A stretch of DNA of 64,000 nt from Penicillus capitatus. Its lineage: Eukaryota; Plantae; Chlorophyta. A program made the translations under genes and the position numbers. Positions 1 to 64,000 of this stretch are shown piece by piece; positions within the stretch are counted from its first letter, which is position 1; each line of letters begins with the position of its first letter. The DNA is taken from positions 524,113 to 588,112 of the forward strand of contig OZ287703.1 of the NCBI GenBank assembly GCA_965649825.1, written 5' to 3'. The notes under the pieces are model-generated. The model was not told the origin of the DNA, made no database searches, and saw nothing but the letters and a program-made list of their open reading frames with translations.

Positions 1-2
1 AA

Positions 3-3000
3 ATCGTTCAGCTATGCAGAAACCTCGGAGGACCACTTTCAGAATATTTTAAAGACATTTCAGAAAAAGAGGAGAAGATTGTGAAATACTTCTGTCAAAA
101 TCCAGACAGACTGATCTCACAGACAAAGGGATTCATATCGCACTCCACGTTCACAGACTGGAAATCGAGAAAAGCCTTTATCAAAGATATGTGCTCTGTT
201 CTGGACGCCGTGTTTTGCATTCTTGATGTGCAGTTCAGAAACCGCAATCAAGAATTCGAGCGCATCAGAGAGCTTTTTCAGAAGACCTCTCAGATCAAGC
301 ATCTTCTGTGCTGTTTCTTTCCTTTGGAGAAAGAGGCTTTTGGAAAGGGAGCCAGTGTCTTGGGGGATTGCTTGAGTCGCAGCAAAGATCGCGCTGTCAG
401 GTACAATCTTCAGAAGAGGCTGTCGGAAGTCATCTGCGAGGCGGACACCAAGCTCTCTTGTTCCATCGTCAGGTTGATGAGGAGTGCAGATGCATCGACA
501 GCTGAGAGGAACAGAACTGGTATTGCTTTTGCGTTGAGCGCACTGGACTGGAAGACCACTCTGCTTCTCCCTGAAAGCTTGCTGGTCTCTGCACATGAAG
601 GTTTCTGTGGCTTAGAGATCCTGGATATCCAGAGGAAGTTCAGCAGAATGAGAATCTTGGAGGAAGTGTGCCAGTTACTTGCCGGGTTGTCACTTCAGAG
701 TAATGAAGGCTCGTCTAGCATAATTAAAAGTGCCGCGGAGACAGGCTATCGAGTAGTCCAACAGTTGACGCTGGGTGTGAGGCAAAAAACAGTGAACCTG
801 GGACAGAAAGCAATGAGTTTCTTTAGAAGAACGAACTCAAATTCTTCGGGTCCATCGACGTCAGATGCACATGAAACCGAAGAACACGATGGAAATGTCG
901 AGTTGGTGCACGCCGCCGCGGAACGATTGGATCCCATACTGCAATCATCAGATAGCAGCATGGTATTGTTCGATGAATTAAACACTGCAGTTGAATTCCA
1001 CAATGACATCATGTCTTACCTGCTTGAAGATAGGAGGAGAAACAAGAATGCTGCATTGACAAGAAGCATTAAAAAATGCGGCGAGCTTCTTGATCGTCTC
1101 CGTTGCTCTTCCCAGAGCATTGCTAAGAGTGAATTCTGCCTACCCTGGATTGCTCTTTTCGAGTCTTCAGTCAAAATCGACGTCCCATACAAGGTTGTGA
1201 GACGCTCTCAAGAAAACTTGCAGAGGGAGATCTTTGAGGAAGAAGGTTCCACGAGTGCTGCACTTCTGGTTGGCGAACTCGACCTAGGCACTTGCCTGTC
1301 TGAGCTGGTCTCCCTTGTACTCTTCGAGAAAGAAGCATCTGGTGCTGACTATGAGAAGACACGTGTGAGTGTGCTCCACTACACATGGAGTGAAGAAAGC
1401 TCATCTAACAGAAAGTGGATCGAACAATGGATGCAGAAACATGAAAACACCTACACCTTCTCTTTCTCTGACAAGAAACTGTTACCTGTCGACTCTCTTC
1501 CCAGACACCGTCTTTCGAGACTAGGCATTACGATTATTGCGTGTCTCTCCACTTTGGCGATTCATGGAAAAGACGGTGGAGCAGCGGGAAAGAGAGCCAG
1601 TGATGTGAAGCAACGATTCATCTCCGGTCTGGAGAAGCAGATGACTTCTTACTTGAGCGAAGTAGAGCTTTGGTCGAATAAGGAAGATGATAACTTGTTC
1701 CATCACCTGGTTCAACTGGATGCAAGCCTTCTTCGCAGTCAGAGGCAAGGACTAACTGCCACCAGGAGAGAATTGAGTGGATTTCTTCGGGCATTCTCCG
1801 ATACGAAGCTATCGATCGAAAAGTCGAAGATAGAAGAGACGCTTGATGCCATAAAGGAAAAACTGCTGTCGTCTGGATGGCAATCGACATCAATTGCCTA
1901 CAGCTTCAGGAACTTGATGGTAAAACTGGCGGATTACCCTGTGCAAGAAATAACCTTATGCCTGAAAGGGCTTCTTCGACAAGCAGAATCCAGATTTGGC
2001 GATTACTTCCTTGCCATGGACATGATTGCCCCAGTTTTGAAGCTCAAGGAACTCATGACAGAGTACGCAGCAGAATGTCTTGATGCTAACGATTCGAGCG
2101 TCTGGAAGAAGTGCAACGATCTGTGTTACTTTGTTTCAGAGGTCGTTAAGTACTTCATCGACTTTTTGATTGTGAAAGATGACAAAATGGAGCTCAACAG
2201 AGCAAAACCTCTTGAGGATTTCGATCAGTGGCATGAAGCTCTAGATAAGCTCATAGCTGAACTGGAGATTCCTGCGAGTCTATTGCAAGAGAACGACCTT
2301 GAAAACATCTTCTTAAAACTGAAGAATAAATACAAAAAGCAATTGAAGGAAGAAAACAGAGAAGCAAACTTTGCAAGGACAGGCCTTCTCGGTATTCAAG
2401 CTAAAGAAGGCTCTACTGACGGATCCATTGTGCCTGAATCTAAGGCCGAGATTCAGGCGAGCAAAGTGGCAGGCCTAAAAAGCGGATTCCAAAATCTCTG
2501 GAAGAAAGCGAAGAACCAATCTCAGCCGGCAACGTTTGTCATGCAAGAGGCAATAAAGGCTGTTCAGGTACTGGATCGTTTGAGAGGAGATGAACTGAAC
2601 GACATCACTCTCGCGAGATATCAAAATAGATTACAAAATCTCCGAATAGAGTTAGACAAGTCGCAACTGGAAGAGATTAGCAACAGAAAAACAACAATAT
2701 CAAACGAGCTCGAGGATCTTCTGTCGAAGAGGCCGAATTGCATGAACACTGCCGATTTCTCATTTGCGCACCAGGACCCCGAAAGATGCAGCTCATCTGA
2801 GGATCAGCAATTTCAGACACAACTGCGCCAGTTGGAGGAAGCCGTTTCCACAAAGTCAAGCACAAAGGAAGAAATCGAGTACTTGATGCATGTGGCATCC
2901 AACTATCAGAAGCATTCACTGTTGCAGCAAGCACTCGAGGTTCTCTGCCAATGCTGCAAGCCGCAAAACACAGAAGAGGGCAGCCGAGAGTTAAGAGAAC

Positions 3001-6000
3001 TGTCGGGTTTGCACATCTTCTCTGATCAACTCACCAATTGCTTGGCGTTTGAAGCAGACCGAGTTTCATACAATGAGCTGATGAACTGTGCAGTTGCTGA
3101 ACTATCCCAAATGCGAGCACAGTATCTGGTCGAAGAGTATTATGATCTGTTGGTTGGGTGGAAGTCCGGAAAAGTGGGGAGATCTCTGAAAGCCGTTGTG
3201 GATCTGTGTTCTGCTGAACGCTTCTCAATGCTGCATGCCAATACAACATTGGAGGAAATAGATGGTTGCATTAAACAGCTGCAGAAATGTTTGGCGTCGT
3301 TGACAGCCTTGAGTGAGAGTGGCCTCTGTTTCGCAAGCCCGAGTCTCTCCGTGGAAGACGTTGCTGTTCTTTTTTCAGCCAGTCCTGATTTCTTGCGCAG
3401 TTTCCTGCTGAATCCAGTAAGAACCAGCGAGGAAGACTCTGTCCCTGTGGAATTTGATTCCTCAGCAAACCAGCAGGGAGGGCTCCTGTCAATGCTGGCC
3501 TATCAACAGGAAGATGGCTCTTTGCTTCCAGTTTTCAATAGATCGTCTGGTGCAGACAGATTCCTGAAAGCTATGAAGAATGTCGTTGTCGATGAATGGG
3601 GAGAGAATGTCAGTCAAGATGAAGATGATCTTGCTGTGCAAGAAATCTTTGTTGCCTTTCACTTTGTCCTGATGTCTTTCGTATTTTCGAGACAAGAATC
3701 CAGTCATTTGGAATCGACTATCAAATTGGCGCCTTCTGAACCATCACAGAAGAAAATGAATGACCTAGAAGCACTCATCGGTCGTTGTCAAGAGAGTATT
3801 GATAATGACCGAACTCGACTTTCACAGAAAGGACTTGAACAAGAGAGGGGCACATCACGGCTTCGACGAGTGGAGGAAAGTAACGTAAAGAGGCATATTG
3901 ACAAAATCCAAGACGAAATGGAGAGAAAGCAAGAGGAACTGGCACAAGCAAGGGAAGAAGCAGACTCGCGTCGATCTGAAATTTGTCACTTCCTGACGAG
4001 GTCGCTACAAGATTTACTGGCGAAGGCTTTGCAGTGTTTCTGCAAAATTGTGAGATCGAACACACTAGAATTACTTTTGAGGGACGGTAAAGCGGTGTCA
4101 ATGAAAACTCCGTATTCATTGTGCAAGTCCGTCGTCCACGAAATCTGGAATTCCACATGCAAGAGAAGAGATGCAAGTTATGAAGCCAAGGAAGAATTCG
4201 AGCAATGGCAGCAGTCGTACACTGAGTTCTGTGAAGAACACTTGGCACGGTTGTCTAGCGAAGATCCACTAAGAAAGGCTGCCGAGATTCTGTGCAAGTG
4301 TGCATTCATTGGAAACCAGCGTACACTTCAGCTCATGTCTTCCGCGTCCAAATCTCTCACCATACTTGATACTTCGTTGATAAGCGCCGGGGAAAAGGCA
4401 AAGATCCTTGTGGAGAGGCTTACGGACATGTGCATCAATGACTTCGGCAATGAAACTGTGATAGAAGAATTGTCTGAAGACCTGCTGAGTTTGGAACACA
4501 AATGCAGAAGCCTTGGAGAGGAATGTGAGGCAAATGATGCCATTTGCCTTGATCTGGCTTACCTTAGAAACTTGATTCTGCACTCTGTCGGTTGCTGCTG
4601 TTCTTATGCCCACAGAATGCATCCAATGAACTGGTATGAAGATACACTTCTGCCAAGGTTGGCGGAATCTGTGAAGGAGACGGTCCTTCTTTCGATGCCA
4701 TCTTCTGATGAAGAAGAGTTAAAGGCAGAGATGAAATTGCTTCCATGCTGTTGGGCAAGCCACACGATGTCGCTGCAAACCAGTATCGTCGAAGACACTC
4801 TTGTGAATCCCTTCCGACTCATATACATCCTTGAACAGTTTTTTGCTGAGAGTGCTCCACTTTATCAGTCAGTTTCCTATGTTGGAAAGCACTTCATTGA
4901 CGGGGTTCTGGAACTAAAAAACAAACTGGGCGACGTTTCTCCGACAAACAATGTTCCCATCCTTACCTCAGTCGAGTGTCAGAATCTCGATCTCCTTGTA
5001 ACGCAGCTGCTGGAGATGTGCGAGGAATCGCTTCCTGCAATGACAGCAGAGCAGACACACCAGAGATTCGCCAAGCTTTCGAAGAAGACCCTAAAATTGA
5101 CCAAAGTGATGATCCAAACAAGGAAAGACCCAAGAGCTTACATGGCAGGTTACTTGGGAAGAGTTTGTGAGCAGTGGTGGTACGAGGCCACATCCATGTG
5201 TCTACAGAAGCTCCCGGCAGAACATGAATATGCCGTCGAAACGCTCAGTCAAAGAATCTCCGACACTGGATCCGATGTGACTGCTCTGCAAGGTCTCTTG
5301 CAGTTGTCCGATTTCAGAGATCTCGGCAAACTAAGGGAAATCCTTCGCAATGAAGGAATGGATCTTGCATCTGCCAAACTCAGTGACCAGCAGATGAGCT
5401 ACCTTCAAGTCTTTTCTTCTGTCTTGAGTGAACTTCCTTTCTGTGCAAGACCAAGACTGTTGCATAACTGGCAAATGTGTCAAACATTTCCAAGTGCCAG
5501 AATTCCTATCCAACAGTATGATAAGCTCTTGATGGCACACAGAGGTCTACTCAGGACACATGTGCCGAAGATCCTCCGCTTAAAAAGTGCAGTTGATAAA
5601 GAAACTGAAATGGTCATCAAAAAGGCTTGCAGTGTGCCGCATCACTTGTGCAGTGGAATTGGTCAGGATGTTGCAAAACTTTTGCAAAGATTGCAGTCTG
5701 ATATCCAAGAGGTGGTTGAGAATGCAGATACCCTTAACGAAGAATCTGCTTCAGCACGCAGAGACTACAATAAGAGCGTTGCTTCATTCCTTGAAGAGCG
5801 CCATAAGAAAAGAGAACGAACTCAGCAAAACTTGTGGCAACGGGTTCGTTCTCTGACACAACGCCGACAAGATCTTTTCCCAGAACTAGCAGAAACTGCG
5901 AGAGATCTTTGTTCGCATTATTCTGACCTCTGGAGGGTGGCTAGTCGTTGTTTCAAACATGAAGGAATTTCTGACTGGCATATGCAGGAGAGCAATGGAA

Positions 6001-9000
6001 TTTTAGACTTAAGCAGATCGCTAAATGATGTACTGCAGAAGCAGCAAGTCCTTTATCAAGGAAAACACGTCGCCGATTGTATCAAACTTGCAAGATATAA
6101 ACTGAAAAGAGTTGTTACCCAGTTGGACATTTTGTCTCTGGATCTGGATTCTTTTCTCCGGTTCGAAGACGCAATGCTCCAGATCGAAGTATCCGAAGGA
6201 GGCACAGGGGAAGTAGTTTCTGTGCGTTGTGAAGATGAGTTAAAAAAGCTGCTGCCCATCTCCTACGCTGTCGCAGATATAGCGCGCTTTAAGCTTAGAC
6301 TGGGATTCACAGGAAAAGACAGAAAGGAGTTCGTTAGAAAGTTCAAGTTGAGAGACATGGACAAACCCGTAACTTTTCAAGTCGGCCGGTTCAAATCTGG
6401 GAATAAGAAAACCATTGTGAGCTTCCATGCCATTAAGAGAACGACGATCGTTGGAAGCGATGCTTCTCTGCTGTCAGAAGCATCCTGCTCAGAATCCTGT
6501 TCAGACCCTTTGAATGACTTGTCAGCAAGAATGCACAGTCTCCTTGCAGATTACGAAAATCATTATGAGGAACTGCAGAAGAACATTCGACAGAAAAATG
6601 ATGCCGAGAAGGAAGAGAAGGAAGTATCTGCCCATTTAGAAACAAAGAAATCCGAACGGATTTCCATCGAGACAAGTTCGCATACGCGCATCATCGAGCA
6701 GTGGAATGGTATCCTTGGAGAGATTGTAGTTTCAGTACATAAGGCACAATCCGACCTGATGACCGCAAGAAGACCTCAGACTGTCAATTTGATCAACAAA
6801 GAAAATGAAGACGGCTTGAAGAGAATTAACGACGCAATGCAAAAAATGCAGGAATTGAATTTTGATGAGAGAAAATTGTCTGTTGTGGAATTCGACTATG
6901 CTGGCGAAAAACTGTCCTTCGTGTGGACTTCGGATATGCGATTGGCTTTCATGCAGATGAAGAAATGTGCGGACGACATGCGGCGGCTAGGGGAAAGGAG
7001 TCTTGAACTGTTATTTGCTGCAGCTCTTCTTGAGTTGTTCCAGTCCAGTCTTACGATAGTCTCGAAGAAAGACTTAATCAACCTTGAAAGGGCACTGCGA
7101 GAGTGGAGAGACATACTGGGAGACAGTCCCATGTCACTCAATCAACAAGAAGCCATTGCCTTCAAAGCTGAAAACCGTTGCCGCTCTGCATTGTCGCTTG
7201 CCGATGCCAGAGTCCAATGCATGATGTGCTTCGAGTATATCAGAGAAGAACATGAAAGAATTATTCTTTTAAACAGGAGAGACAATCTTTTGCTTCCAGG
7301 GACCAAACTGCACCACAGCGCCAAGCTCATTGTCACGCAGTCGGACACAGGGATCTGCATACTTGACCCCAGACATAACAGTATTGATTTTGGAACACAT
7401 CTGTACGCTGCAGATGACAAGAAGGCTGGATCGAGGGCACACGTGTGTATTGTGGAAGTGGTGAACCGTACCGCTTCGACGATGATTGTCTCAGTGGATC
7501 CCGTGAAAGGGTCATCTAATGGGTTCGCTGTTCTTGCCCCGAGTAGGGTCCGTCTCTATGGGAGATCGACTCATCAGTTTTCGTTCCGCATCAGTGACAA
7601 GGCAGTTGGAAGAATCTGTGAGCGTTGGAGAATCGAATCGCCTGAAACAAAACTGAATGATTTCTTCGAGCTTTGCGCAAACATCCAGAGACTGGCTGTT
7701 CAGCTCAGTGCAGAGGAGATGGATTTTGGAGTCCTGCTGGCGAGCTCACAACGACAGAAGCGCAAGATCTTCATCAGGAATGTGACAGACCTGCCCTTGT
7801 TGATCAAGAGCCAGATCCAATCCGACAATACCCGTTGCACACTCTCCATGTCGCCAGAGAAGATGTTGTTGCTGCCAAGAGAAAAACAATCTCTGGAATT
7901 CACACTGAAACCCAGTGCCACTGAAGAGAAGGTCGAATCCACTGTCGTCATCGGAGCTGTGCAGAGCTTTAAGTACTTGAAGCTGAAAGCGAAAATCAGT
8001 CGACCAAGATATGCGTTCTTGAATGAAATGCGCAAAGAATTCGATGCTTTGTATGAGATGAAAGCTGTGAAAAAGGGCAAGAAAGCCACAGGTTGCCTCA
8101 GTGTGAAGAACGAAGGGGATGTTCCAGTCGTTTTTAACATCGACTCAAAATCATATGCATTGAAGATTAAACCCTCTGCTGGAAGTGTACCTGTTGGCAG
8201 TGAAATTCCAGTAAACTTGAGGATGAGATGTCCTGACAACTCAGATGTCCTCAGGATTCAGGCAACCGTGTCTGTAAAGGGATGCCAACAAAGACAGCTG
8301 ACGATCAGTGGAAGGTGGATAGATCCCATTCCCACTTTCACCAAGAAGAATGTTGAATTCAAGACTCTGACAGAGCAGCTTGTGCATATGGTAAAGAAGG
8401 ATGAGAGATCGCTGGAGCTCACTGCTCGAAACAAGCTCATCAACAAGGATGACATTCCCGTTACTGTCTATCCACCAAAAAGTGATGACTTCACCTTTAA
8501 TCAGCCCCACTACAGCTTTGAACGAAAGGGAGAGATCGATGTTGAAATGAAGTGGACAGTGAGACGGCTCAAGAAGCAAAAGCACACTGTGACCTTCCTC
8601 ACAGACACAAAAAAGAAACTGTCTTTCAAAGTGCATCTTTCATTGACAGTCGGGAAGCTCGAGATCACTCCAACGAGATGGGTGCGACTAAATTCAGTAA
8701 AACCCGGAGAAACCATGCGAAGAGATATAAGGATCAATACTGATCATCATCAGTTTTCCATTCTCAACAAAGCCCCCCAATCCGAGCTGATCGAGACCCT
8801 TTCACTGGCGGAACTTCATAATGGATGCCCGAAGAAAGATCAGAAGCCCTGGCTGCTTGGATCAGATGACATGTCCACAGTCTTTCGCTCGTCGAAGCAG
8901 TTTGAAATCTGTGTGAAAGCAAAAGAAGGGACAGGCTGGATAGTGGAAGACTTGGCCTTCCAGACAGAACAGGCCGTTTTCGTTCACGAAGACCCGGAGA

Positions 9001-12000
9001 GATGTCAGTTGATGCAGCAGAAGTTAACGATCATGGCTCCTGTGTCGGCCACATCAAATGCATTAGCCAATCTGATGCAATCACTCAAGAAATCTGGTGG
9101 GTACGTGCTAGTAGGCAAGTATACAGCCTTCTGCCTTCCAAATCTAGAGATTCTGAGCGAAATGAGCTCTTCTCCGTCCACAGCACAGTCCTTTCTTCTG
9201 ATGATACTGTGCGAAGTCGAAATCCTCCAGAAGGAGTGGAAGTTGACAACAGAACTAGCACGTCGTATTCTCGGCAGCGATCCCGACGATGCAGTCTCGC
9301 TCTGCGCTCGTCACTTGAAGCACTTGGAACAATCACCAAGAGGGAAGGCTGGCCCATCCTCTGATCTTGCAGACTACTTTGGGAATCTCAAAGATCACTT
9401 CGAGAAGAGAGGTCACGACGACATGTCCGACATATGCATTCCTGTGGCTGCTGTCTCGAATGTTCCGGTCAATATCCAAGCTGTGGCTCAGGCGATGTAC
9501 ATGCTGTTGCATGCAGACTGCACAGAGGAGCAACAGTGGAAAGCCGCTGTCGCTGTGATGAAGACAACCATTCCTGATGCCTTTAGTGCCACTCAGTTTG
9601 ACAACACGTGCGAGGCCATTGCGGAGTTGCTTGATAATCAAGAATCGACGCTTTGCGACATATTGACTCTGTTGAAGAGTTTGATGCTCTCTGATGATGA
9701 GGAAATCGCTTCTTTTGGATTCACCACAAGCATTATCGAGAGTATCCTAAAAACCGATGCTGGCTCAAGTGTTGACACAGTCATTGCAGATTTGCTTCCA
9801 GAAGATCGCCAGCACAGAGAATTCATAATGCAATCCTTATTGCTGAACAAAGATAACAGAAAGGACACGTTGCTGTCTCTTGTCGGCAACCGTATGAGGG
9901 ACTCAGTGAAGCAATTGTGCTTTGGTGATCCCGAGGCTATCGTCACAGGATTCTGTCGTCTTGTGAAGGAAGACGAGAACCAGATCAATTGCAACATGAT
10001 GCGAGATCTAGTCAGAGGGTTGTCTGAAACGGGTAACCAAGAAAAGAGACCACTGACTAGACATCATGGCGATTCTCCCAGCGAAAAAGCAAAGAAGAAG
10101 ATTGAGCCAATACTTCAGGGTGCTCAACTGGAATCTGTGTGCGATCCAATCTGTGCTCTTCATAGATGCGAGAGTGGAACAGAAAGGAATCACAACGTCC
10201 GGAGGGTTGTCGTGGAAACGCTCTTTGGTGTCTTCCCTCGTCTTCCTGCTGGTCGCCACGAACTTCTGAGGAAGATCAAGTCGGCTGCCTTGAGGATATC
10301 TGATGGATTCTATCCGCCAAGCTCTCGGAAGAAGGCGGCGGACGTAATAGAAAAAGAACTTGAGTTTGTGGAAGTGAAGCATCGCTCGAAGCTGAGAGAC
10401 TTGATGATGCAGTGGATCCAGCTGAAGCCACGCGACGTTGGCATTGATCTTATGCTGAAACCGTTGATAGAGACGCTGCGAGAACTAATACCAGTGGATG
10501 AGGGCACGAGCTCTGAGCCATCTCGTGTTGATCTTCAGAGCATCGAAGAATCGCTGATCGAGGCATTGACCAGACTGGATCCTGTGGCCATTTCTCACAC
10601 AACACATCCTCACGATCTGCTTTCGAAAGTCGTCAGCTTTATTGCCGTGTTGAATAAGAATTTCCCAGAGAAGGTAGTCGAGCTCGCAGATAAGCTCTCT
10701 TCTCTGCAGATGGGTCCAACAAAGGAAACAGCAATACGCGCTTGCGGACCAATCTCTGAAGAACTATCGACAGACGCATTTAAAACAGTACTGGATCTTT
10801 TGGAAGAAGATCTTGATGATGAAAATCTTGAGAAAACGATCCTACATCTCATTCTGCCGCAGCAAATTACTGAGGCTTTTGACACTCTCGTCGAATCTTG
10901 GTCTGATGTTGATTCAGACGTGAATGGAGAAGAATTGCTAAAGAAGATCGAAGAAATCAGCGAACCGGCTGTGATGTCCGCCTTTATGCTTGTTGGCGAC
11001 GTGCTGAAAGCAAAGAACTCGGTCACACACATGGACGAATCACAGATGGAGTCCATCGAAGGCCTTCTTAAAATCAAGAAGCTCTTCGATTCGCTTTCCG
11101 CTCTGGGTTGTTGGGAGAAGAGAGAGAAGAGTCAAGCAGCTTGGAACATTCTCCTGTCTGCAAGTGCCATTGGACACAAAGCCGAACTGACATTTGAAGG
11201 CCACTGTCTGGTCAAGATGTCATTGCTGCTGTCCCTGGCCCAGTTCTACGGAAAAGAACATTGGAAGGAACGAGAATCACCATCCTGTGAAGATGACAGA
11301 TGTCTGAAGCTTGAAATCGCTGATGTGCCAGAGGAGTCGCCTTCCGAAGACAGTGGTGATGAAGAAGCAGAATGTGAGGAAATCGCATCAAGAGACGAGG
11401 AGAAGATACCTGCAGACGAAAACGAAGCAACTGCCGTTTCAGAAGATGGCGAGTGGCACTGGCTGTTGGAAAATTTCGAAGTACCGGAGGATCAGCTTGC
11501 ATCCCTAAGAAACGAAAACTCAGGAGAGACGGAGATGTCAGCTACCGAAAGTGGATCGACTGTTCAAGAAGATGACGTCAGTGTTGAGAGCAGCATTGGA
11601 TACATGGAGAAGCTCGCCAAAGTCGAAGGCATTCTCGAAGCAGTGATGAAGAGCGTAGATAATACATCAGCGTCACCCAGTGAAGACTCGTCACTCAGAG
11701 CTCTCACATTCGATCACATCGTGGATAGCATCGCAAAAGTGCAAGCAGCTGCAGACTCTTGGAATGAGGTATTCGAAGAGGCAGTTCGTCATTCCCATAT
11801 TCCAAAGAAAAAAGAAGACAAGAATGCTGATAGCCGAGTCGTATGCGCAGGGCTGTCCCTCATCTCTCAAATTCAGTTCTTCAAACGATACTTGGAGCGC
11901 TGCACTCTCTTTGAGATTCCGGGATTTGTGAAGGATGCGCTTGACGGCATTGTGCAACATCTGAATGCCATCCCCAAGAGCAACTCGCTAGCAGAGTTTG

Positions 12001-15000
12001 ACAAGATCCTCAAAGAGTTTGGCGCGATGAGTGTCGCGAAAGGACGCACAACAGAAGACTTCCCATTGCCATCACGGCAAGGGATTCCTTTTCAAACTGA
12101 AAAGAGTAGTCCCTGCGGAGACGAAAACCAACGAGCACGCGGCCATTCCTCTTCTTGTGCTGAAACAACAAGTAATGCGGAGGATGCCATGGTAGTCGAT
12201 ACCACACACAGAGGCTTTCTCCAGGAACTGAAAAACATAGTTTCGAGTTGCAGTTTTCAGTCTATGTCGGCAGTGAGACTGCAAAGTGTGGAAGGCCAAA
12301 AGATTGTTCTGCAGGCGGGTAAGGAATTGCAGTCTGGGAGATTTCAAGAAAGGGAAACAAAAGTGCAATCGTCCGTGATGGAAGACAGGAAGATTAAAGA
12401 ATGCAGCAAGATCAAGCTTCCTTCTGTGATTAAGGGAAGCACACATCGATGTGAGCAAGCTAGACAATTCAGTCAGAATAAGGGCAGTGCAGCTAAAAAA
12501 GATCAGGGATTTGATTTCTTCGCAGATACTGCAGAGGATGGGAGAATGGAAACATTTCAAGCATATTTCGATATTGATGAAAAAGCAATGCCTCATAGTG
12601 TCAGAGATGCTGATCTGGCAGAAATCTACAAAGACACTACTATTACAAGGGCTGATGTTGAGAGGATAGAACCAAACGATCCAGTCTCGGTTGACAGTCC
12701 CCATCCCCCACCTGACAGATGGACTTACCGTTTGCTTATTAAAAGCAAACCATTTGTGCGTTTTCTGGTGGAAGTCCTTCACATGTGGGAAGCTCACTTT
12801 GAGAGATTCTATAGATCGACAGCCGAGAAACACAAAATTGAGTGGTGCATTCTTGTTGACAATTCAGGATCGATGATCACCAAAGATATCGAGATGACAG
12901 AGGCTCTTGTTCTTGTGATGGAGACACTGAGGCGACTAGAGCAGCCGTTTGCCGTTGCTCGGTTTGGAGACCGGAAGTCTCAACAGATGCTGAAGATGAT
13001 GAACGAACCCTTCACGCAGCTTATTGGGCAGAAGATTCTTGAATCTTTCTCTTTCGACGAAGGCACTTATCCTGCTTCAGCTGTGAGGCATGTGGCTGAG
13101 AAGGTTTGGCCAAACTGCTTGTCCGAGAGCGACAGACTGCAGTGTCACCGAGTGATGCTTTTGATCATGGATGGACTGACACAAGAAAGATCTCCAGAAG
13201 ACTACACATCCATCTGCGACGAGAGAGAATTCGAACTTGTTGTCTTGAACTTGAAAGACGAAGCGCAGAAGGAGATTATGAGCCAGATTGAAGGGTTGTG
13301 GAGTAATGCTGCCTCTTTTTATGAAGTGCTGGACGTGCAATCAGTTGACCTTTTGCCGCAGTTGTTGGCTGGACTCATGATTCAGTACATGAAAAACACA
13401 CTCTCAAATATAGAGAAGAACAGATATCAGCTACGCGGTATTGAACAGCCAGGTGTCCAGGCTTGTTGTTTCGAAGACGTGAAGCTCAGCGTGGATGAAT
13501 CTGTGCTGTCATCAGATCTCAAGAAGCAATGTCTTCCTAGACTGCCTGGAGACTTCAGCAAGAAGAGCTTCTTCGACTGTGGATGCGAGACTGATGGAAT
13601 CCCGTATGCAATTGAGATGCGAAATCTGTTGAGCACAGACCTGGACCTTGATGGTGTTGCACTGGATCATGTTGAGAGAGAGCTTCTCGAGTTGCATCAA
13701 AGTCTACAGGTCCTACCAGAAAACAAGGATCATTTAAAGGAAGCTGAGATTGCTTGGATGAAAGCCGAAGAGTGGTTGAGTGTGGAGATTGCACATATGG
13801 CGGAAGCACTCGAAGGATTTCTCCCACAGAATCGCTTCACGAGGAAGAGGGCCGACATTCAGGGTCCATCCATCCATCTTCCAGGATTCATCAAGCACAT
13901 TGCGACTCAAGGCAACGAGAAGAAGATCTTCGCGAACAAGAAGGGAGGAGGGAAATCTGAGTACTCTGTGGCTGTCCTCCTGGACATCTCTGCGTCGATG
14001 GCGCAGGGTAGAAAGCGTCCATGTGCACTGCAAACAGTTGTGATGCTGATCAGTGCTTTGAAGCAGATGAACATCGAAGACTTCTCAGTCATTCTGTTCG
14101 GTGGCGGCATCTATCCGATCAAACTGCCAGACGATGTCTGGGAAGCATCTTCTATGGCCTTGCTCTTCTCTGCAGTCTTGCATAGAAACGAGCTCTCTAC
14201 CATGGATGCAGACGCTCTGCTCTTCGCTGCGCAGCTGCTCGATCAGAGCAGTGTCAGAGGACCAAAGAAGATGTTTGTCGTGACAGATGGATACGGGAGT
14301 TCGGGAGTTAGGTTGGCAGGCGTGCTCCACAAGATTGAAGAAGATCTGGGAGTCGACGTGTTGGCGATGGGCGTCGGTCCAGAGGAGTTCTTTGTCAAGA
14401 AATGCTATCCCAAGTGGATTACTGCCGCGTTGCCTCAGATGGTGCCGGATGCATTGGAAAGCATGTGCGACAGAATGGAGGGCGCAGCCAAACTGCAGCA
14501 GACGACCCAAGAGGACAACGCCGAGTCGCAGACGCTTGCTTATATAAAAGAAGGAGCGGCCGAAACTGTAGAAGAAGTTCTGAGAAACAGGGAGATCTTG
14601 TTTCCTGATTTACTGAAGGATATGAAGACAGAACGAGAAGCCAGGCTTCGGCGAGGGAACAATGCTTCTACTTTCGAAGTGGACATCTGTTTTGTCATTG
14701 ACTGCACGGGATCCATGAAGAGTTGGATAGATGCCGTGAAGCAGCAGATAGAGGTAAGAATGAAGAACTAATGTTCGATCTGAGATGTATGTTCACTATA
14801 GTTCGTCGCTGAGCACATATCGCATAAGATTGAAGAGAAGCATCCCAAAATAGAACTGAAGCTCCGCTTTGCAACACTCGCGTATAAGGATTTTGGAGAT
14901 GACGACAGTTTGATTCTTTATCCATTCACCGACAGCGTACAAGAGTTACAATACGCTCTTCAAGAATTAACGGCGGAAGGCGGTTCCGACTTACCAGAGG

Positions 15001-16101
15001 ATGTGCTGGGAGCTTTGAAGTATGCAGCTGACCTTGACGATTGGCAGAGCAACATTCGATTCTGTGTACTGATTGGCGATGCACCTGGACACGGAAGAGA
15101 TCTCAACGACCTCGATGACGACAGGTTTCTAAACAATTTGTCTTTGTACACAATGTGAGACATTTGTGATCAGGTACCCAGATGGAGATCCAACTGGACT
15201 GACGGCAAGCAGTGTCATGGCGGATCTGAAAGCAAAGGAGATCCACTTACTCTTCTGCAGGATAACGCACAAAACAGACAAGATGGTCAACGAATTTGCG
15301 AGACACTACAATGACGGCGTGAAGTTTGAGTTGACATTGAAGGATGTGTTTGGAGACTGCACAGTATGCACCTCGGTATACTTGAGACTGAATGTCTTAA
15401 TTGTGTGCATTTCTGCCTGTGTAGGCTGATGTTCAGACAGGCTTTCACACCGTGTTGTGTCTGGACGAATCTGGGTCAATGGAAGGACAACCTTGGCAAG
15501 ATGTCTGCAACGCTTTTCAGCAATTCTTAGCGAAGAGAGTGCTCAATCAGGCGACATCTGATCTTGTCAGCGTCATTCAATTCGATCACACGGCCAACAT
15601 TGTGATGGAAGGAGTACCACTTCAATCAAATCTGGGACTTCTGGATTACCATGGCGGAGGAACACATTTCATTCCCCCGCTTATTACTGCATTAGAAATT
15701 CACCTGCGCAATCAGACTGCTCATACGCCCGTTCTCATTTTTATGTCAGATGGAGAGGCTGCGGATCCGCACGATGAAATCATATATGTAATGAGACAGC
15801 TCGTTCAATACTGCCCATCACTAGATGTACACACAGTAGGATTTGGACATGGTGCATCACACTCTCGATTACAAGTACGTAACATTTTTACATGGTGTCA
15901 GATTGTTGACCATTCGACTGTTGTCAGGAAATGGCAGCCGAGGTTGGGGGACAGTATCACCAGGCTATCACAGGAATCGATTTGTCAAACGTCTTTTCGG
16001 ACATTTCGGATAACTTGAATACAACAGATGCACTTACTTCTCAGTTTGGAAAAGTGATCGGCGACATGGTTTCCTCTGCCATCATTCTTGGACATCTCTG
16101 A
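3..16101 (+). CDS. Giant multi-VWA protein, paralogue A (5'-partial, >=5,295 aa): helical/coiled-coil region, C2-like domain, ASH/PapD-like Ig array, acidic spacer, four VWA/MIDAS domains
   Basis: The frame is open from nt 3 (IVQLCRNLGG...) with no stop to 14753. Exons are 3-14753, 14802-15124, 15174-15363, 15425-15874 and 15928-16101, joined by GT-AG introns of 48, 49, 61 and 53 nt. MIDAS motifs are EWCILVDNSGS, VAVLLDISAS, DICFVIDCTGS and VLCLDESGS, each with a downstream acidic partner motif (MDG, TDG, GDAP, SDG). It is colinear with the gene at 52194-63999. Confidence 0.88.
13911..14223 (+). repeat. Left arm of a ~94% identical inverted repeat (VWA2 core); partner at 54081-54393
   Basis: Manual codon-by-codon comparison with the reverse complement of 54081-54393 gave 20 mismatches in 313 nt and 4 amino-acid changes. 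Confidence 0.9.
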
Positions 16102-16774
16102 GATGTCACTATTCTTTTGAGGCATTTTCAGTGGGCCTACCTGGCAACTTCAATGTTCGAAACAATCTCTCTTTGTTCTCGGAATACGCTATTCTGGTCG
16201 AATACATAACTCCTTCTCTTAGCACTGCGGATTCTTCAACACATTCGTCCTAATACAATTCAATAAAGATGTTATGGTTCTCAAAGAACTCTCCGCTATT
16301 CATCGTGTCTGTCATTTTTCGAATGACCATGTTCATTTGTTGCTGTGAGTGTTGCATTGGCAAGAATCTATTTATCAGTCACTTTCTCAAAAGATCTGAA
16401 TCTGCTGTGGATAGATAATCTACCTGCCTGAAGAAAACAATCTGATCGACTAAGTCCTTTCTTAACAATGATCCAAATGTAATGAGGCAGCTGAGCCATT
16501 GCAACACAAACACGCGACAACACAACATCCATTCATATCAAGAACAGAGCCCTGTCTCTTTGAGTTCAAATTGCCATCTCATTCATGCATCTGCTTCAGG
16601 GATGGAACCCCATCTCAGACATCAGAGATCAGCCACGCAAAGTCATGCGCCATCGCTGTTTACATCATTTTCTGTTCATGAGACGCATTCTTCTCCTTCA
16701 TCATCGCTCGAACTATTTTGTTGTTTGTTATTCTTTGTGTTGTGCCTCTTCGTGTATCCAGGTCACGAGAACTC

Positions 16775-18784
16775 ATGTCTGGATCTCTGCTGCGCTCTTC
16801 GTCTTTCTTTTCTTCTTTCCCTTCGCCAACTGTGCGCTCGACTAGCCACAGGAGTGCTGTTCGAAGCCTAACGCGACGTCGCGTCGAATGCGTCTCCGTT
16901 AACGGAAAGGGCCCCGTCCACAACGAAGGCAACCTCTCCACCCTCTCACCAACAAAGAGATCTTCACTGTTGCTCTTCACGGAACAGATGTCGAGAACGT
17001 TGTCATCGTCGGGTCGGGTCCAGCTGGATACACCGCAGCCATTTACTGTGCCCGCGCTTACCTGAAGCCCCTCGTTTTCGAAGGATATCAAATTGGAGGT
17101 GTCCGTGGCGGACAGCTCATGACCACGACCGAAGTCGAAAATTTCCCTGGATTTCCTGAAGGAATTACGGGACCAGATCTCATGGACAGGATGCGATCAC
17201 AGGTAAGCAAACATACGAGTGCCACACCAGCACTGTCTTCACACACAAACTGTTTCAGGCAGAACGATGGGGTGCCGAGCTCTATACAGAAGATGTTGAG
17301 TTTATAGATCTCTCTGAAAGACCTTTCACGATTCGAAGCACCGAACGAGAAGTGTGATCGTGGTGCCATTAGGGTTAGTATACTAGAGTGGGAGGTGATG
17401 TTGAAGGTGAGGTCGCATTCCTTGATCGTCGCAACGGGAGCAACGGCCAGACGACTCGGAATACCAAGCGAAGGGCAGTTCTGGAGCAACGGGATTTCTG
17501 CATGCGCCATCTGCGATGGTCAATCATCTATTCTCAAAGAGTGAGATGGCAAAGTGTGACATCCAGGTGCCAGTCCTGCTTTTAAGAATCAAGAGTTGGC
17601 AGTTGTTGGCGGAGGCGACTCCGCAGCCGAAGAGGCCATTTACTTGACCAAATATGCCAAACATGTGGCCTAGTGAGGTTCTGTACAGAAAGTGTGATAA
17701 GTGTGTCCTGTGTTAGGTGCATTTGTTGGTTCGCAGCGACAAGATGCGTGCAAGTCGGGCGATGCAGGATCGAGTGATATCTCATCCCAAAGTGACAGTA
17801 CATTACAACACGACTGTCGTCGATGCCTATCCAGACAGACGCGGCATCATGGCTGGACTGAACCTGACCAACGGAATACCTGGTCCACCATTCTGCATTA
17901 CTTCCATTCTCTCTAGCCAGCACTGACCTATAGACGTTCTGAAGCAGTTGCCAGTCCGGGGACTCTTTTACGGAATTGGACACACGCCCAACAGTAGTCT
18001 GATCAGAGATCAGGTGGCGTTAGATGAAGATGGATATGTGGTTGTGGAAGGTATCGATCCTAGACGCTGTTTGCTATCTATCTCTATGAGGTGCTTACCT
18101 GTAGGTGCGAGCACAAGTGTCGATGGTGTGTTTGCAGCTGGAGATCTGCATGATAGGGAGTGGAGACAGGCCATCACGGCAGCCGGTTCGGGATGTATGG
18201 CGGCCCTGTCAGCAGAGCGATACCTGACAGCTTCCAATCTCTCTAGAGAATACAAGACAGAAGACAAAGTGCCTTACCTCACTTCTTGTCCATCGTTCAT
18301 TGCAAAGTGTTCGCGTTTTAGATCACAGTTCAGAAAGAAGAGGAAGAGAAACGGGCAACGGCAGCCGAGGAGGTGGATTTTTCAAATATGCGACACAAGG
18401 GACAGTATGCTCTGAGAAAGCTCTATCACGAAAGCAATCGTCTCCTCGTTGTCTTCTACAGCTCACCTCAGTGTGGGCCATGCCGGACGCTGAAACCCAT
18501 CTTCAATTCCGTTATCGATGAGTACTCGGAAAAGGTGCGCAATACACTGTGTCTATCTCACTCTTTCTCACACAAAACGGCTCGTGCATTTCTAGGTACA
18601 TCTCGTGGAGATCGACATTGAACAGGATCCAGAGATCGCCGAGGCAGCAGGTGTTACTGGCACACCAACAATTCAGTTCTTCAAATCCAAAGAACGCGTT
18701 CAGCATTTGCCGGGAGTGAAAATGAAAAAGGAATATAGGCAGCTGATTGATGCATCGCTCGACAAGGCAAACGTCTCTGTATAG
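16775..18784 (+). CDS. NTRC: NADPH-dependent thioredoxin reductase C (NTR-thioredoxin fusion, plastid-targeted)
   Basis: Ser/Arg-rich transit peptide, then [35 protein letters not shown], the CAICDG redox centre, [35 protein letters not shown] and [14 protein letters not shown]. The C-terminal thioredoxin has SPQCGPC. Multi-exon; the first intron is probably GC-AG (16929-16987). Confidence 0.95.
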
Positions 18785-19093
18785 AGGAAGGACATGGTGT
18801 CTGCAACTGTTTGATTTCTTATTTGGTATTGTTTTGCTCTTGGTCCACAAGAGCTTGGGATGACATTCTGTCTCAATACATGTGTCCGGGTACGTACCAT
18901 TGTGTGGAGAGTCGGGTGTCTGGAGATAGGCGTGAGCGAATGCGTGAGATCACACGTGTCGACCAACCGCTAATCAGCTTCACAAACGTAGGTAGCATCA
19001 TCAGGTTACACAGACTCGTGATTCAATGTACTCTTTTCCTCATCATTGAGGGAGACTCTTGACCTTGAGCGCGGTTGACAAACAGCTGAATGA

Positions 19094-19996
<903 letters not shown>

Positions 19997-20078
19997 GTTC
20001 TCTCCTCGACAGACAAACAGTCGCGGTGTGGCGCGATGGGTCAAAACGACGTTGATGCGCAAATCATGATCGCCATCG

Positions 20079-22144
20079 ATGTCGAACACCGCCACATCGA
20101 GTCTCGCTGCCAGTCTTGCACGCAAGGCGAAACAAGTCAGCCACCCACGGGGTAGCTATCGGCCTAGTGCATGACTGTTCGCCATGGTAGGTGCTGGAAA
20201 CCAAGACGGACGATGAGACATTGTTGCAATCACTGACGGCGCTGTCATCGCTCGAGAATGCAGATGTCCATGCAGCCGCGATGCCACATCAGCTGCAATC
20301 TGCTGTTGAGAATGGGACAGTTCAGTGCGCTATGCAGCTACTGCAGTTAGCTGAGGGGGTCTCGGATCAGCTGACGCTTCTACAGAAGAGTGTAGATCAA
20401 TTGAAAGGCGCATCGCAGCAGATGCGACACGAACTCGATCTCTGCTCTGCCCAGACGCAACCTTACCTCGCTTCTATGCAGAAACTGGAAGCTGCTGAGA
20501 AGATGAACAAGGAAAAGGAGACACTCATTGACGATTTCTTGCAGCGATATCAGCTGCTGCCGGATGAGGCGGCGCTTCTGGAAAGTGGAGAGGTGTCCGA
20601 AGCGTTTTTCCGTGTGCTGCATCGTGCGCAAAGCATTCATGCCAACTGCAAGAATCTCCTCCGTACACAACACCAACGCGCAGGGTTGGAGCTGATGGAC
20701 ACGATGGCACGCTACCAGGAAGCTGCCCTGAAGCGACTGGTTGAATGGATTCAGATCAAATGCCAGGAACTCGTCGACGTCGAAGCAGCAGAATTGGACC
20801 CCTTGATGCAGCAAGCCCTACAGTCACTTTCAACACGCCCAGTGCTCTATCGTTACTGCGCAGAAGAGGTTGCCGAAGCACGACACGACGCTCTGTTCGA
20901 GAGATTCGTGAGTTCTCTTTCCCAAGGACCACGTCCGATCGAAATGCAGTCGGATGATCCAAAACGATATCTCAATGATATGTTGGCATGGGTCCATCAA
21001 GCACTGGCATCGGAGATCGAACTGCTGGAGCTGCTCTTTAAGGACGTCCAACGCGGGGAGAATGTATCGGACAGAGATCTTCCGTCGATCACAGACTTGA
21101 TGAACAAAATCTTTCAGGGCATCGATCGGCCGTTGAAGGTCAGAATCGAACAGGTGTTGATGCTGCCGCCGCCACCTGTGCTCTGCTTCGAGCTGGGATG
21201 TCTACTGGAGTTCTACGTCGGCGTGATTCGGGATATCGCTGGAGAAGGATTCACATTGGTCGAGAGTTTGCAGAGCTGCCTAGACATGAGCGTCCGAACC
21301 CTGCATGAACAGATCCATGCCCGTGGGATTCGACTAGTACGGCACTCTATCGTTGCCCCCAGAGATCTGACACCGCCTACCGAAGTCACAGAAGCGATAC
21401 AGTTTCTCCTGCAGCTGCTGAATGCGCACGAGTCTGCTCTGAAAGTCACGGAACATCAAGAGGGACTGTCCATCGCTAATCTCGCAGCATCTGTGCTGGA
21501 TCCACTACTCCAGACGTGCACGAGATGTGCCAGTGAATTGGAGAACAGTGCGCTGCATCCGGAGAGCACCGTCAAGCCTCTTCTGTCGAAACACATCTTC
21601 CTCATCAACTGTCTGGAAACGCTAGTCACATCGTTTCACGACCGATCTGCCATCTCACGCAAATGTTCTGAACTGAGCACTCAACTCGAGGTGCCGATCG
21701 TCGTGAGCATTCAACGGGTTCCATTGTTGTTTGTTTTTGAAGGATTGTGTGAAGAACTGTGCCAAAGAAGTCGCTCAGTATCTGCTCGTGCAGTGTGGTC
21801 TCTCCGTTGTGCTGCATCGAATGGAAGAATACAAGGTACATGGAACGAGTGGCCGGCAGATGGCAGAAGATCCAGCGCTTAGTCTCACAGCCATTTCGCA
21901 GGCAATGAAGGCATACTTTAACCTCATCTCCACCCCCGATGCCCTGCCAGAATTCACAGAGATCGTGGATGCGGACATCAAGCATGCACTGTTTATGAAG
22001 ATGTGTCTGACGTTAACAGAAGCGTACGAACAGGTCTACAATGCCGTTATGGATCCTGAAAACAGTTATGGACCTCCATCGACCATTCATCTCTACATCG
22101 AGCATTCTCCCGAACACATTCGGACCATTCTGTCTGTCGAATAG
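20079..22144 (+). CDS. COG6: Conserved oligomeric Golgi complex subunit 6
   Basis: Exon 1 MSNTATSSLAASLARKAKQ joins VLETKTD. Motifs FLQRYQL, CKNLLRTQHQRAGLELMDTMARYQEAA and PRPIEMQSDDPKRYLNDMLAWVHQALASEIE. A second intron lies near 21.69-21.74 kb. Confidence 0.92.
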
Positions 22145-22179
22145 ACCCCCATGTAGCCACCATCCACCCAAGAAATTGT

Positions 22180-23689
22180 TTATTGATTGACAAGACAGGC
22201 TTCATTGCACGGTTCAATCTTCTTCAGCGCGGCATGGAGTTTCCACGATTCGTTCTGTGTCATGAGACCGTCGTCAGATAGCAGACGGCGTACGGCTGAG
22301 AGCACTGAGGCGTCTTCGGTGTCATAGGCAATGCGAAGGACATTGTTCTCATTGTCCCCGTCGTTGGAGATGGGGTAGTCCACCGAACAAGTCCACAGTC
22401 CATCGATGATAAACTTGAAATTGTACTTCCCTGGATTCAGATCCCTGTGCAGTTCAAATCGTTTCTTTGAAGGGATGTACTCGAGGTCGTGTGGAGATCC
22501 CCATCCCATATCCAATCCCGCAATCTACCCGTCGCATCACCTTAGCCTCAATCACAGGGCTTTGAGTCACGGACTTGAACGTGAGAGGAGGGATTGGCTG
22601 CGACAGAGATGGTCGTTGGATGACGCATTGCACCGAAGACGAGATCACATGTCGCCTGACGGATAGCGTTGAGCTTCGGTCCACAAGGACGCACCTTCTG
22701 CAATCGAGCATTGGCCGCCTCAAGTGTCCAGTCTCTGCACCAAAAGAGATAAGCCAATGCCACTCCCGGTGCACGACCCAGGCCTGGAACAGTCTCTCTC
22801 CATCGTGTCGTTCTTCGATCGAGAACGCACCTGCTGTGCAGTGGATGTACATCACATCGCCTTCCTCCGGTTGATGCTGTTGACAAATCATTCCCACGAC
22901 CTATGTACATTCCCTTAGTTGTCACTCTTTTTCGATGTCACTCTTTTGCTTTTGGCAATTGGACTCTGAGATCCATCGGATCAAAATCGCGTATGGGACA
23001 TCGGATGTGACGCACATCTGCCCTCTCCGCACACCTCTTCTCGATCGCCTGGATGTCGACGCCAAAGTAATCCAAGTTCACATTCTCTTGCAGACACAGA
23101 ATCGTCGTCACGTGTTCGTCCTCCACCAATCTGCATCCGTATCATCTTCTGCAAAAAGAGCGAGAAAGCGTCATGTCACACTTGTCGACATCTTCTGGAG
23201 TTTGTAAGCAAGAACCGACGATCAGGTCGTCAGTGAGATGGGCATAGTTCATTCCGTGTTCGTGACGATAGATCAACGAATCATCCTTCATCTTCTGTTG
23301 CATTTCGACGTTGTAGTCTTCCGAGAGCTCTTCCGTCTTCACGCTGGGACTCTCTTTGGACGCGTCCTCTTCGGCAAATGCCTCACACTTCCATTTTCCA
23401 ATCTCACAATCACATCACTCTCGCCATCTGCCCACGAACAAATGAACATCTATACTTTGCATCGTTGTACGAGAGATGGCGTCAAACGCGTTGCGTGTTT
23501 TTTGCTGTGCCTGTTGCGGGGAGTTGTCAATGAGGGAGATCATTTTCGCGTGGAGTCTTACCGTCGAGAGTCCAGGGGGAAGGACGCGTGTCGTGTCGCT
23601 TTGATTGCATGATGGCGTTTTCTGTTGGGCCGAGTGGCCAGACGGAGGCGATGGCGGTGACCGAGGGACGGGACTTGGATCATCATCAT
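22180..23689 (-). CDS. SEX4: Phosphoglucan phosphatase (dual-specificity phosphatase plus CBM48), plastid-targeted
   Basis: YRHEHGMNYAHLTDDLIVGSCLQTPEDVD, IRCPIRDFDPMDLRVQLP, catalytic HCTAGLGRAP across an intron, and CBM48 (MGWG...YNFKFIIDGLW...NENNVL). The start (MMMIQVPSLG) is inferred through two 51-53 nt introns and is less certain. Confidence 0.9.
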
Positions 23690-23773
23690 CGACACGATCG
23701 AGACGAACAGCGAACGTGTCGTACATTAAGAGAACGACAAAGGACATTGTTTCCATCGTTGCATTCGACCGTC

Positions 23774-24186
23774 ATGAGTTCGGCAACCACTTCTCAGAGC
23801 GGCACTTCGCCATCCGAATTCTTGAAGAGCATCAAGGGCAAGCCCGTCGTCGTGAAGCTCAATTCGGGTGTCGACTATCGAGGCCTGTCTCTCAACATCA
23901 ACATCACTCGTGGGAAGGATCACGTGCAGGAATCCTGTCGTGTCTCGATGGCTACATGAACATCGCTATGGGCGAAACGGAGGTATTTATTATCACACAC
24001 CTTACCTTCTGCTGCACTCAGATGATGATCCCATTGCAGGAGTATGTGAATGGACAGCTGAAGTGCAAATACGGAGACTGTTTTATTCGAGGCAACAACG
24101 GTCGGTTTCTATGCCATATCTGAAAGGAGGCCGAACGGGAGTGTGTTCTGCCAGTGCTCTACATAAGTGCTGTCAAAGGAAAGTGA
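23774..24186 (+). CDS. LSM6: Sm-like protein LSm6
   Basis: Spliced product TSPSEFLKSIKGKPVVVKLNSGVDYRG|ILSCLDGYMNIAMGETE|EYVNGQLKCKYGDCFIRGNN|VLYISAVKGK. Intron 1 is GC-AG. Confidence 0.95.
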
Positions 24187-24366
24187 CAGATGTCAGCTGA
24201 TACAGCTGAAGTCTGTGTTGCGGATGCGAAGAGCGCAGAGTGACGATGACGTGCACACAACTGTCATTTCTCTGTGTTCATTCGACGCGTCTTACATCGT
24301 TGTATTTACAGTGACGGCATTTCATTGACAGCATGACATGTCCAACTCGTCTGCGAAGCAGCAGCG

Positions 24367-25594
24367 TCATCCGCCTTGTGCATAATCGTATCTGACGTCA
24401 CATCACACTTTAATCAAAGAGTGACCGGACAGGGGGCCTACTCAATGGATGGGATGAGCGCTGTAATGAACTTTAGAAAGACTAAGAGATAACTACGGGA
24501 CACGGAATGAAGAGTGAGAATACGAGACAGTAGATGAGTGAGGTGGCTTACTGATCTACTGGGCAATTCTTTCCGCTCGCTTCCATGGTATTTAAGAGCT
24601 CCTTCATGACTTGAGCATGTCGACATGGATGTATTGATACGGCATGGATGTTCTCGTGGGGATGGGGATCCCATGTCAACGTCAGTCCTGCGTGTTCAGG
24701 ACTCACATCCGCACAGATCTGCAGACACAGCAGCTGTCACATCACCAACTCCGTGCATCGTCTTCTCCACCTGTTCCGATGTCAATGGGGAGAGACTGGC
24801 ATCGAAACCGACGAGCCAGAAACGTGGGACTTTGTACACCAAGTCATAGGTAATGTACAGATCGTAGAGTCTTCGGTTCTGTACCTGTGGGGGTAGAGCG
24901 CCCTGATAAAATGCAGTCCATCTCAAAAGTGCCAATAAAGACATGTGCCTCTTACTGGGTCATCTTCGACGTCCTCGCCAATTTCGTCTGCGGCTACTTC
25001 AGGAACGTCGATATCTCGATGCTGTATGTTTGATACCGTCCCGGGGCACACCCAATCTCCTGTCACATCACTTAATCAGCAACGGCCTTGCGTGTTTACC
25101 AATATCCCATACCATCATTCTGTTCTTCCTCGTTATCGCCGGTGGATTGTAACTGACTGACAGAATTGCACGGAGCTGAACAGCATGGACACCATCAGTA
25201 TCTCTCGATCCCTACCCACGCACCCACACAACATCACCTTTTCGCGTGACGAGGCACTGCTTCTCTCTGCCTCCTAAATAACCCTTCTGCTTCGAAGCAA
25301 CACCTCCATACCTAATAACCGTCCATCTGGTCGACCTTCACCGAACCCTCCCTGCTCACCATTCCCACGAAGGAAATGCCTGGACCAGATAATCCCCTGC
25401 TTGGACAAACTCGGCTGGTGTCAACGTCTACAGTCACTCTTTTCCAAACCAGTACCGTAGACAGTGTCCAAACACACTCTCTGTTCTTTGAACTGCGAGA
25501 CAGTGGGGACCGGTGTCACAGAGGCGAGGAATTTCATGTACATATTGTGCATGCCATGCTTAACGCCGCCTGCCAGATTCGGCTGTGTGGACAT
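24367..25594 (-). CDS. ATG3: Autophagy E2-like enzyme ATG3
   Basis: N-terminal ...VTPVPTVSQFKEQRTLTPAEFVQAGDYLVQAFPSWEW, then KQCLVTRK, RLYDLYITYDLVYKVPRFWLVGFD, catalytic IHPCRHAQVMK and YLLVFLKFITALIPSIE|YDY. Confidence 0.92.
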
Positions 25595-25837
25595 CGTCGT
25601 TTTCTCGATCGAAAGCGTACACCCGTGTCAGAGCGTTTCGTGTGCGCCACTTTGTCGTACGGCCGCTTCGGAGTCTCTTCAGTCTCCCATCCTGTCCCAT
25701 CAAGGAGTGAAGTGTATAAATGACGTGTCCTTTGTGTCCAGTCGTTCTGCATCGGCGTCGAAATCGAGCAACGAAGTGACACACCGACTGTGCTGTTGCA
25801 ATCGGACGGCTCTGCGATTCTGTGTTGGATTGGAAGG

Positions 25838-27101
25838 ATGAATACTGTGTTGCTCGGCGACGACGGCGATGGTCATAAGGCACCGAATTCCAAACAGAAT
25901 GAAAACATTCGCGTTCACTGTGAAGCAGCAGACTGTGGAGCCATGCTGGAAGTAGACTGTTCTTCGTGATAGCCGCACTCGGGACATGAAGCAATGCTGT
26001 GCAGATTCGAGTTCCGAGTGGACAGTACTGTTCCTCCCTCATCGTGCGATGTGGAAATTGCCAGAGGTGGGAAGAGGGGAGATAGGCTTTGTGGAGTGCG
26101 TGTGTATGTTTTTTCAGGCTGTTGTCGGTATGGCTGAACAAAGGAGGACAACCGATGGTGCCGCATACGCCGCTTCTCAGCCAATCCGCTTTCTACGCGA
26201 GTGGATTTGGAGACAATGTGCATCCAGCTGCGATGTTCCTCGGCAACGGACAAGGAACGGTACTCCTACGGCGTACAGAGATGACGGTGTAAAAGTGTGA
26301 CTATGTCAGGTGTCCCATGACCAGTCGTCGCCCATAACGACAGTGCACTTGGCACGGCCGCCTCCACTGTCGCGCACACACGGGATGTCGTACGGGGAGA
26401 GAAAGGCGAGAAGAGTGAGATGAGTCGATAGAGATGGGAAGGAGTGAGTGTAGGCGGTGAGAGATGCAATGGTGAAGGTTCTATTGACGTCATCATGCGA
26501 CACAGCAACGACGACGGTTGGAAAAGACAGTACGGTAAGCGATGAGCTGCATCGGAAACCATAGTGTGATAATGGTGTGATGGGATGTGGCATTTTTCTG
26601 TACAGAGTGTGACAAACAGTAGTGTATTCAAGCCTGACATGGAGTATACCAAGAGGGGTGCTGGAGGCAAGATAAGAAAAGGTGAGTGCATTGAGGAGGG
26701 CATGCGTTTGAGTGTGGTTGTGTGGATAGAACGTCCTTTTCGCCAGACGTCTCCCTACAATCGCTTTATGAGGTGCTGTTATACACTGTGCAATGGCAGA
26801 GTGATGTAGTGCGAGATGATGATCTGCAGCCGAGAAGTGAAGCGGATCAAGGCAGAGAATCCAGAAATGGATCACCGAAAGGCTTTCAAAACGGCGGCCA
26901 GTAATGTATGGGGACATCTGTTACACTGCTTCGTGCAGAATTGAGTGTTTTCAGTGGGCCCGATCACCAACGGCGTGCCAAAGAGCTTTGATCAAGACGG
27001 AACAGCCGGATGGTGAAAAGACGGAACAGGTAGAATCGCCGATGAGTGTGACAGCATCCAGCCATGCCTTGTCGCTGCAAAGTACCTTATGGTCTAGCTG
27101 A
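25838..27101 (+). CDS. YABBY: YABBY-family transcription factor (C2C2 zinc finger plus HMG-like YABBY domain)
   Basis: Exons 25838-25951, 26005-26066 and 26118-26259 give IRVHCEAADCGAMLE|IRVPSGQYCSSLIVRCGNCQR|LLSVWL. Exons 26730-26772, 26830-26905 and 26955-27101 give ERPFRQTSPYNRFMS|REVKRIKAENPEMDHRKAFKTAASN|WARSP. Boundaries of the middle linker exons are less certain. Confidence 0.92.
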
Positions 27102-28187
27102 TGTGACAGCTTCAATGTCGGGTTTTAGGTGATGAGCCAACTGGATGGAATGCACTCAGAATCCAATCGCAAGAGAAAGAAATGTCCTGTCCATTGAACG
27201 CCTCGAAACACAAAGGAATCAAATGCGTCGCACAGGACTGAAATTCATTGACTCGATCTTACCATTCTATGGCATGCATTCATGCTTCGTTGTATTATGG
27301 CGCGACGGAGATTTCTCCGGGGCAATTGGACACCATTCATAGATTAGGTAGTCGTTAAAGCATGCAACCGTTTTTTGTTTTTGGTTATTTCTTTGTGGCC
27401 AACCTTCCCCCAGCAAACAATCGTGGTAGATCTAACTATCTATCAAGAACAGCCATTTCCGTTCGTGTCTCGACATGTGATATAAGATAAGAATGTCGAT
27501 ACCATAAACATGATTGCGTCTTAACGAATTGTATATACAAGCTCTAAGGATTACGCGTTTCAGACAATCGTTGTTATGAGCCAGTTAGTATGCAGCATGG
27601 AAACCTTCAATGGCGGAGGAGAAAACTGAGCCGTCTTGTGTCCGCAGTGGTTGTTCTGTTGTTTAACAATGTCCATTGTCTATTGCTTGCCTTGTTGTCG
27701 TATGTTCTGTGTTATGTGCTTAAAGATTGGTCTGTAATTGTACGTCTGTGTTTTTCTCGGGCACAAAACTGAAGCACCGAAAATTGTCCCATACTGTAAG
27801 AGCTTTTATAGATGACTTACTAATGGATGCCATACGTTTGTTGTGAGAATTCAACGAATCAAGTCTGTACAGATCACAACATCCTGGATGAAATCCAAAA
27901 GCCGAAAGATAGGAATGTGAACGGCCGTTTTTAATCGAACATTGCGAAACCGATCCCCCACGCTTAACGCTCGTTATGTAACGCGTTAGAGAGCACTCTA
28001 CTCCAAGAGAAATCTGTATACACACGATCAAGTAACGGTGCTGCACATGGACAACCTCATACTCGGCCTATCTAACAGCACGGTCGTTGCAAGCATGTGG
28101 ATACAGTTATTAAATTTGATGGAGAGAAGCTCGTTAGAATGGTAAGAAAAAATCGAGAAGGGTTCAAAGAGAGGTAAACAGCTACGT

Positions 28188-29574
28188 TTACCGTAGGCGT
28201 TGTAGTAATCCCCTTTGTCTCCAGCACTCCTGGTCTTCGAAGAGGATCGCGGCATCTGGCAGTTCTTGCCGAACGCGATCCATTCTCTCAGAAGTGACGG
28301 GATGCGTTCTGAGCAACGCAGGAACTTGACCTCTCCTTGATGTGTCCTGTTCGAGACGATCGAGTCGACTCAGCATCGACGGGGCAGCAGAGGGATCGAA
28401 ACAGGCACGTGCCATAAGTCGCACTCCGATGACATCTGCCTCTGTCTCAGCCCGCCTCAACCACCACCCCATCAGCAAGCGCACTTCGACAGTGACTGGC
28501 AGTTACCTTGAGTGAGGCAGCGTAAAGAGCAGATCGCCGAGTCCAAGTGGCAAGGGTACCCCAAAGAAAACATTGAACAGAAACTGCACATCCATAGTAT
28601 GCCCAATCATTGCATAGAGGGTAAAGGGTGCGACCTACCCTGACGGTCGTCAGGATGCCAAGCTCTGTGATACGTTCTGCCTAGAGGCACATGTGAAGAG
28701 GGTGAGTGCCTCAGCGCCTCTGTAGAATGCGATTACAGAATGCCGTGCGACGACGTGGGCCACTTCGTGTGCCAGTACTGCTGCTAACTCATCGACATTT
28801 TTCATCAACCGGATCAGTCCTGCTGGCTTGATGTGACAGGTGTGATCGGTTATCGGATACGATCTTACCGGAGTAAACGACCACTTTGCCTCCAGGCACA
28901 ACGAACGCATTTACTTGATTGCTCTCGACCACCACAAACTCCCATTTTAGATGCTGCACGCCAACAATCTCACACAATGTCACTCATTCTGCGATACCAC
29001 GTGCCTTCATGTGTCCGCAGGAGCCTTCGTTATCTGTCTGGCTAGCTACTTGTGCTATTTTCGAACCAATGTGTCTAACACACAGAAGATCTAAGATGCT
29101 CACGTCCCATCACTTCCTCGACCTGACGAGCGTGACATAACGATGCGATTCCGGAAGCAATGTGCGATTTATCATAGCTTGTTGCTTAACCTGCCATCGA
29201 AGTGTGACCTTCGATGTGATGTGACGTTTCACAGACCTGCTGAAACAGTGTGTTTCCGATACGCCGTTCCAATTGGGTCGAAATCAGAATGGCATGACGG
29301 CGACGTGTATAAGGAATCGTCTCTCTACGCCATACCCAGAGCGCCAATCCCGTTCCAACGAGCCCTCCTGCCACGGCAAGGGCTATCTGGCTGGGAAATC
29401 GCCTCTGACGTTTGAAATGCTGATATCCTGTCCCCCTACATAACAGCATTGGTCACGCAATTCTGAGCAGATCGTCACGCACGTTGTGCGAAATCCCTGT
29501 GCAAAGATTATGTCACTGTGCTCTATCACTCGACGGTAGCTCTCTATACAAAATCGCTTTAGAGCGCGACGCAT
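28188..29574 (-). CDS. OMA1: M48 family zinc metallopeptidase, OMA1-like (mitochondrial)
   Basis: ETIPYTRRRHAILIS, WEFVVVESNQVNAFVVPGGKVVVYSG, ELAAVLAHEVAHVVARH (HExxH), ETEADVIGVRLMARACFDP and LRTHPVTSER. Confidence 0.88.
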
Positions 29575-29632
29575 GTCGACACGTTGTGTAGGGCAGCAAG
29601 ACGTCACATCATTTTTACCGAATCAACGAACG
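29575..29632. promoter_or_regulatory. 58-bp bidirectional promoter region between OMA1 and CobW
   Basis: Divergent inferred ATGs. It contains ACGTCACATCAT, which also occurs in the F-box/DUF760 divergent gap at about 44083. Confidence 0.5.
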
Positions 29633-31367
29633 ATGCCGTCCCTGACTGTCTCTCCGTTGGCCCAGCGCAGGTTGACATGGACGAAAAACGGGCATCGAAG
29701 TGGCCGGATCCTGTCGAGTCCTGCTGTTCAGAGACCACAGCGAAGCGCCAAACCGTCGCGTGTCCGATGTCCGTCAGAACGCACAAGAGCCTCATCTACT
29801 GCGGAATCGGCAACGGAGGCGCTCTACGAAAACGTCGTCGACACTCGGATCCCTGTCACGGTGCGCCTCCCGCAAAGCCAGCCTCTCGAACGAGGTGTGC
29901 GTGTGGATGTGGTAGGTCATTACCGGTTTTTTGGGATCGGGAAAGGTTGTTTGTCGCGCTCTGTGATGGGGCATATTATTAGTTATCGTGCTTGTTGTGC
30001 AGACGACGTTGTTGAACCGTATTCTAACAGAAGAGCACGGCAAACGTATTGCCGTGATCGAGAACGAGGTGCCCATTGACTGTAACAAACACCAGGGCGG
30101 CTGATGCGTCTTACAGTTTGGGGAAATCGACATTGACAGTGAACTCATCTCACAGAACTATGATTCGAAAGGACAGGGAGATGCCATCATGATGCTGAAC
30201 AATGGTGATGTGTTGACTGCTGTGTGCATCATGTGCGGCATAAGCCAGGTGCTCCATAGGTTGTCTCTGCTGCACCATGAGAGAAGATCTAATTGATAGT
30301 CTCAATGCACTCGTGAGCTGTACAGGGATGCATCCCATTCGATGAACAGGAATACTGTGCTGTAGTATGAGAGACGCAATGAGTTTGATCACATCATCAT
30401 CGAAACGACAGGTGCTGCGTCTTGACAGGAGTCCAGGAGGCAGTGATGTGACTGATATACAGGAGTGGCAAATGTGTCGCCGATCATCTCGACTTTCTAT
30501 CTGGCAGGGAATCTGCCGGAACGTGTGCGATTGGATGGCGTGGTGACTGTTGTCGATGCGAAACACATCGAAAGGCACATGGATGAGGCCATGGAGAGCG
30601 AAGGGGATGAAGCCATCGAACAGATCGCCCACGCAGATCGAATCCTTCTCAACAAAACAGATCTCGTTGGCGTACGTATCATGAGGCGTCCTGCTTGCCA
30701 GAAGGAGAATCGCATGCCGTGTTCAGGAAGGATCTCTGACAGATCTCGAACGACGCATTCGGAATATCAACAAAATGGCACAGTTGACCAGATCAACGTA
30801 TGCGGCTGTATCGGTGGACGAGGTGTTGGGAATTGGAGGGTTTGATACGTCACGCGTGGATGAACAGGTGAAGTGCTCTCGCACGCACGGACAATAGACA
30901 CATGCTTCTATGCAGCTTCTGAGAACCGAAGAGGAACATGAGCACGAGCATGAGCATCATGAGCATGAGCATGAGCACGAGCATGAACACGAGGAGCCCC
31001 ATAACCACGAGCACCATCACAACGATAGCATAACGTCTGTGAGTATCGAAGTGGACGGCGATGTGGATTTGGAGAGAATCAATCGAATGCTCACAGCGAT
31101 CTTGGATTTCAGAGGCGAAGACATTTTCAGAATGAAAGGCATCGTTTCCATCAGAGGTTGGAAAGAGAGATTCGTCTTCCAAGTTTGACACAGGAATGGA
31201 GAGAATATATGTGCAAGATTGGATCGTAGGGCGTGCACCAGATTTTCGAAGGTGTACCTGATCGACTTTGGCGTCCAGATGAGGAACGCATGACGAAGAT
31301 GGTCTTCATCGGAAGGAACCTTTTCCAAGAAGACTTTGAAGCGGCTCTCGAATCTTGCGTGGCATAA
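29633..31367 (+). CDS. CobW/COG0523 (G3E) metal-chaperone GTPase with transit peptide and His-Glu insert
   Basis: Spliced IPVT|VITGFLGSGK|TTLLNRIL, RIAVIENE|FGEIDID, GCLCCTMR (GCxCC), DHIIIET, LDGVVTVVDA, EQIAHADRILLNKTDLV, and a CobW_C domain (FRMKG...FQGVH...MVFIGRNL). Confidence 0.92.
30928..31020 (+). repeat. Coding (GAGCAY)n repeat giving a His-Glu tract
   Basis: Translates as EEEHEHEHEHHEHEHEHEHEHEEPHNHEHHH, in frame within CobW. Confidence 0.95.
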
Positions 31368-31583
31368 GAATGCTTCCTTCACGAGCAAAGTACATTTTTA
31401 AGAGTCTCTTTAAACAGTGCGACGCGCTTTTTTAAGAAAGAATCGTATACAAATAAAGAATCGCACACCACGTCGTCGACTGTTCGACGATCAGTGTCCA
31501 ACAGCAAAGGAGGGAGGGCACTCTGTCACATGCAAACGAATTCATGCTCTTCTCGTGAAAGACCTATCTCTGCCAAAGAGACA

Positions 31584-33698
31584 TCATGTGTTCTTTTGGA
31601 GGTTAGCCAAAGCCGCTCCCAGGTAATTTGTTGACTTGTCTGGCACATGGGCCACCAATTCATAGGCCTCCTTGTCCTCTTCACCACTGGAATCTTCATG
31701 CGCCACCTGCTCAACATTTAAAACGGCGTTTCAGCCAGGGATAGACTTACTTCGAATGTTTTGTTGCGAGCCAGAGGCTGTGGGATGGCACGGACACCCA
31801 CATCGGCAACGTCCACAGCACTGATGCTCTGTTTGACCCGCTCACCCTAAAGCGAAACGCACGGCGGTATTGTGTACAGAGCGACGTAGGTGAAGGATCG
31901 ATACCTGATCAAAGACCAGAGCTTTCAGTCCACCCGGTTCGTCATTGAGTGTGGTGGGGCGGACAATGGTGTAACTGACACCCGAATTGCGCACCATTGC
32001 TTCTCCTCTGCGTTGGCAGATGAGAATCTCCTTCAGCGTCTGCACATCGACGCCCTGTCGTGGGACCCCTGCACAGGAGATCAAGACGAAATCTGTCGAT
32101 TCTCCTTTTGGCAATGTCTTGATATAGTGCACTTCCAGATTGAACCGGCCAGAAGGCTGCCCATATGTACCATCTGCCGAGGTCACCGGTTTTCCACGAT
32201 TTTCAAATCTGCACGTGCGAATCGTTCAGGCCTAGTTGCAGAGCGAAGGCCTTGTATGGCACCTGAATCCCATGCTGGCGATTCTTGAGCCGTCTAAAGT
32301 GTCACTGCCACCCCAGTCTGGACGAAAGAGCGTGTACGGAATGCGAATTGTCGCGTATCCCCATTTCGTTGCAAAGCGCGCTGCAAACTTGCGCCCGTCA
32401 TCTGAATGGCACCCGCCACATGACGATGAGATTTGTGGGAGCGGTTGTCAGTCTTTTACCCATCGTGCACACCATGGCATAGACATTCCCGTCGCCTCGT
32501 ACGCGGAGAACAACACCTTCAGCTGCTGCCGCTGTCTCCGTCTGAATCGAACCACCCATCTCCGCCGCAAAGCCAATGTCATTCACCGCTCCTGCATTTG
32601 ATCTACTCCACAGATCCATCAACTGAACAAGCCCAACCTCGAAACAGCAGATTCCTCGATTTTGAGCTGTTGACAACGAAACTGTTTTGCCCAGATGTCC
32701 ACTGCTTGACTCCATTATTGGTTCCGCCTGACGATACAATCATGAAGGTGATAGGTGTCACATCCTGAGCATGGATAGCACGAACATGTCGGAAGTGGCT
32801 CTTCATCGTCCCCTTCAAACCGACAGACGCGTCCCAAGGCTATGCCTTTCCAGCCGCCCATTTCTGGAGCATGCTTGAAATTCATCAACGTCTTCTTGTG
32901 GCCCGGGCTCTCCGGTTTGTTTTTGTGCCATCTCTCATCCTGCATCGTGTCCAGCATCGCAAACACTCAACGACGAGAGGAATGATCACCATGAATGCAT
33001 GGAGAACGTGTTTGAGGCCGCTTTCAAAAATTAACTCGTATGCTTCGGCATCCATTGTCTTTGGTGCAACGGAGAAGATGACCTGAACACGACCATGTCA
33101 CTCTTGCGTTCTTACACTTTTTGATGTGACTTTATCCACGCCCTTCATTGCCTCTTGGCATTTCTGCGAGTCGAGCACATCGCCGATGATGCATTCCACC
33201 TTCGAGGAGAGCATTTCTTCAACGCTTTGTTCATCGCGCAGCATCACTCGAACTTTGTAGCCACGCAACAGCAGCTTTCTCAGAACAAGCCGTCCTCCAA
33301 ACGTCACATCCATCAGCTCATCTCGCGCATGACCGATCCACCTCACCTGTTTTGCCCGTTGCCCCGAGCACCAGAACACGCGTATTGTTCGCCTCTGGAT
33401 CGACAGAGAATACGGCATCCTGATAGAAGTCGCTTTCACTGAAGCTCTTGGTCGGAGAGGCGAGGCCAGCAAACTGAGTCCACAGATCATCAAAGGCCTG
33501 ACGAGACTTGCGCCCGAGTCGATAAGGTCCGAGTTCGTCGAGGCCAAAACCCGGCTCATTGTTCGGCTCGTTTTTCGACGACTCGCGTGGCTCCTCAGCT
33601 GCACGGATTCGAAACGCCGAGCCAGAATGTGGTTTCCGATGCCATCTCGTCGGGACGACGCTGGCGCAGCGAGAAGGAAAGACGCACCGTGTTGACAT
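31584..33698 (-). CDS. HCF173: HCF173-like atypical SDR (NAD(P)-binding plus CIA30 domain), plastid psbA translation factor
   Basis: Transit peptide, GFGLDELGPYRLGRKSRQAFDDLW, VLVLGATGKTG, FVLISCAG...RRGEAMVRNSGVSYTIVRP, GGLKALVFDQ|GERVKQSISAVDVADV, NKTFE and NYLGAALANLQKNT. An alternative in-frame ATG lies at 33719. Confidence 0.85.
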
Positions 33699-33727
33699 GA
33701 GGTTCGAAAATGAAGTCATTCGCGAAT
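33699..33727. promoter_or_regulatory. 29-bp head-to-head junction between HCF173 and PRL1 (shared or overlapping promoter region)
   Basis: Divergent start codons at 33698 (-) and 33728 (+). Upstream in-frame ATGs at 33719 (-) and 33710 (+) would overlap. Confidence 0.6.
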
Positions 33728-35622
33728 ATGGAGGTAGACGAGGAGGAGGTCGAGACGAAATCTGTCAAGGAGATGACGATGCTCTCGACGAAACGGACCT
33801 ACGAGATGTTCGCGGCGCATCGTTTGGAATGCCCATCCGTCGATGAGGCGAGGCGAGGACACCCCGTCGACCTTCTTCTGTCCAATCCCATGTCCTGTCC
33901 AATTCTGTAGCCAAAAGGCGAAGATTGCCTGCAAGATACGCAGTGAATATGGTGCCGTGAAAGATATCGTCGCCTTGGAGAACCGACCGCAGATTGGCCC
34001 AGTGGTACCGACGTCGACGAAATCGGACACCAAGAGTGAGACGGCTCAGCTCATCGATACCGTCCGGGAGACACATCACAAGTGCCACTCACAAATCCGT
34101 AGCGCGTGTGGATAAATTGTCGCGTGTCATGCGCACAGATCAGGGGCTCTCGTTGTGAGCGGACAAGGGAGGACTGGATCTGGTCAAATCTCTACTGTGA
34201 AGGGTGACGAATGTTCCAAAAGAGTGAGATCAGCGGATGAAAGTGTGATCATAGGATACGAGAAGACAAGTGCGGCAATCAGTCGTCGTTTGGGATCGAA
34301 ATGGCCGAAGCCTGCGTGGCATGCACCATGGAAGAATTACCGTGTCATCTCGAGTCATTTGGGGTTTGCTGTTTCTGTATACAAGCGCACAATGAGCAGA
34401 GGGATGGTTTCAGGTGGGTGCGATCCATTGCCTTTGATCCAGGGAATGAATGGTTTGCCACTGGCTCGGCCGATCGGACGATCAAGATCTGGGAAACGGC
34501 AACGGGAACATTGAAGCTCACGCTGATGGGTCACATCGAACAGGTCCATCATCTGAACGACTCGCCCGCTTAACGATACACATTCTCTCTCTGCAGGTCA
34601 CTGGACTGGCCATCAGTGCACGGCATCCTTACATGTTTTCGTCTGGACTCGACAAGAAAGTGATGTGCTGGGACTTGGAAGCGAACAAAGTACGCAAGAG
34701 AGAGGCGCATTTTTGATAGTCTATGCAAATGGATGTGATTCCATAGGTTATTCGTAACTATCATGGACATCTCTCGGGTGTCTATTCGTTGAAACTGCAT
34801 CCGACGTTGGATCTTATCATGACAGGAGGACGGGATTCTGTTTGTCGCGTCTGGGACATGCGAACAAAGCTACAGATCTTTTGCATGTCTGGTCACGATA
34901 ACACCGTTTGTTCCATTCTCACACGTTCCACCGATCCGCAAGTGCGATCGCAATGTCGATCTGATAGGAAAGCTCATAAGACAGTGCCTAGGTGATCACT
35001 GGAAGCCATGATGCCACGATTAAACTGTGGGATCTGCGCAAGAACAGGACGATGTCGACGTTGACACACCACAAGAAATCTATTCGAACAATGGCGCTGC
35101 ATGCTGAACAGCCAACCTTCTGCGCAGCTTCCGCAGACAATATCAAGAAATTCAAGCTTCCTTCGGTCCGGCGACCATTTTGTATTATGTGATGTGACAG
35201 CTCATCTCTGGCTGGTGATATCTAGGGCGAATTTCTGCATAATACGATTCAGAAACAGGCCACCATTATCAATGCTATGGCTGTCAACGAAGATGGCGTC
35301 ATGGCAACGGGAGGCAACAATGGAATGCTCTGGTTCTGGGACTGGCACAGTGGGAACTGCTTTCAAGAGACGGACGTCATTCCACAGCCGGGTTCTCTGG
35401 AGAGCGAAGCCGGAATCTTCGCCATGGCCTTTGACGTGACAGGTCTATCCTGCCCCACACCCTACCTTCTGGTCCACTCCATCCAACCTAGCTGCTTTAG
35501 GATCGCGATTGGTCACATGTGAGGCAGACAAGACGGTCAAGATGTGGAAGGAAGATACAGAAGCGACGCCGGAGACACATCCTGTCCAATTTAAACCTCC
35601 GCGCCAAATGCGCCGATTCTAA
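33728..35622 (+). CDS. PRL1: Pleiotropic regulator 1 / Prp46 WD40 splicing factor
   Basis: [87 protein letters not shown] and [11 protein letters not shown], ending [10 protein letters not shown]. An alternative in-frame ATG lies at 33710. Confidence 0.95.
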
Positions 35623-35700
35623 GGATCGCCATTCTCGTCGTTTTGTCTTTCATTTCGATAGCGTTCCGTCAATTGACGCGTTCTCTGCGGTGCGTCTTCG

Positions 35701-38700
35701 ATGTCGACCAATACCACACAGCGCAGTACGACCAGAGATGGCGGCAGTGTACACGTCCAGGTCGTCGTGCGTTGCCGGTGAGCCAGTCATAAGGTGTCGC
35801 GATCCAAAGCTGTCGGTTGTGCACAACAGACCACTGAATGCGAAGGAACGCGTTCGCAATGTCCAGGACGTCGTTTCCTGCACGAGCAACGACGTTTGTG
35901 TCGAAGATCGAACACAGAGCTTCAAGAAATACAGTTTCGACAGAGTCGGCGCGCCCGTTACGCTTTAGCTATCTGGCAAGGTAGCGTTGTAGGTCTTTGG
36001 ACCCGATGCGTCACAGGAGACGGTGTTCGATGCGGCGATCCAGCCGTTTGTCGAGAATGTCCTTGAAGGATTTAACTGTACCATATTTGCTTACGGTCAA
36101 ACGGGGACGGGAAAGACCTACACCATGAGTGGAGACTCTCTGTCAGGCTCAGCAGCGAACGGTTAGAGATGGGTGATGTCGATTGATGTGACGTTTGCTG
36201 TACAGGAGAGTTGCCGGCAGGAGCAGGGATCATTCCTAGAACGGTAAAGCGCATCTTTCAGCAGCTTCAGGGATCGGATTCGACCGTGACCGTCAATTTC
36301 TTGGAGCTCTATAACGAGGAGTTGACAGATCTGTTGGATCCGTGGTCAGATCAAGTGGACAAAGATGGCAATCGCAAGAAAAAGATCATGCGGATCATGG
36401 AGGATCAAGTAACGGAGCCAGGAACGAAACTGAGACGTGGCATACTGCTGTCGCCATATCCGGATGACTGTGTCGTGACAAACGAAGCCGAGATTCTGCA
36501 GATCTTGGAACGGGGCAATGCCCAACGCCAAACGGCCGAGACGCTTCTAAATGATCAGTCCAGTCGGTCACACTCGATCTTCGTCATCAGTATTCACATG
36601 AAAGAGACGAAATCGACCGGAGAAGACGTCATCAAGATCGGCAAGCTCAATTTGGTCGATCTGGCTGGATCGGAGAATGTATCTCGGGCTGGATCGAATC
36701 GGAAAGAAGAGCGTCAACGAGAGGCAGGAAACATTAACCAATCGTTGCTAACGCTGGGACGCGTGATTAATGCTCTTGTGGATAAGAGCCTTCACATTCC
36801 ATACAGAGACAGCAATTTGACAAGATTGCTCAGAGATTCGCTTGGAGGATCGACGAAGACGTTGATGATTGCGACGATCAGTTCAGGGGAATGCAGTCAG
36901 GAAGAGACATTCAAGACGCTAGACTACGCTAAACGCGCCAAGAGCATCAAAAACAAACCGGAAGTCAATCAGCGCATTTCGAAGACGGATCTGGTCAAGG
37001 ATCTTCATGGAGAGATCAAAAGGCTCAAGGAAGAACTGGTCTGCCAGCGAAGAAAAGAAGGTAAGGGGCACAGCGAATCCATCTCTCAGAGATAATAATT
37101 GCGAGATTTGCATGTCAGGTGTGATCGTGCTTCCCTTAGAAAAGCACGCTCAGAATGAAGAGGACAGAAAGAAGATGCTGAAAGATATGGACAGTGCCAG
37201 AGAACGGGAGAAGGATCTCCAGAAACAAGTTTGGAGGAATCCTGCTGTGGATAGAGTGAGCGATCTGACCTGTGCCTAGATGGATCGTGTACAGATGGAG
37301 ATAAAAGCATTAGATGCTGAAAAGACAGCTCTAACAGAGAAGCTATCGGCAACGGAGGATCAGCTGAAAGAACAGTCGGCGAAGTTAGAGGATCAGATCT
37401 ATTGGTCGGATATGTATCGTAAGAACTGGGAAGAACTGACAGCACAGCTGAAGATGCAGTCAACAAATCTGGAGACAACAATGCAGGCGCTGCAGACACA
37501 GAAACAGGCATTGCAGCAGCTGACACAGCAACTGGAAAACAACGATGACGTTTCCAAAGGCATGGTCAAAATTGTGAAGGACCGTGTGGATGCCTTGTGT
37601 CGTTTTCTGGATGCTTCCGTCTCCGATTGCCAGAGCAAGACGCAGGCGCTCCTGCGCAGCCGTGAGGCCAAGAGAGTGAAGAGGGAGAAGGAGGTGCAGA
37701 GGATGCGACACGAGGCAGAGCGGGTTCTGCAATTGCAGAGCGCATCCGAAGAAGAATCTGCAAAGCTATGGAGTCTAACATCCAATCAGATCGATGATCA
37801 TATCCAGCAGTGCCAGGATCAGTACCAACGACTGCAGACCGAAGTGACACAAGTGGTTTCCAAAGGACTCCAGGATGTTCTCGCCGTGGCTGACGATCGG
37901 CATCAGACATGGAGCAAAGTGATGGAGAACGTAAAAGAGCAGGAGCGACAGCGATCCGAACGAGTAAGAGAGGAGCAGGAGCGTCTTCTCGAGCGTAAGA
38001 GAAGACTCGAGGAATTGAGAAAAGAGGCAGAAAAGACAGAGGAGAGCACTCTTAAGCAGATCCAAGATACCACTGCTACTGTTCTCCAGGTGAAATGCAT
38101 ATAAAGGAAACGGCGGCTGTGTTTCATGGATGGCGTTTGCAGGAGACGATGACGCGATGTTTAAAAGAGGCAATGCCAGCAATACTCAAGGCGACGGCGC
38201 AGGGCCTTCAGCCGCAGAAATCTGTGATGGCTCAGTGTTCTGAGATTCTGTCAGAGGTGAATGTGGCAGTGCAGGACTCCGTCAAGGCATCGGATCAGCC
38301 TCTTTCTCCCAGTTCTGACTGTCGTGCCATTTCCGAAGAAATGCTCGAACACCTCAACCGTCTTGCCCAAGAGCTTCAGCACATTCAGCCGGACGAAAAT
38401 CGGTCTTCGCTCAAACAAACACAAGTACAGCCCTGTCACATCACAGTCTCGATTTTTCCAAGGCACGGTTGTCACATCAGGTGTCCTGTGAGATCAGGCA
38501 GAAGGAGGTGAAGGAACGTCTGACAGCTCTGCACGCGACAATGCAGCGTCAGGCAGCGCAACAAAAACAGGATGTGGCGACAGAAGAGGGAGACTGGACG
38601 TCGCTCGCCAACGCCATACAATCGCTAGCTCGCGACTGCGGCTGTCAACTCGCTGCCTTGCATGACGACATGACTGCCCAAGCGAAGCATCTGGATACGT

Positions 38701-38918
38701 CCGTCCCTGTCGCCATCGATCCGATCGCCCCGACAGATCCTATCGGCGATTCAAAACGCGACAGGCGCCCCAGCGATTCCAGTCCCTCTGGCGTCATGAA
38801 TGAATCCCATGTGTGCAATACACTGACACCCAGCACACGTGTCATTCACAGAGCCAAGCGCACAAGACCCGGTCCCCATCCAAACAGCCATCAAAATATG
38901 AATAACAAAGATGCTTAA
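35701..38918 (+). CDS. Kinesin-5 (BimC/Eg5 family) motor with coiled-coil stalk
   Basis: [30 protein letters not shown] (P-loop), [105 protein letters not shown]. The tail exon boundaries are approximate. Confidence 0.92.
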
Positions 38919-39484
38919 TGCCTGTGAAATAACAACCTTTGCAGACGGTTTGCACTGGTGCCCCGTCATCCAACCGTTTACGAAGGGTGTATGCTGTCCC
39001 TTCGTATTGCCGACCGTGCATTGGCTCAGCTTGGCGTCGACCTAACCCCTTACAGAAAACATCTTTTCATCTTGTCGCGTTCCATTCGTTCCGAGTTCCA
39101 AGTCCAAGTAGATTTCGCTTCACACGAAATTCATTTGTGCGGCGCGGTTTCAAATCTCAACTCTCGAATCTTCTTTTGCTCGTTTCAAAGAAATTCCTTA
39201 ACGTGTTCTGCGACTGCCGTCGACGTCCTTTTGCTCAATTGTTCATCAAGAGCCTCTGCGCATCTCTCAGTGCTGGAGAGAGTTCTACCTTTGGACGGTT
39301 TTCAGCTATCGACAGTTTTGTCCATATCGTAAACGCCGCGCCGAGAACGTATCTCGCCGAGTGTCCACCCAGCACGGACCTTTCTGTTCGACTCAAGGCC
39401 GACATCAGCTCCACTGCAAAGAAGGTAGAGCCGTCGGCTGGGCTTCACGGTCAGCATGATGCATGCATGCATGCAGTTAGGGGA

Positions 39485-40877
39485 ATGCTTCGTAAGAACT
39501 CTGTCGAAGTGACCAATGGCGAAACGGACCGACTGCCCCACACTCGAGTAATGCCGTCTCTTCGCCGCCTTGGCCGTACATTTATCGATGAGGCCGCCTT
39601 GTGCGCAGACCGCCGCGGTTCTCGTGGAAAAACTGAAGGAGTTTCGCCAGAGTTACAACCGGGTGCGTACCTGCCGATGCTGTGTACCGTCATTGTCGAC
39701 ATCGAGATGTGCTGTTTCGTGTTTAGACGCATGGGCAAGTGTGTGAGTTTTTTGAGCAAGCGCATATTATCGAGAAAATATACCATCACTCCCCTGGTCC
39801 TTCCAAGACCGCCACTTCCATCGCCAAGCACGAAGACAAACCTGAGGACAGTGACAATGATGAAGAGGAAGGATGCAACGAGCAAAAGACATGGAGCATC
39901 AAACAGAAGCTCAATAGCTGGAGAGCGGTGATGCGTGAAGTGGTTTGCGATGTATGTCCCAATCTTCAACTGGAAAATCAGCCTGACATCGTAATCGCCC
40001 TTCTGCCGACAGCACTGACGGACTGACTGATGTGACTTCTGTGATTGTCTTCAGAATCCTGGACTCATGAAACACGTGCTCGACGAAATACGCAAACTCA
40101 AGACAGAATTGGCCTTTCAACATAATACGATTTTGGAACTGACCCATCAATTAGAGAATCATCAAGTGTGTGAGCGATGTCTTCTGATGACAGAAAGAGT
40201 GATGATGTGTGACGTAGGGTAAAAATCAAAGAAAGGATCGATTAATTGAGAAGCTGCTGCATCGAAGCCGCGAGATTCGTTTAGAGGGCCACCACCATCG
40301 TAACGCCCAGGCCCACCAAAGCGAACAGAGGATTGTTTTTGGCCCCGAAACCTCTGAGGAACGTTTACGTCAAAGCCAACACCTCATTGACAGTTTTGAT
40401 CAAGATGACTTCCGTATGTTTGGCGACCTGGGTGATTTCTCTTTCGACCTGCAGGACCTTGTATCACATTATTTGTGGGAGACGGATGAGAAGAGGGGAA
40501 AAGATAGCGTCGATGCCAGACAAGGGAGTCCTGCTTCCCATCAGCCTGCCACTGCCACGATAGAAGCTGCTCATGATCTCAGCAGTCATTGTCTCGTATC
40601 TGAGAATGAAACTGTTAAAAGTCATGAATCGGTGGACATCAATAAAGAAGAGGCTGTTGATAGCACTAACAATGATGCACCTAGAAATTCAGAGATATCC
40701 GAAATTGATCGAGCGGCATCTCCGTTAGACAGTCGTATTCCTCCAGCATCCGTCGACGCATCTGCCAGGAATGCGAGATGGAAAAATCACCGTGCACTGT
40801 TGGGCATCTGCGGACGCCTGGGATGTGTCTATGTGGCATGCAAAGTGATGCGAAAGAGCGGATCTGGAAGACAATAA
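39485..40877 (+). CDS. Orphan coiled-coil protein with a C-terminal hydrophobic segment (possible tail anchor)
   Basis: Four GT-AG introns join MLRKNSVEVTNGETDRLPHTR|TAAVLVEKLKEFRQSYNR|THGQVCEFFEQ...QPDI|NPGLMKHVLDEIRKLKTEL...ENHQ|GKNQRKDRL... through to ALLGICGRLGCVYVACKVMRKSGSGRQ*. The start is uncertain and I recognise no family. Confidence 0.6.
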
Positions 40878-41387
40878 GGCTTATTACGTTCGAATGTCGA
40901 TTTCTGAGATGCACACATTTCGAAAAGAGCTTTAAACCCCCTCATCCAAAACATCACTCACTAATGCAACGTGCTGACATACGACTTTGACAATATGTCT
41001 ATACTTACTCACTAGCTGTCGTTTCATTGTTGTCTCTCTCTTCACTTCACTGTGCGTAATTTCATTCAAGTGCCTTCGTGTGATGGCCTGTTGACGTTTT
41101 GGATTGATTGGGTTATTGATGAGATTCTTATCGTTGTTGTGTTGATGATGATTGAAAAAGCTGAAGGAATAGGCGATGTGTCTCCCTCTCCTCTCTCTGC
41201 ATTCTGATTCTGATTACGAGAATGGATGGATACTGAGTATCAACCAGCAAGATTATGTGTTGTGATACGCGTGTCATCGACTGACGGCACTTACTAGATT
41301 ACTGATTAGGCTCTATAATGTTTATTGACCTTAGCTTAACACCAAGGGTGTTCTAGTGATTTGTCGTACATTGATCGTCCTGTCGCC

Positions 41388-42128
41388 ATGCTGCTCACCA
41401 GAGCCTGGGTTGGGAAAGCGCTCCCGTGTCGAAAGGGAACAACGCATGAAAGCGTGTCGGTAAAAGGACGATGCTTCACGGGGCGGCGCCCCTCGATCGT
41501 CGATTCGCGACGATTGCGAAGGTGTTCTGCAGCGTCGAGCTCGACAGACGTCTACCGCTGGCCGGAGTGGAGCGAAACCTGGCGTTTCTTGACAGACAGC
41601 GGCCTGCAGTCCGTCGATGCCGCGCGAGCGCAGGAGATGGTACAGACAGGAAAATGGATCCTTGTTGATGCGCGTCCATCCTCTCTCTACGAAAAGAGCC
41701 ACGCCGAAGGGGCGCTGTCGATCCCTCTCTTCGATGACATCAACTGGACCAGTGCCTCGCCCATGGCTTACTTGCGTGCGGCGGCCTATCTCGTGAACGG
41801 CGTGTCGCCAGTCGTACCGAACGAACAGTTCATGGAGGAGGTGACGAAGGCGAAAGGGGAGGGGAAGGGATTGATCTTCTACTGCGAGACAGGCGGGACG
41901 ATGACGCCGTCGACGAATTTTATGTTCGGGAAGCAATCGAGATCACTCAAAGCGTGCTATCGTGCTCTAAGCGTCGACGCTTCCTGCCCGTGTGCGCATT
42001 TGGATGGAGGTCTCTACGGATGGTATCGACAAAAGATGCCTATAGAGGGAGAATACGATGAAGGAAACGCAGGCAAGACGCCAAACATCGCGAAGGAGCC
42101 GGATTTGAAAGATGCCATGTCTTCATAA
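41388..42128 (+). CDS. Plastid rhodanese-like domain protein (STR14-like), intronless
   Basis: Transit peptide, WILVDARPSSLYEKSHAEGALSIPLF, NGVSPVVPNEQF, LIFYCETGGTMTPSTNFMFGKQSRSLKACY and HLDGGLYGW. An alternative start lies at 41361. Confidence 0.85.
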   Translation: MLLTRAWVGKALPCRKGTTHESVSVKGRCFTGRRPSIVDSRRLRRCSAASSSTDVYRWPEWSETWRFLTDSGLQSVDAARAQEMVQTGKWILVDARPSSLYEKSHAEGALSIPLFDDINWTSASPMAYLRAAAYLVNGVSPVVPNEQFMEEVTKAKGEGKGLIFYCETGGTMTPSTNFMFGKQSRSLKACYRALSVDASCPCAHLDGGLYGWYRQKMPIEGEYDEGNAGKTPNIAKEPDLKDAMSS

Positions 42129-42375
42129 TACTACAATACCGGATCTTGAACATGTGTACCGGACGGACACTCTCTTCAAAGCTCAATGTCATTGCCCATC
42201 ATTTAGAAACGGCTAGTCCAATAGATCGTTTAACAGGGCAATAGACGGCAATATAGAGACAAACAAGGAAATTAAGATTCGCGTGCTTTGCACGGAACTG
42301 CGTGGAATCTGACTGATCTCGAAATCAAATAAAGGTGAGTAAAAGCACTGTGATAGCTGTCGTAGATGTTCCTCG

Positions 42376-44022
42376 CTAGACTGGACTCTGCCCGTCGATG
42401 ACCGACATCCACGATCCGAACTCTTTGAGGAGTCCAGGCGTGAGCTCGTGGCACCCGTTGATGTTCACACGCGACAGGAACTTGAGGTTCCTAAGAGATC
42501 TGAACTGTATGTCCTTAACAGGTAACCAAGAGATATTCAGAACTTCTAACTGATGAAACCAGTTGCTGATGTAAAACAGAACGTCTGTGCGGACGCCGTG
42601 ACAGGCAGCGATTTCTAAACGGCGCAATCGAAGGCTGAGAGGCTGTAGTGCACGCAGACCGATGTCGGTAATGTGTCGGCAACAACTGAGGATCAAGGAC
42701 TCTAAGAACACAAATTTCTGCAACGTCTGCAAGCCATCGTCTGTCATCTGAGCACAGAATTCGAGATCCAGGTGAACCAGATGTTTCATTGATGACAGAA
42801 GCTTCATTTCTGGATCGGTCACACCTAAGGCAACGCCACCTGTCACATCATAGATGCATTGCCGTTTGTTATCGACCTGAACAGAGGGATAGGTCAAGAG
42901 CTGTCAGAGGACAATGATGGAGTGCTGCCAGTCCGTTCTGACCCACCTGGGCGCAGTTCTGCAAAACGAGCTCGTTGAGATGCGGCATCTTGGCGGCGAT
43001 GCGTTGCAGCACGCCATCCGTCACCCAGTTGTAGCAATCTTTTAGCTTCAGCTTCCTCAGCGACCAGGTTTCACCCTCCATGCCTCTACCCTCCACCCAG
43101 GAGCCCGTTAGACGTGTCGAGTAAGCCAGATCCAAAGACTGCAGTTTTTTTATTTTGATCAAGTGGCTCACACCATCGTCCGTTATTTCATTCAGTTTTC
43201 CCAAATCCAAAAATGTCAGCTGATGTAATTGAGTGAGATCAATGATACACAGATCGTCAATTTCTGAGCAGTTTCTTAGAGTGAGAGACGTGAGATAAGG
43301 CAGTTCGATCATAGCATGGATGCCACTGCGATTAACCATCGTACGCTCCAGGTTCAGCACCTCCATTTGTTGAAAACACCTCACCATAGCAATCCCTGTC
43401 TCTGTCATTCCATGACACTCCCCTAACACAAGTATCGATCTCACTCACACATTCTCCCGCCGTCATACAGAATGATACCCAAATCCAAATGCGTCAGATG
43501 CGTGAGATGTGTAATCGTAGAGAATGACGCATCGGACACGGGATTCCACCTCAGCTGCAGTTTCTTGAGACGTTTCAGTCCTCCGATCGTCTCGCCATTC
43601 ACTCCAGTGTAGCCGATATAGCTGGCAGGGACAGGTGAACGGCATCCTCCGAGATTGAGTTCTTCGAGTTGCGTGAGATAAAGAGAAAGGGCGGCGGTGC
43701 CTTTGTTGGTCACTCCATGACATTTTGCCAGACTTAAGCTCTTTAACTTCGTCCCTTTGCAAAGAGAGTAGCATTTTGAGAAGGTCTGCAGCGAGTGATC
43801 GTGAATCTGATCCCAACAGCGACTCAAATCGAGTGACGTGACGTTTGGAAAACGATTGGGCTTGAACAGGTACTGTAGGGTCTTAGGACTGATGCGCGTA
43901 ACATGCAGCTTTACGAGAGCGTTAAAGCGGCGGTTGACGAGGTGAAGGCTCTTGAAGTGACACGGCGTCAGCTTCGGCACGAGGACTTCGAAGAGGTCCT
44001 CTGGGAAGTCAGACCAGGTCAT
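42376..44022 (-). CDS. F-box/LRR-repeat protein (FBXL14-like)
   Basis: N-terminal WSDFPEDLFEVLVPKL (F-box-like), followed by many LxxLxLxxC...ITDxGL cysteine-containing LRRs over three exons. Confidence 0.85.
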
Positions 44023-44135
44023 CTTGTCAAATGGACTCCCGTACTCGAAATAACAGACGCAACTAATCGACAACGACAAAGAAACGTCACATCATCTGAC
44101 AACAGCGTGTTTGTCGGTTTGTGGTGGGCACCTAG

Positions 44136-45733
44136 ATGGATGCGTTGACATACCCTGGTCGCATGGTCGCTCTGCGACGCCGAGCCGCCACCCACGTCGT
44201 TTCGTTTGCGTCCCGGCGTGGGATGCTTGGCGGGACGTTTAATGCGCGAAGAATACGGCGGGTACCGCAGCAGATCGTTGTTCGAAGCCATCGGCGTCTT
44301 CAAGCGCGGGCAGATTCTACAGAAGAGTTCCCAGAAGAGAGGAGCTTAGTAAGCGCGTCGAATCGACCCGTTCTCGAACTGACCACTGACGTGACGGAAT
44401 GGCAGGCTCCTTCAAAACCTCAGACGGCATTTGGCGAGATGCTGACGTATTACTTAAAGATGGAGCCCCAGCTGTTCAAGTCTGCACTGGAAGACAAATT
44501 AAAGGCGCTGAATGCCGAAGCCAGTGCAGCGCGATTGGACGAAGAGACGAAGAAATTGGATGTCGAGAAAAACACGGAGACAATGGATCTCACACTTTCA
44601 AAGTGTGAACGAACGTCGAACACTCTTTTAGAATCATTGTCTCCTGTTTGTTAGACGCATGCAGGAGGTGCGGGCGAAAGAGAGAAGCCATGACCTTCAG
44701 GATCTGATGTACATCTCCGTTCTGGAGAAATTCCTTGTTATCGGCGTCGACATGCTGCCGCGTATGGACGGTAGACTGTGCGATGTCCTTAAGTACTGTG
44801 AGGATGTGACGTGCGAGACAGACGAGACGGCCGATGGAGATTCGACGTTAGAGGCACTGACACGTGGCGTGCATTCCGTCGAGGCATTGGATTTAGTACG
44901 AGAGCACGTTCTGGCCGTGATGGGACAGACAGCGATGGCCGTGGCATCAGCGAAACTCAAACTGAGTAAACTCCAAATGGCTCAAGTCCGTTTCGCCTAT
45001 GGTATTTCGCATCTATCAACACATGTGTCGCAGATCTATGCTGCCTCCATCATGTTCGGCTACTTCCTGCGAGGCGTCGACAAGCGTTTTCAACTGGAGC
45101 GTTCGTTGGGATTAATTTCGGACGCCGATCTCACCGATGCTACCAGTCGTCTCGAGAAGCTCTTCCACGAAGTGCGTCCTTTTCGAATCGCACGCGTTTG
45201 CCGAACCCCGTTCATATGATCAGGCATCGAATGTGGAATCGGTCGATGATCCAGACGTGGTCGTGCCCAAGGAGACAGGCGAACCAGAAACGGCTTCTTC
45301 TCCCGGACCATCCTCTGGCAATCTGCGTCGCTACGTCGAAGCTTTCGACGTCGCCGCTCTGCGCGAAATGGCGGCGATTGTGAGTCTAGAAGGCGCCGCC
45401 CTGGTCGAGCGACAAACGCTAGCGCTCTTTGGCGACGTCAAACAACTGCAGGAGGAAATGCAGAACGCCATTGGACGCGACGTCATCTCAGCCGAGGAGC
45501 TCTTTCAGCGGGTGCAGAATGCCGTTCGCGATGACGCCGTGGCAACGCTCGTTATGACGGTCGGTTCGCAACGCCGTGCTGTGCTGGAGGCAGTCGCTTT
45601 CGGGACGTTCTTGCGCGACGTCGAGCGACACATCGACTCCGAGTACAATCTCCTGACGGCCCTCCCAGCGCCAAAGGAATCCGGTGGCGATAGTTCCGGT
45701 CCAGGAGGACCATCATCCCCAATGGGTTTTTGA
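44136..45733 (+). CDS. DUF760 plastid protein (UV-B-induced At3g17800-like)
   Basis: Transit peptide, TAFGEMLTYYLKMEPQLF, LQDLMYISVLEKF, VHSVEALDLVREHV, IYAASIMFGYFLRGVDKRFQLERSLG, LRRYVEAFD and VLEAVAFGTFLRDVERHID. Confidence 0.85.
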
Positions 45734-45822
45734 ACGGACAGCGGGTGGTAATAACACTCTCCCTCCATCCGAACGAGCATGTCACCATTTTCATTTCCGC
45801 GTTCACATCTTCGTTGTTGGCG

Positions 45823-47457
45823 ATGGACGCACTCGCATTTCTCGATCTCACAGGCATTCTCACGCGGCCGGCGTTTTTGCTTCCCGCATTGTGCTTTCTA
45901 TTCCTGGCAGCTGTCGCGTTGCGCATCGTCGCGCGTTCTTTGCCGTCTTCCTCTCCGCCGATTTTCGAAGGGCTGCCCTTCGTTGGCGGGATCGTCGGGT
46001 TTCTTACCGGTCCTCTGAATCTCCTCCACAATGGCTACACGAAGAAAGGCGAAGTCTTTACGGTTCCCGTCTTCCACAAGAAATTCACTTTTCTCGTCGG
46101 TCCCCACGTCACGACGCATTTTTTCAAAGCGCCAGATGACAAGATGTCGCAAGACGAGGTCTACAGGTTCAACATCCCGACCTTTGGTCCAGGGGTCGTC
46201 TACGATGTGCACCACAAGATCCGTGGCGAACAGTTTCGAATCTTTGGAGATGCGCTGAAGACGGAGAGCCTGTTGGGTTATCTGCCACTCTTCAAAATGG
46301 AAACGGTGGAGTACTTTGCCAAATGGAGTGAAATGGGCGAAGTGAACCTCTATGAAGAGCTGAGTCAGCTCACAACCCTAACAGCCGCTCGTACACTCCT
46401 GGGACGCGAAATTCGAGAGCAGCTCTTCGGCGAAGTGGCAAAGCTGCTGCACGATCTTGATGCTGGTAGCAGTCACATCATCTCGCACATTTTCTGCATT
46501 GCTGTTTGTGTGATAGGGATGGTGCCGATCTCTGTGTTTCTGCCGTACATTCCGATTGCTGTCCACCGTCGACGTGACGCATCGAGAAAACAGCTGAAAA
46601 CGATCTTCGATAGAGTGATCCATCAGAGACGCACAACCGGTGTACGCGAGTCTGATTTCTTGCAACATCTTATTGACTCCAGGTCAATCCTCACTCTTTT
46701 TCTAATGTGTGACAAGTGGATGATGATTCAGTTATATTCGTGTCAATGGTGGCCGTGCTTTGAACGATGACGAGATTGGAGGAATGCTCATCGGTGCTCT
46801 GTTTGCTGGACAGCACACAAGCAGTGTCACATCATCATGGACTGGCTATTTCTTAGTGCATCATCCGGAATGGATGGAGAAATGCATCGAAGAACAGAGA
46901 GAGATCATAGCCAAGTTTGGCGAGGAACTGAGTTTCGATGCACTCAACAGCATGACGATTTTGCACAGGTAAGACGTCATCCTTCAACATCCAATCACCC
47001 TTCAGCATCGAGTGCCTGTTCCAGTTGTATCCGTGAAGCGCTGAGGATCCATCCGCCTCTCATTTTGCTCATGCGTTATGTGAAGGAGACGTTTCAGGTC
47101 ACGACGAGCAAAGGGCAGCAGTACACGATTCCTAAAGGTCACATCGCCGCCACATCGCCAACCTACTCTGGCAAATTGTCACACATCTATGAGAATCCCG
47201 AGAAGTTTGATCCGTCGCGTCTGATGCCGCCGAGAGAAGAAGACAAGAAGATGCCGAACGCCTATCTGCCGTTCGGTGCCGGCCGCCACGGTTGCATGGG
47301 GCACAATTTCGCTTTTCTACAGATCAAAACGATCTGGAGCTATCTACTACGAAACTTCGTCTTTGCCAAAGTGGATCCCTTCCCAGAACCCGACCACGAA
47401 TCCATGGTCACCGGCATCAAGCCAAGCAAAGTCGCTTTCAGACGCCAAACACTGTGA
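45823..47457 (+). CDS. CYP51: Sterol 14-alpha-demethylase
   Basis: N-terminal membrane anchor, SQDEVYRFNIPTFGPGVVYDV, LFAGQHTSS (I-helix), IREALRIHPPL (ExxR), FDPSR and the heme motif FGAGRHGCMG. Confidence 0.96.
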
Positions 47458-47551
47458 ATCGGAGATGAAGATGTGCATGACGATTCAGACAGAGCTGTTG
47501 TTACACTGTCATCTTGATAAACCATAAATGTCTTAAAGAGAAGGGGGCAAT

Positions 47552-47948
47552 TCAGGATGCCGACTCTACTTTCGCCAACAGCTCTTCTGCTCGATAGATC
47601 AATACCCTGAGGACAACATCCAACGACGTCCGAGTGGGATCTCGGCCGCCTACTCGGTTCCGTCGAGGTTGAGGGTTGTCCCACCGAAGTCCGGCAGAAC
47701 AACCTTGTCGCCTTCTTTGAGGCCAACTGGTATCGCCTTGCCATGATCGTCGAGGCGTCCAGGTCCGACAGCTTTGACGACGCCTTCACTGATCTGCGCC
47801 GACTTCGATCAACCAGGCAGAGGACTCGACGTCGCATCACCTGCTTTACGGCAGATTCGGGAAGAAGGACGCCACCGATTGTTTTCGCAGGCGCGGCGAG
47901 TTTCTCGATGACGACGCGATCGAGGAGCGGTATCAGACGACGCGCCAT
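47552..47948 (-). CDS. CPN10: 10 kDa co-chaperonin (GroES/HSP10, probably mitochondrial)
   Basis: Spliced MARRLIPLLDRVVIEK...TIGGVLLPE...KQ|ISEGVVKAVGPG...LKEGDKVVLPDFGG...E|VLIYRAEELLAKV. Confidence 0.93.
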
Positions 47949-48069
47949 CAGCGACTCGGTGCCACCAACAAACGTACCCGTGCGTATGTGCGTGCGTGCG
48001 TTATAGACAGCGTCATTTTGCCATCGATCATTTTGTTACGATATCTGCCGTTCTGAATTTGCGTCGACG

Positions 48070-49387
48070 ATGGCGTCGGTGCGTCCCATACGCGAAGCAC
48101 AACTGACTCTCATCAACGAGATTCTGAACAACACACAGAAATACAACGTCGGCTACACACCACAAGCCAAAATCATTATTGAACTGCATCTGCAACAAGT
48201 CCTCACGGTAGGTCACGTCAAGACATTCACTCGCAGAACCTCACTCTTTCTCGCAGTGTTACCAGTCGCTGTCAGCAGTGTACGAGAACTACACCTACAA
48301 CGATGGCAGAACAGTAGGAATGATAAAATTGACAGGAACCGTACCTATATATTTTTCCAATGTCAAGTACAACATTCCTATGACGCTTTGGATTTCTGAG
48401 CGCTATCCAAACCAACCACCCTTCGCCTATGTTACACCGCTGGACAATATGATCATCAAGGAGAACCATAGTTATGTGGATCCGACGGGAATGGTTCGGA
48501 CACCGTACTTTCTTCACTGGCATCCAGAAAGGTGTGATTTGGTGGGAATGGTCGAGGAGATGACACAGATCTTTGGTAATGAGCCACCGCTGTTTGCCAG
48601 ACCCCCTCGTTCTGCTCCATCCTATTCTCAGCCATCGCCAACTCCGATCTATCATCCTCCGGTACTGTCGTCTGGCGGACAAGAATATCCAACTGGATCG
48701 ACATCGCGACCCGATGTGGTGATGCAGACAGACAATGGCCAGGGAGAGAGGTTTACAGTTCCCCATCCCCCGCAACAGAAGACGTGGACAGGACAGGGTT
48801 CAGGAGATGCGGAAGCAGCGAAGCAGCAGTTTCGTAAGACCGTGGTGACGGTATTAAAGGACAGACTGTTGACATCCATTCGAGCCTTGGAACAGAACAC
48901 GGGGCCAAAGAGCGCACAGATGGAAGAAGCGTATCAAATACTCATGACAAGAGCTCAAGAGATCCAACAAGGCATTGGTCTGCTTCAAGAAGAGCGGCAG
49001 ACGTATGAACACAACGTTCGAATCATGGCGCTGATTGTCGGAGAGATGACGGAATGGAGTAACAAAATCCACATTCCTGAAGGCTCTTCCGTTCAAGAAG
49101 TCAGAGCGGAGGACGTGATCGTGCCACAAGATGCTGTGGCGGCTCAATTTCTGAAAGCACAAGCAGAAGATTTGGCGGCGGAAGATGTCCTGAATATACT
49201 GGACCAGATGCTGCAGAAGGAGGTCATCGATTTAGACAACTACTTAAAACAGGTCTGTGCCTTTTGGTAAAGCCACGACATCTGCATGCATCTGACCACG
49301 GATGTGTAGATTCGCAAGGTTTGTCGCATTCAGTACTTTGCACGTGCGCTGTCGATGAAGATTGGATATCACACACGACCACAATGA
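48070..49387 (+). CDS. VPS23: ESCRT-I subunit Vps23/TSG101/ELC
   Basis: UEV domain (YTYNDGR...LTGTVPI...YNIPMTLWI...PPFAYVTP...HSYVDPTG), a Pro-rich linker, a coiled coil and a steadiness box (AEDLAAEDVLNILD...LDNYLKQ|IRK...QYFARA). Confidence 0.93.
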
Positions 49388-49504
49388 TCGATCGTGGGAG
49401 TGACCATTGTTGTAACTCAACACTTGTGACCACGTGTGCAGATAAAGCTTCTCGTTGAAACATTAAACAACGTGGTGTAAGTAAGAGAGTCCGAGATGCA
49501 GTGG

Positions 49505-51159
<1,655 letters not shown>

Positions 51160-52193
51160 TCCGTTGAAGAAACGCAAAGCGTGGAGTGTCTGGCTGACGC
51201 CTTGAAGCAGTTGAAGGGCACACTGTACGACGACAGTTGTGCGGACTCGGTGAGTGAAGCCCACAGCTTACAGAGGCAGATCTCGTTGGATACGAGGCGG
51301 AGCTGTTGAAGGCATCTCTGAGTTGTGTGCACAGATCTGTGTCGAACTAGTGGAGCATCGTGGCCGCGGCAGATTATGCATTGTGTCTCCACTCATGGTG
51401 TATCCAATCGTTCGAAAGGACGATTTCCGAAGAGTGGCGTAGCGTGATTTGTTGGTTAGCGGGTGATTCAAACGTGAAACGATTGCAAGAAGGATAGGTC
51501 GTCGATGCGCGTCAAGCACCGTTAAGAGTGTGATGTGTGATGGCGGATGTGCGAACAATATGGTACTTTCGGAGAATGCCCTGTTGCTTTGAACGAGGAT
51601 CGTTGTGTGATTCAACGCGTAAAGGATGAGGCGTGTGGCTGAAATGGACAACGGATCGGATCGGACAAATAAACGCCCAGAACATATGTTGCCACCCTAG
51701 CAATGCGAATGCGTTTTGTGCTCTGGCTTAAACAATGTGTCAGACATGACTTCGATGGTTGAAGTTGCCCAAAATATAGGGAGCCAAGGGAGTCTGTTTA
51801 CATTCCTGCACAAATCACTTCAAAGCGTTTTGTTCACATATCATGATTGTTTCTCGCAGGATGTATTGCTTTTCTTTTTTTTTTCAAAGTCGAATGCCAG
51901 AAGCATCTGAAAACGTTTTGTATTCACAGCGATGACAGAAATCCAGAAAGCTCGTATTATCATTTCAAAAACATCAAAGACATTGGCCGGCTCGCTCGAT
52001 TCCAAAGACTAGGCCAGTTTTTAGAGGCCAAATAAACAGAAGACGTAGAAAATAGACATCAGAAACAGTCACGCTTTGGTCTGAATAGTCTCCATTGGAC
52101 TGCGGCAGTTTAATCAAATAGACACAAGACATTTGAGTATGCACAATGCTTGCTCCTCTTGGCTCCTTGTTGCATAAGAAAGAATGAGATTCT

Positions 52194-55100
52194 TCAAAGA
52201 TGTCCTGTAATGATAGCCGAAGCTACCATATCTCCAATCACTTTTCCGAATTTTGAGGCCAAAGCATCCGTTGCTGACGAACTGGCTGCAATGTTAACGA
52301 AAGCGGTCGATAGATCCACTCCCGTCATCGCTCTGTGATACTTTCCACCAACGATGGAAGCCATATCCTGAAAAGCACGAACGCCTCGGCCATTGAACAG
52401 TGAAGCTGCTGATAGTGCCGTTACCTTTAGAAGGTCATGTCGTGCAAGAGGTCCAAATCCGATTGTGTGGACGTTCATTGGGCCATAGCTGTTATAGATT
52501 TGTTCCATTCTACCAGGTATCCGTCTTTTACCGTCACCAGATGCTCCATCCGACATAAAGATGAAGACAGGAATCTCGTGCCTCTGTCGATAGGACAGGA
52601 CTTCTTCGGCAGCGTCCAGTGCAGGATGAAACTTTGTACCCCACTTCGGAATTGAAGACAGTCGCACATTCCCAGTCAACGGTTCTCTGATGCATGTTGT
52701 GTAGGCGTGATCATCAAACTCAATAAGGGTGATGACGTCTCTCTTTGACTGATCTTCTATTCGCTTATCTAGGAATTGCTGCAAGGCTTCCTTCAGATCT
52801 CTCCATCGTCCACCTTTCATGGACTTTGATTTGTCCAGACAAAACACAAAGTGGTAATGAAGTTGCGCATTATCCTGTCAAACAACTTTGTGAGAAACTG
52901 AGAGCGCAGGTCACGACGAACATACCGATGCATCGCCGAAGACGTCTTTGGAAATCAAATCAAATCGCCCATCTCTGTTGTAGTGTCTGGCAAAGCAACC
53001 GATCATTCTGTCCGTGTCAGGTGTGATTCTGCAGAAGAGGAGATGAATATCCTGTTCCATTAAATCCGCCATGAGACTTTCTGCTGTGATATGAGGATGA
53101 CCTTGAGGGTACCTATTGCAGAACCAGCATCAGCATTGGAAGTTTAGTGAATAGCTAGTCAGCTGGTCGAACCTGTCATCACTGCACGTGTTGAGTTCAT
53201 GTCCATGGCCAGGGGCATCGCCAATAAGCACACAGAATCGCACTTGGCTTTGCCAATCTTCCATCAGTGCAACAGCGTTCAGCGCTCCGAGCACATTTTC
53301 AGGCGTATCTGATCCGCCATATGCCGTCAGAGACGAAAGGAAAAGAGAAAGCCGCAGAGGATCTGAAGAGAATGGATGGATCTTTAGACGATTAACGTCT
53401 CCATAATCTCTGTAGGCCACCATGGCGAAACGGAACTCCAGTTCCAGATTTGTATATTCTTCTTTGAGTTTCTCGGAAACCATCGTCGCAATGCCCTGCA
53501 AAAATTAGAAGTGTATCATGTTCAATGCCGTCAGTCACCTAATCTGCTCTTACCTTAATCTGCTGTTTGGCAGCGTTTAGCCAGAACGACATAGAACCGG
53601 TGCAGTCCAGGGCAAAACAGATATCCACTGTTATGGCAGATGGCCTGTTGCCTCTTGTAAGCCGAGCTTCTCTTTCTGACTCCATCAACTGCAGTAAATC
53701 TGGAAAGACACCCTCTCTGTTCACCAGAACTTCTTCGAACGTATTCGCCGCTCCTTCTGGAACCAGCCCGACACTGAGCCAGTCGATGGTATCTTTCTGG
53801 TAAGTTCTCTGCATCCTTGCTGCATTCTCCATTCTATCTGTCAATGTCTCTAAGGCGTTTGGCACCAGTTGAGGCAACGCAGCCGTAATCCACTTGGGAT
53901 AACATTTTTTGATGAAGAACTCTTCTGGGCCAACACCCAATGCTGTCACATCCATTCCTGATTCGTCAAGTTCTTTCAATACTGCTGCCAGGCGAATGCC
54001 AGAACTTCCATACCCGTCTGTCACCACAAATATCTTCTTTGGTCCACGGACGCAGCTCTGATCAAGCATTTTCCCTGCAAAGAGCAGAGCATCTGCATCC
54101 ATACTGGAGAGCTCGTTTCGTTGCAGGACTGCAGAGAAGAGCAAGGCCATCGAAGGTGCTTCCCAGACATCGTCTGGCAGTTTGATCGGATAGATCCCAC
54201 CACCGAACAGAATGACTGAGAAGTCCTCGATGTTCATCTGCTTCAGAGCACTGATCAGCATCACAACTGTTTGCAGTGCACATGAACGCTTCCTACCCTG
54301 CGCCATCGACGCAGAGATGTCCAGCAGGACAGCCACAGAGTACTCGGACTTCCCTCCTCCTTTCTTGTTCGCGAAGATTTTCTTCTCGTTGCCTTTAGTG
54401 GCAATGTGCTTGATGAATCCAGGCAGATGGATGGATGGACCCTTGATGTCGGCCCTCTTTCTTGTAAAGCGATTCTGTGGGAGAAAGCCATCCAGTGCTT
54501 CCACCATGTGATCAATCTCTGCACTGAATCTCTCTGAAGCGTTGAGCCATGTGTCTTCAGTCGCTCGTAGCTGATCCCTCTTCTCTGTCTGTGTTTGCAA
54601 ACCTTGGATCTCGCCGTACAGATCTTCGTCCAAAACACTGTCCAGAGTCACATTCACGTGTTCCAAGGCAGCCGTTTCTGTTCCGAAAGGAATTCCGTCG
54701 GATGAGAATCCACAGTCAAAGAAACTTTCCTTCGGATAGCTTCCTGGCAAAGGCGGAAATGGTTGTTTTTCTAATTCTTTCAGGAGTATTCCTTCATCAA
54801 CATGCAGATTGGATCCAGAGAGGTCTGTTGCTTTCGGAGGATCCTGTTGGATAGTCGACAGCTGATTCCTGTTCTTCTCAATCTTCGAAAGCGTGTTCTC
54901 CATGTACTGAATCATGAGTCCAGCCACCAGCTTCGGCAGCAGATTGATGGATTCTATGTCCAGCACTTCATAGCAAGATGCAGCTTCACGCCACAAGTCT
55001 TCAATCTGGCTCATCATCTCTTTCTGCGCTCTGTCTTTCAGATTCAGGACAACAAGATCGATGTCTTTATCGTTGCAGACAGAAGTGTAATCCCGCGGAG

Positions 55101-58100
55101 ATCTTTCTTGCGTCAGTCCATCCATGATCAGAAGCATCACTCGGTGGTACTGCAGTCTCTCCTTGTCAGACAGTCGCTCCGGCCAAACCTTCTCAGCCAC
55201 ATGCCTCACAGCTGAAGCTGGATAGGTGCCTTCGTCAAAAGAGAATGACTCCAGTATCTTCTGCCCAATAAGCTGAGTGAAAGGTTCGTTCATCATCTTT
55301 AGCATCTTTTGAGACTTTCGGTTTCCGAAACGAGCTACAGCAAACGACTGCTCCAGTCGCTTCAGTGTCTCCATCAAGAGAACAAGGGCCTCTGTCATCC
55401 GGTTCTCTTTCGTGATCATCGATCCTGAATTGTCAACCAGAATGCACCACTCAATCCTGTGTTGCTCAGCCGTCAAACGGTAGAATTTCTCAAAGTGCGC
55501 TTCCCATCGGCGCATGACCTCCACCAGGAAAAGCACAAACGGTCGGCTTTCGACAAGCAAAGAATACGTCCATTTGTCATGACGGACAGGGTCGACCGAG
55601 AGTGGATCCTTCAGTTCTATCTTATCAACATCTGCGTTGATAACATCCGTCCCTTTGTAGATACTAGCCAGGTCCTGTTTGGCAACTTGCTGTCGGCTCA
55701 TCTTCACTTGGCGATTGAAATCTGTTCGTATGCTTAACATGCTCTTGTCTTCAGGCGCAGCGTCAAAAACTTCGTACTCTTGAGCCAGATTTCCAGCATT
55801 GTTACGCCTATCGCCAAATCCTCTTTTGTGTTCACTTGATGGAGCATTCATCGCTGTCAGCTTGGACAGATCAATGTCATCACAGTCCATGAGATCATCT
55901 TCGTCTGTCGAGGATGACGCGTCATTATCTCGTGTTCTCCTATTCGCCTTCCATGCCGCAGTATTACCACAATCGTCCGGAAGAGTGATCTGCTGATTCA
56001 GGATTCCTCGCTGCGTTCTTCCAGATGTCGGCTCTGCTGCACGTGAAGCAGCTGCATCCTTCAATCTCTTAATCAGATCTGCATTGGCATCATCGTTCAT
56101 CGCTGTTGGGTTCACATTCACGCCCTCGAACGCAGTGTAAGATCTAGAGCTTGGTTCTCCAGAACTGCTACCGTAGCAAGCAGTGTCTTCCCTTCGAGAT
56201 TGAGTTGTGTGCTTCTTCATTGACGGCATCGGAAAATCTTCTGTCGTGCTGCTGCGCACAATGGTCGTCATTGCAAGTTCATCAAAGATCTTCCTGAACT
56301 CCCGCGACAGATTATTTCTGGGAATCGCATTCAGGTTCTGTATCATGCTGTGATGGATCTCTTTCAAGAATTCAGGCATCTCAAACAAACTGCAGCGCTC
56401 CAGGTATTGCTCACAGAATCGCAGCAAATAGACAATCGAAAGGCCTGTGCAGACGACACGACTTTCGGCTGTCTTTTCATCCCCGTACTTCAAACTGCGA
56501 CAGCGACGTACAGATTCCTCAAAAACCTCTATCCAGTTTCCTGCTGTGTCCTTCAAATTTGCGAAACACTCAACGATGGAAGGAAAATCCATTCCATTCA
56601 ACGAAACGTTTTGGACGGTCTCATGATCTGTGAGATGCTTGACCGAAGAATAGACATTTGCGATCATGCCTTCTATTTTGTCAAGCTGATCTCTGCACTT
56701 TATCCAGCCATCCATTTTGTGAAGCAGATCTCTGCACTTCATCCAGCCATCCATCGTAGCATCACCCAATCCTCTGACAAAACGCTGACCTTCTGAAGTG
56801 TCTGGTAGATCGACAGAGTCGTTTTCTTTGGGGGTAACAAGCTGCTCATCCGGTACTGCGAATGCATCCAAAAACCAATGCCATTGGTCTTCACTTTCTC
56901 CGACTGCAATCTCGTTTTCTGGATTTGCTGTTGTGGCAACATTGTCTTCTTCTATCTCAGCACACGTCATTTCTTCTTCGTCACTCTCCTTTTCTGAGAA
57001 CGAAATCTCTGGAAGAACAGCAGGAACCAGTTTCAGACCACTGTCGTCTTTGTCAGAGGACCAATCGTATGCCTCCGAGTAGTCATTGCTGTAGAAGTCA
57101 AACAGAGAGAGGAGCAGAACCATCTTGCTAATGCAGACGCCCTCAAAGGTCAAATCGGCAGTATGAGATGCTGCAACAAGGCCAAACAATACACTCAATG
57201 CAACGCGGCTCCCCTTTCTTTCTTCCCAGCAATCGAAAGTATCCAATGCCTCGATGAGGTCCTTGACATTCAGAAGACCTTCGATGGATTCCAGTTCCTC
57301 TTCGTCCATGGATGTTACTGAGTTTTTCGCCAGGATAAGCTGTTTCAGTTTAGGCAGCATCTCTAGATCGGAGCGATTACACAGTCTTTCCATATTGTCG
57401 ATGAGATCCGCATCAATATCCAAGACTTCATCCACGTCTGGGTTGACCAGGTCATCAAGTATCTCATAGCAGCCGTCTGGCAACATGGCCATCAACGCTA
57501 CACGTTCCAAGTCCTGACCATTGCTTTCAGCCTGGTCAATAACTCCGAGAGCCTCTGCTAACGGTTCCGAAGACAGTCTCTCAGCAATGGTCTGACAGAG
57601 GCTAAGAACGCTATCTTTTGAGAAATCGACCACCAGAGAAGAGAGCCCTGACAAAACTTCTCGTGTCGATGCAGTGTGGTCACCATTTAAGACGGATTTA
57701 AATCCAATTACTCTGCGAATCAGATCCAGAGGGAAGGTCTCAGGCGTGATGGATGGAAGATCCAGTTCGTGCAACGCTTGACAGAGCAGATAGTTCAGCT
57801 GGTCCAAGTCCATCTTACCGGACATTGATCGGTCAGAGCTATTCCGTGGTTTCATCTTCTTTATGGATTCGATCAATGGCTCCACCAGTGCATCCACATG
57901 TTCATCGGCAGGATTAAGGTTTGTCCACAACACCATCTGGCGCTTCACTGAATTTCTCTTTGTGTGATCATTTATCCACTTCAATGCCGCGTCAATGATA
58001 TGCTCATTTCCCGCATGAAGTGCAGGACAGGTTTCACGGGATATCTTGAGAAAGGTATCCTTCATGGATAGGACGGACGGTCCGTATCTGAAGTCGAAGT

Positions 58101-61100
58101 GCTGCAGAGAAGAGTACAACGCTTCGACCACCAGCGTTCTCACAATATGATCTCTACTTCCGTCACTGTTGTGAACCAGCAGAGAGCACAGTGACAAGTC
58201 CATAGATGTCAGCCTCGGCTTCAGGAACATCCCCAAGTTCTTCTTTGTCTCCGTCCAGACGTCCGCATCAGATATGGCATGTCGAGCAGTCAACAAATCG
58301 AGATTGGAGATTTCGAAAATGTCCGTCAGGAGACGATCCTCTCGAAATGTAGGTTCCGTCTGTTGCATGAGTCGACAGAACCCAATGAAAAGCTCAGTCG
58401 GTTCACCAGAGCACAGGTATGTCATTGCACTTCGACTGTTTGAGGTTGCCAAGCTCATCAGCAAACCAATAGAGTTCTGCCCGTCTGATGACAGAGCCTG
58501 GAGAATAAATTCTCTATTCTGGAGCTTCTCTGGCAATAGGTTCACAAGAGCATGATCGAGACTGTGGTCTTCTTCCGTTTGATGGACAGCCTTTATGATG
58601 CAGTCGACCAGTCCGCAGCTAAGATCGTCTTCATTGCCAGAGAGCAACAGATCTCGAAGAAAAGTGAGATTTTCAGCAAGGGACATTCTTCGCTGACCAA
58701 GAGATTCTGCAACTGCCTGACAGGCATCATCAAACACTGCAGCCGCCATCGTGTCGCATAATCTGCTCTGCATGCACGCAACAGCAGCTCGCCATCTCTT
58801 CTCCTCCGAGCAAGTGGCATGCAGCAACATGTACAGTGCCTGGGCAGTGTGACGGAAATCATCTGATTTGTTAGGGATGGCTGCGGCCGGAATGAAAATG
58901 TCTGTCATGGCTTCATGACCTCTCTCTTCATAGAGAGCTTTCAATCGATTGAAGTACTCTTGGAGAGACTCAGAGTGTCTGGATGATCCACTCGATGCCC
59001 GGTGCATCGTATCCATCACATGCTGGACACAAAGCGCCACTGCCTCTTCTGGAGTACCGTCAAGCATCTCGATTGCTTTGTCTTCAGGAAGACACCAATC
59101 TGACTGGAAGATTCCCATCTCACATGTCATCAGCATAAGAAACGCCTGCACTGTCGTTTCCTCTTTCAGTGTTCGCAGAATGTTCAGATCTGGCAGGCTG
59201 AACTTAACATCGAAGGCTTTGTCTCTTTTTTTGCCTGATTTGCCAATTAACTGCATTGTCTGATCAAGGGCATTTGGCTTCTCGGAAACAAATGCTAAAA
59301 GTGTCAATTTGTGCTGCATCATTGCGCAGCGATTGAGATCTTGATGAAGATGGATAAACTGATCTGACTCAATGCTGATATCTTCCACAATCCACCCAGG
59401 TGTCTCGCTCGCTTTGAGGCAGATCTGCAAATGTGGATGTTCACTGCGGGGTGCGAAGCAAGAAGGCATGTCTTCCGAACCAAAACTCCATGACTTTGGA
59501 TTCGAGCTTTTAACCCAAGGAGCTTTTTCTTTCAGTATCAGGGATTCGATAGAGTCAGATTCCAAACCTTCATTCTTCACGGCAAAGGAAGCACCCAACG
59601 GAATCTTAAGGTCAAATGCCTTCTCCTCTCTAGGTGCAATACATTGGATGGGGGACCAGCACAACGGCCGAACACCAAAGCTGCTGTTTTTCCAGCTAAG
59701 ACATACAGCAAATGCACATTCACTGCCACTGTCCGTCAGAAAAGTGATTTGGTGTTCCTTTTTCGATAGCTGTGTCACTGTCCATGTCATTTCCACCTCT
59801 GCGTTCCTGTCTTGTCCGACTGTGTAACATGTTTTGTCGAATGTCAGACAGTCACTCTTGGGAGGATAGACCGTCACATCCATGTCTTCTTTCAAAGACA
59901 GCGCGTTTTGCACTGTGACAACCAAAGACTTTTCGCCATCGCTCTTCACCATCTTTACGAGATCTTCTTGCGGAATCTCGAATTCGACAAGTTTATTGTC
60001 GAACTTCGGCAGAGGATCGATCCATTTTGCATGAATGACCAGTGGAACTTCCTTCTGGCAGCCTTTCACAGAGATGTTCGTGATATGATGAGATGCACCA
60101 ATCTCTCCCTCGCCCTTGACGGACACCTTCAACAAGTTTTCCTTCCCAACTGGCACGATTCCAGATTGCGGTGTGATTTTTGGAGAAGGTGAATCTGATG
60201 TGACTGAAAAACGGACAGGCACATTGCCATTGTTTTTCAATTTGACGTAGCCGGTTGTCGTTTGGCCTTTTCTGACAGTGGGCAGTGTGAAATTCCCGCC
60301 AATGTTTCTATCATACTTGTTCAATAGCTCAAATTTCGGTTGGCTGATTTTTGCTTTTAGTCTCAAATTCCTGAAATTCTGTACCGTTCCGATCACTGCC
60401 TCACAGTCGACGGTCTCGTCTTGGGCACCAGGCTTTATAAGGACCTCGATGGACTCTGTTTTCCTCGGATGCAGCACAAATGACGGCGGAGAGATAGAAA
60501 TCGCCGACTGTGTTTCATCAAGCTGAATTTGACTCTTGACAAGAAGCGGCAGATCTGTCACGTTCTTCACAAGCACACGGCGTCTCTCTTCTTCAGAATT
60601 CGTTATAAGAGTTCCGAAATCGACCTCCTGTGAACTGATCAGCACGGCAAGTCTCTGGATATCAGCACTCAGTTCAAAGCAGGCCTTCAGTCCTCTGTCA
60701 TCAGATTCGATACACCAAGATTCGGAGATCCTCCCAACCGCCTGATCGCTGACGCTGAATGTGAAACGGTGTGAGGATTTTCCGTAAAGGCGAACTCTGC
60801 TTGGAGAAAGGACCGAGAAAACGTGCGAGGAAGGGTCAGATGGACGGACAGAGACGAGCATGGTCGAGTCAGTGCGGTTCACCACTTCCATAGAATGCAG
60901 TTGTGCATTGAGCTTTGATCTCTGATCGTCCGCAACATGCAGCAAAGTGCCAAAATCGATCACACTCTGTGCATCTGCCAATGCGTAGCCAACACCAGTC
61001 TGGATGACAGTGAGCTTTAAAGCGTGGCGGAGACTGGTTCCTGATAGGAGAATAGCTTCTTGCTGTATCAGATGATCCAACTGCTTTCTCCTTTCTTCAA

Positions 61101-63999
61101 GCTTGCTGCAGAAGGACAGCCATTTTTCTCTGTCATTCGCCAGCGACATGACAGAAAGATACTGCCTCTCCGTTTGAAGTATAATGGATTGCTGATCCTG
61201 TTGGGACGAAGAGCTCTCTTGCAGTGAGGCAGTCCAATCTCGACAGGCTTCTTTAAGCTTGTCGGAATCTTTGGCCGAGGACAGAGAAGCTCCTGACTGG
61301 CACAGTATCTGCATCCAGGCAACGAAGATTGAATGCATTCCAGCTGTCCCCAACTGAACAGCTTTTCCAACAAGCTGATGTGTTGATCGTACAGCATCTC
61401 GTAGTTCACATGTCCAGGTACAGGAAATATCTCCATCGAAGGTGAGAGAATTGGTAATCACCAAGCGTGCTTCATCAAAGATTGGACTCTGCGCCGTTTT
61501 CAAAGCCTGATTTATTGCCGGAATCAATTCTGCAGAGCACATCTTGCTCAACTCTATGCTATCAGCAACACGCGGAAGACAGTAGGCTGCACGCTGGAGG
61601 ACATTTGATATATCACGGATGGAAGAGTTCCAGTTCCGGAAGGCTTGGAAGTGAGGACTGTTCTTTATGCGATCACGTTCGTTTCTTGATGCTTCCAGAT
61701 CTGCTGTCGCTTGGATTTCTCGTTCTTGAGCCTTCGTCTCTTCACCATGAATCCTTTCCAGCTCTCTGTGCATATCGGTGATGTCTTTCAGCAGTTTGTC
61801 CAAACGAGAAGGAAGATTCTGAAGCTGATCAAGTCGCTGACTCGGACTGATGTTTTCGTCTTCCGGACTGAGAGCTTTCTCAACAATGCAGACATCCCGC
61901 TTGATGGCCTTGATGCCAAGATTGCATCCCTTGCGTTTAGACCGACGACCACGCTTCAGCTCAAAAGAGTTGAAGCTATACAGGTCTCTTAGTCGAAATC
62001 TTCTTTCACATGTCTCCCTATTATTCCACTTGAAGAACATCACAAGTCTAAAGGCTTCTTCATCCATAACACGGTAAAGTATAGGCACCACAGATTCGAT
62101 CTCTTCGGAATTATGGATGGTTACTACTGGCCCGAATCCTCCCTCGCATTTAATATCGACCTTGCTACCAGAAGAAGACCAAAAGCGATGCATTTTTAAG
62201 TACTCGATGTCAACACGGACTGTTCTCCATTTCAGACCATAATCATCCATTCTGACAAACCTGGGCACTGTTCCCTTGTTATGGAGCTCTTGCTGCTTGT
62301 GCATTATGGAGTGTAGTCGCGGTCCATAATATGGTATGCCCGTCTCTTCTTCCAAGTACCATTCTGGCTGTTGACCTTCGACGAAACTGGATTTTGTTGC
62401 CTTCCAGAAGAGTGAGTAAGTGTGATAGAGCTCCCGTGTTGCTTGGATAAGCGCAGTGCATAGACCCTCTTTACGAACCCACAGCTCGGACACCCTCGTC
62501 TGGCATCCTATCGATGCTTCTTGTCTCGCTCGTCTACGCTCGTCAAGAAACCGGTCGATATGATTATGGTACGATTCCTCGACTAAATCACTCTCTGTTG
62601 TCAAAGCATCTACTTCCTGAGTCACTTTCTCGAAGCTGGACATGGATTGCTCTGCAGCATTTGTCAATTCTTCTCGAATACCGTCGCACAGACGTTGAAA
62701 TACACAACAAGCATCAGCCATCGCGGACTTCGTTGATGTAGAAATCTCTTGCTCGTAGGAGAAGATCTTCGATGCAGGCGTCTTCATGATCTCATCGTGC
62801 ATCCTCAAGAATCGATCGTACTCTTCGACATGTTTTCTAGCAGTTTCGAATGTTTGATAGGATCTCCAGTTGCTAAGAAGCTTCTTCCTTCCCTCAGAAT
62901 GCAGCTGCGCAAGAGTGGAAGCAAAGACATGCAAGTACTCCACCTCCTCCGCAGTCCATTTAATCATTGTGAAGTCCAACTTCAGATCCTGCAGGTCCTT
63001 CCTGAGTGCAGATGGATCTTTGAAATCATCCAGCACCAGGAGATCGTCCAGATCGACCAGGAAGAAGCCACGATCTGCGAATCGCTGTGCCAATGACTTG
63101 ACAGTGCTATTCACCTGTGATTCTTGTAGCCATTGCATGCAACTGGAAGTCGCTTCATACCACCACAAATGGCATGCCTTGTTCAAGAATTCTGATAGAT
63201 AGGGACTTGCATGCTTCCTGGTTTCCATCATGGCGACAGTCAATTGATCCAACGCCTGGAACAGCGAGGAGAACTTTTCATGGATCTCTTGGATTGTCCA
63301 AGAGAGCAAAGGGCTCTGACATATGCCGGACACCCGATTGGCGACCCACCAGAGTGGTTGCACCTCGGCTTGCACAATGAACTCCTGTTTATGCGATTCA
63401 GCCGCTTTGTCCATCCCGTCGCAGAGATCCGAAACTCCTCGCCCAAAGAGATGCCCAGCATCAGAGACGGACTGATGCAGCGAAGACTGCTGAATGACAA
63501 AGCTGTCCATGATCCACAGGAGATGGAATGGATTGGCATTGCACTGCTCACTGGCTCCAGTGGTAATGGAGAAGCAGCAGCTTTTCCATTGACACCTGAG
63601 ATACTTCGTCGCTTCCTTGAGATGCTCCTCATCCATCGATTGTGCCATCAGGAGAAGCCCATCCTTTGCGCGTGCTTCCAGAGTTGGACAGAGCACATCT
63701 CTGTACCATGTCAGTGGATGCCGTGTATGGGCATAGGAGCAGCATGTGTGGACGGAGTGGAGGATGAGATTTCTGACATAAGAAAGAAGGTGCAGCTGGG
63801 AATGCGACTGATCTCTTTGATCCGAGTCTGTGCATTGTGTTTCCAACGACAGGAGTTCTTTAGCCAGTCTCTGTATCTTATCCTGATCATCGTGCTTGTC
63901 GAGACATGTCTCTCGGAGCTGCATCGACAGTATTTCCGCTTTTTTGGTAATATGCTTCAGTGTTGTCCAATCCGTGGTCGATTGAGGAGTTGCTGACAG
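52194..63999 (-). CDS. Giant multi-VWA protein, paralogue B (5'-partial, >=3,859 aa visible), colinear with paralogue A from about aa 1,440
   Basis: The frame is open to the window edge. Exons are 63999-53554, 53495-53173, 53112-52926, 52874-52425 and 52367-52194. MIDAS motifs are EWCILVDNSGS, VAVLLDISAS, DICFALDCTGS and VFCLDKSKS. It has the same Ig-like array and the same C-terminal tail. Confidence 0.88.
54081..54393 (-). repeat. Right arm of the ~94% identical inverted repeat (VWA2 core); partner at 13911-14223
   Basis: Direct manual alignment: 20 mismatches in 313 nt. Confidence 0.9.
56676..56753 (-). repeat. 39-bp in-frame tandem duplication in paralogue B
   Basis: Units 56676-56714 and 56715-56753 differ at 3 positions and encode MDGWMKCRDLLHK / MDGWIKCRDQLDK. 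Confidence 0.92.
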
Positions 64000-64000
64000 T

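What the first reader, a model, noticed from the sequence alone, without database searches (positions are those of the whole stretch)
3..16101. Giant (>5,300 aa) protein family ending in four tandem MIDAS-intact VWA domains, present twice
Seen: two convergent paralogues (3-16101 + and 52194-63999 -). Both follow the order long helical/coiled-coil region, beta-rich C2-like segment, coiled coil, Ig-like array, ~900 aa helical region, D/E-rich spacer, then VWA1 (DNSGS), VWA2 (DISAS), VWA3 (DCTGS) and VWA4 (DESGS/DKSKS). All eight MIDAS motifs keep their metal-binding residues. Known: VWA/MIDAS domains bind partners through a metal ion and often work with MoxR/dynein-like AAA+ rings (midasin, VWA8, RavA-ViaA); DxTGS VWAs occur in alpha-kinase vwkA-type proteins. 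Inference: I know no described eukaryotic protein with this four-VWA tail. Large size, local duplication and fast divergence outside the VWA core resemble giant surveillance or immune-type proteins more than single-copy midasin.
Basis: partly seen in the sequence, partly recalled or inferred. Interest (0 to 1): 0.9.

Follow-up and report, generated by a model that had tools for sequence, protein, structure and literature searches.

The report
Giant midasin-like ATPases with four VWA domains
The window holds the back ends of two huge green-algal genes from an undescribed sister family of midasin: a ring of six ATPase modules on a very long arm ending in four metal-dependent "grabbing" domains instead of one. 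Nobody has said what these machines pull on.

Summary
Gene A (3-16101, +) is one 14.75-kb open exon plus four small exons, 5,295 aa inside the window. Gene B (63999-52194, -) is a convergent paralogue with the same four intron positions, 3,859 aa. Both end in four VWA domains. In 31 family members the MIDAS residues are almost fully conserved in all four.

A is cut by the window; its allele on the other haplotype has an 8,166-aa first exon. B is cut by the contig end. Every relative with upstream DNA carries six midasin-type AAA_5 modules.

This is not canonical midasin:
- The ring forms a separate clade (100/100).
- The 3.7-kaa arm shows no sequence or fold similarity to the Rea1 linker.
- The arm contains an array of HYDIN/CFAP65-type ASH Ig domains.

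The family is patchy but wide: green algae, Mesostigma, Chlorarachnion, Amoebophrya, a choanoflagellate and rotifers. I found no paper describing it.

The immune-type reading gets little support. dN/dS is 0.25, allelic diversity equals that of the flanks, and the gene order next to B is conserved between two related assemblies.

Best reading: a midasin-like ATP-driven protein-pulling machine with four ligand-binding heads and an unknown substrate.

The parts
3..14753 (+). Gene A, giant exon 1 (4,917 codons inside the window). It runs off the window start. It encodes the whole post-ring arm, VWA1, VWA2 and the start of VWA3.
   Evidence: Open frame. Colinear at 67% identity with P0001 residues 2315-7209. 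The allele on the other haplotype is called as an 8,166-aa ORF.
3..2342 (+). Arm base, A residues 1-780, directly after AAA6. Mostly helical, with a small alpha/beta subdomain at about residues 396-490.
   Evidence: AlphaFold2 pLDDT 80.2, pTM 0.67. Foldseek against PDB gave nothing at E<=0.001 and no Rea1 or dynein chain in the top 50. hhalign against 12 midasins gave probability below 2%.
6108..6452 (+).
   Evidence: Eight or nine strands at pLDDT about 80 in the model. No Pfam hit. C2 identity was not tested.
6501..7271 (+). Long helices / coiled coil (A 2167-2423).
   Evidence: DSSP of the model, helices 148-404.
7314..9032 (+). Array of at least five ASH/MSP-type Ig-like domains (A 2438-3010).
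   Evidence: Pfam HYDIN_VesB_CFA65-like_Ig 36.7 bits (cut-off 25.5), Cep192_D3 29.6 bits, Ig_CFAP65_4th 27 bits. Foldseek top hits are chains of ciliary central-apparatus structures, 7som_D at E 4e-23, then 9ijj and 7sqc.
9033..11282 (+). Helical region of about 750 aa (A 3011-3760).
   Evidence: No Pfam hit. hhalign against midasin gave probability below 1%. Conserved at 25-35% identity among paralogues.
11307..11492 (+). D/E-rich spacer (A 3769-3830, more than 30% D+E), followed by low-complexity sequence up to VWA1.
   Evidence: Composition scan.
12849..13343 (+). VWA1, MIDAS motif DNSGS ... T ... D.
   Evidence: Pfam VWA 21.2 bits. hhalign to the midasin MIDAS domain, probability 98.2%. 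Motif conservation in 31 tails.
13968..14381 (+). VWA2, MIDAS motif DISAS ... T/S ... D.
   Evidence: Pfam VWA 32 bits and VWA_2 28.6 bits. hhalign probability 98.8%. Motifs.
14685..15363 (+). VWA3 (DCTGS ... GGxDxPE ... DAPxHG), split by introns 14754-14801 and 15125-15173.
   Evidence: Pfam PF25106 VWA_4 41.8 bits. Splice model. Motifs.
15449..16101 (+). VWA4 (DESGS ... T ... D) and the C-terminus, with intron 15875-15927 and the stop at 16099-16101.
   Evidence: Pfam VWA_2 55.1 bits and VWA 51.7 bits. Splice model.
53554..63999 (-). Gene B, giant exon 1 (3,482 codons in the window). It starts at about the equivalent of A residue 1373. Its 5' end is lost at the contig end.
   Evidence: Open frame. 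It equals P0002, whose called start lies 129 nt from the contig end. 41% identical to A.
52194..53495 (-). Gene B exons 2-5 (53495-53173, 53112-52926, 52874-52425, 52367-52194), encoding the rest of VWA3 and VWA4 (DKSKS).
   Evidence: Splice model with the same four intron positions as A. Pfam VWA_4 45.5 bits and VWA_2 48.6 bits.

Best explanation
A and B are two paralogous members of an undescribed eukaryotic family of single-chain AAA+ mechanoenzymes related to midasin (Rea1/MDN1) but distinct from it.

Architecture. The full protein is about 8.5 kaa for A. It has:
- an N-terminal helical region of about 800 aa;
- six tandem MoxR/dynein-class AAA_5 modules that should close into one ring;
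- an arm of about 3.7 kaa, made of a helical base, a beta domain, a coiled coil, an ASH-type Ig array and a second helical region;
- a short D/E-rich spacer;
- four VWA domains, each with a complete or near-complete MIDAS metal site.

Inferred mechanism, by analogy with Rea1 and MoxR-VWA pairs. Each MIDAS site holds a divalent cation whose coordination is completed by an acidic residue of a bound protein. ATP-driven movements of the ring and arm then put tension on the bound protein, and it is pulled out of a complex or remodelled. Four heads would allow multivalent capture, or capture of several different ligands. The ASH array probably anchors or positions the machine on a large cellular structure. 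ASH arrays are otherwise typical of ciliary, centrosomal and Golgi-associated proteins.

What is shown and what is inferred. The gene structures, the domain content, the homology, the separate clade and the purifying selection are shown. The ring in A and B themselves is inferred, from the 8,166-aa allele ORF and from all relatives. The force-transduction mechanism and any substrate are also inferred.
For: Ring.
- P0001 is colinear with A from its residue 2315. Upstream of that point it has at least four AAA_5 stretches (232 bits) plus the AAA_lid_7 midasin lid (42 bits).
- The paralogue P0020 adds AAA1 at residues 817-957 and an N-terminal 800 aa with no Pfam domain.
- P-loops of full-length members are spaced as in midasin, and long HSPs are colinear with midasin AAA2-AAA6.
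- The ring of a third paralogue hits solved midasins at E 1e-80 and NorQ at 2e-4. No dynein chain reached E<=0.001.
- In every locus with upstream DNA (L002-L006), AAA_5 ORFs sit directly upstream on the same strand.
- The alternate haplotype, 99.18% identical over 21.5 kb, calls the first exon of A as 8,166 aa. That places about 3,244 aa upstream of the window, matching the 3,271 aa that P0020 has before the equivalent point.

One polypeptide. A Chlorarachnion transcriptome ORF (7,408 aa) and a continuous metagenomic ORF (6,830 aa) each carry AAA P-loops and all four VWA motifs.

Tail. There are four Pfam VWA hits. The MIDAS residues are almost fully conserved in 31 tails. dN/dS in the tail is 0.07-0.18.

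Distinct from midasin.
- The AAA5-AAA6 tree separates 21 family members from 25 midasins of animals, plants, fungi and Amoebozoa at 100/100.
- Bit scores fall from at least 480-1,400 within the family to 340-415 for midasins.

Mechanism background. Rea1 has a six-AAA ring, a linker of about 1,700 aa and a MIDAS domain that removes assembly factors (PMC11603028). The Mdn1 MIDAS domain forms catch bonds with its substrates (PMC8837202). [quoted passage not shown]
Against: - The N-terminus of A was never read directly. I could not fetch the contig upstream of the window.
- B is truncated in this assembly.
- The arm has no detectable similarity to the Rea1 linker, so force transmission may work differently.
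- The P-loops of AAA4, and in this sub-clade AAA6, are degenerate: GESAFKTE and GPTCSKKT in P0001.
- VWA3 lacks the canonical MIDAS threonine.
- There is no expression data for this organism and no substrate.
- At least three or four paralogues per genome is unlike single-copy midasin.
Confidence: 0.65

Rival explanations
1. Immune or surveillance reading. These would be fast-evolving, locally duplicated sensor or effector giants, analogous to prokaryotic MoxR-vWA conflict systems or eukaryotic NLR-like proteins. The VWA heads would capture invader proteins.
For: - Several paralogues occur in one genome or assembly: A, B, P0020 and P0008, on contigs of 30-42x coverage in sample ERZ25074695.
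- Paralogues are only 26-44% identical outside the tail.
- The distribution across eukaryotes is patchy.
- A Ty3-like retroelement interrupts the B orthologue in a related assembly.
- MoxR-vWA pairs are the core of known prokaryotic conflict systems (PMC7159879).
Against: - Selection is purifying along the whole of B: omega 0.25 overall, with a maximum of 0.48 in any 200-codon window.
- Haplotype diversity in the tail of A equals that of the flanks, with 19 synonymous and 7 non-synonymous differences.
- The gene order next to B (MYST, Vps23, p450, LRR) is conserved in a related assembly.
- No death-fold, TIR, NACHT/NB-ARC, nuclease or protease effector domain was found.
- The putative ligand-binding sites are the most conserved part, not the most variable.
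Confidence: 0.12
2. Cilium/centrosome-associated remodeller, a more specific version of the best explanation. The ASH array docks the machine on axonemal or centrosomal structures, and the VWA heads extract or install components there.
For: - The Ig array matches HYDIN/CFAP65/Cep192 ASH models.
- Its best structural matches are chains of ciliary central-apparatus structures, at E 1e-19 to 4e-23, and the CEP192 SPD-2 domain.
- The ASH segment is conserved in Mesostigma, rotifers and other distant members.
- As far as I know, every named taxon with the family has a ciliated or flagellated stage: green algae, Mesostigma, Chlorarachnion, Amoebophrya, Stephanoeca, rotifers. This is my own knowledge and was not tested here.
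Against: - ASH/MSP-fold domains also occur in Golgi, TRAPP and other non-ciliary proteins; TRAPPII appears among the fold hits.
- TM-scores are low (0.1-0.17), so the match is at the level of domain type only.
- The family was not seen in Chlamydomonas, vertebrates or other well-studied ciliated models, but no search was aimed at them.
- There is no localisation data.
Confidence: 0.2
3. These are simply the organism's canonical midasin genes, used in ribosome biogenesis, as the automatic UniRef name 'Midasin' on some relatives implies.
For: - UniRef names P0016, P0022 and P0026 'Midasin'.
- The ring is midasin-class.
- A D/E-rich spacer precedes the VWA domains.
Against: - The family forms a separate clade from midasins of four eukaryotic supergroups at 100/100.
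- There are four VWA domains, not one.
- The arm is more than twice as long, contains an ASH array and shows no similarity to the midasin linker.
- There are several paralogues per genome.
Confidence: 0.03

Closest known systems
Midasin / Rea1 / MDN1 (ribosome-biogenesis AAA+ mechanoenzyme)
   Same: A single chain with six tandem AAA_5 modules and the midasin AAA lid. It has a long arm, an acidic spacer and a C-terminal MIDAS-type VWA domain. It is the closest solved structure by sequence (E 1e-80). VWA1 and VWA2 align to the midasin MIDAS domain at 98-99% hhalign probability.
   Different: A separate clade at 100/100. Four VWA domains instead of one. An arm of about 3.7 kaa against about 1.7 kaa, with no sequence or fold similarity to the Rea1 linker. 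An ASH Ig array in the arm. An N-terminal region of about 800 aa. An insert between AAA4 and AAA5. Several paralogues per genome.
Bacterial and archaeal MoxR-VWA pairs (RavA-ViaA, NorQ-NorD, CbbQ-CbbO, MoxR-vWA ternary conflict systems)
   Same: The same AAA+ class: NorQ is the next PDB hit, and there are weak Pfam bpMoxR hits. The functional logic is also the same, with an ATPase ring working on a protein held by a MIDAS-containing VWA partner (PMC7159879, PMC3495828).
   Different: In those systems the ring is built from six separate subunits and the VWA protein is a separate small polypeptide. Here everything is fused in one chain of about 8 kaa, in a eukaryotic nuclear gene with spliceosomal introns.
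VWA8 (animal mitochondrial AAA_5 + VWA protein)
   Same: A eukaryotic fusion of dynein-related AAA_5 modules with a C-terminal VWA domain (PMC7900673, PMC8517341).
   Different: VWA8 is about 1.9 kaa and has one VWA domain and no ASH array (my own knowledge). It was not compared directly: the length filters of the searches excluded it and no VWA8 sequence was fetched.
HYDIN / CFAP65 / CFAP47 / CEP192-type ASH-domain proteins
   Same: A tandem array of ASH (MSP-fold) Ig-like domains, seen with Pfam and with Foldseek.
   Different: Those proteins have no AAA+ ring and no VWA domains. Only the array is shared.

Membership tests
Midasin/Rea1/MDN1 | Six tandem dynein-related AAA (AAA_5) modules in one polypeptide, with the midasin AAA lid. 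| tested here: met
   Met in the relatives P0001, P0020, P0016 and P0030. For A itself it is only inferred, from the 8,166-aa allele ORF. The ring lies outside the window.
Midasin/Rea1/MDN1 | Groups with canonical midasins in a phylogeny of the ring. | tested here: not met
   In the AAA5-AAA6 maximum-likelihood tree, 21 family members and 25 midasins are split by a branch with 100/100 support. Bit scores drop from at least 480 to about 400.
Midasin/Rea1/MDN1 | Rea1-type linker (stem, middle and top, about 1,700 aa) after AAA6. | tested here: not met
   hhalign of ten 500-aa family tiles covering A 1-4100 against 12 midasins gave probability of 1.5% or less. A confident model of A 1-780 (pLDDT 80) has no PDB match at E<=0.001 and no Rea1 chain in the top 50.
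Midasin/Rea1/MDN1 | An acidic D/E-rich region followed by a single C-terminal MIDAS domain. | tested here: not met
   A D/E patch is present at A 3769-3830, but it is followed by four VWA domains.
Midasin/Rea1/MDN1 | The MIDAS domain binds the UBL domains of Rsa4/Ytm1; essential role in 60S biogenesis. | not testable with these tools
   This needs binding and genetic experiments.
MoxR-class AAA+ with VWA partner (works-like) | A MoxR/dynein-midasin clade ATPase functionally coupled to a VWA domain with a metal site. | tested here: met
   AAA_5, AAA_3 and bpMoxR hits. NorQ hit. MIDAS residues conserved in all four VWA domains.
Dynein heavy chain | Dynein motor with a stalk and microtubule-binding domain and the dynein linker. 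| tested here: not met
   No dynein chain at E<=0.001 in the PDB sequence search with the ring. There are only partial AAA_6, AAA_7 and AAA_8 P-loop hits overlapping AAA_5. No dynein chain is in the fold hits for the arm base.
VWA8 | A protein of about 1.9 kaa with AAA_5 modules and one C-terminal VWA domain; mitochondrial. | not tested
The size (about 8 kaa) and the four VWA domains differ.
ASH-domain ciliary/centrosomal proteins (HYDIN, CFAP65, CEP192) | Tandem ASH/MSP-fold Ig domains. | tested here: met
   PF22544 36.7 bits (cut-off 25.5) and PF22067 29.6 bits (cut-off 27). Foldseek E 4e-23 to central-apparatus chains. This shows a shared domain type, not family membership.
STAND/NLR-type immune receptors | A NACHT/NB-ARC NTPase with a repeat sensor and a death-fold, TIR or other effector domain. 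| tested here: not met
   There are only sub-threshold P-loop overlaps with NACHT and nSTAND3 inside AAA_5 modules. No LRR, WD or TPR sensor and no effector domain in the A or B tiles.
   VWA3 matches PF25106 VWA_4 (42-45 bits) and has DxTGS in 29 of 31 tails. No alpha-kinase domain was found. Whether PF25106 covers vwkA was not checked.

The most novel reading that the evidence does not exclude
This family is a third ancient lineage of eukaryotic single-chain six-AAA+ machines, beside dynein and midasin. It would have been present early in eukaryote evolution and lost many times. Its own type of arm carries an ASH array that docks it on ciliary, centrosomal or endomembrane structures, and four MIDAS 'hands' let it pull on several ligands at once. 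That would be a remodelling motor with no studied counterpart.
Probability: 0.3. Interest if true: 0.8.

Novelty: new variant of a known kind. Interest (0 to 1): 0.62.

Why it matters
Dynein and midasin are the textbook proteins that build a whole AAA+ ring from one chain. Work on them has shaped how we think force is passed from a ring through a linker to a cargo.

This is a separate family, spread across at least five major eukaryotic groups. It has the same kind of ring, an unrelated arm twice as long, and four conserved metal-dependent binding heads. It would be a natural comparison case for that mechanism, and it points to an unstudied cellular process.

These proteins are among the largest encoded in these genomes, at 7-8.5 kaa. 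In public databases they are labelled 'hypothetical' or, misleadingly, 'Midasin'. Members occur in organisms that may be open to experiments, such as rotifers and thraustochytrids (tractability is my own knowledge). The thraustochytrid Hondaea is represented only by a ring-region relative, with no tail seen.

Tried and rejected
- PDB sequence search with the VWA1-VWA2 tail found nothing at E<=0.01.
- Pfam on the first 6 kb and on 9-12 kb of A found nothing.
- I could not retrieve gene A's own full-length protein or the DNA upstream of the window. It was not returned. P0001 and P0020 exceed the 5,000-aa limit of the contig look-up. The allele on L007 runs off the fetched locus.
- A global MAFFT alignment of 18 full-length proteins timed out. 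I replaced it with tile-wise alignments.
- I first took P0020 for the allele of A, because a 99%-identical COG6 lies on a contig of the same length. It is only 69% identical to A, so it is another paralogue. The true allele is the 8,166-aa ORF.
- A, P0001 and P0020 are about equidistant in the arm, at 67-71%. Which of the two is A's orthologue remains open.
- Weak Foldseek hits of the arm-base alpha/beta subdomain went to CE-clan (Ulp1/SENP/YopJ-like) peptidases: 6ups, 2bkr, 8oi3 and 5klp, at E of about 1. I followed this up, but no His/Asp/Cys set is conserved in 10 paralogues. An active peptidase is rejected; the fold assignment stays open.
- The 'C2-like' label of the beta domain could not be tested.
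- No tRNA or Rfam RNA was found in the window.
- The literature searches found no description of the family.


Full report
**1. What is in the window**

Frame 3 of the plus strand is open from base 3 to a stop at 14769-14771, which is 4,922 codons. The minus strand is open from 63999 to 53542, which is 3,486 codons. Downstream of each giant exon the reading frame continues through four very short GT..AG introns. I placed them by maximising similarity to homologues, and to A in the case of B.
- A has introns 14754-14801, 15125-15173, 15364-15424 and 15875-15927, with the stop at 16099-16101.
- B has introns 53553-53496, 53172-53113, 52925-52875 and 52424-52368, with the stop at 52196-52194.

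The four intron positions are the same in both genes. This gives 5,295 aa of A and 3,859 aa of B inside the window, with no internal stop. The genes between them are ordinary nuclear housekeeping genes: COG6, a kinesin, a rhodanese, an LRR protein, a P450, Vps23/TSG101 and a MYST acetyltransferase. The window's COG6 is closest to Bryopsis (40%) and other chlorophytes (38-40%), then land plants. The host is therefore a green alga with no close named relative.

**2. The tail**

Pfam recognises four VWA units in both genes. VWA1 is below threshold, but it aligns to the MIDAS domain of 12 true midasins with 98% hhalign probability, and VWA2 aligns with 99%. In an alignment of 31 tails from the family:
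- The D-x-S/T-x-S motif is invariant at its three ligand positions in all four domains.
- The beta4 aspartate is also invariant in all four.
- The loop residue is T or S in all 31 tails in VWA1 and VWA2 and T in 30 of 31 in VWA4.
- VWA3 has an invariant GG-x-D-x-P-E and D-A-P-x-H-G signature instead.

The four-domain tail is a conserved unit of the family, not a local oddity.

**3.

A is cut by the window edge. B is cut by the end of its 494,854-bp contig. Searching the tail in a length range suited to the whole protein returned relatives of 3.3-7.7 kaa whose precomputed domains include AAA_5, the midasin AAA lid and dynein P-loop models.
- P0001 (7,225 aa) is colinear with A from its residue 2315 at 67% identity. 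The 2,300 aa before that point carry AAA_5 at 232 bits in at least four stretches, plus AAA_lid_7.
- P0020, another paralogue, adds AAA1 at 817-957 after 800 aa with no Pfam domain. There is no kinase or E3 domain.
- Full-length members have P-loops spaced like those of midasin, and long HSPs are colinear with midasin AAA2-AAA6.
- In all five loci where I could fetch upstream DNA, AAA_5 ORFs lie directly upstream on the same strand.
- A second contig of the same sample (38x against 30x coverage) matches window 10191-31748 at 99.18% identity, so it is the other haplotype. There the first exon of A is called as one 8,166-aa ORF.

That last point puts about 3,244 aa upstream of the window. P0020 has almost exactly the same length (3,271 aa) before the equivalent point. 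Full-length A is therefore about 8.5 kaa. Ring and four VWA domains also occur together in one transcriptome-derived ORF of Chlorarachnion (7,408 aa) and in one continuous metagenomic ORF (6,830 aa). This argues against the idea that the VWA3-VWA4 exons form a separate gene.

**4. It is not midasin**

By sequence the ring is closest to solved Rea1/Mdn1 structures (E 1e-80), then to NorQ. No dynein chain reached E<=0.001. Four results separate the family from midasin:
- (i) A maximum-likelihood tree of AAA5-AAA6 separates 21 family members from 25 midasins of animals, plants, fungi and Amoebozoa, with 100/100 support. Bit scores show the same gap.
- (ii) Profile-profile comparison of ten 500-aa tiles of the arm with a midasin alignment gives probabilities of 1.5% or less. 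Only the VWA tiles match.
- (iii) An AlphaFold2 model of the first 780 aa after the ring is confident (pLDDT 80, pTM 0.67). It has no PDB neighbour at E<=0.001, and no Rea1 or dynein chain is among the 50 best.
- (iv) The arm contains a beta domain, a coiled coil and at least five Ig-like domains. Pfam calls these HYDIN/CFAP65/Cep192-type ASH domains. Their best structural matches are chains of ciliary central-apparatus structures, at E down to 4e-23.

This ASH segment is also found in Mesostigma, rotifers and other distant members.

**5. Spread and copy number**

A HMMER scan of 1.84 billion representative proteins with VWA1-VWA2 found 125 clusters at E<=1e-30 and 252 at E<=1e-10. Many are fragments, and the longest is 7,751 aa. 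Named sources for proteins carrying the VWA tail are:
- Chlorophyta: Bryopsis, Apatococcus, Hariotina, Cymbomonas
- a streptophyte alga: Mesostigma
- Rhizaria: Chlorarachnion
- Syndiniales: Amoebophrya
- a choanoflagellate: Stephanoeca
- rotifers: Adineta, Rotaria, Brachionus

The thraustochytrid Hondaea contributes a ring-region relative (P0026). No similarity to A's arm or tail was found in it.

Their only names are 'hypothetical protein', 'VWFA domain-containing protein', 'MoxR-like ATPase/YegL' or an automatic 'Midasin'. Five literature searches found no description of the family. In this sample, contigs of 30-42x coverage carry at least A, B, P0020 and P0008. A 344x organism in the same sample carries its own member.

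**6. Selection**

- B against its orthologue in a related assembly (76% aa identity, dS about 0.53) has dN/dS 0.25 overall. The tail has 0.07-0.18, and no 200-codon window exceeds 0.48.
- The two haplotypes differ by 0.59% in the last 4.5 kb of A's giant exon. That is no more than the flanking DNA (0.5-1.2%). There are 19 synonymous and 7 non-synonymous codon changes.
- The gene order next to B (MYST, Vps23, P450, LRR) is conserved in the related assembly.
- A and B are 26-44% identical in the arm, 69-79% in VWA1-VWA2, 55% in VWA3 and 46% in VWA4.

This is the pattern of an old, constrained paralogue pair with a relaxed arm. It is not the pattern of diversifying immune genes.

**7. Mechanism (inferred)**

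In Rea1 the six-AAA ring and its linker convert ATP turnover into a pull on an assembly factor. The MIDAS domain holds that factor through a metal ion (PMC11603028). The MIDAS-ligand bond strengthens under load (PMC8837202). Across the MoxR/midasin clade, VWA domains act as metal-dependent substrate-binding partners (PMC3495828, PMC7159879). The family here keeps both ends of that design, ring and MIDAS sites, under strong constraint. It has replaced the middle and multiplied the heads. I therefore expect an ATP-driven extractor or remodeller that engages up to four acidic ligand sites. The ASH array would serve as a docking or spacing element. A link to cilia, centrosome or Golgi is suggested only by the domain type and by the taxa involved. 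I rate it at about 0.2.

**8. Verdict**

Novelty: a new variant of a known kind. Interest 0.62.

Noticed in passing
window 10191-31748 vs L007 (ena:ERZ25074695:ctg340476_38x_l): A second contig of the same sample is 99.18% identical over 21.5 kb. It is evidently the alternate haplotype, or a very close strain. It extends further than the window's contig and should hold full-length A and B.
   Followed up: partly
L002 1996-8144 (ena:ERZ26696514:ctg303791): In a related assembly a Ty3-like retroelement (gag-aspartic protease, RVT_1, RNase H, integrase) lies between the AAA part (1,448-aa ORF) and the remaining 4,398-aa ORF of the B orthologue. Another assembly has an uninterrupted 5,708-aa version (P0135).
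   Followed up: partly
window 12693-14669 (A residues 4231-4889) vs window 55632-53827 (B): Synonymous differences between A and B are saturated everywhere (pS 0.71-0.79) except in the VWA1-VWA2 block (pS 0.50-0.54). That block also has 82-85% nucleotide identity. This suggests an old gene conversion between the two convergent copies, or a later common origin of the block.
   Followed up: partly
window 14754-16101 and 52194-53553: All four introns of each gene are 48-61 nt long and clustered in the last 1.3 kb. The preceding 14.7 kb (24.5 kb in the allele) has no intron.
   Followed up: yes
window 1188-1562 (A residues about 396-520): The small alpha/beta subdomain in the arm base gives repeated but non-significant Foldseek hits to CE-clan (Ulp1/SENP/YopJ-like) peptidases and deubiquitylases. 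No catalytic His/Asp/Cys is conserved among paralogues.
   Followed up: partly
P0004 (4,809 aa, contig of 164,228 bp): A 'short' family member joins the ring and the first roughly 790 aa of the arm directly to the VWA tail. It lacks the equivalent of A residues 792-4192. It could be a natural deletion variant or a mis-assembly.
   Followed up: no
window 56668-56754 (gene B, spacer region): A 39-nt tandem duplication (2.2 copies, 89% match) encodes a repeated 13-aa unit (MDGW-KCRD-L-K) in B's low-complexity spacer.
   Followed up: no
Tree: The bdelloid rotifer sequences group next to the Bryopsis/window-type algal clade (90/80) rather than outside all green algae. This could mean horizontal transfer into rotifers or just poor resolution.
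   Followed up: no
L003 (ena:ERZ25074695:ctg340592_344x_l): The same sample holds a much more abundant eukaryote (344x coverage, a 6.9-Mb contig, also in NCBI) with its own family member. That member is split into ORFs of 887+, 1,621, 1,338 and 4,388 aa. The sample is therefore a mixture of at least two algae or eukaryotes.
   Followed up: no

Follow-up and report, generated by a model that had tools for sequence, protein, structure and literature searches.

VWA2, a domain encoded at 13731-14477 on the plus strand of the window (the whole 64,000-nucleotide stretch analysed), is homologous to the MIDAS domain of Rea1/MDN1 (midasin): it has the Trp-bearing helix of element I and the loop of element II, and its metal site is intact. 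It is quite probable that this module belongs to a giant putative midasin paralogue, referred to here as gene A. Inside the window lie the linker with its Ig domains, a short acidic stretch and four VWA domains in a terminal cassette; on this reading, a ring of six AAA modules would be encoded upstream, and the protein would work in a Rea1-like manner. The features located are collected in Table 1.

VWA2 Is Homologous to the MIDAS Domain of Midasin

The Rea1 MIDAS is defined by the DxSxS motif together with a Thr and an Asp following beta4 and by three additional elements (Ahmed et al. 2019, PMC6624252). Element I is a long helix at the N-terminus that bears an invariant Trp (W4633 of Saccharomyces cerevisiae Rea1), element II is a conserved loop, about 40 residues in length, that connects element I to beta1 and contains a PY-NLS, and element III is an insertion preceding the last helix that forms a UBL-anchoring beta-hairpin (PMC6624252). 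It is by the element II loop that the MIDAS docks on the AAA ring, and the loop also contacts the top of the linker (PMC6624252, PMC11603028).

The VWA2 peptide quoted in an earlier sequence-only reading was indeed encoded on the plus strand, with AWMKAEEW starting at 13752 and DISASM at the position listed in Table 1. When positions 13500-14768 were compared with all PDB chains by phmmer, midasins ranked first (6hyp, 5jcs, and 6or5; E 1.8e-5), and the alignment spanned the region from the pre-MIDAS helix to DxSxS. A profile of 41 family modules matched Schizosaccharomyces pombe Mdn1 with an E value of 2e-22, S. cerevisiae Rea1 with 1e-21, the human MDN1 MIDAS (8ql1) with 8.5e-17, and the Chaetomium Rea1 MIDAS with 1.4e-16. 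BatB (1e-7), CobT (2e-6) and integrin (5e-6) ranked next, and NorD was absent from the sequence matches. The AlphaFold model of VWA2 had a pLDDT of 89.7. With this model, Foldseek returned the human MDN1-MIDAS on top (1.6e-11), then NorD (9qhe_G, 2.2e-11) and the Chaetomium Rea1-MIDAS.

The nearly level Foldseek values of NorD and human MDN1-MIDAS could be taken to mean that VWA2 belongs with the prokaryote-type VWA partners of MoxR (NorD/CobT/BatA-like), or that it is a generic VWA resembling midasin by convergence or chance. We give this next to no credence: the profile separated midasin clearly from BatB and CobT and did not detect NorD by sequence, the alignment covers the element I Trp and the element II loop, broken by just one gap of one residue, and the family proteins carry a midasin-type ring and midasin lid domains. 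The assignment of VWA2 to the midasin/Rea1 type rather than to CobT/NorD-type or generic VWAs, as proposed in the sequence-only reading, was thus upheld by the profile comparison and by elements I and II.

The prokaryotic systems NorQ/NorD, CbbQ/CbbO and CobS/CobT likewise pair an AAA_5/MoxR-type ATPase with a VWA/MIDAS protein; NorD resembles VWA2 closely in structure, and NorQ, CbbQ and CobS are the second-best matches of the family AAA modules. They are, however, separate small homo-hexameric proteins and not a single chain of six modules, their sequence similarity to VWA2 is marginal (CobT) or absent, and they have no equivalents of elements I and II in sequence. By description, animal mitochondrial VWA8 resembles the family in combining dynein/midasin-like AAA_5 modules and a C-terminal VWA in one chain, but it is set apart, again by description, by its size of about 1,900 aa and its one VWA. 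Integrin alpha I and von Willebrand A domains share the Rossmann-type VWA fold and metal-dependent binding via a ligand carboxylate; they lack the N-terminal helix and the loop extension, are extracellular, have no AAA partner, and matched the profile only at the integrin E value given above.

Two of the three Rea1-specific elements, I and II, are kept in VWA2. The Trp encoded by codon 13755-13757 aligns to W4633 of S. cerevisiae Rea1 and is nearly invariant in the family (at least 90% conserved). Element II is equal in length to its S. cerevisiae and S. pombe counterparts apart from the one-residue gap and is 28% identical to the former. Across the family the loop is 23-33% identical to that of S. 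cerevisiae, with T-[KR], G, IA[ST]Q, KKI[FW] and K..Y as common positions, whereas yeast and human midasin are 84% identical in this element (PMC6624252). The PY-NLS (KR..IIPY) was found in none of the 10 family members examined, in which the P-Y positions are occupied by K-H or K-A. The metal site is intact: all 41 modules have the D, S and S of DxSxS, T/S-x-D is conserved with its D invariant, and in T-D-G neither the D nor the G varies.

In the model, beta5 (residues 225-232) is followed by a short helix (239-242), beta6 (246-249) and the last helix (from 252); no element III insertion precedes this helix, and the HMM alignments to midasins end at beta5. Element III therefore appears to be absent from VWA2, a conclusion of moderate confidence that is based on model topology and on the end of the HMM alignment rather than on a residue-level structural alignment. 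The earlier suggestion that VWA2 may bind UBL or ubiquitin-fold partners is weakened by the lack of the PY-NLS and by the apparent lack, in the model, of the UBL-anchoring hairpin.

Gene A Continues Beyond the Window

On the plus strand the gene A frame runs for 14.7 kb without a stop and yields an ORF of 4,896 aa, a length that excludes chance. Its giant exon comprises the linker, the Ig domains, the acidic stretch, VWA1, VWA2 and the start of VWA3. The frame is open up to window position 3, and positions 3-81 contain no stop. A stop at 14769 was rejected as the end of the gene, as it falls inside a 48-nt in-frame GT-AG intron. Of a gene that, estimated via collinear relatives, measures ~26 kb, the 3' 16 kb fall inside the window, and the complete protein is estimated to comprise about 8,500 aa (as a range, 8,000-9,000 aa).

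Table 1. Location of gene A, gene B and their domains in the window
Feature	Position	Strand	Basis and details
Gene A giant exon, partial	3..14753	+	ORF, translation; collinear with P0007 residues 770-5541; GTAAGA donor at 14754
ASH/HYDIN-CFAP65-Cep192-type Ig domains in gene A linker	7701..8279	+	Pfam PF22544 (9e-7), PF22067, PF24507, PF15780
Acidic stretch 5' of VWA cassette	11253..11520	+	40-42% D+E over 60-90 aa; sliding-window composition
VWA1, midasin-like MIDAS	12714..13409	+	DNSGSM 12858-12875; Pfam VWA; hhalign
VWA2 module, VWA/MIDAS domain	13731-14477	+	closest solved relatives are midasins
VWA2 element I, N-terminal helix	13731..13817	+	alignments; model helices residues 13-47, pLDDT >90
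VWA2 element II loop	13818..13961	+	homologue of Rea1 residues 4657-4696
VWA2 core Rossmann fold	13962..14477	+	DISASM 13983-14000, VVTDGYG 14277-14297; Pfam VWA, VWA_2; AlphaFold and Foldseek
VWA3	14595..15363	+	DCTGSM 14700-14717; exon 1, exon 2 (14802-15124), exon 3 (15174-15363); Pfam VWA_4, PF25106 1.2e-10
Gene A introns within VWA3	14754-14801, 15125-15173	+	splice sites from sequence
VWA4 and conserved C-terminus ...ILGHL	15425..16101	+	DESGSM; exons 15425-15874, 15928-16101; Pfam VWA_2 1.5e-14, VWA 1.8e-13
Gene A stop codon	16099-16101	+	spliced frame
Gene B, partial, convergent to gene A	52194..64000	-	translation, splice sites, tblastn
Gene B VWA2 module	53830..54573	-	element I from 54573, element II from 54486, DISASM 54321-54304

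Comparison of the linker (aa 1-2500 of gene A) with the PDB gave no match, and similarity to the Rea1 linker was undetectable in sequence. Conservation of the ASH-type Ig region of the linker extends to gene B and to the family members from Mesostigma, Adineta and Bryopsis. An acidic spacer had been claimed at about 11320-11600; the most acidic part of the protein was in fact present at 11253-11520, but it is short, at ~90 aa; in Rea1 the D/E-rich region extends over about 600 aa (PMC11603028).

Within the 64-kb window, no Rfam families and no tRNAs were found. In a word-indexed homologue search, the module query returned two fragments only, and the N-terminal 600 aa of gene A and the family profile gave no match; the full-length product of gene A and canonical midasins of the same sample were not recovered by this search.

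Four VWA Domains and a Second, Convergent Gene

VWA1 was aligned by hhalign to the S. cerevisiae and S. pombe midasin MIDAS with a probability of 97.7% and an E value of 2e-12. Its link to midasin was visible only with profiles; a single-sequence PDB search gave weak integrin matches only. About 470 aa lie C-terminal of VWA2. VWA3 was located by tblastn of family tails, with splice sites read from the sequence. The MIDAS residues of the cassette are invariant across 26 family cassettes, showing that the four-VWA arrangement and all four metal sites are conserved family-wide. In a model of the whole cassette the individual domains fold; with a pTM of 0.49, the inter-domain geometry was discarded.

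Gene B (P0003 on ENA contig ERZ25074695 ctg340373) is read from five exons on the minus strand (>64000..53554, 53495..53173, 53112..52926, 52874..52425, and 52367..52194) and is cut by the contig end ~380 bp past the window. It has the four VWAs and the intron positions of gene A. The two genes are 30-40% identical overall. Their VWA2 modules are 76% identical; element II reaches 97%, the VWA2 core 87% and VWA1 81%. The remark in the sequence-only reading that VWA2 is the most conserved part of the pair was essentially right.

Relatives Encode a Midasin-type AAA Ring in the Same Gene

Gene A is 38% identical to collinear relatives over 4,750 aa, and its first residues align to residue 770 of P0007, directly after AAA6 of that protein. 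In P0007/P0152, P0004, P0005, P0036 and P0038, the part of the gene directly upstream encodes AAA_5 modules of the midasin type and midasin lid domains. The N-terminus of P0007 contains AAA_5 and a midasin lid (Pfam) and matches Rea1 AAA5-AAA6 with an E value of 2e-82. At locus L003, an upstream ORF of 2,484 aa represents AAA1-AAA4 and matches midasin with an E value of 5.9e-83; an intron that interrupts the Walker A motif of AAA5 connects it to the following ORF. The layout is the same at loci L002 and L004. The Chlorarachnion transcript P0038 is collinear with midasin AAA3-AAA6 (E 1.5e-99). The collinear relatives encode a midasin-type AAA1-AAA6 ring in the same gene, and a ring was seen in every relative with readable upstream DNA or transcript. 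Because the frame is open at the edge and the six AAA modules of the relatives lie directly upstream, the window was deduced to hold only the 3' part of gene A; by comparison with these relatives, which are 26-38% identical, a six-module AAA+ ring is predicted upstream of window position 1.

VWA2 had previously been described as a redeployed module embedded in a non-midasin protein. Neither point held, given the open frame and the AAA_5 modules and midasin lids found directly upstream, in the same gene, in collinear relatives. A related possibility, which we judge very improbable, is that a midasin-derived MIDAS was cut loose into a ring-less protein and became a stand-alone gripper of ubiquitin-like domains. 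Pfam reported no AAA domain in the 4,896-aa ORF inside the window, and some database members, such as P0057 of Adineta (4,370 aa), are VWA-only. However, the ORF runs past the window edge, the relatives have the ring in the same gene, and the ring-less members are plausibly truncated gene models. Moreover, the best-conserved part of the module is the ring-docking loop, which is sensible only with a ring in cis.

A Family Apparently Distinct from Canonical Midasin

The family comprises 328 representatives from green algae, cryptophytes, alveolates, rhizarians and rotifers. Its ~26-kb genes are routinely split or truncated by gene callers, and database labels are only "hypothetical", "YegL" or "MoxR-like". 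A literature search for midasin-like proteins, midasin paralogues and AAA_5 plus VWA found no published description of a four-VWA midasin-like family. The family modules are 28-64% identical among themselves and 16-24% identical to the S. cerevisiae and S. pombe midasin. A rotifer member from Adineta has the family-type loop, and further members occur in Rotaria and Brachionus. From these sequence comparisons, the family looks like a clade distinct from canonical midasin and a second lineage of midasin-type machines.

Its relation to midasin is evident from the six midasin-type AAA_5 modules with lids in one chain (seen in relatives), from the long helical linker and acidic stretch, and from the MIDAS, with midasin the top sequence match for ring and MIDAS and the top structural match for the MIDAS. 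In contrast to midasin, with about 4,900-5,600 aa and one VWA, family members have about 8,500-9,500 aa and four VWAs, and the midasin-type VWA2 is not at the C-terminal tip. Further differences are the ASH/HYDIN-type Ig domains of the linker, the shorter acidic stretch, the missing PY-NLS, an element III hairpin not seen in the model, the low identity of the MIDAS, and the multiple copies in this genome.

The midasin order of parts (ring, linker, acidic stretch, MIDAS) and the rank of midasin as top match for ring and MIDAS alike would also suit a gene A that is the organism's own, highly diverged MDN1, serving 60S biogenesis on Rsa4/NLE1 and Ytm1/WDR12. We hold this to be decidedly unlikely. 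One canonical MDN1 gene per genome is generally expected, and the window contains two divergent copies; a further member lies on another contig of the same metagenome sample, although its different coverage leaves the organism uncertain. The loops are far less similar to that of S. cerevisiae than yeast and human loops are to each other and lack the PY-NLS, element III is apparently absent, and three additional VWAs as well as Ig domains are present. In addition, the family occurs in rotifers, which, being animals, are expected to have a canonical MDN1. The sequence-only reading had named as a refuting outcome that the gene is the genome's only, diverged MDN1 with an AAA ring upstream; this was borne out for the ring, as seen in relatives, and is unlikely for the sole MDN1.

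Another view, improbable in our estimation, regards the family as a fast-evolving conflict or immunity machine whose multi-VWA hand recognises foreign or damaged proteins. Its phyletic spread is patchy, local duplication was accompanied by 30-40% divergence with conserved or converted VWA patches, one family member adjoins ART, TIR-kinase and LRR genes, and prokaryotic MoxR-vWA systems reportedly feature in a paper on biological conflict systems. This case is purely circumstantial, however; gene neighbourhoods in eukaryotes are little informative on function, and an effector domain was not found in the protein.

We lean, with some reserve, towards an ancient, undescribed second midasin lineage of single-chain six-AAA ring mechanoenzymes of 8,500-9,500 aa in green algae, cryptophytes, alveolates, rhizarians and rotifers. 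These would carry ASH-type Ig domains and four terminal MIDAS domains, two of them derived from the midasin MIDAS. Their site of action would be outside the nucleus, and their substrate would have no relation to the pre-60S particle.

Proposed Mode of Action and Implications

The best reading of the gene A protein, as judged from its sequence, is that of a putative non-nuclear midasin-type mechanoenzyme. By analogy with Rea1, VWA2 would dock on the protein's own AAA ring and on the top of the linker via the element II loop and would grip a ligand whose carboxylate completes the Mg2+ coordination. ATP-driven remodelling of the linker might then pull the ligand, with VWA1, which is midasin-like too, VWA3 and VWA4 as possible additional grips. 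The PY-NLS is lacking, the UBL hairpin is apparently missing and ASH-type Ig domains are present in the linker, which makes the Rsa4/Ytm1 pair an unlikely substrate. The protein probably acts outside the nucleus, to judge from the missing NLS and the ASH domains.

[quoted passage not shown] Ring, ring-docking loop and metal site are retained in the family, which has no nuclear import signal, apparently lacks the UBL anchor, and adds three MIDAS domains and Ig domains of the cilium/centrosome type. For researchers in the AAA+ and ribosome-biogenesis fields it offers a natural comparison, a loop retained and the overlapping Rea1 NLS lost, so that the two functions of the loop are separated. In yeast, these two functions were disentangled by mutagenesis. 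A widespread paralogue would demonstrate reuse of the midasin mechanism for another task. If the proposed lineage is real, it would join dynein and midasin as a third family of giant AAA+ motors that build the ring from one chain, and it would have a cell biology of its own.

VWA2 is related to the MIDAS domain of midasin

The peptide that the sequence-only reading had assigned to a midasin-type MIDAS domain is encoded on the + strand, with AWMKAEEW starting at 13752 and DISASM at 13983-14000. It lies close to the end of one continuous open frame extending from the window edge to 14771. When window 13500-14768 was compared with all PDB chains, the midasins S. cerevisiae Rea1 and S. pombe Mdn1 were the top matches (E 1.8e-5), aligned from the helix that precedes the VWA fold through DxSxS. 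Searched exhaustively with HMMER, a set of 1.84 billion representative proteins yielded 328 module relatives, of which 84 had E <1e-30. A family profile built from 41 of these modules was scored against the PDB and matched S. pombe Mdn1 (2e-22), S. cerevisiae Rea1 (1e-21), human MDN1-MIDAS (8.5e-17; 8ql1, the MDN1-MIDAS/NLE1-UBL complex (PMC11983104), a chain tagged 'NDE1' in the PDB table), and Chaetomium Rea1-MIDAS (1.4e-16). The alternative that VWA2 is a prokaryote-type or chance VWA is contradicted by the same profile, which reached only 1e-7 for BatB and 2e-6 for CobT; integrin scored 5e-6. Foldseek comparison of the AlphaFold model of the module (pLDDT 89.7) ranked human MDN1-MIDAS (1.6e-11) first, NorD (2.2e-11) second, and the Chaetomium Rea1-MIDAS structures next. 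Midasins thus came first by all three approaches, bearing out the proposed likeness. The metal site of the module was invariant in all sequences compared.

Ahmed et al. (PMC6624252) described three elements specific to Rea1 that are added to the integrin-like fold: a long N-terminal helix in which one Trp is invariant (Sc W4633; element I), a loop of ~40 residues preceding beta1 (element II), and a hairpin ahead of the last helix, which anchors the UBL domain (element III). Matched to this definition, the "pre-MIDAS element" of the sequence-only reading is present and corresponds to elements I and II. Alignments and model placed the helix in the family, its Trp in exact register with Sc W4633. 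In Rea1, element II docks the MIDAS domain onto the AAA ring, contacts the top of the linker (PMC6624252, PMC11603028), and includes a PY-NLS. The family element II loop equals that of Rea1 in length and shares T-[KR], G, IA[ST]Q, KKI[FW], and K..Y with it, at 23-33% identity to yeast. Its P-Y is substituted in every family member examined, implying that the NLS was not kept. Retention of the ring-docking loop fits a protein having its own ring. No counterpart of element III was seen in the AlphaFold model, in which beta5 is followed by a four-residue helix, beta6, and directly the last helix; HMM alignments of the family profile to midasins stop at beta5.

Gene A as the predicted 3' part of a midasin-like gene

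Pfam detected VWA and ASH/HYDIN/Cep192-type Ig domains alone, and no AAA domain, in the part of gene A inside the window. The frame has no stop across positions 3-81, and alignment with P0007, a family member that shares 38% identity with gene A across 4,750 residues, sets the start of the window at P0007 residue 770. The N-terminal 770 residues of P0007 are midasin-type, with Pfam AAA_5 and "Midasin AAA lid", and matched Rea1 in the PDB with an E of 2e-82, residues 296-557 corresponding to Rea1 2042-2287 (AAA6). For the near-identical P0152, DNA of the encoding locus (L003) contains a 2,484-aa ORF immediately upstream on the same strand, which holds AAA1-AAA4 (E 5.9e-83 to midasin); a short intron links it to the next ORF, splitting the AAA5 Walker A (GAPGIGK/T). 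Two further members (L002 and L004) have the same layout, and a Chlorarachnion transcript (P0038, 7,408 aa) is collinear with midasin AAA3-AAA6 (E 1.5e-99). From the open frame, the P0007 alignment, and the AAA modules of the relatives, we infer that gene A is the 3' 16 kb of a ~26-kb gene encoding a midasin-like protein of ~8,500 aa, the AAA ring of gene A itself being predicted from its relatives. The frame open at the window edge and the AAA modules upstream in the same gene in collinear relatives contradict a stand-alone, redeployed VWA2 module, and the description of the host as a non-midasin protein did not hold.

In the closest full-length relative (L003:2398-13000), Walker A is canonical in AAA1, 2, 3, and 5, the AAA4 P-loop is degenerate, the AAA6 Walker B reads D-N, and a region of ~800 aa precedes AAA1. 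P0038 carries an acidic insertion of ~450 aa within AAA4 (residues ~570-1000); D/E-rich material in the Chlorarachnion lineage lies in the ring, not ahead of MIDAS.

The stop at 14769 was considered as the end of gene A and rejected; family homology resumes in frame past a 48-nt intron with the junction CAGCAGATAGAG/GTAAGA. This intron is in frame with the stop inside, and therefore ORF finders and prokaryote-style callers lose ~400 C-terminal residues; the database entry P0003 is truncated in the same way. Gene A has four GT-AG introns (48, 49, 61, and 53 nt), and its spliced product inside the window comprises 5,295 aa, ending ...ILGHL. The four intron positions of gene B, the convergent second copy, match those of gene A. 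Gene B is identical to P0003 and is cut ~380 bp past the window, where the ENA metagenome contig (494,854 bp) ends.

Coordinates and metal-site motifs of features in the window
Feature	Position	Strand	Remark
Gene A	3-16101	+	partial
Gene A, Ig domains	7701-8279	+	mid-linker; ASH/HYDIN/CFAP65/Cep192-type
VWA1	12714-13409	+	DNSGSM
VWA2	13731-14477	+	second of four VWAs; DISASM
VWA3		+	third of four VWAs; DCTGSM; Pfam VWA_4
VWA4		+	fourth of four VWAs; DESGSM
Gene A, first intron	14754-14801	+	48 nt
COG6	20191-21882
Kinesin motor	36211-37095
Rhodanese-domain protein	41361-42128
Cytochrome P450	46837-47457
TSG101/Vps23	48278-49270
MYST histone acetyltransferase	~49864-51038
Gene B	64000-52194	-	extends beyond window
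Gene B, Ig domains	~61000	-	mid-linker

The remaining genes listed are housekeeping genes of an ordinary eukaryotic kind. There were no tRNA or Rfam matches across the entire window.

The terminal VWA cassette and its conservation

All four metal sites are invariant across 26 complete cassettes of distant members, and a conserved LD[HY]L-like motif closes the family proteins. Profile-profile alignment (hhalign) of VWA1 with the Sc/Sp MIDAS gave a probability of 97.7% (E 2e-12) and a common FG...FDxxFS...G motif, of which FG...FDxxFS is clearer in VWA1 than in VWA2; at profile level VWA1 is also midasin-like. VWA3 (E 0.07) and VWA4 (1e-4) are not. Within the cassette VWA1 and VWA2 are mutual closest relatives (E 6e-14), which suggests an internal duplication. 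Modelled together, the four domains each folded, with their mutual arrangement left undefined (pTM 0.49).

VWA2 had been called the most conserved part of the gene pair, and identities of 87% (VWA2 core) and 97% (element II) agree with this, compared with 81% for VWA1 and 30-40% for the linker. Identity at four-fold synonymous third positions was ~0.3, near saturation, in the linker and the rest of the gene, but 0.61 in VWA1 and 0.73-0.79 in VWA2 (window 12714-14477 (+) versus 53830-55578 (-)). Because selection on the protein leaves silent sites unprotected, part of the conservation is probably due to patchy gene conversion between the convergent copies.

The family as a probable separate lineage

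Bryopsis, Mesostigma, Chlorarachnion, Amoebophrya, Rhodomonas, the rotifer Adineta, and metagenomes supplied the family modules, and further members occur in Rotaria and Brachionus. Among the modules compared, pairwise identity is 28-64%; identity to yeast midasins is 16-24%, and that between the two yeasts 59%. For element II, yeast and human midasin reportedly share 84% (PMC6624252). The rotifer member has a loop of the family type. Another member lies on a different contig of the same metagenome sample, its organism being uncertain because of differing coverage. Conservation of the mid-linker Ig domains extends to the members from Mesostigma, Bryopsis, and Adineta; canonical midasin lacks any comparable feature.

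That gene A is the diverged sole MDN1 of its genome is made improbable by the two copies in the window, the low identity to midasins, and the differences from canonical midasin, namely three additional VWAs, Ig domains, and a missing NLS. These features argue for a separate lineage. Database names are limited to "hypothetical", "unnamed protein product", "VWFA domain-containing", and "MoxR-like ATPase/YegL", and full-text literature searches brought up no account of a midasin paralogue built in this way.

Patchy distribution, local duplication, and the flanking of one member (L004:28671-36493) by genes for an ADP-ribosyltransferase (ART), a kinase-TIR, and an LRR protein could point to a conflict or immunity role of the same machine, which we regard as improbable.

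Given the homologies and motif conservation observed, a Rea1-like cycle may be proposed for this midasin-like family. A ubiquitin-like domain is a possible VWA2 ligand, for which element III lends no support, and the gene A product would be located outside the nucleus. By analogy with Rea1, the VWA2 loop would dock in cis on the ring and the top of the linker, VWA2 would bind a ligand that contributes a carboxylate to complete the Mg2+ coordination, and ATP-driven remodelling of the linker would pull VWA2, while VWA1, VWA3, and VWA4 may provide added valency or engage further partners.

Follow-up and report, generated by a model that had tools for sequence, protein, structure and literature searches.

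From reading of the sequence and a three-frame translation of positions 25000-28000, a gene of nine exons was obtained at 25838-27101 on the forward strand of the window (the whole stretch of 64,000 nucleotides analysed here), with canonical GT...AG borders at all eight introns. The spliced coding sequence is an open reading frame (ORF) of 822 nt and encodes 273 amino acids. Its start codon, ATG at 25838-25840, is the first in-frame ATG downstream of a stop codon at 25721-25723, and the stop codon, TGA, is located at 27099-27101. The exon sizes range from 43 to 147 nt, and those of the introns from 48 to 71 nt. A zinc finger peptide, IRVHCEAADCGAMLEIRVPSGQYCSSLIVRCGNCQRLLSV, corresponds to aa 24-63 of the product, and a YABBY-domain peptide, RQTSPYNRFMSREVKRIKAENPEMDHRKAFKTAASNWARSP, to aa 190-230. 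Exon 1 (25838-25951, 114 nt) contains the start codon, an N-terminal tail and the first half of the finger, IRVHCEAADCGAMLE, with the first cysteine pair, C-EAAD-C (CX4C). Exon 2 (26005-26066, 62 nt) contains the second half, IRVPSGQYCSSLIVRCGNCQR, with the second pair, C-GN-C (CX2C), and exon 3 (26118-26259, 142 nt) begins with LLSV, the end of the finger, and continues into a variable linker. A conserved motif, SPITTVHLARPPPLSRTHG, is located in exon 4 (26310-26414, 105 nt). The probable exon 5 (26478-26534, 57 nt) encodes VLLTSSCDTATTTVGKDST and is preceded by a weak acceptor, gtgaag/G. Exon 6 (26606-26681, 76 nt) encodes more of the linker and the basic stretch KRGAGGKIRK ahead of the YABBY domain, in which GGKI(K/R)K is invariant in the alignment of the window protein and its relatives (alignment A1). 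The YABBY domain starts in exon 7 (26730-26772, 43 nt) with ERPFRQTSPYNRFM(S), has its core, REVKRIKAENPEMDHRKAFKTAASN, in exon 8 (26830-26905, 76 nt), and ends in exon 9 (26955-27101, 147 nt) with WARSPTACQ, which includes a clade-specific SPxxC extension and is followed by a variable tail and the TGA. All of these exons are on the forward strand. The sequence-only reading of this DNA had claimed that one gene encodes both domains and that the first knuckle is CX4C. Both claims agree with the gene model, which contains the two peptides quoted there.

We infer the splicing of this gene from the splice signals, the conservation and the comparison with relatives that are just 46-50% identical. 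Exon 5 is the sole doubtful exon of the nine. Skipping it keeps the reading frame and gives 254 aa, and this shorter isoform is a possible product beside that of 273 aa. Two other arrangements were tried and rejected. An alternative exon 5 acceptor at 26507 shifts the frame into a stop codon, TGA, and a model without exons 4 and 5 is in frame, but the exon 4 motif that it removes is conserved in all relatives. The nearest TGTAA polyadenylation signal is 632 nt 3' of the stop codon, which is too distant to assign.

The gene was also said to be invisible in the ORF track, and indeed the sole ORFs of at least 130 aa over the locus are antisense, at 25560-26141 (193 aa), 26266-26703 (145 aa) and 26306-26917 (203 aa) on the reverse strand. 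In the recorded gene calls of a near-identical contig, L005 (ENA ERZ25074695, ctg340476_38x_l), the 203-aa antisense ORF is present and a YABBY-annotated product is absent. The 203-aa ORF gave no Pfam match. Antisense calls over eukaryotic genes with short exons look like a systematic mis-annotation in metagenome assemblies, and this locus is a clean case, in which ORF-based calling missed the gene and put antisense ORFs in its place.

A search of 5.8 billion proteins identified three relatives, P0001, P0002 and P0003. P0001 and P0002 are ORFs of 320 aa and 307 aa on Logan contigs of 1.2-1.4 kb. P0003 is on a JGI contig from a sample that we take to belong to a coral metatranscriptome series; its ORF really begins at nt 51 and encodes 282 aa, including the finger. 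The N-terminus MNTVLLG encoded by exon 1 aligns with MHDVLLG of P0001. In the contigs L001, L002 and L003, which are short and intron-free, the finger (CX4C...CX2C), the linker motif and the YABBY domain follow one another in a single uninterrupted frame. The motif, SP(L/I)T(K/T)VHLARPPPLSR in P0001, P0002 and the L003 ORF, corresponds to exon 4 of the window gene. L002 terminates in Illumina adapter. The simplest reading is that these three contigs are transcripts of related species. The sequence-only reading had named the joining of the finger exons to the YABBY-domain exons in one transcript as a point on which its proposal would stand or fall, and in these cDNA-like contigs of relatives the join is seen. 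The 3' UTRs of L002 (~1075-1100) and L003 (~990-1015) also have a conserved stretch in common, ctcaaatttagtttgccatcaaa. This could be an element with a regulatory role, or no more than a sign that the two species are closely related. Another relative's contig, L006 (Logan SRR33785046, 19 kb, 66% identical in the neighbouring COG6 gene), was scanned for YABBY-domain codons and contains none; its neighbourhood is rearranged, so that this absence carries no weight for or against the gene.

These contigs bear directly on the possibility that two separate genes lie at the locus, with exons 1-3 or 1-4 encoding a small zinc-ribbon protein and exons 6-9 a YABBY or HMG-like protein, and that their join is an artefact of the model. 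The NCBI annotation splits the homologue from Ostreobium quekettii in just this manner, into CAD7701044.1 and CAD7701043.1, and the linker and exon 5 evolve near-neutrally. However, in three independent intron-free contigs of relatives a single ORF spans the finger, the YABBY domain and the PPPLSR motif between them, and two domains are likewise joined in the EukProt model of the Ostreobium gene and in the proteins from Bryopsis, Chlamydomonas eustigma and Chloropicon. In addition, when exons 6-9 are translated from the exon 6 acceptor, the earliest ATG is codon 12, which bears no mark of a start codon, and the phases fit across the nine exons in two species. We therefore regard a pair of genes as improbable, and both domains are predicted to be on one polypeptide, finger first, from an in-frame nine-exon model that is also kept in an orthologous contig (L007, described below).

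The predicted protein was compared with Pfam. The YABBY profile (PF04690) matched aa 186-232 at 61.6 bits (cut-off, 28.6; E = 9.5e-17), and the YABBY_N profile (PF24868) scored 26.6 bits (cut-off, 28.6; E = 4.3e-6). The latter score falls 2 bits short, which fits the insertion of two residues in the first knuckle, and the YABBY_N matches recorded for the relatives P0001 and P0002 were likewise just "faint" and "weak". In a 27-member alignment of homologues, YABBY was matched by all members and YABBY_N by 25 of the 27, and C28, C33, C54 and C57 are invariant columns across these algal and plant-type proteins. Every residue that is invariant in the plant-type and algal proteins is kept in the window protein (the four cysteines, Y195, N196, E202, F219, A222, A223 and W226). 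The finger spacing is C-X4-C-X20-C-X2-C in place of the canonical C-X2-C-X20-C-X2-C. We read this as a clade-level variant, which is no bar to membership in the broad YABBY family and shuts the protein out of the seed-plant subfamilies.

A structural model was prepared with AlphaFold2 using the 27-sequence alignment as input. Two modules are modelled with confidence, a ribbon of four strands (aa 22-64, pLDDT 80-95) and a pair of long helices (194-209 and 215-228, pLDDT 92-98), and the remainder is disordered. Foldseek against the PDB gave nothing significant; the top entries were ZitP, a zinc finger, at E = 0.88 and several HMG boxes at E = 1-3, a list that fits the expected folds and is no evidence by itself. 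A sequence search of the PDB gave at most weak matches to the HMG boxes of TFAM (E = 0.16).

Since the YABBY domain is HMG-like, the protein might instead be a generic HMG-box chromatin protein that carries an unrelated zinc ribbon and stands outside the YABBY family. The weak HMG_box match, the TFAM boxes as best sequence matches in the PDB, the HMG boxes listed by Foldseek and the departure of CX4C from the canonical plant CX2C are all compatible with such a protein. HMG-box proteins (TFAM, HMGB, SOX) also bind DNA through a helical fold of about this size, with weak sequence and structural similarity to the domain found here. In contrast to the window protein, they have no N-terminal C4 ribbon, and the window model has two long helices and no clear three-helix L-shape. 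HMG_box (PF00505) reached 18.3 bits (cut-off, 25.4) and HMG_box_2 12.9 bits (cut-off, 22.4); both are under their own cut-offs, and the YABBY score is 43 bits above that of HMG_box. The finger matches YABBY_N (E = 4e-6), the N-to-C order is as in plants, and the residues invariant across the plant-type and algal proteins are all retained. This makes a generic HMG-box protein very improbable, and the assignment to YABBY proposed in the sequence-only reading, for which the Pfam comparison had been suggested as a check, holds.

The window is 100% identical to the contig ctg340373_30x_l of ENA ERZ25074695. L005, from the same assembly, is 99.2% identical over 21.5 kb (window 10191-31748; coverage, 38x as compared with 30x) and probably represents either the second haplotype or a strain living alongside. 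Its YABBY gene is intact and differs in three amino acids, which are confined to the tail. A contig of another assembly (ENA ERZ26696514; L004 and L007) is collinear with the window at 81-87% DNA identity, and L007 contains the orthologue of the YABBY gene from a related species at ~85% DNA identity. In L007, all 16 splice sites are kept and the frame is open through the nine exons. The exon 1 donor is changed from GTAGAC to GTGCAC with the splice site kept. The internal exon indels between the two genes are three, each of 3 nt (one in exon 4 and two in exon 9), and a further indel of 4 nt is found just ahead of the stop codon in exon 9; the intron indels are of 1, 4, 2 and 3 nt. The identity of the exons is 86.2% overall, slightly higher than that of the introns (82.8%), and reaches 95.3% in exon 7. 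The 5' flank at 25600-25837 is identical at 211 of 238 positions (88.7%), which exceeds the exon mean of 86.2% and the value of every intron apart from intron 7 (88.5%). A TATAAA sequence at 25715-25720 on the forward strand, 118 nt 5' of the ATG, is unchanged in L005 and L007 and is a possible TATA box.

The dN/dS values against L007 were 0.18 for the finger, 0.07 for the YABBY domain and 0.47 for the whole gene, and two wrong-frame controls gave 0.77 and 0.87. For the PPPLSR motif the value was 0 (no nonsynonymous and three synonymous changes). The region of aa 65-112, mostly the exon 3 linker, gave 0.45, and the C-terminal tail ~1.35. For aa 132-160, which comprise the tail of exon 4 and exon 5, the value of ~1.1 indicates no amino-acid constraint, and yet the frame and the splice sites of exon 5 are kept in L007. 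A decaying or unexpressed pseudogene that is outwardly intact would agree with the whole-gene value and with tails at ~1 or more, but is barely credible in view of the open frame that both haplotypes or strains and also a species at dS ~0.26 retain, the strong purifying selection on both domains and the motif, and the retention of all splice sites.

A profile search of 1.84 billion representative sequences gave 679 matches at E <= 1e-3 and 84 at E <= 1e-10, among them several proteins from named green algae. Bryopsis sp. KO-2023 has GMH40088.1 (BSKO_07992), a two-domain protein annotated as "hypothetical protein", and a second match, GMH35452.1, with the same annotation. Chlamydomonas eustigma has the two-domain GAX78539.1, named "YABBY protein C-terminal domain-containing protein" in UniRef, and Chloropicon primus has the two-domain QDZ21048.1, annotated as "YABBY protein". 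In Ostreobium quekettii, CAD7701044.1 contains the finger and CAD7701043.1 the YABBY domain, and the entry carries the UniRef YABBY-domain name. This homologue (P0231, P0324 and P0325 among our matches) is split by NCBI into two adjacent proteins and is one protein of 527 aa in EukProt (evm.model.scf_492.7). KAG7671518.1 from Nannochloris desiccata has no zinc finger as judged by the finger pattern and was excluded from the tree described below. Two departures from the common architecture were also observed. A Bryopsis paralogue, BSKO_03320 (P0158), keeps the first knuckle (VRVQCEAVDCGALLEV) and has lost the second cysteine pair, with a good YABBY domain, and P0160-P0164, from ENA and Logan contigs, have two to four tandem YABBY-like domains without a zinc finger, an architecture that is undescribed for YABBYs.

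A neighbour-joining tree was constructed from the finger and YABBY-domain alignments with 200 bootstraps, in which plant-type proteins were labelled by their canonical motif. The window protein falls within a clade of 100% bootstrap support together with Bryopsis, Ostreobium, C. eustigma and further sequences. Every member of this clade is CX4C, with the consensus C-E-A-x-D-C, and therefore the spacing characterises a clade of core chlorophytes and is no defect of the window gene. The first knuckle is CX2C in the Chloropicon-type proteins, in a marine-metagenome clade (P0210), which we suspect to be Mamiellophyceae, and in the plant-type proteins. Inside the CX4C clade, a (P)PPLSR-type linker motif and the extension NWA(K/R)SPxxC are common to Bryopsis, Ostreobium and the window group.

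The Bryopsis and Ostreobium proteins resemble the window protein in the finger (VRVQCEAxDC...VRCGNC), the PPLSR-type motif (LVQPPPLSR in Bryopsis), the YABBY domain and the extension after it, but they are only ~30-33% identical overall, are longer (392 and 527 aa) and have other tails. BSKO_07992 shares both finger introns with the window gene, the first at about the same position and the second after ...C..C.R, whereas the Bryopsis gene is without introns in the YABBY domain, where the window gene has two. Plant YABBY genes have introns in the finger and at ...AAKN/WAH.... QDZ21048.1 of Chloropicon primus and the P0210 group have the same two-domain arrangement, in which the finger precedes the YABBY domain, but they have the CX2C knuckle, are without the PPPLSR motif and SPxxC, and form separate clades in the tree. 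The seed-plant YABBYs (FIL/YAB3, YAB2, YAB5, INO and CRC) agree with the window protein in the two Pfam domains, in their order and in an invariant core of four cysteines and Y-N-x-F...E...AF..AA.NW. The plant consensus given in the sequence-only reading aligns directly with the window protein. They differ in the CX2C knuckle, the size (~180-250 aa), the shorter linker and the absence of the PPPLSR motif.

The host lineage was assessed from a neighbouring gene, a COG6 ORF of 563 aa located 4 kb upstream of the YABBY gene. Its best named match is from Bryopsis sp. KO-2023 (40% identity, 404 bits), followed by Chlorophyceae and Trebouxiophyceae at ~360-380 bits, with land plants lower; matches at 57-72% identity are on unannotated contigs and show that nearer relatives exist in such data. 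Since chlorophytes rank first among the named organisms, the host is a chlorophyte, in agreement with the green-algal host proposed in the sequence-only reading. The motifs and intron positions shared by the YABBY genes point towards Ulvophyceae near Bryopsidales.

From these results we conclude, with a probability of about 0.88, that the locus is an intact, selectively maintained nuclear gene for a YABBY transcription factor of a chlorophyte, probably ulvophycean, that belongs to a CX4C subclade of core chlorophytes. This subclade has an insertion of two residues in the first zinc knuckle (C-E-A-x-D-C). In the encoded protein, a zinc ribbon with four cysteines (aa 24-64) forms the N-terminal module and the YABBY domain, an HMG-like helix-loop-helix (aa 186-235), the C-terminal one. 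The linker that connects them is predicted to be largely disordered and has one strongly conserved short motif, VHLARPPPLSR. By analogy with plant YABBYs, the YABBY domain with the preceding basic stretch, KRGAGGKIRKERP, would bind DNA, the zinc ribbon would mediate dimerisation or self-association or the binding of partners, and the protein would regulate transcription in the nucleus. For the motif in the linker, a speculative but most likely role would be that of a site of partner docking or modification.

YABBYs are textbook regulators of leaf-blade (lamina outgrowth) and carpel development in plants. A wider proposal is that the CX4C YABBYs of core chlorophytes, which in the Bryopsis, Ostreobium and window group also have VHLARPPPLSR and SPxxC, are a functionally distinct, undescribed subfamily. 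Its altered zinc knuckle and linker motif would recruit partners other than those in plants, and it would control thallus morphogenesis or polarity in siphonous or macroscopic ulvophytes. We consider this unlikely; if true, it would be an independent use of a lamina-outgrowth factor in a second green lineage. RNAi has been reported in Bryopsis (PMC12961179), and BSKO_07992 is a concrete target for studying the role of a YABBY in a leafless organism.

Our literature search found no paper that pairs YABBY with Ulvophyceae, Bryopsis or Ostreobium. For algal YABBYs, reviews cite solely the Micromonas homologue (Worden et al. 2009; PMC8074164, PMC5622374), a 2025 paper treats predicted rhodophyte YABBYs (PMC12567131), and YABBY is absent from the main text of the TAPscan papers PMC11712027 and PMC5737466. 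The history of the family before land plants is usually reduced to a single Micromonas citation. Complete two-domain YABBYs are present across several chlorophyte lineages, i.e., Ulvophyceae, Chlorophyceae and Chloropicophyceae by named proteins, and a family member in Trebouxiophyceae is likely. This distribution, together with the common modified zinc knuckle, supports the view that YABBY arose before chlorophytes and streptophytes diverged and was lost many times afterwards. The sequence-only reading had held that a genuine chlorophyte YABBY would bear on the origin of the family. The gene is a genuine chlorophyte YABBY, but it adds little on that question, because the Chloropicon, C. eustigma, Ostreobium and Bryopsis proteins were already deposited and Micromonas is cited in reviews. 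The window gene is an unannotated addition to a family already in chlorophyte databases, and not a first. The new points are modest: a CX4C clade of core chlorophytes and the linker motif VHLARPPPLSR that goes with it. The literature search found no description of either.

Two giant intron-free ORFs were also observed at the ends of the window, paralogous and inverted relative to each other, at 81-14771 on the forward strand (4896 aa) and 53539-63924 on the reverse strand (3461 aa). Both encode an Ig domain of the HYDIN/CFA65/Cep192 type in the middle of the protein and a pair of VWA domains close to the C-terminus. The exact product of the 3461-aa ORF was looked up and gave no record. The 4896-aa ORF runs off the start of the window, and the gene calls of related contigs include products of more than 8100 aa. 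A small VWA_2 gene follows each giant ORF, at 15452-16018 on the forward strand and 52194-52847 on the reverse strand. Giant intron-free genes are unusual next to neighbours with many short introns.
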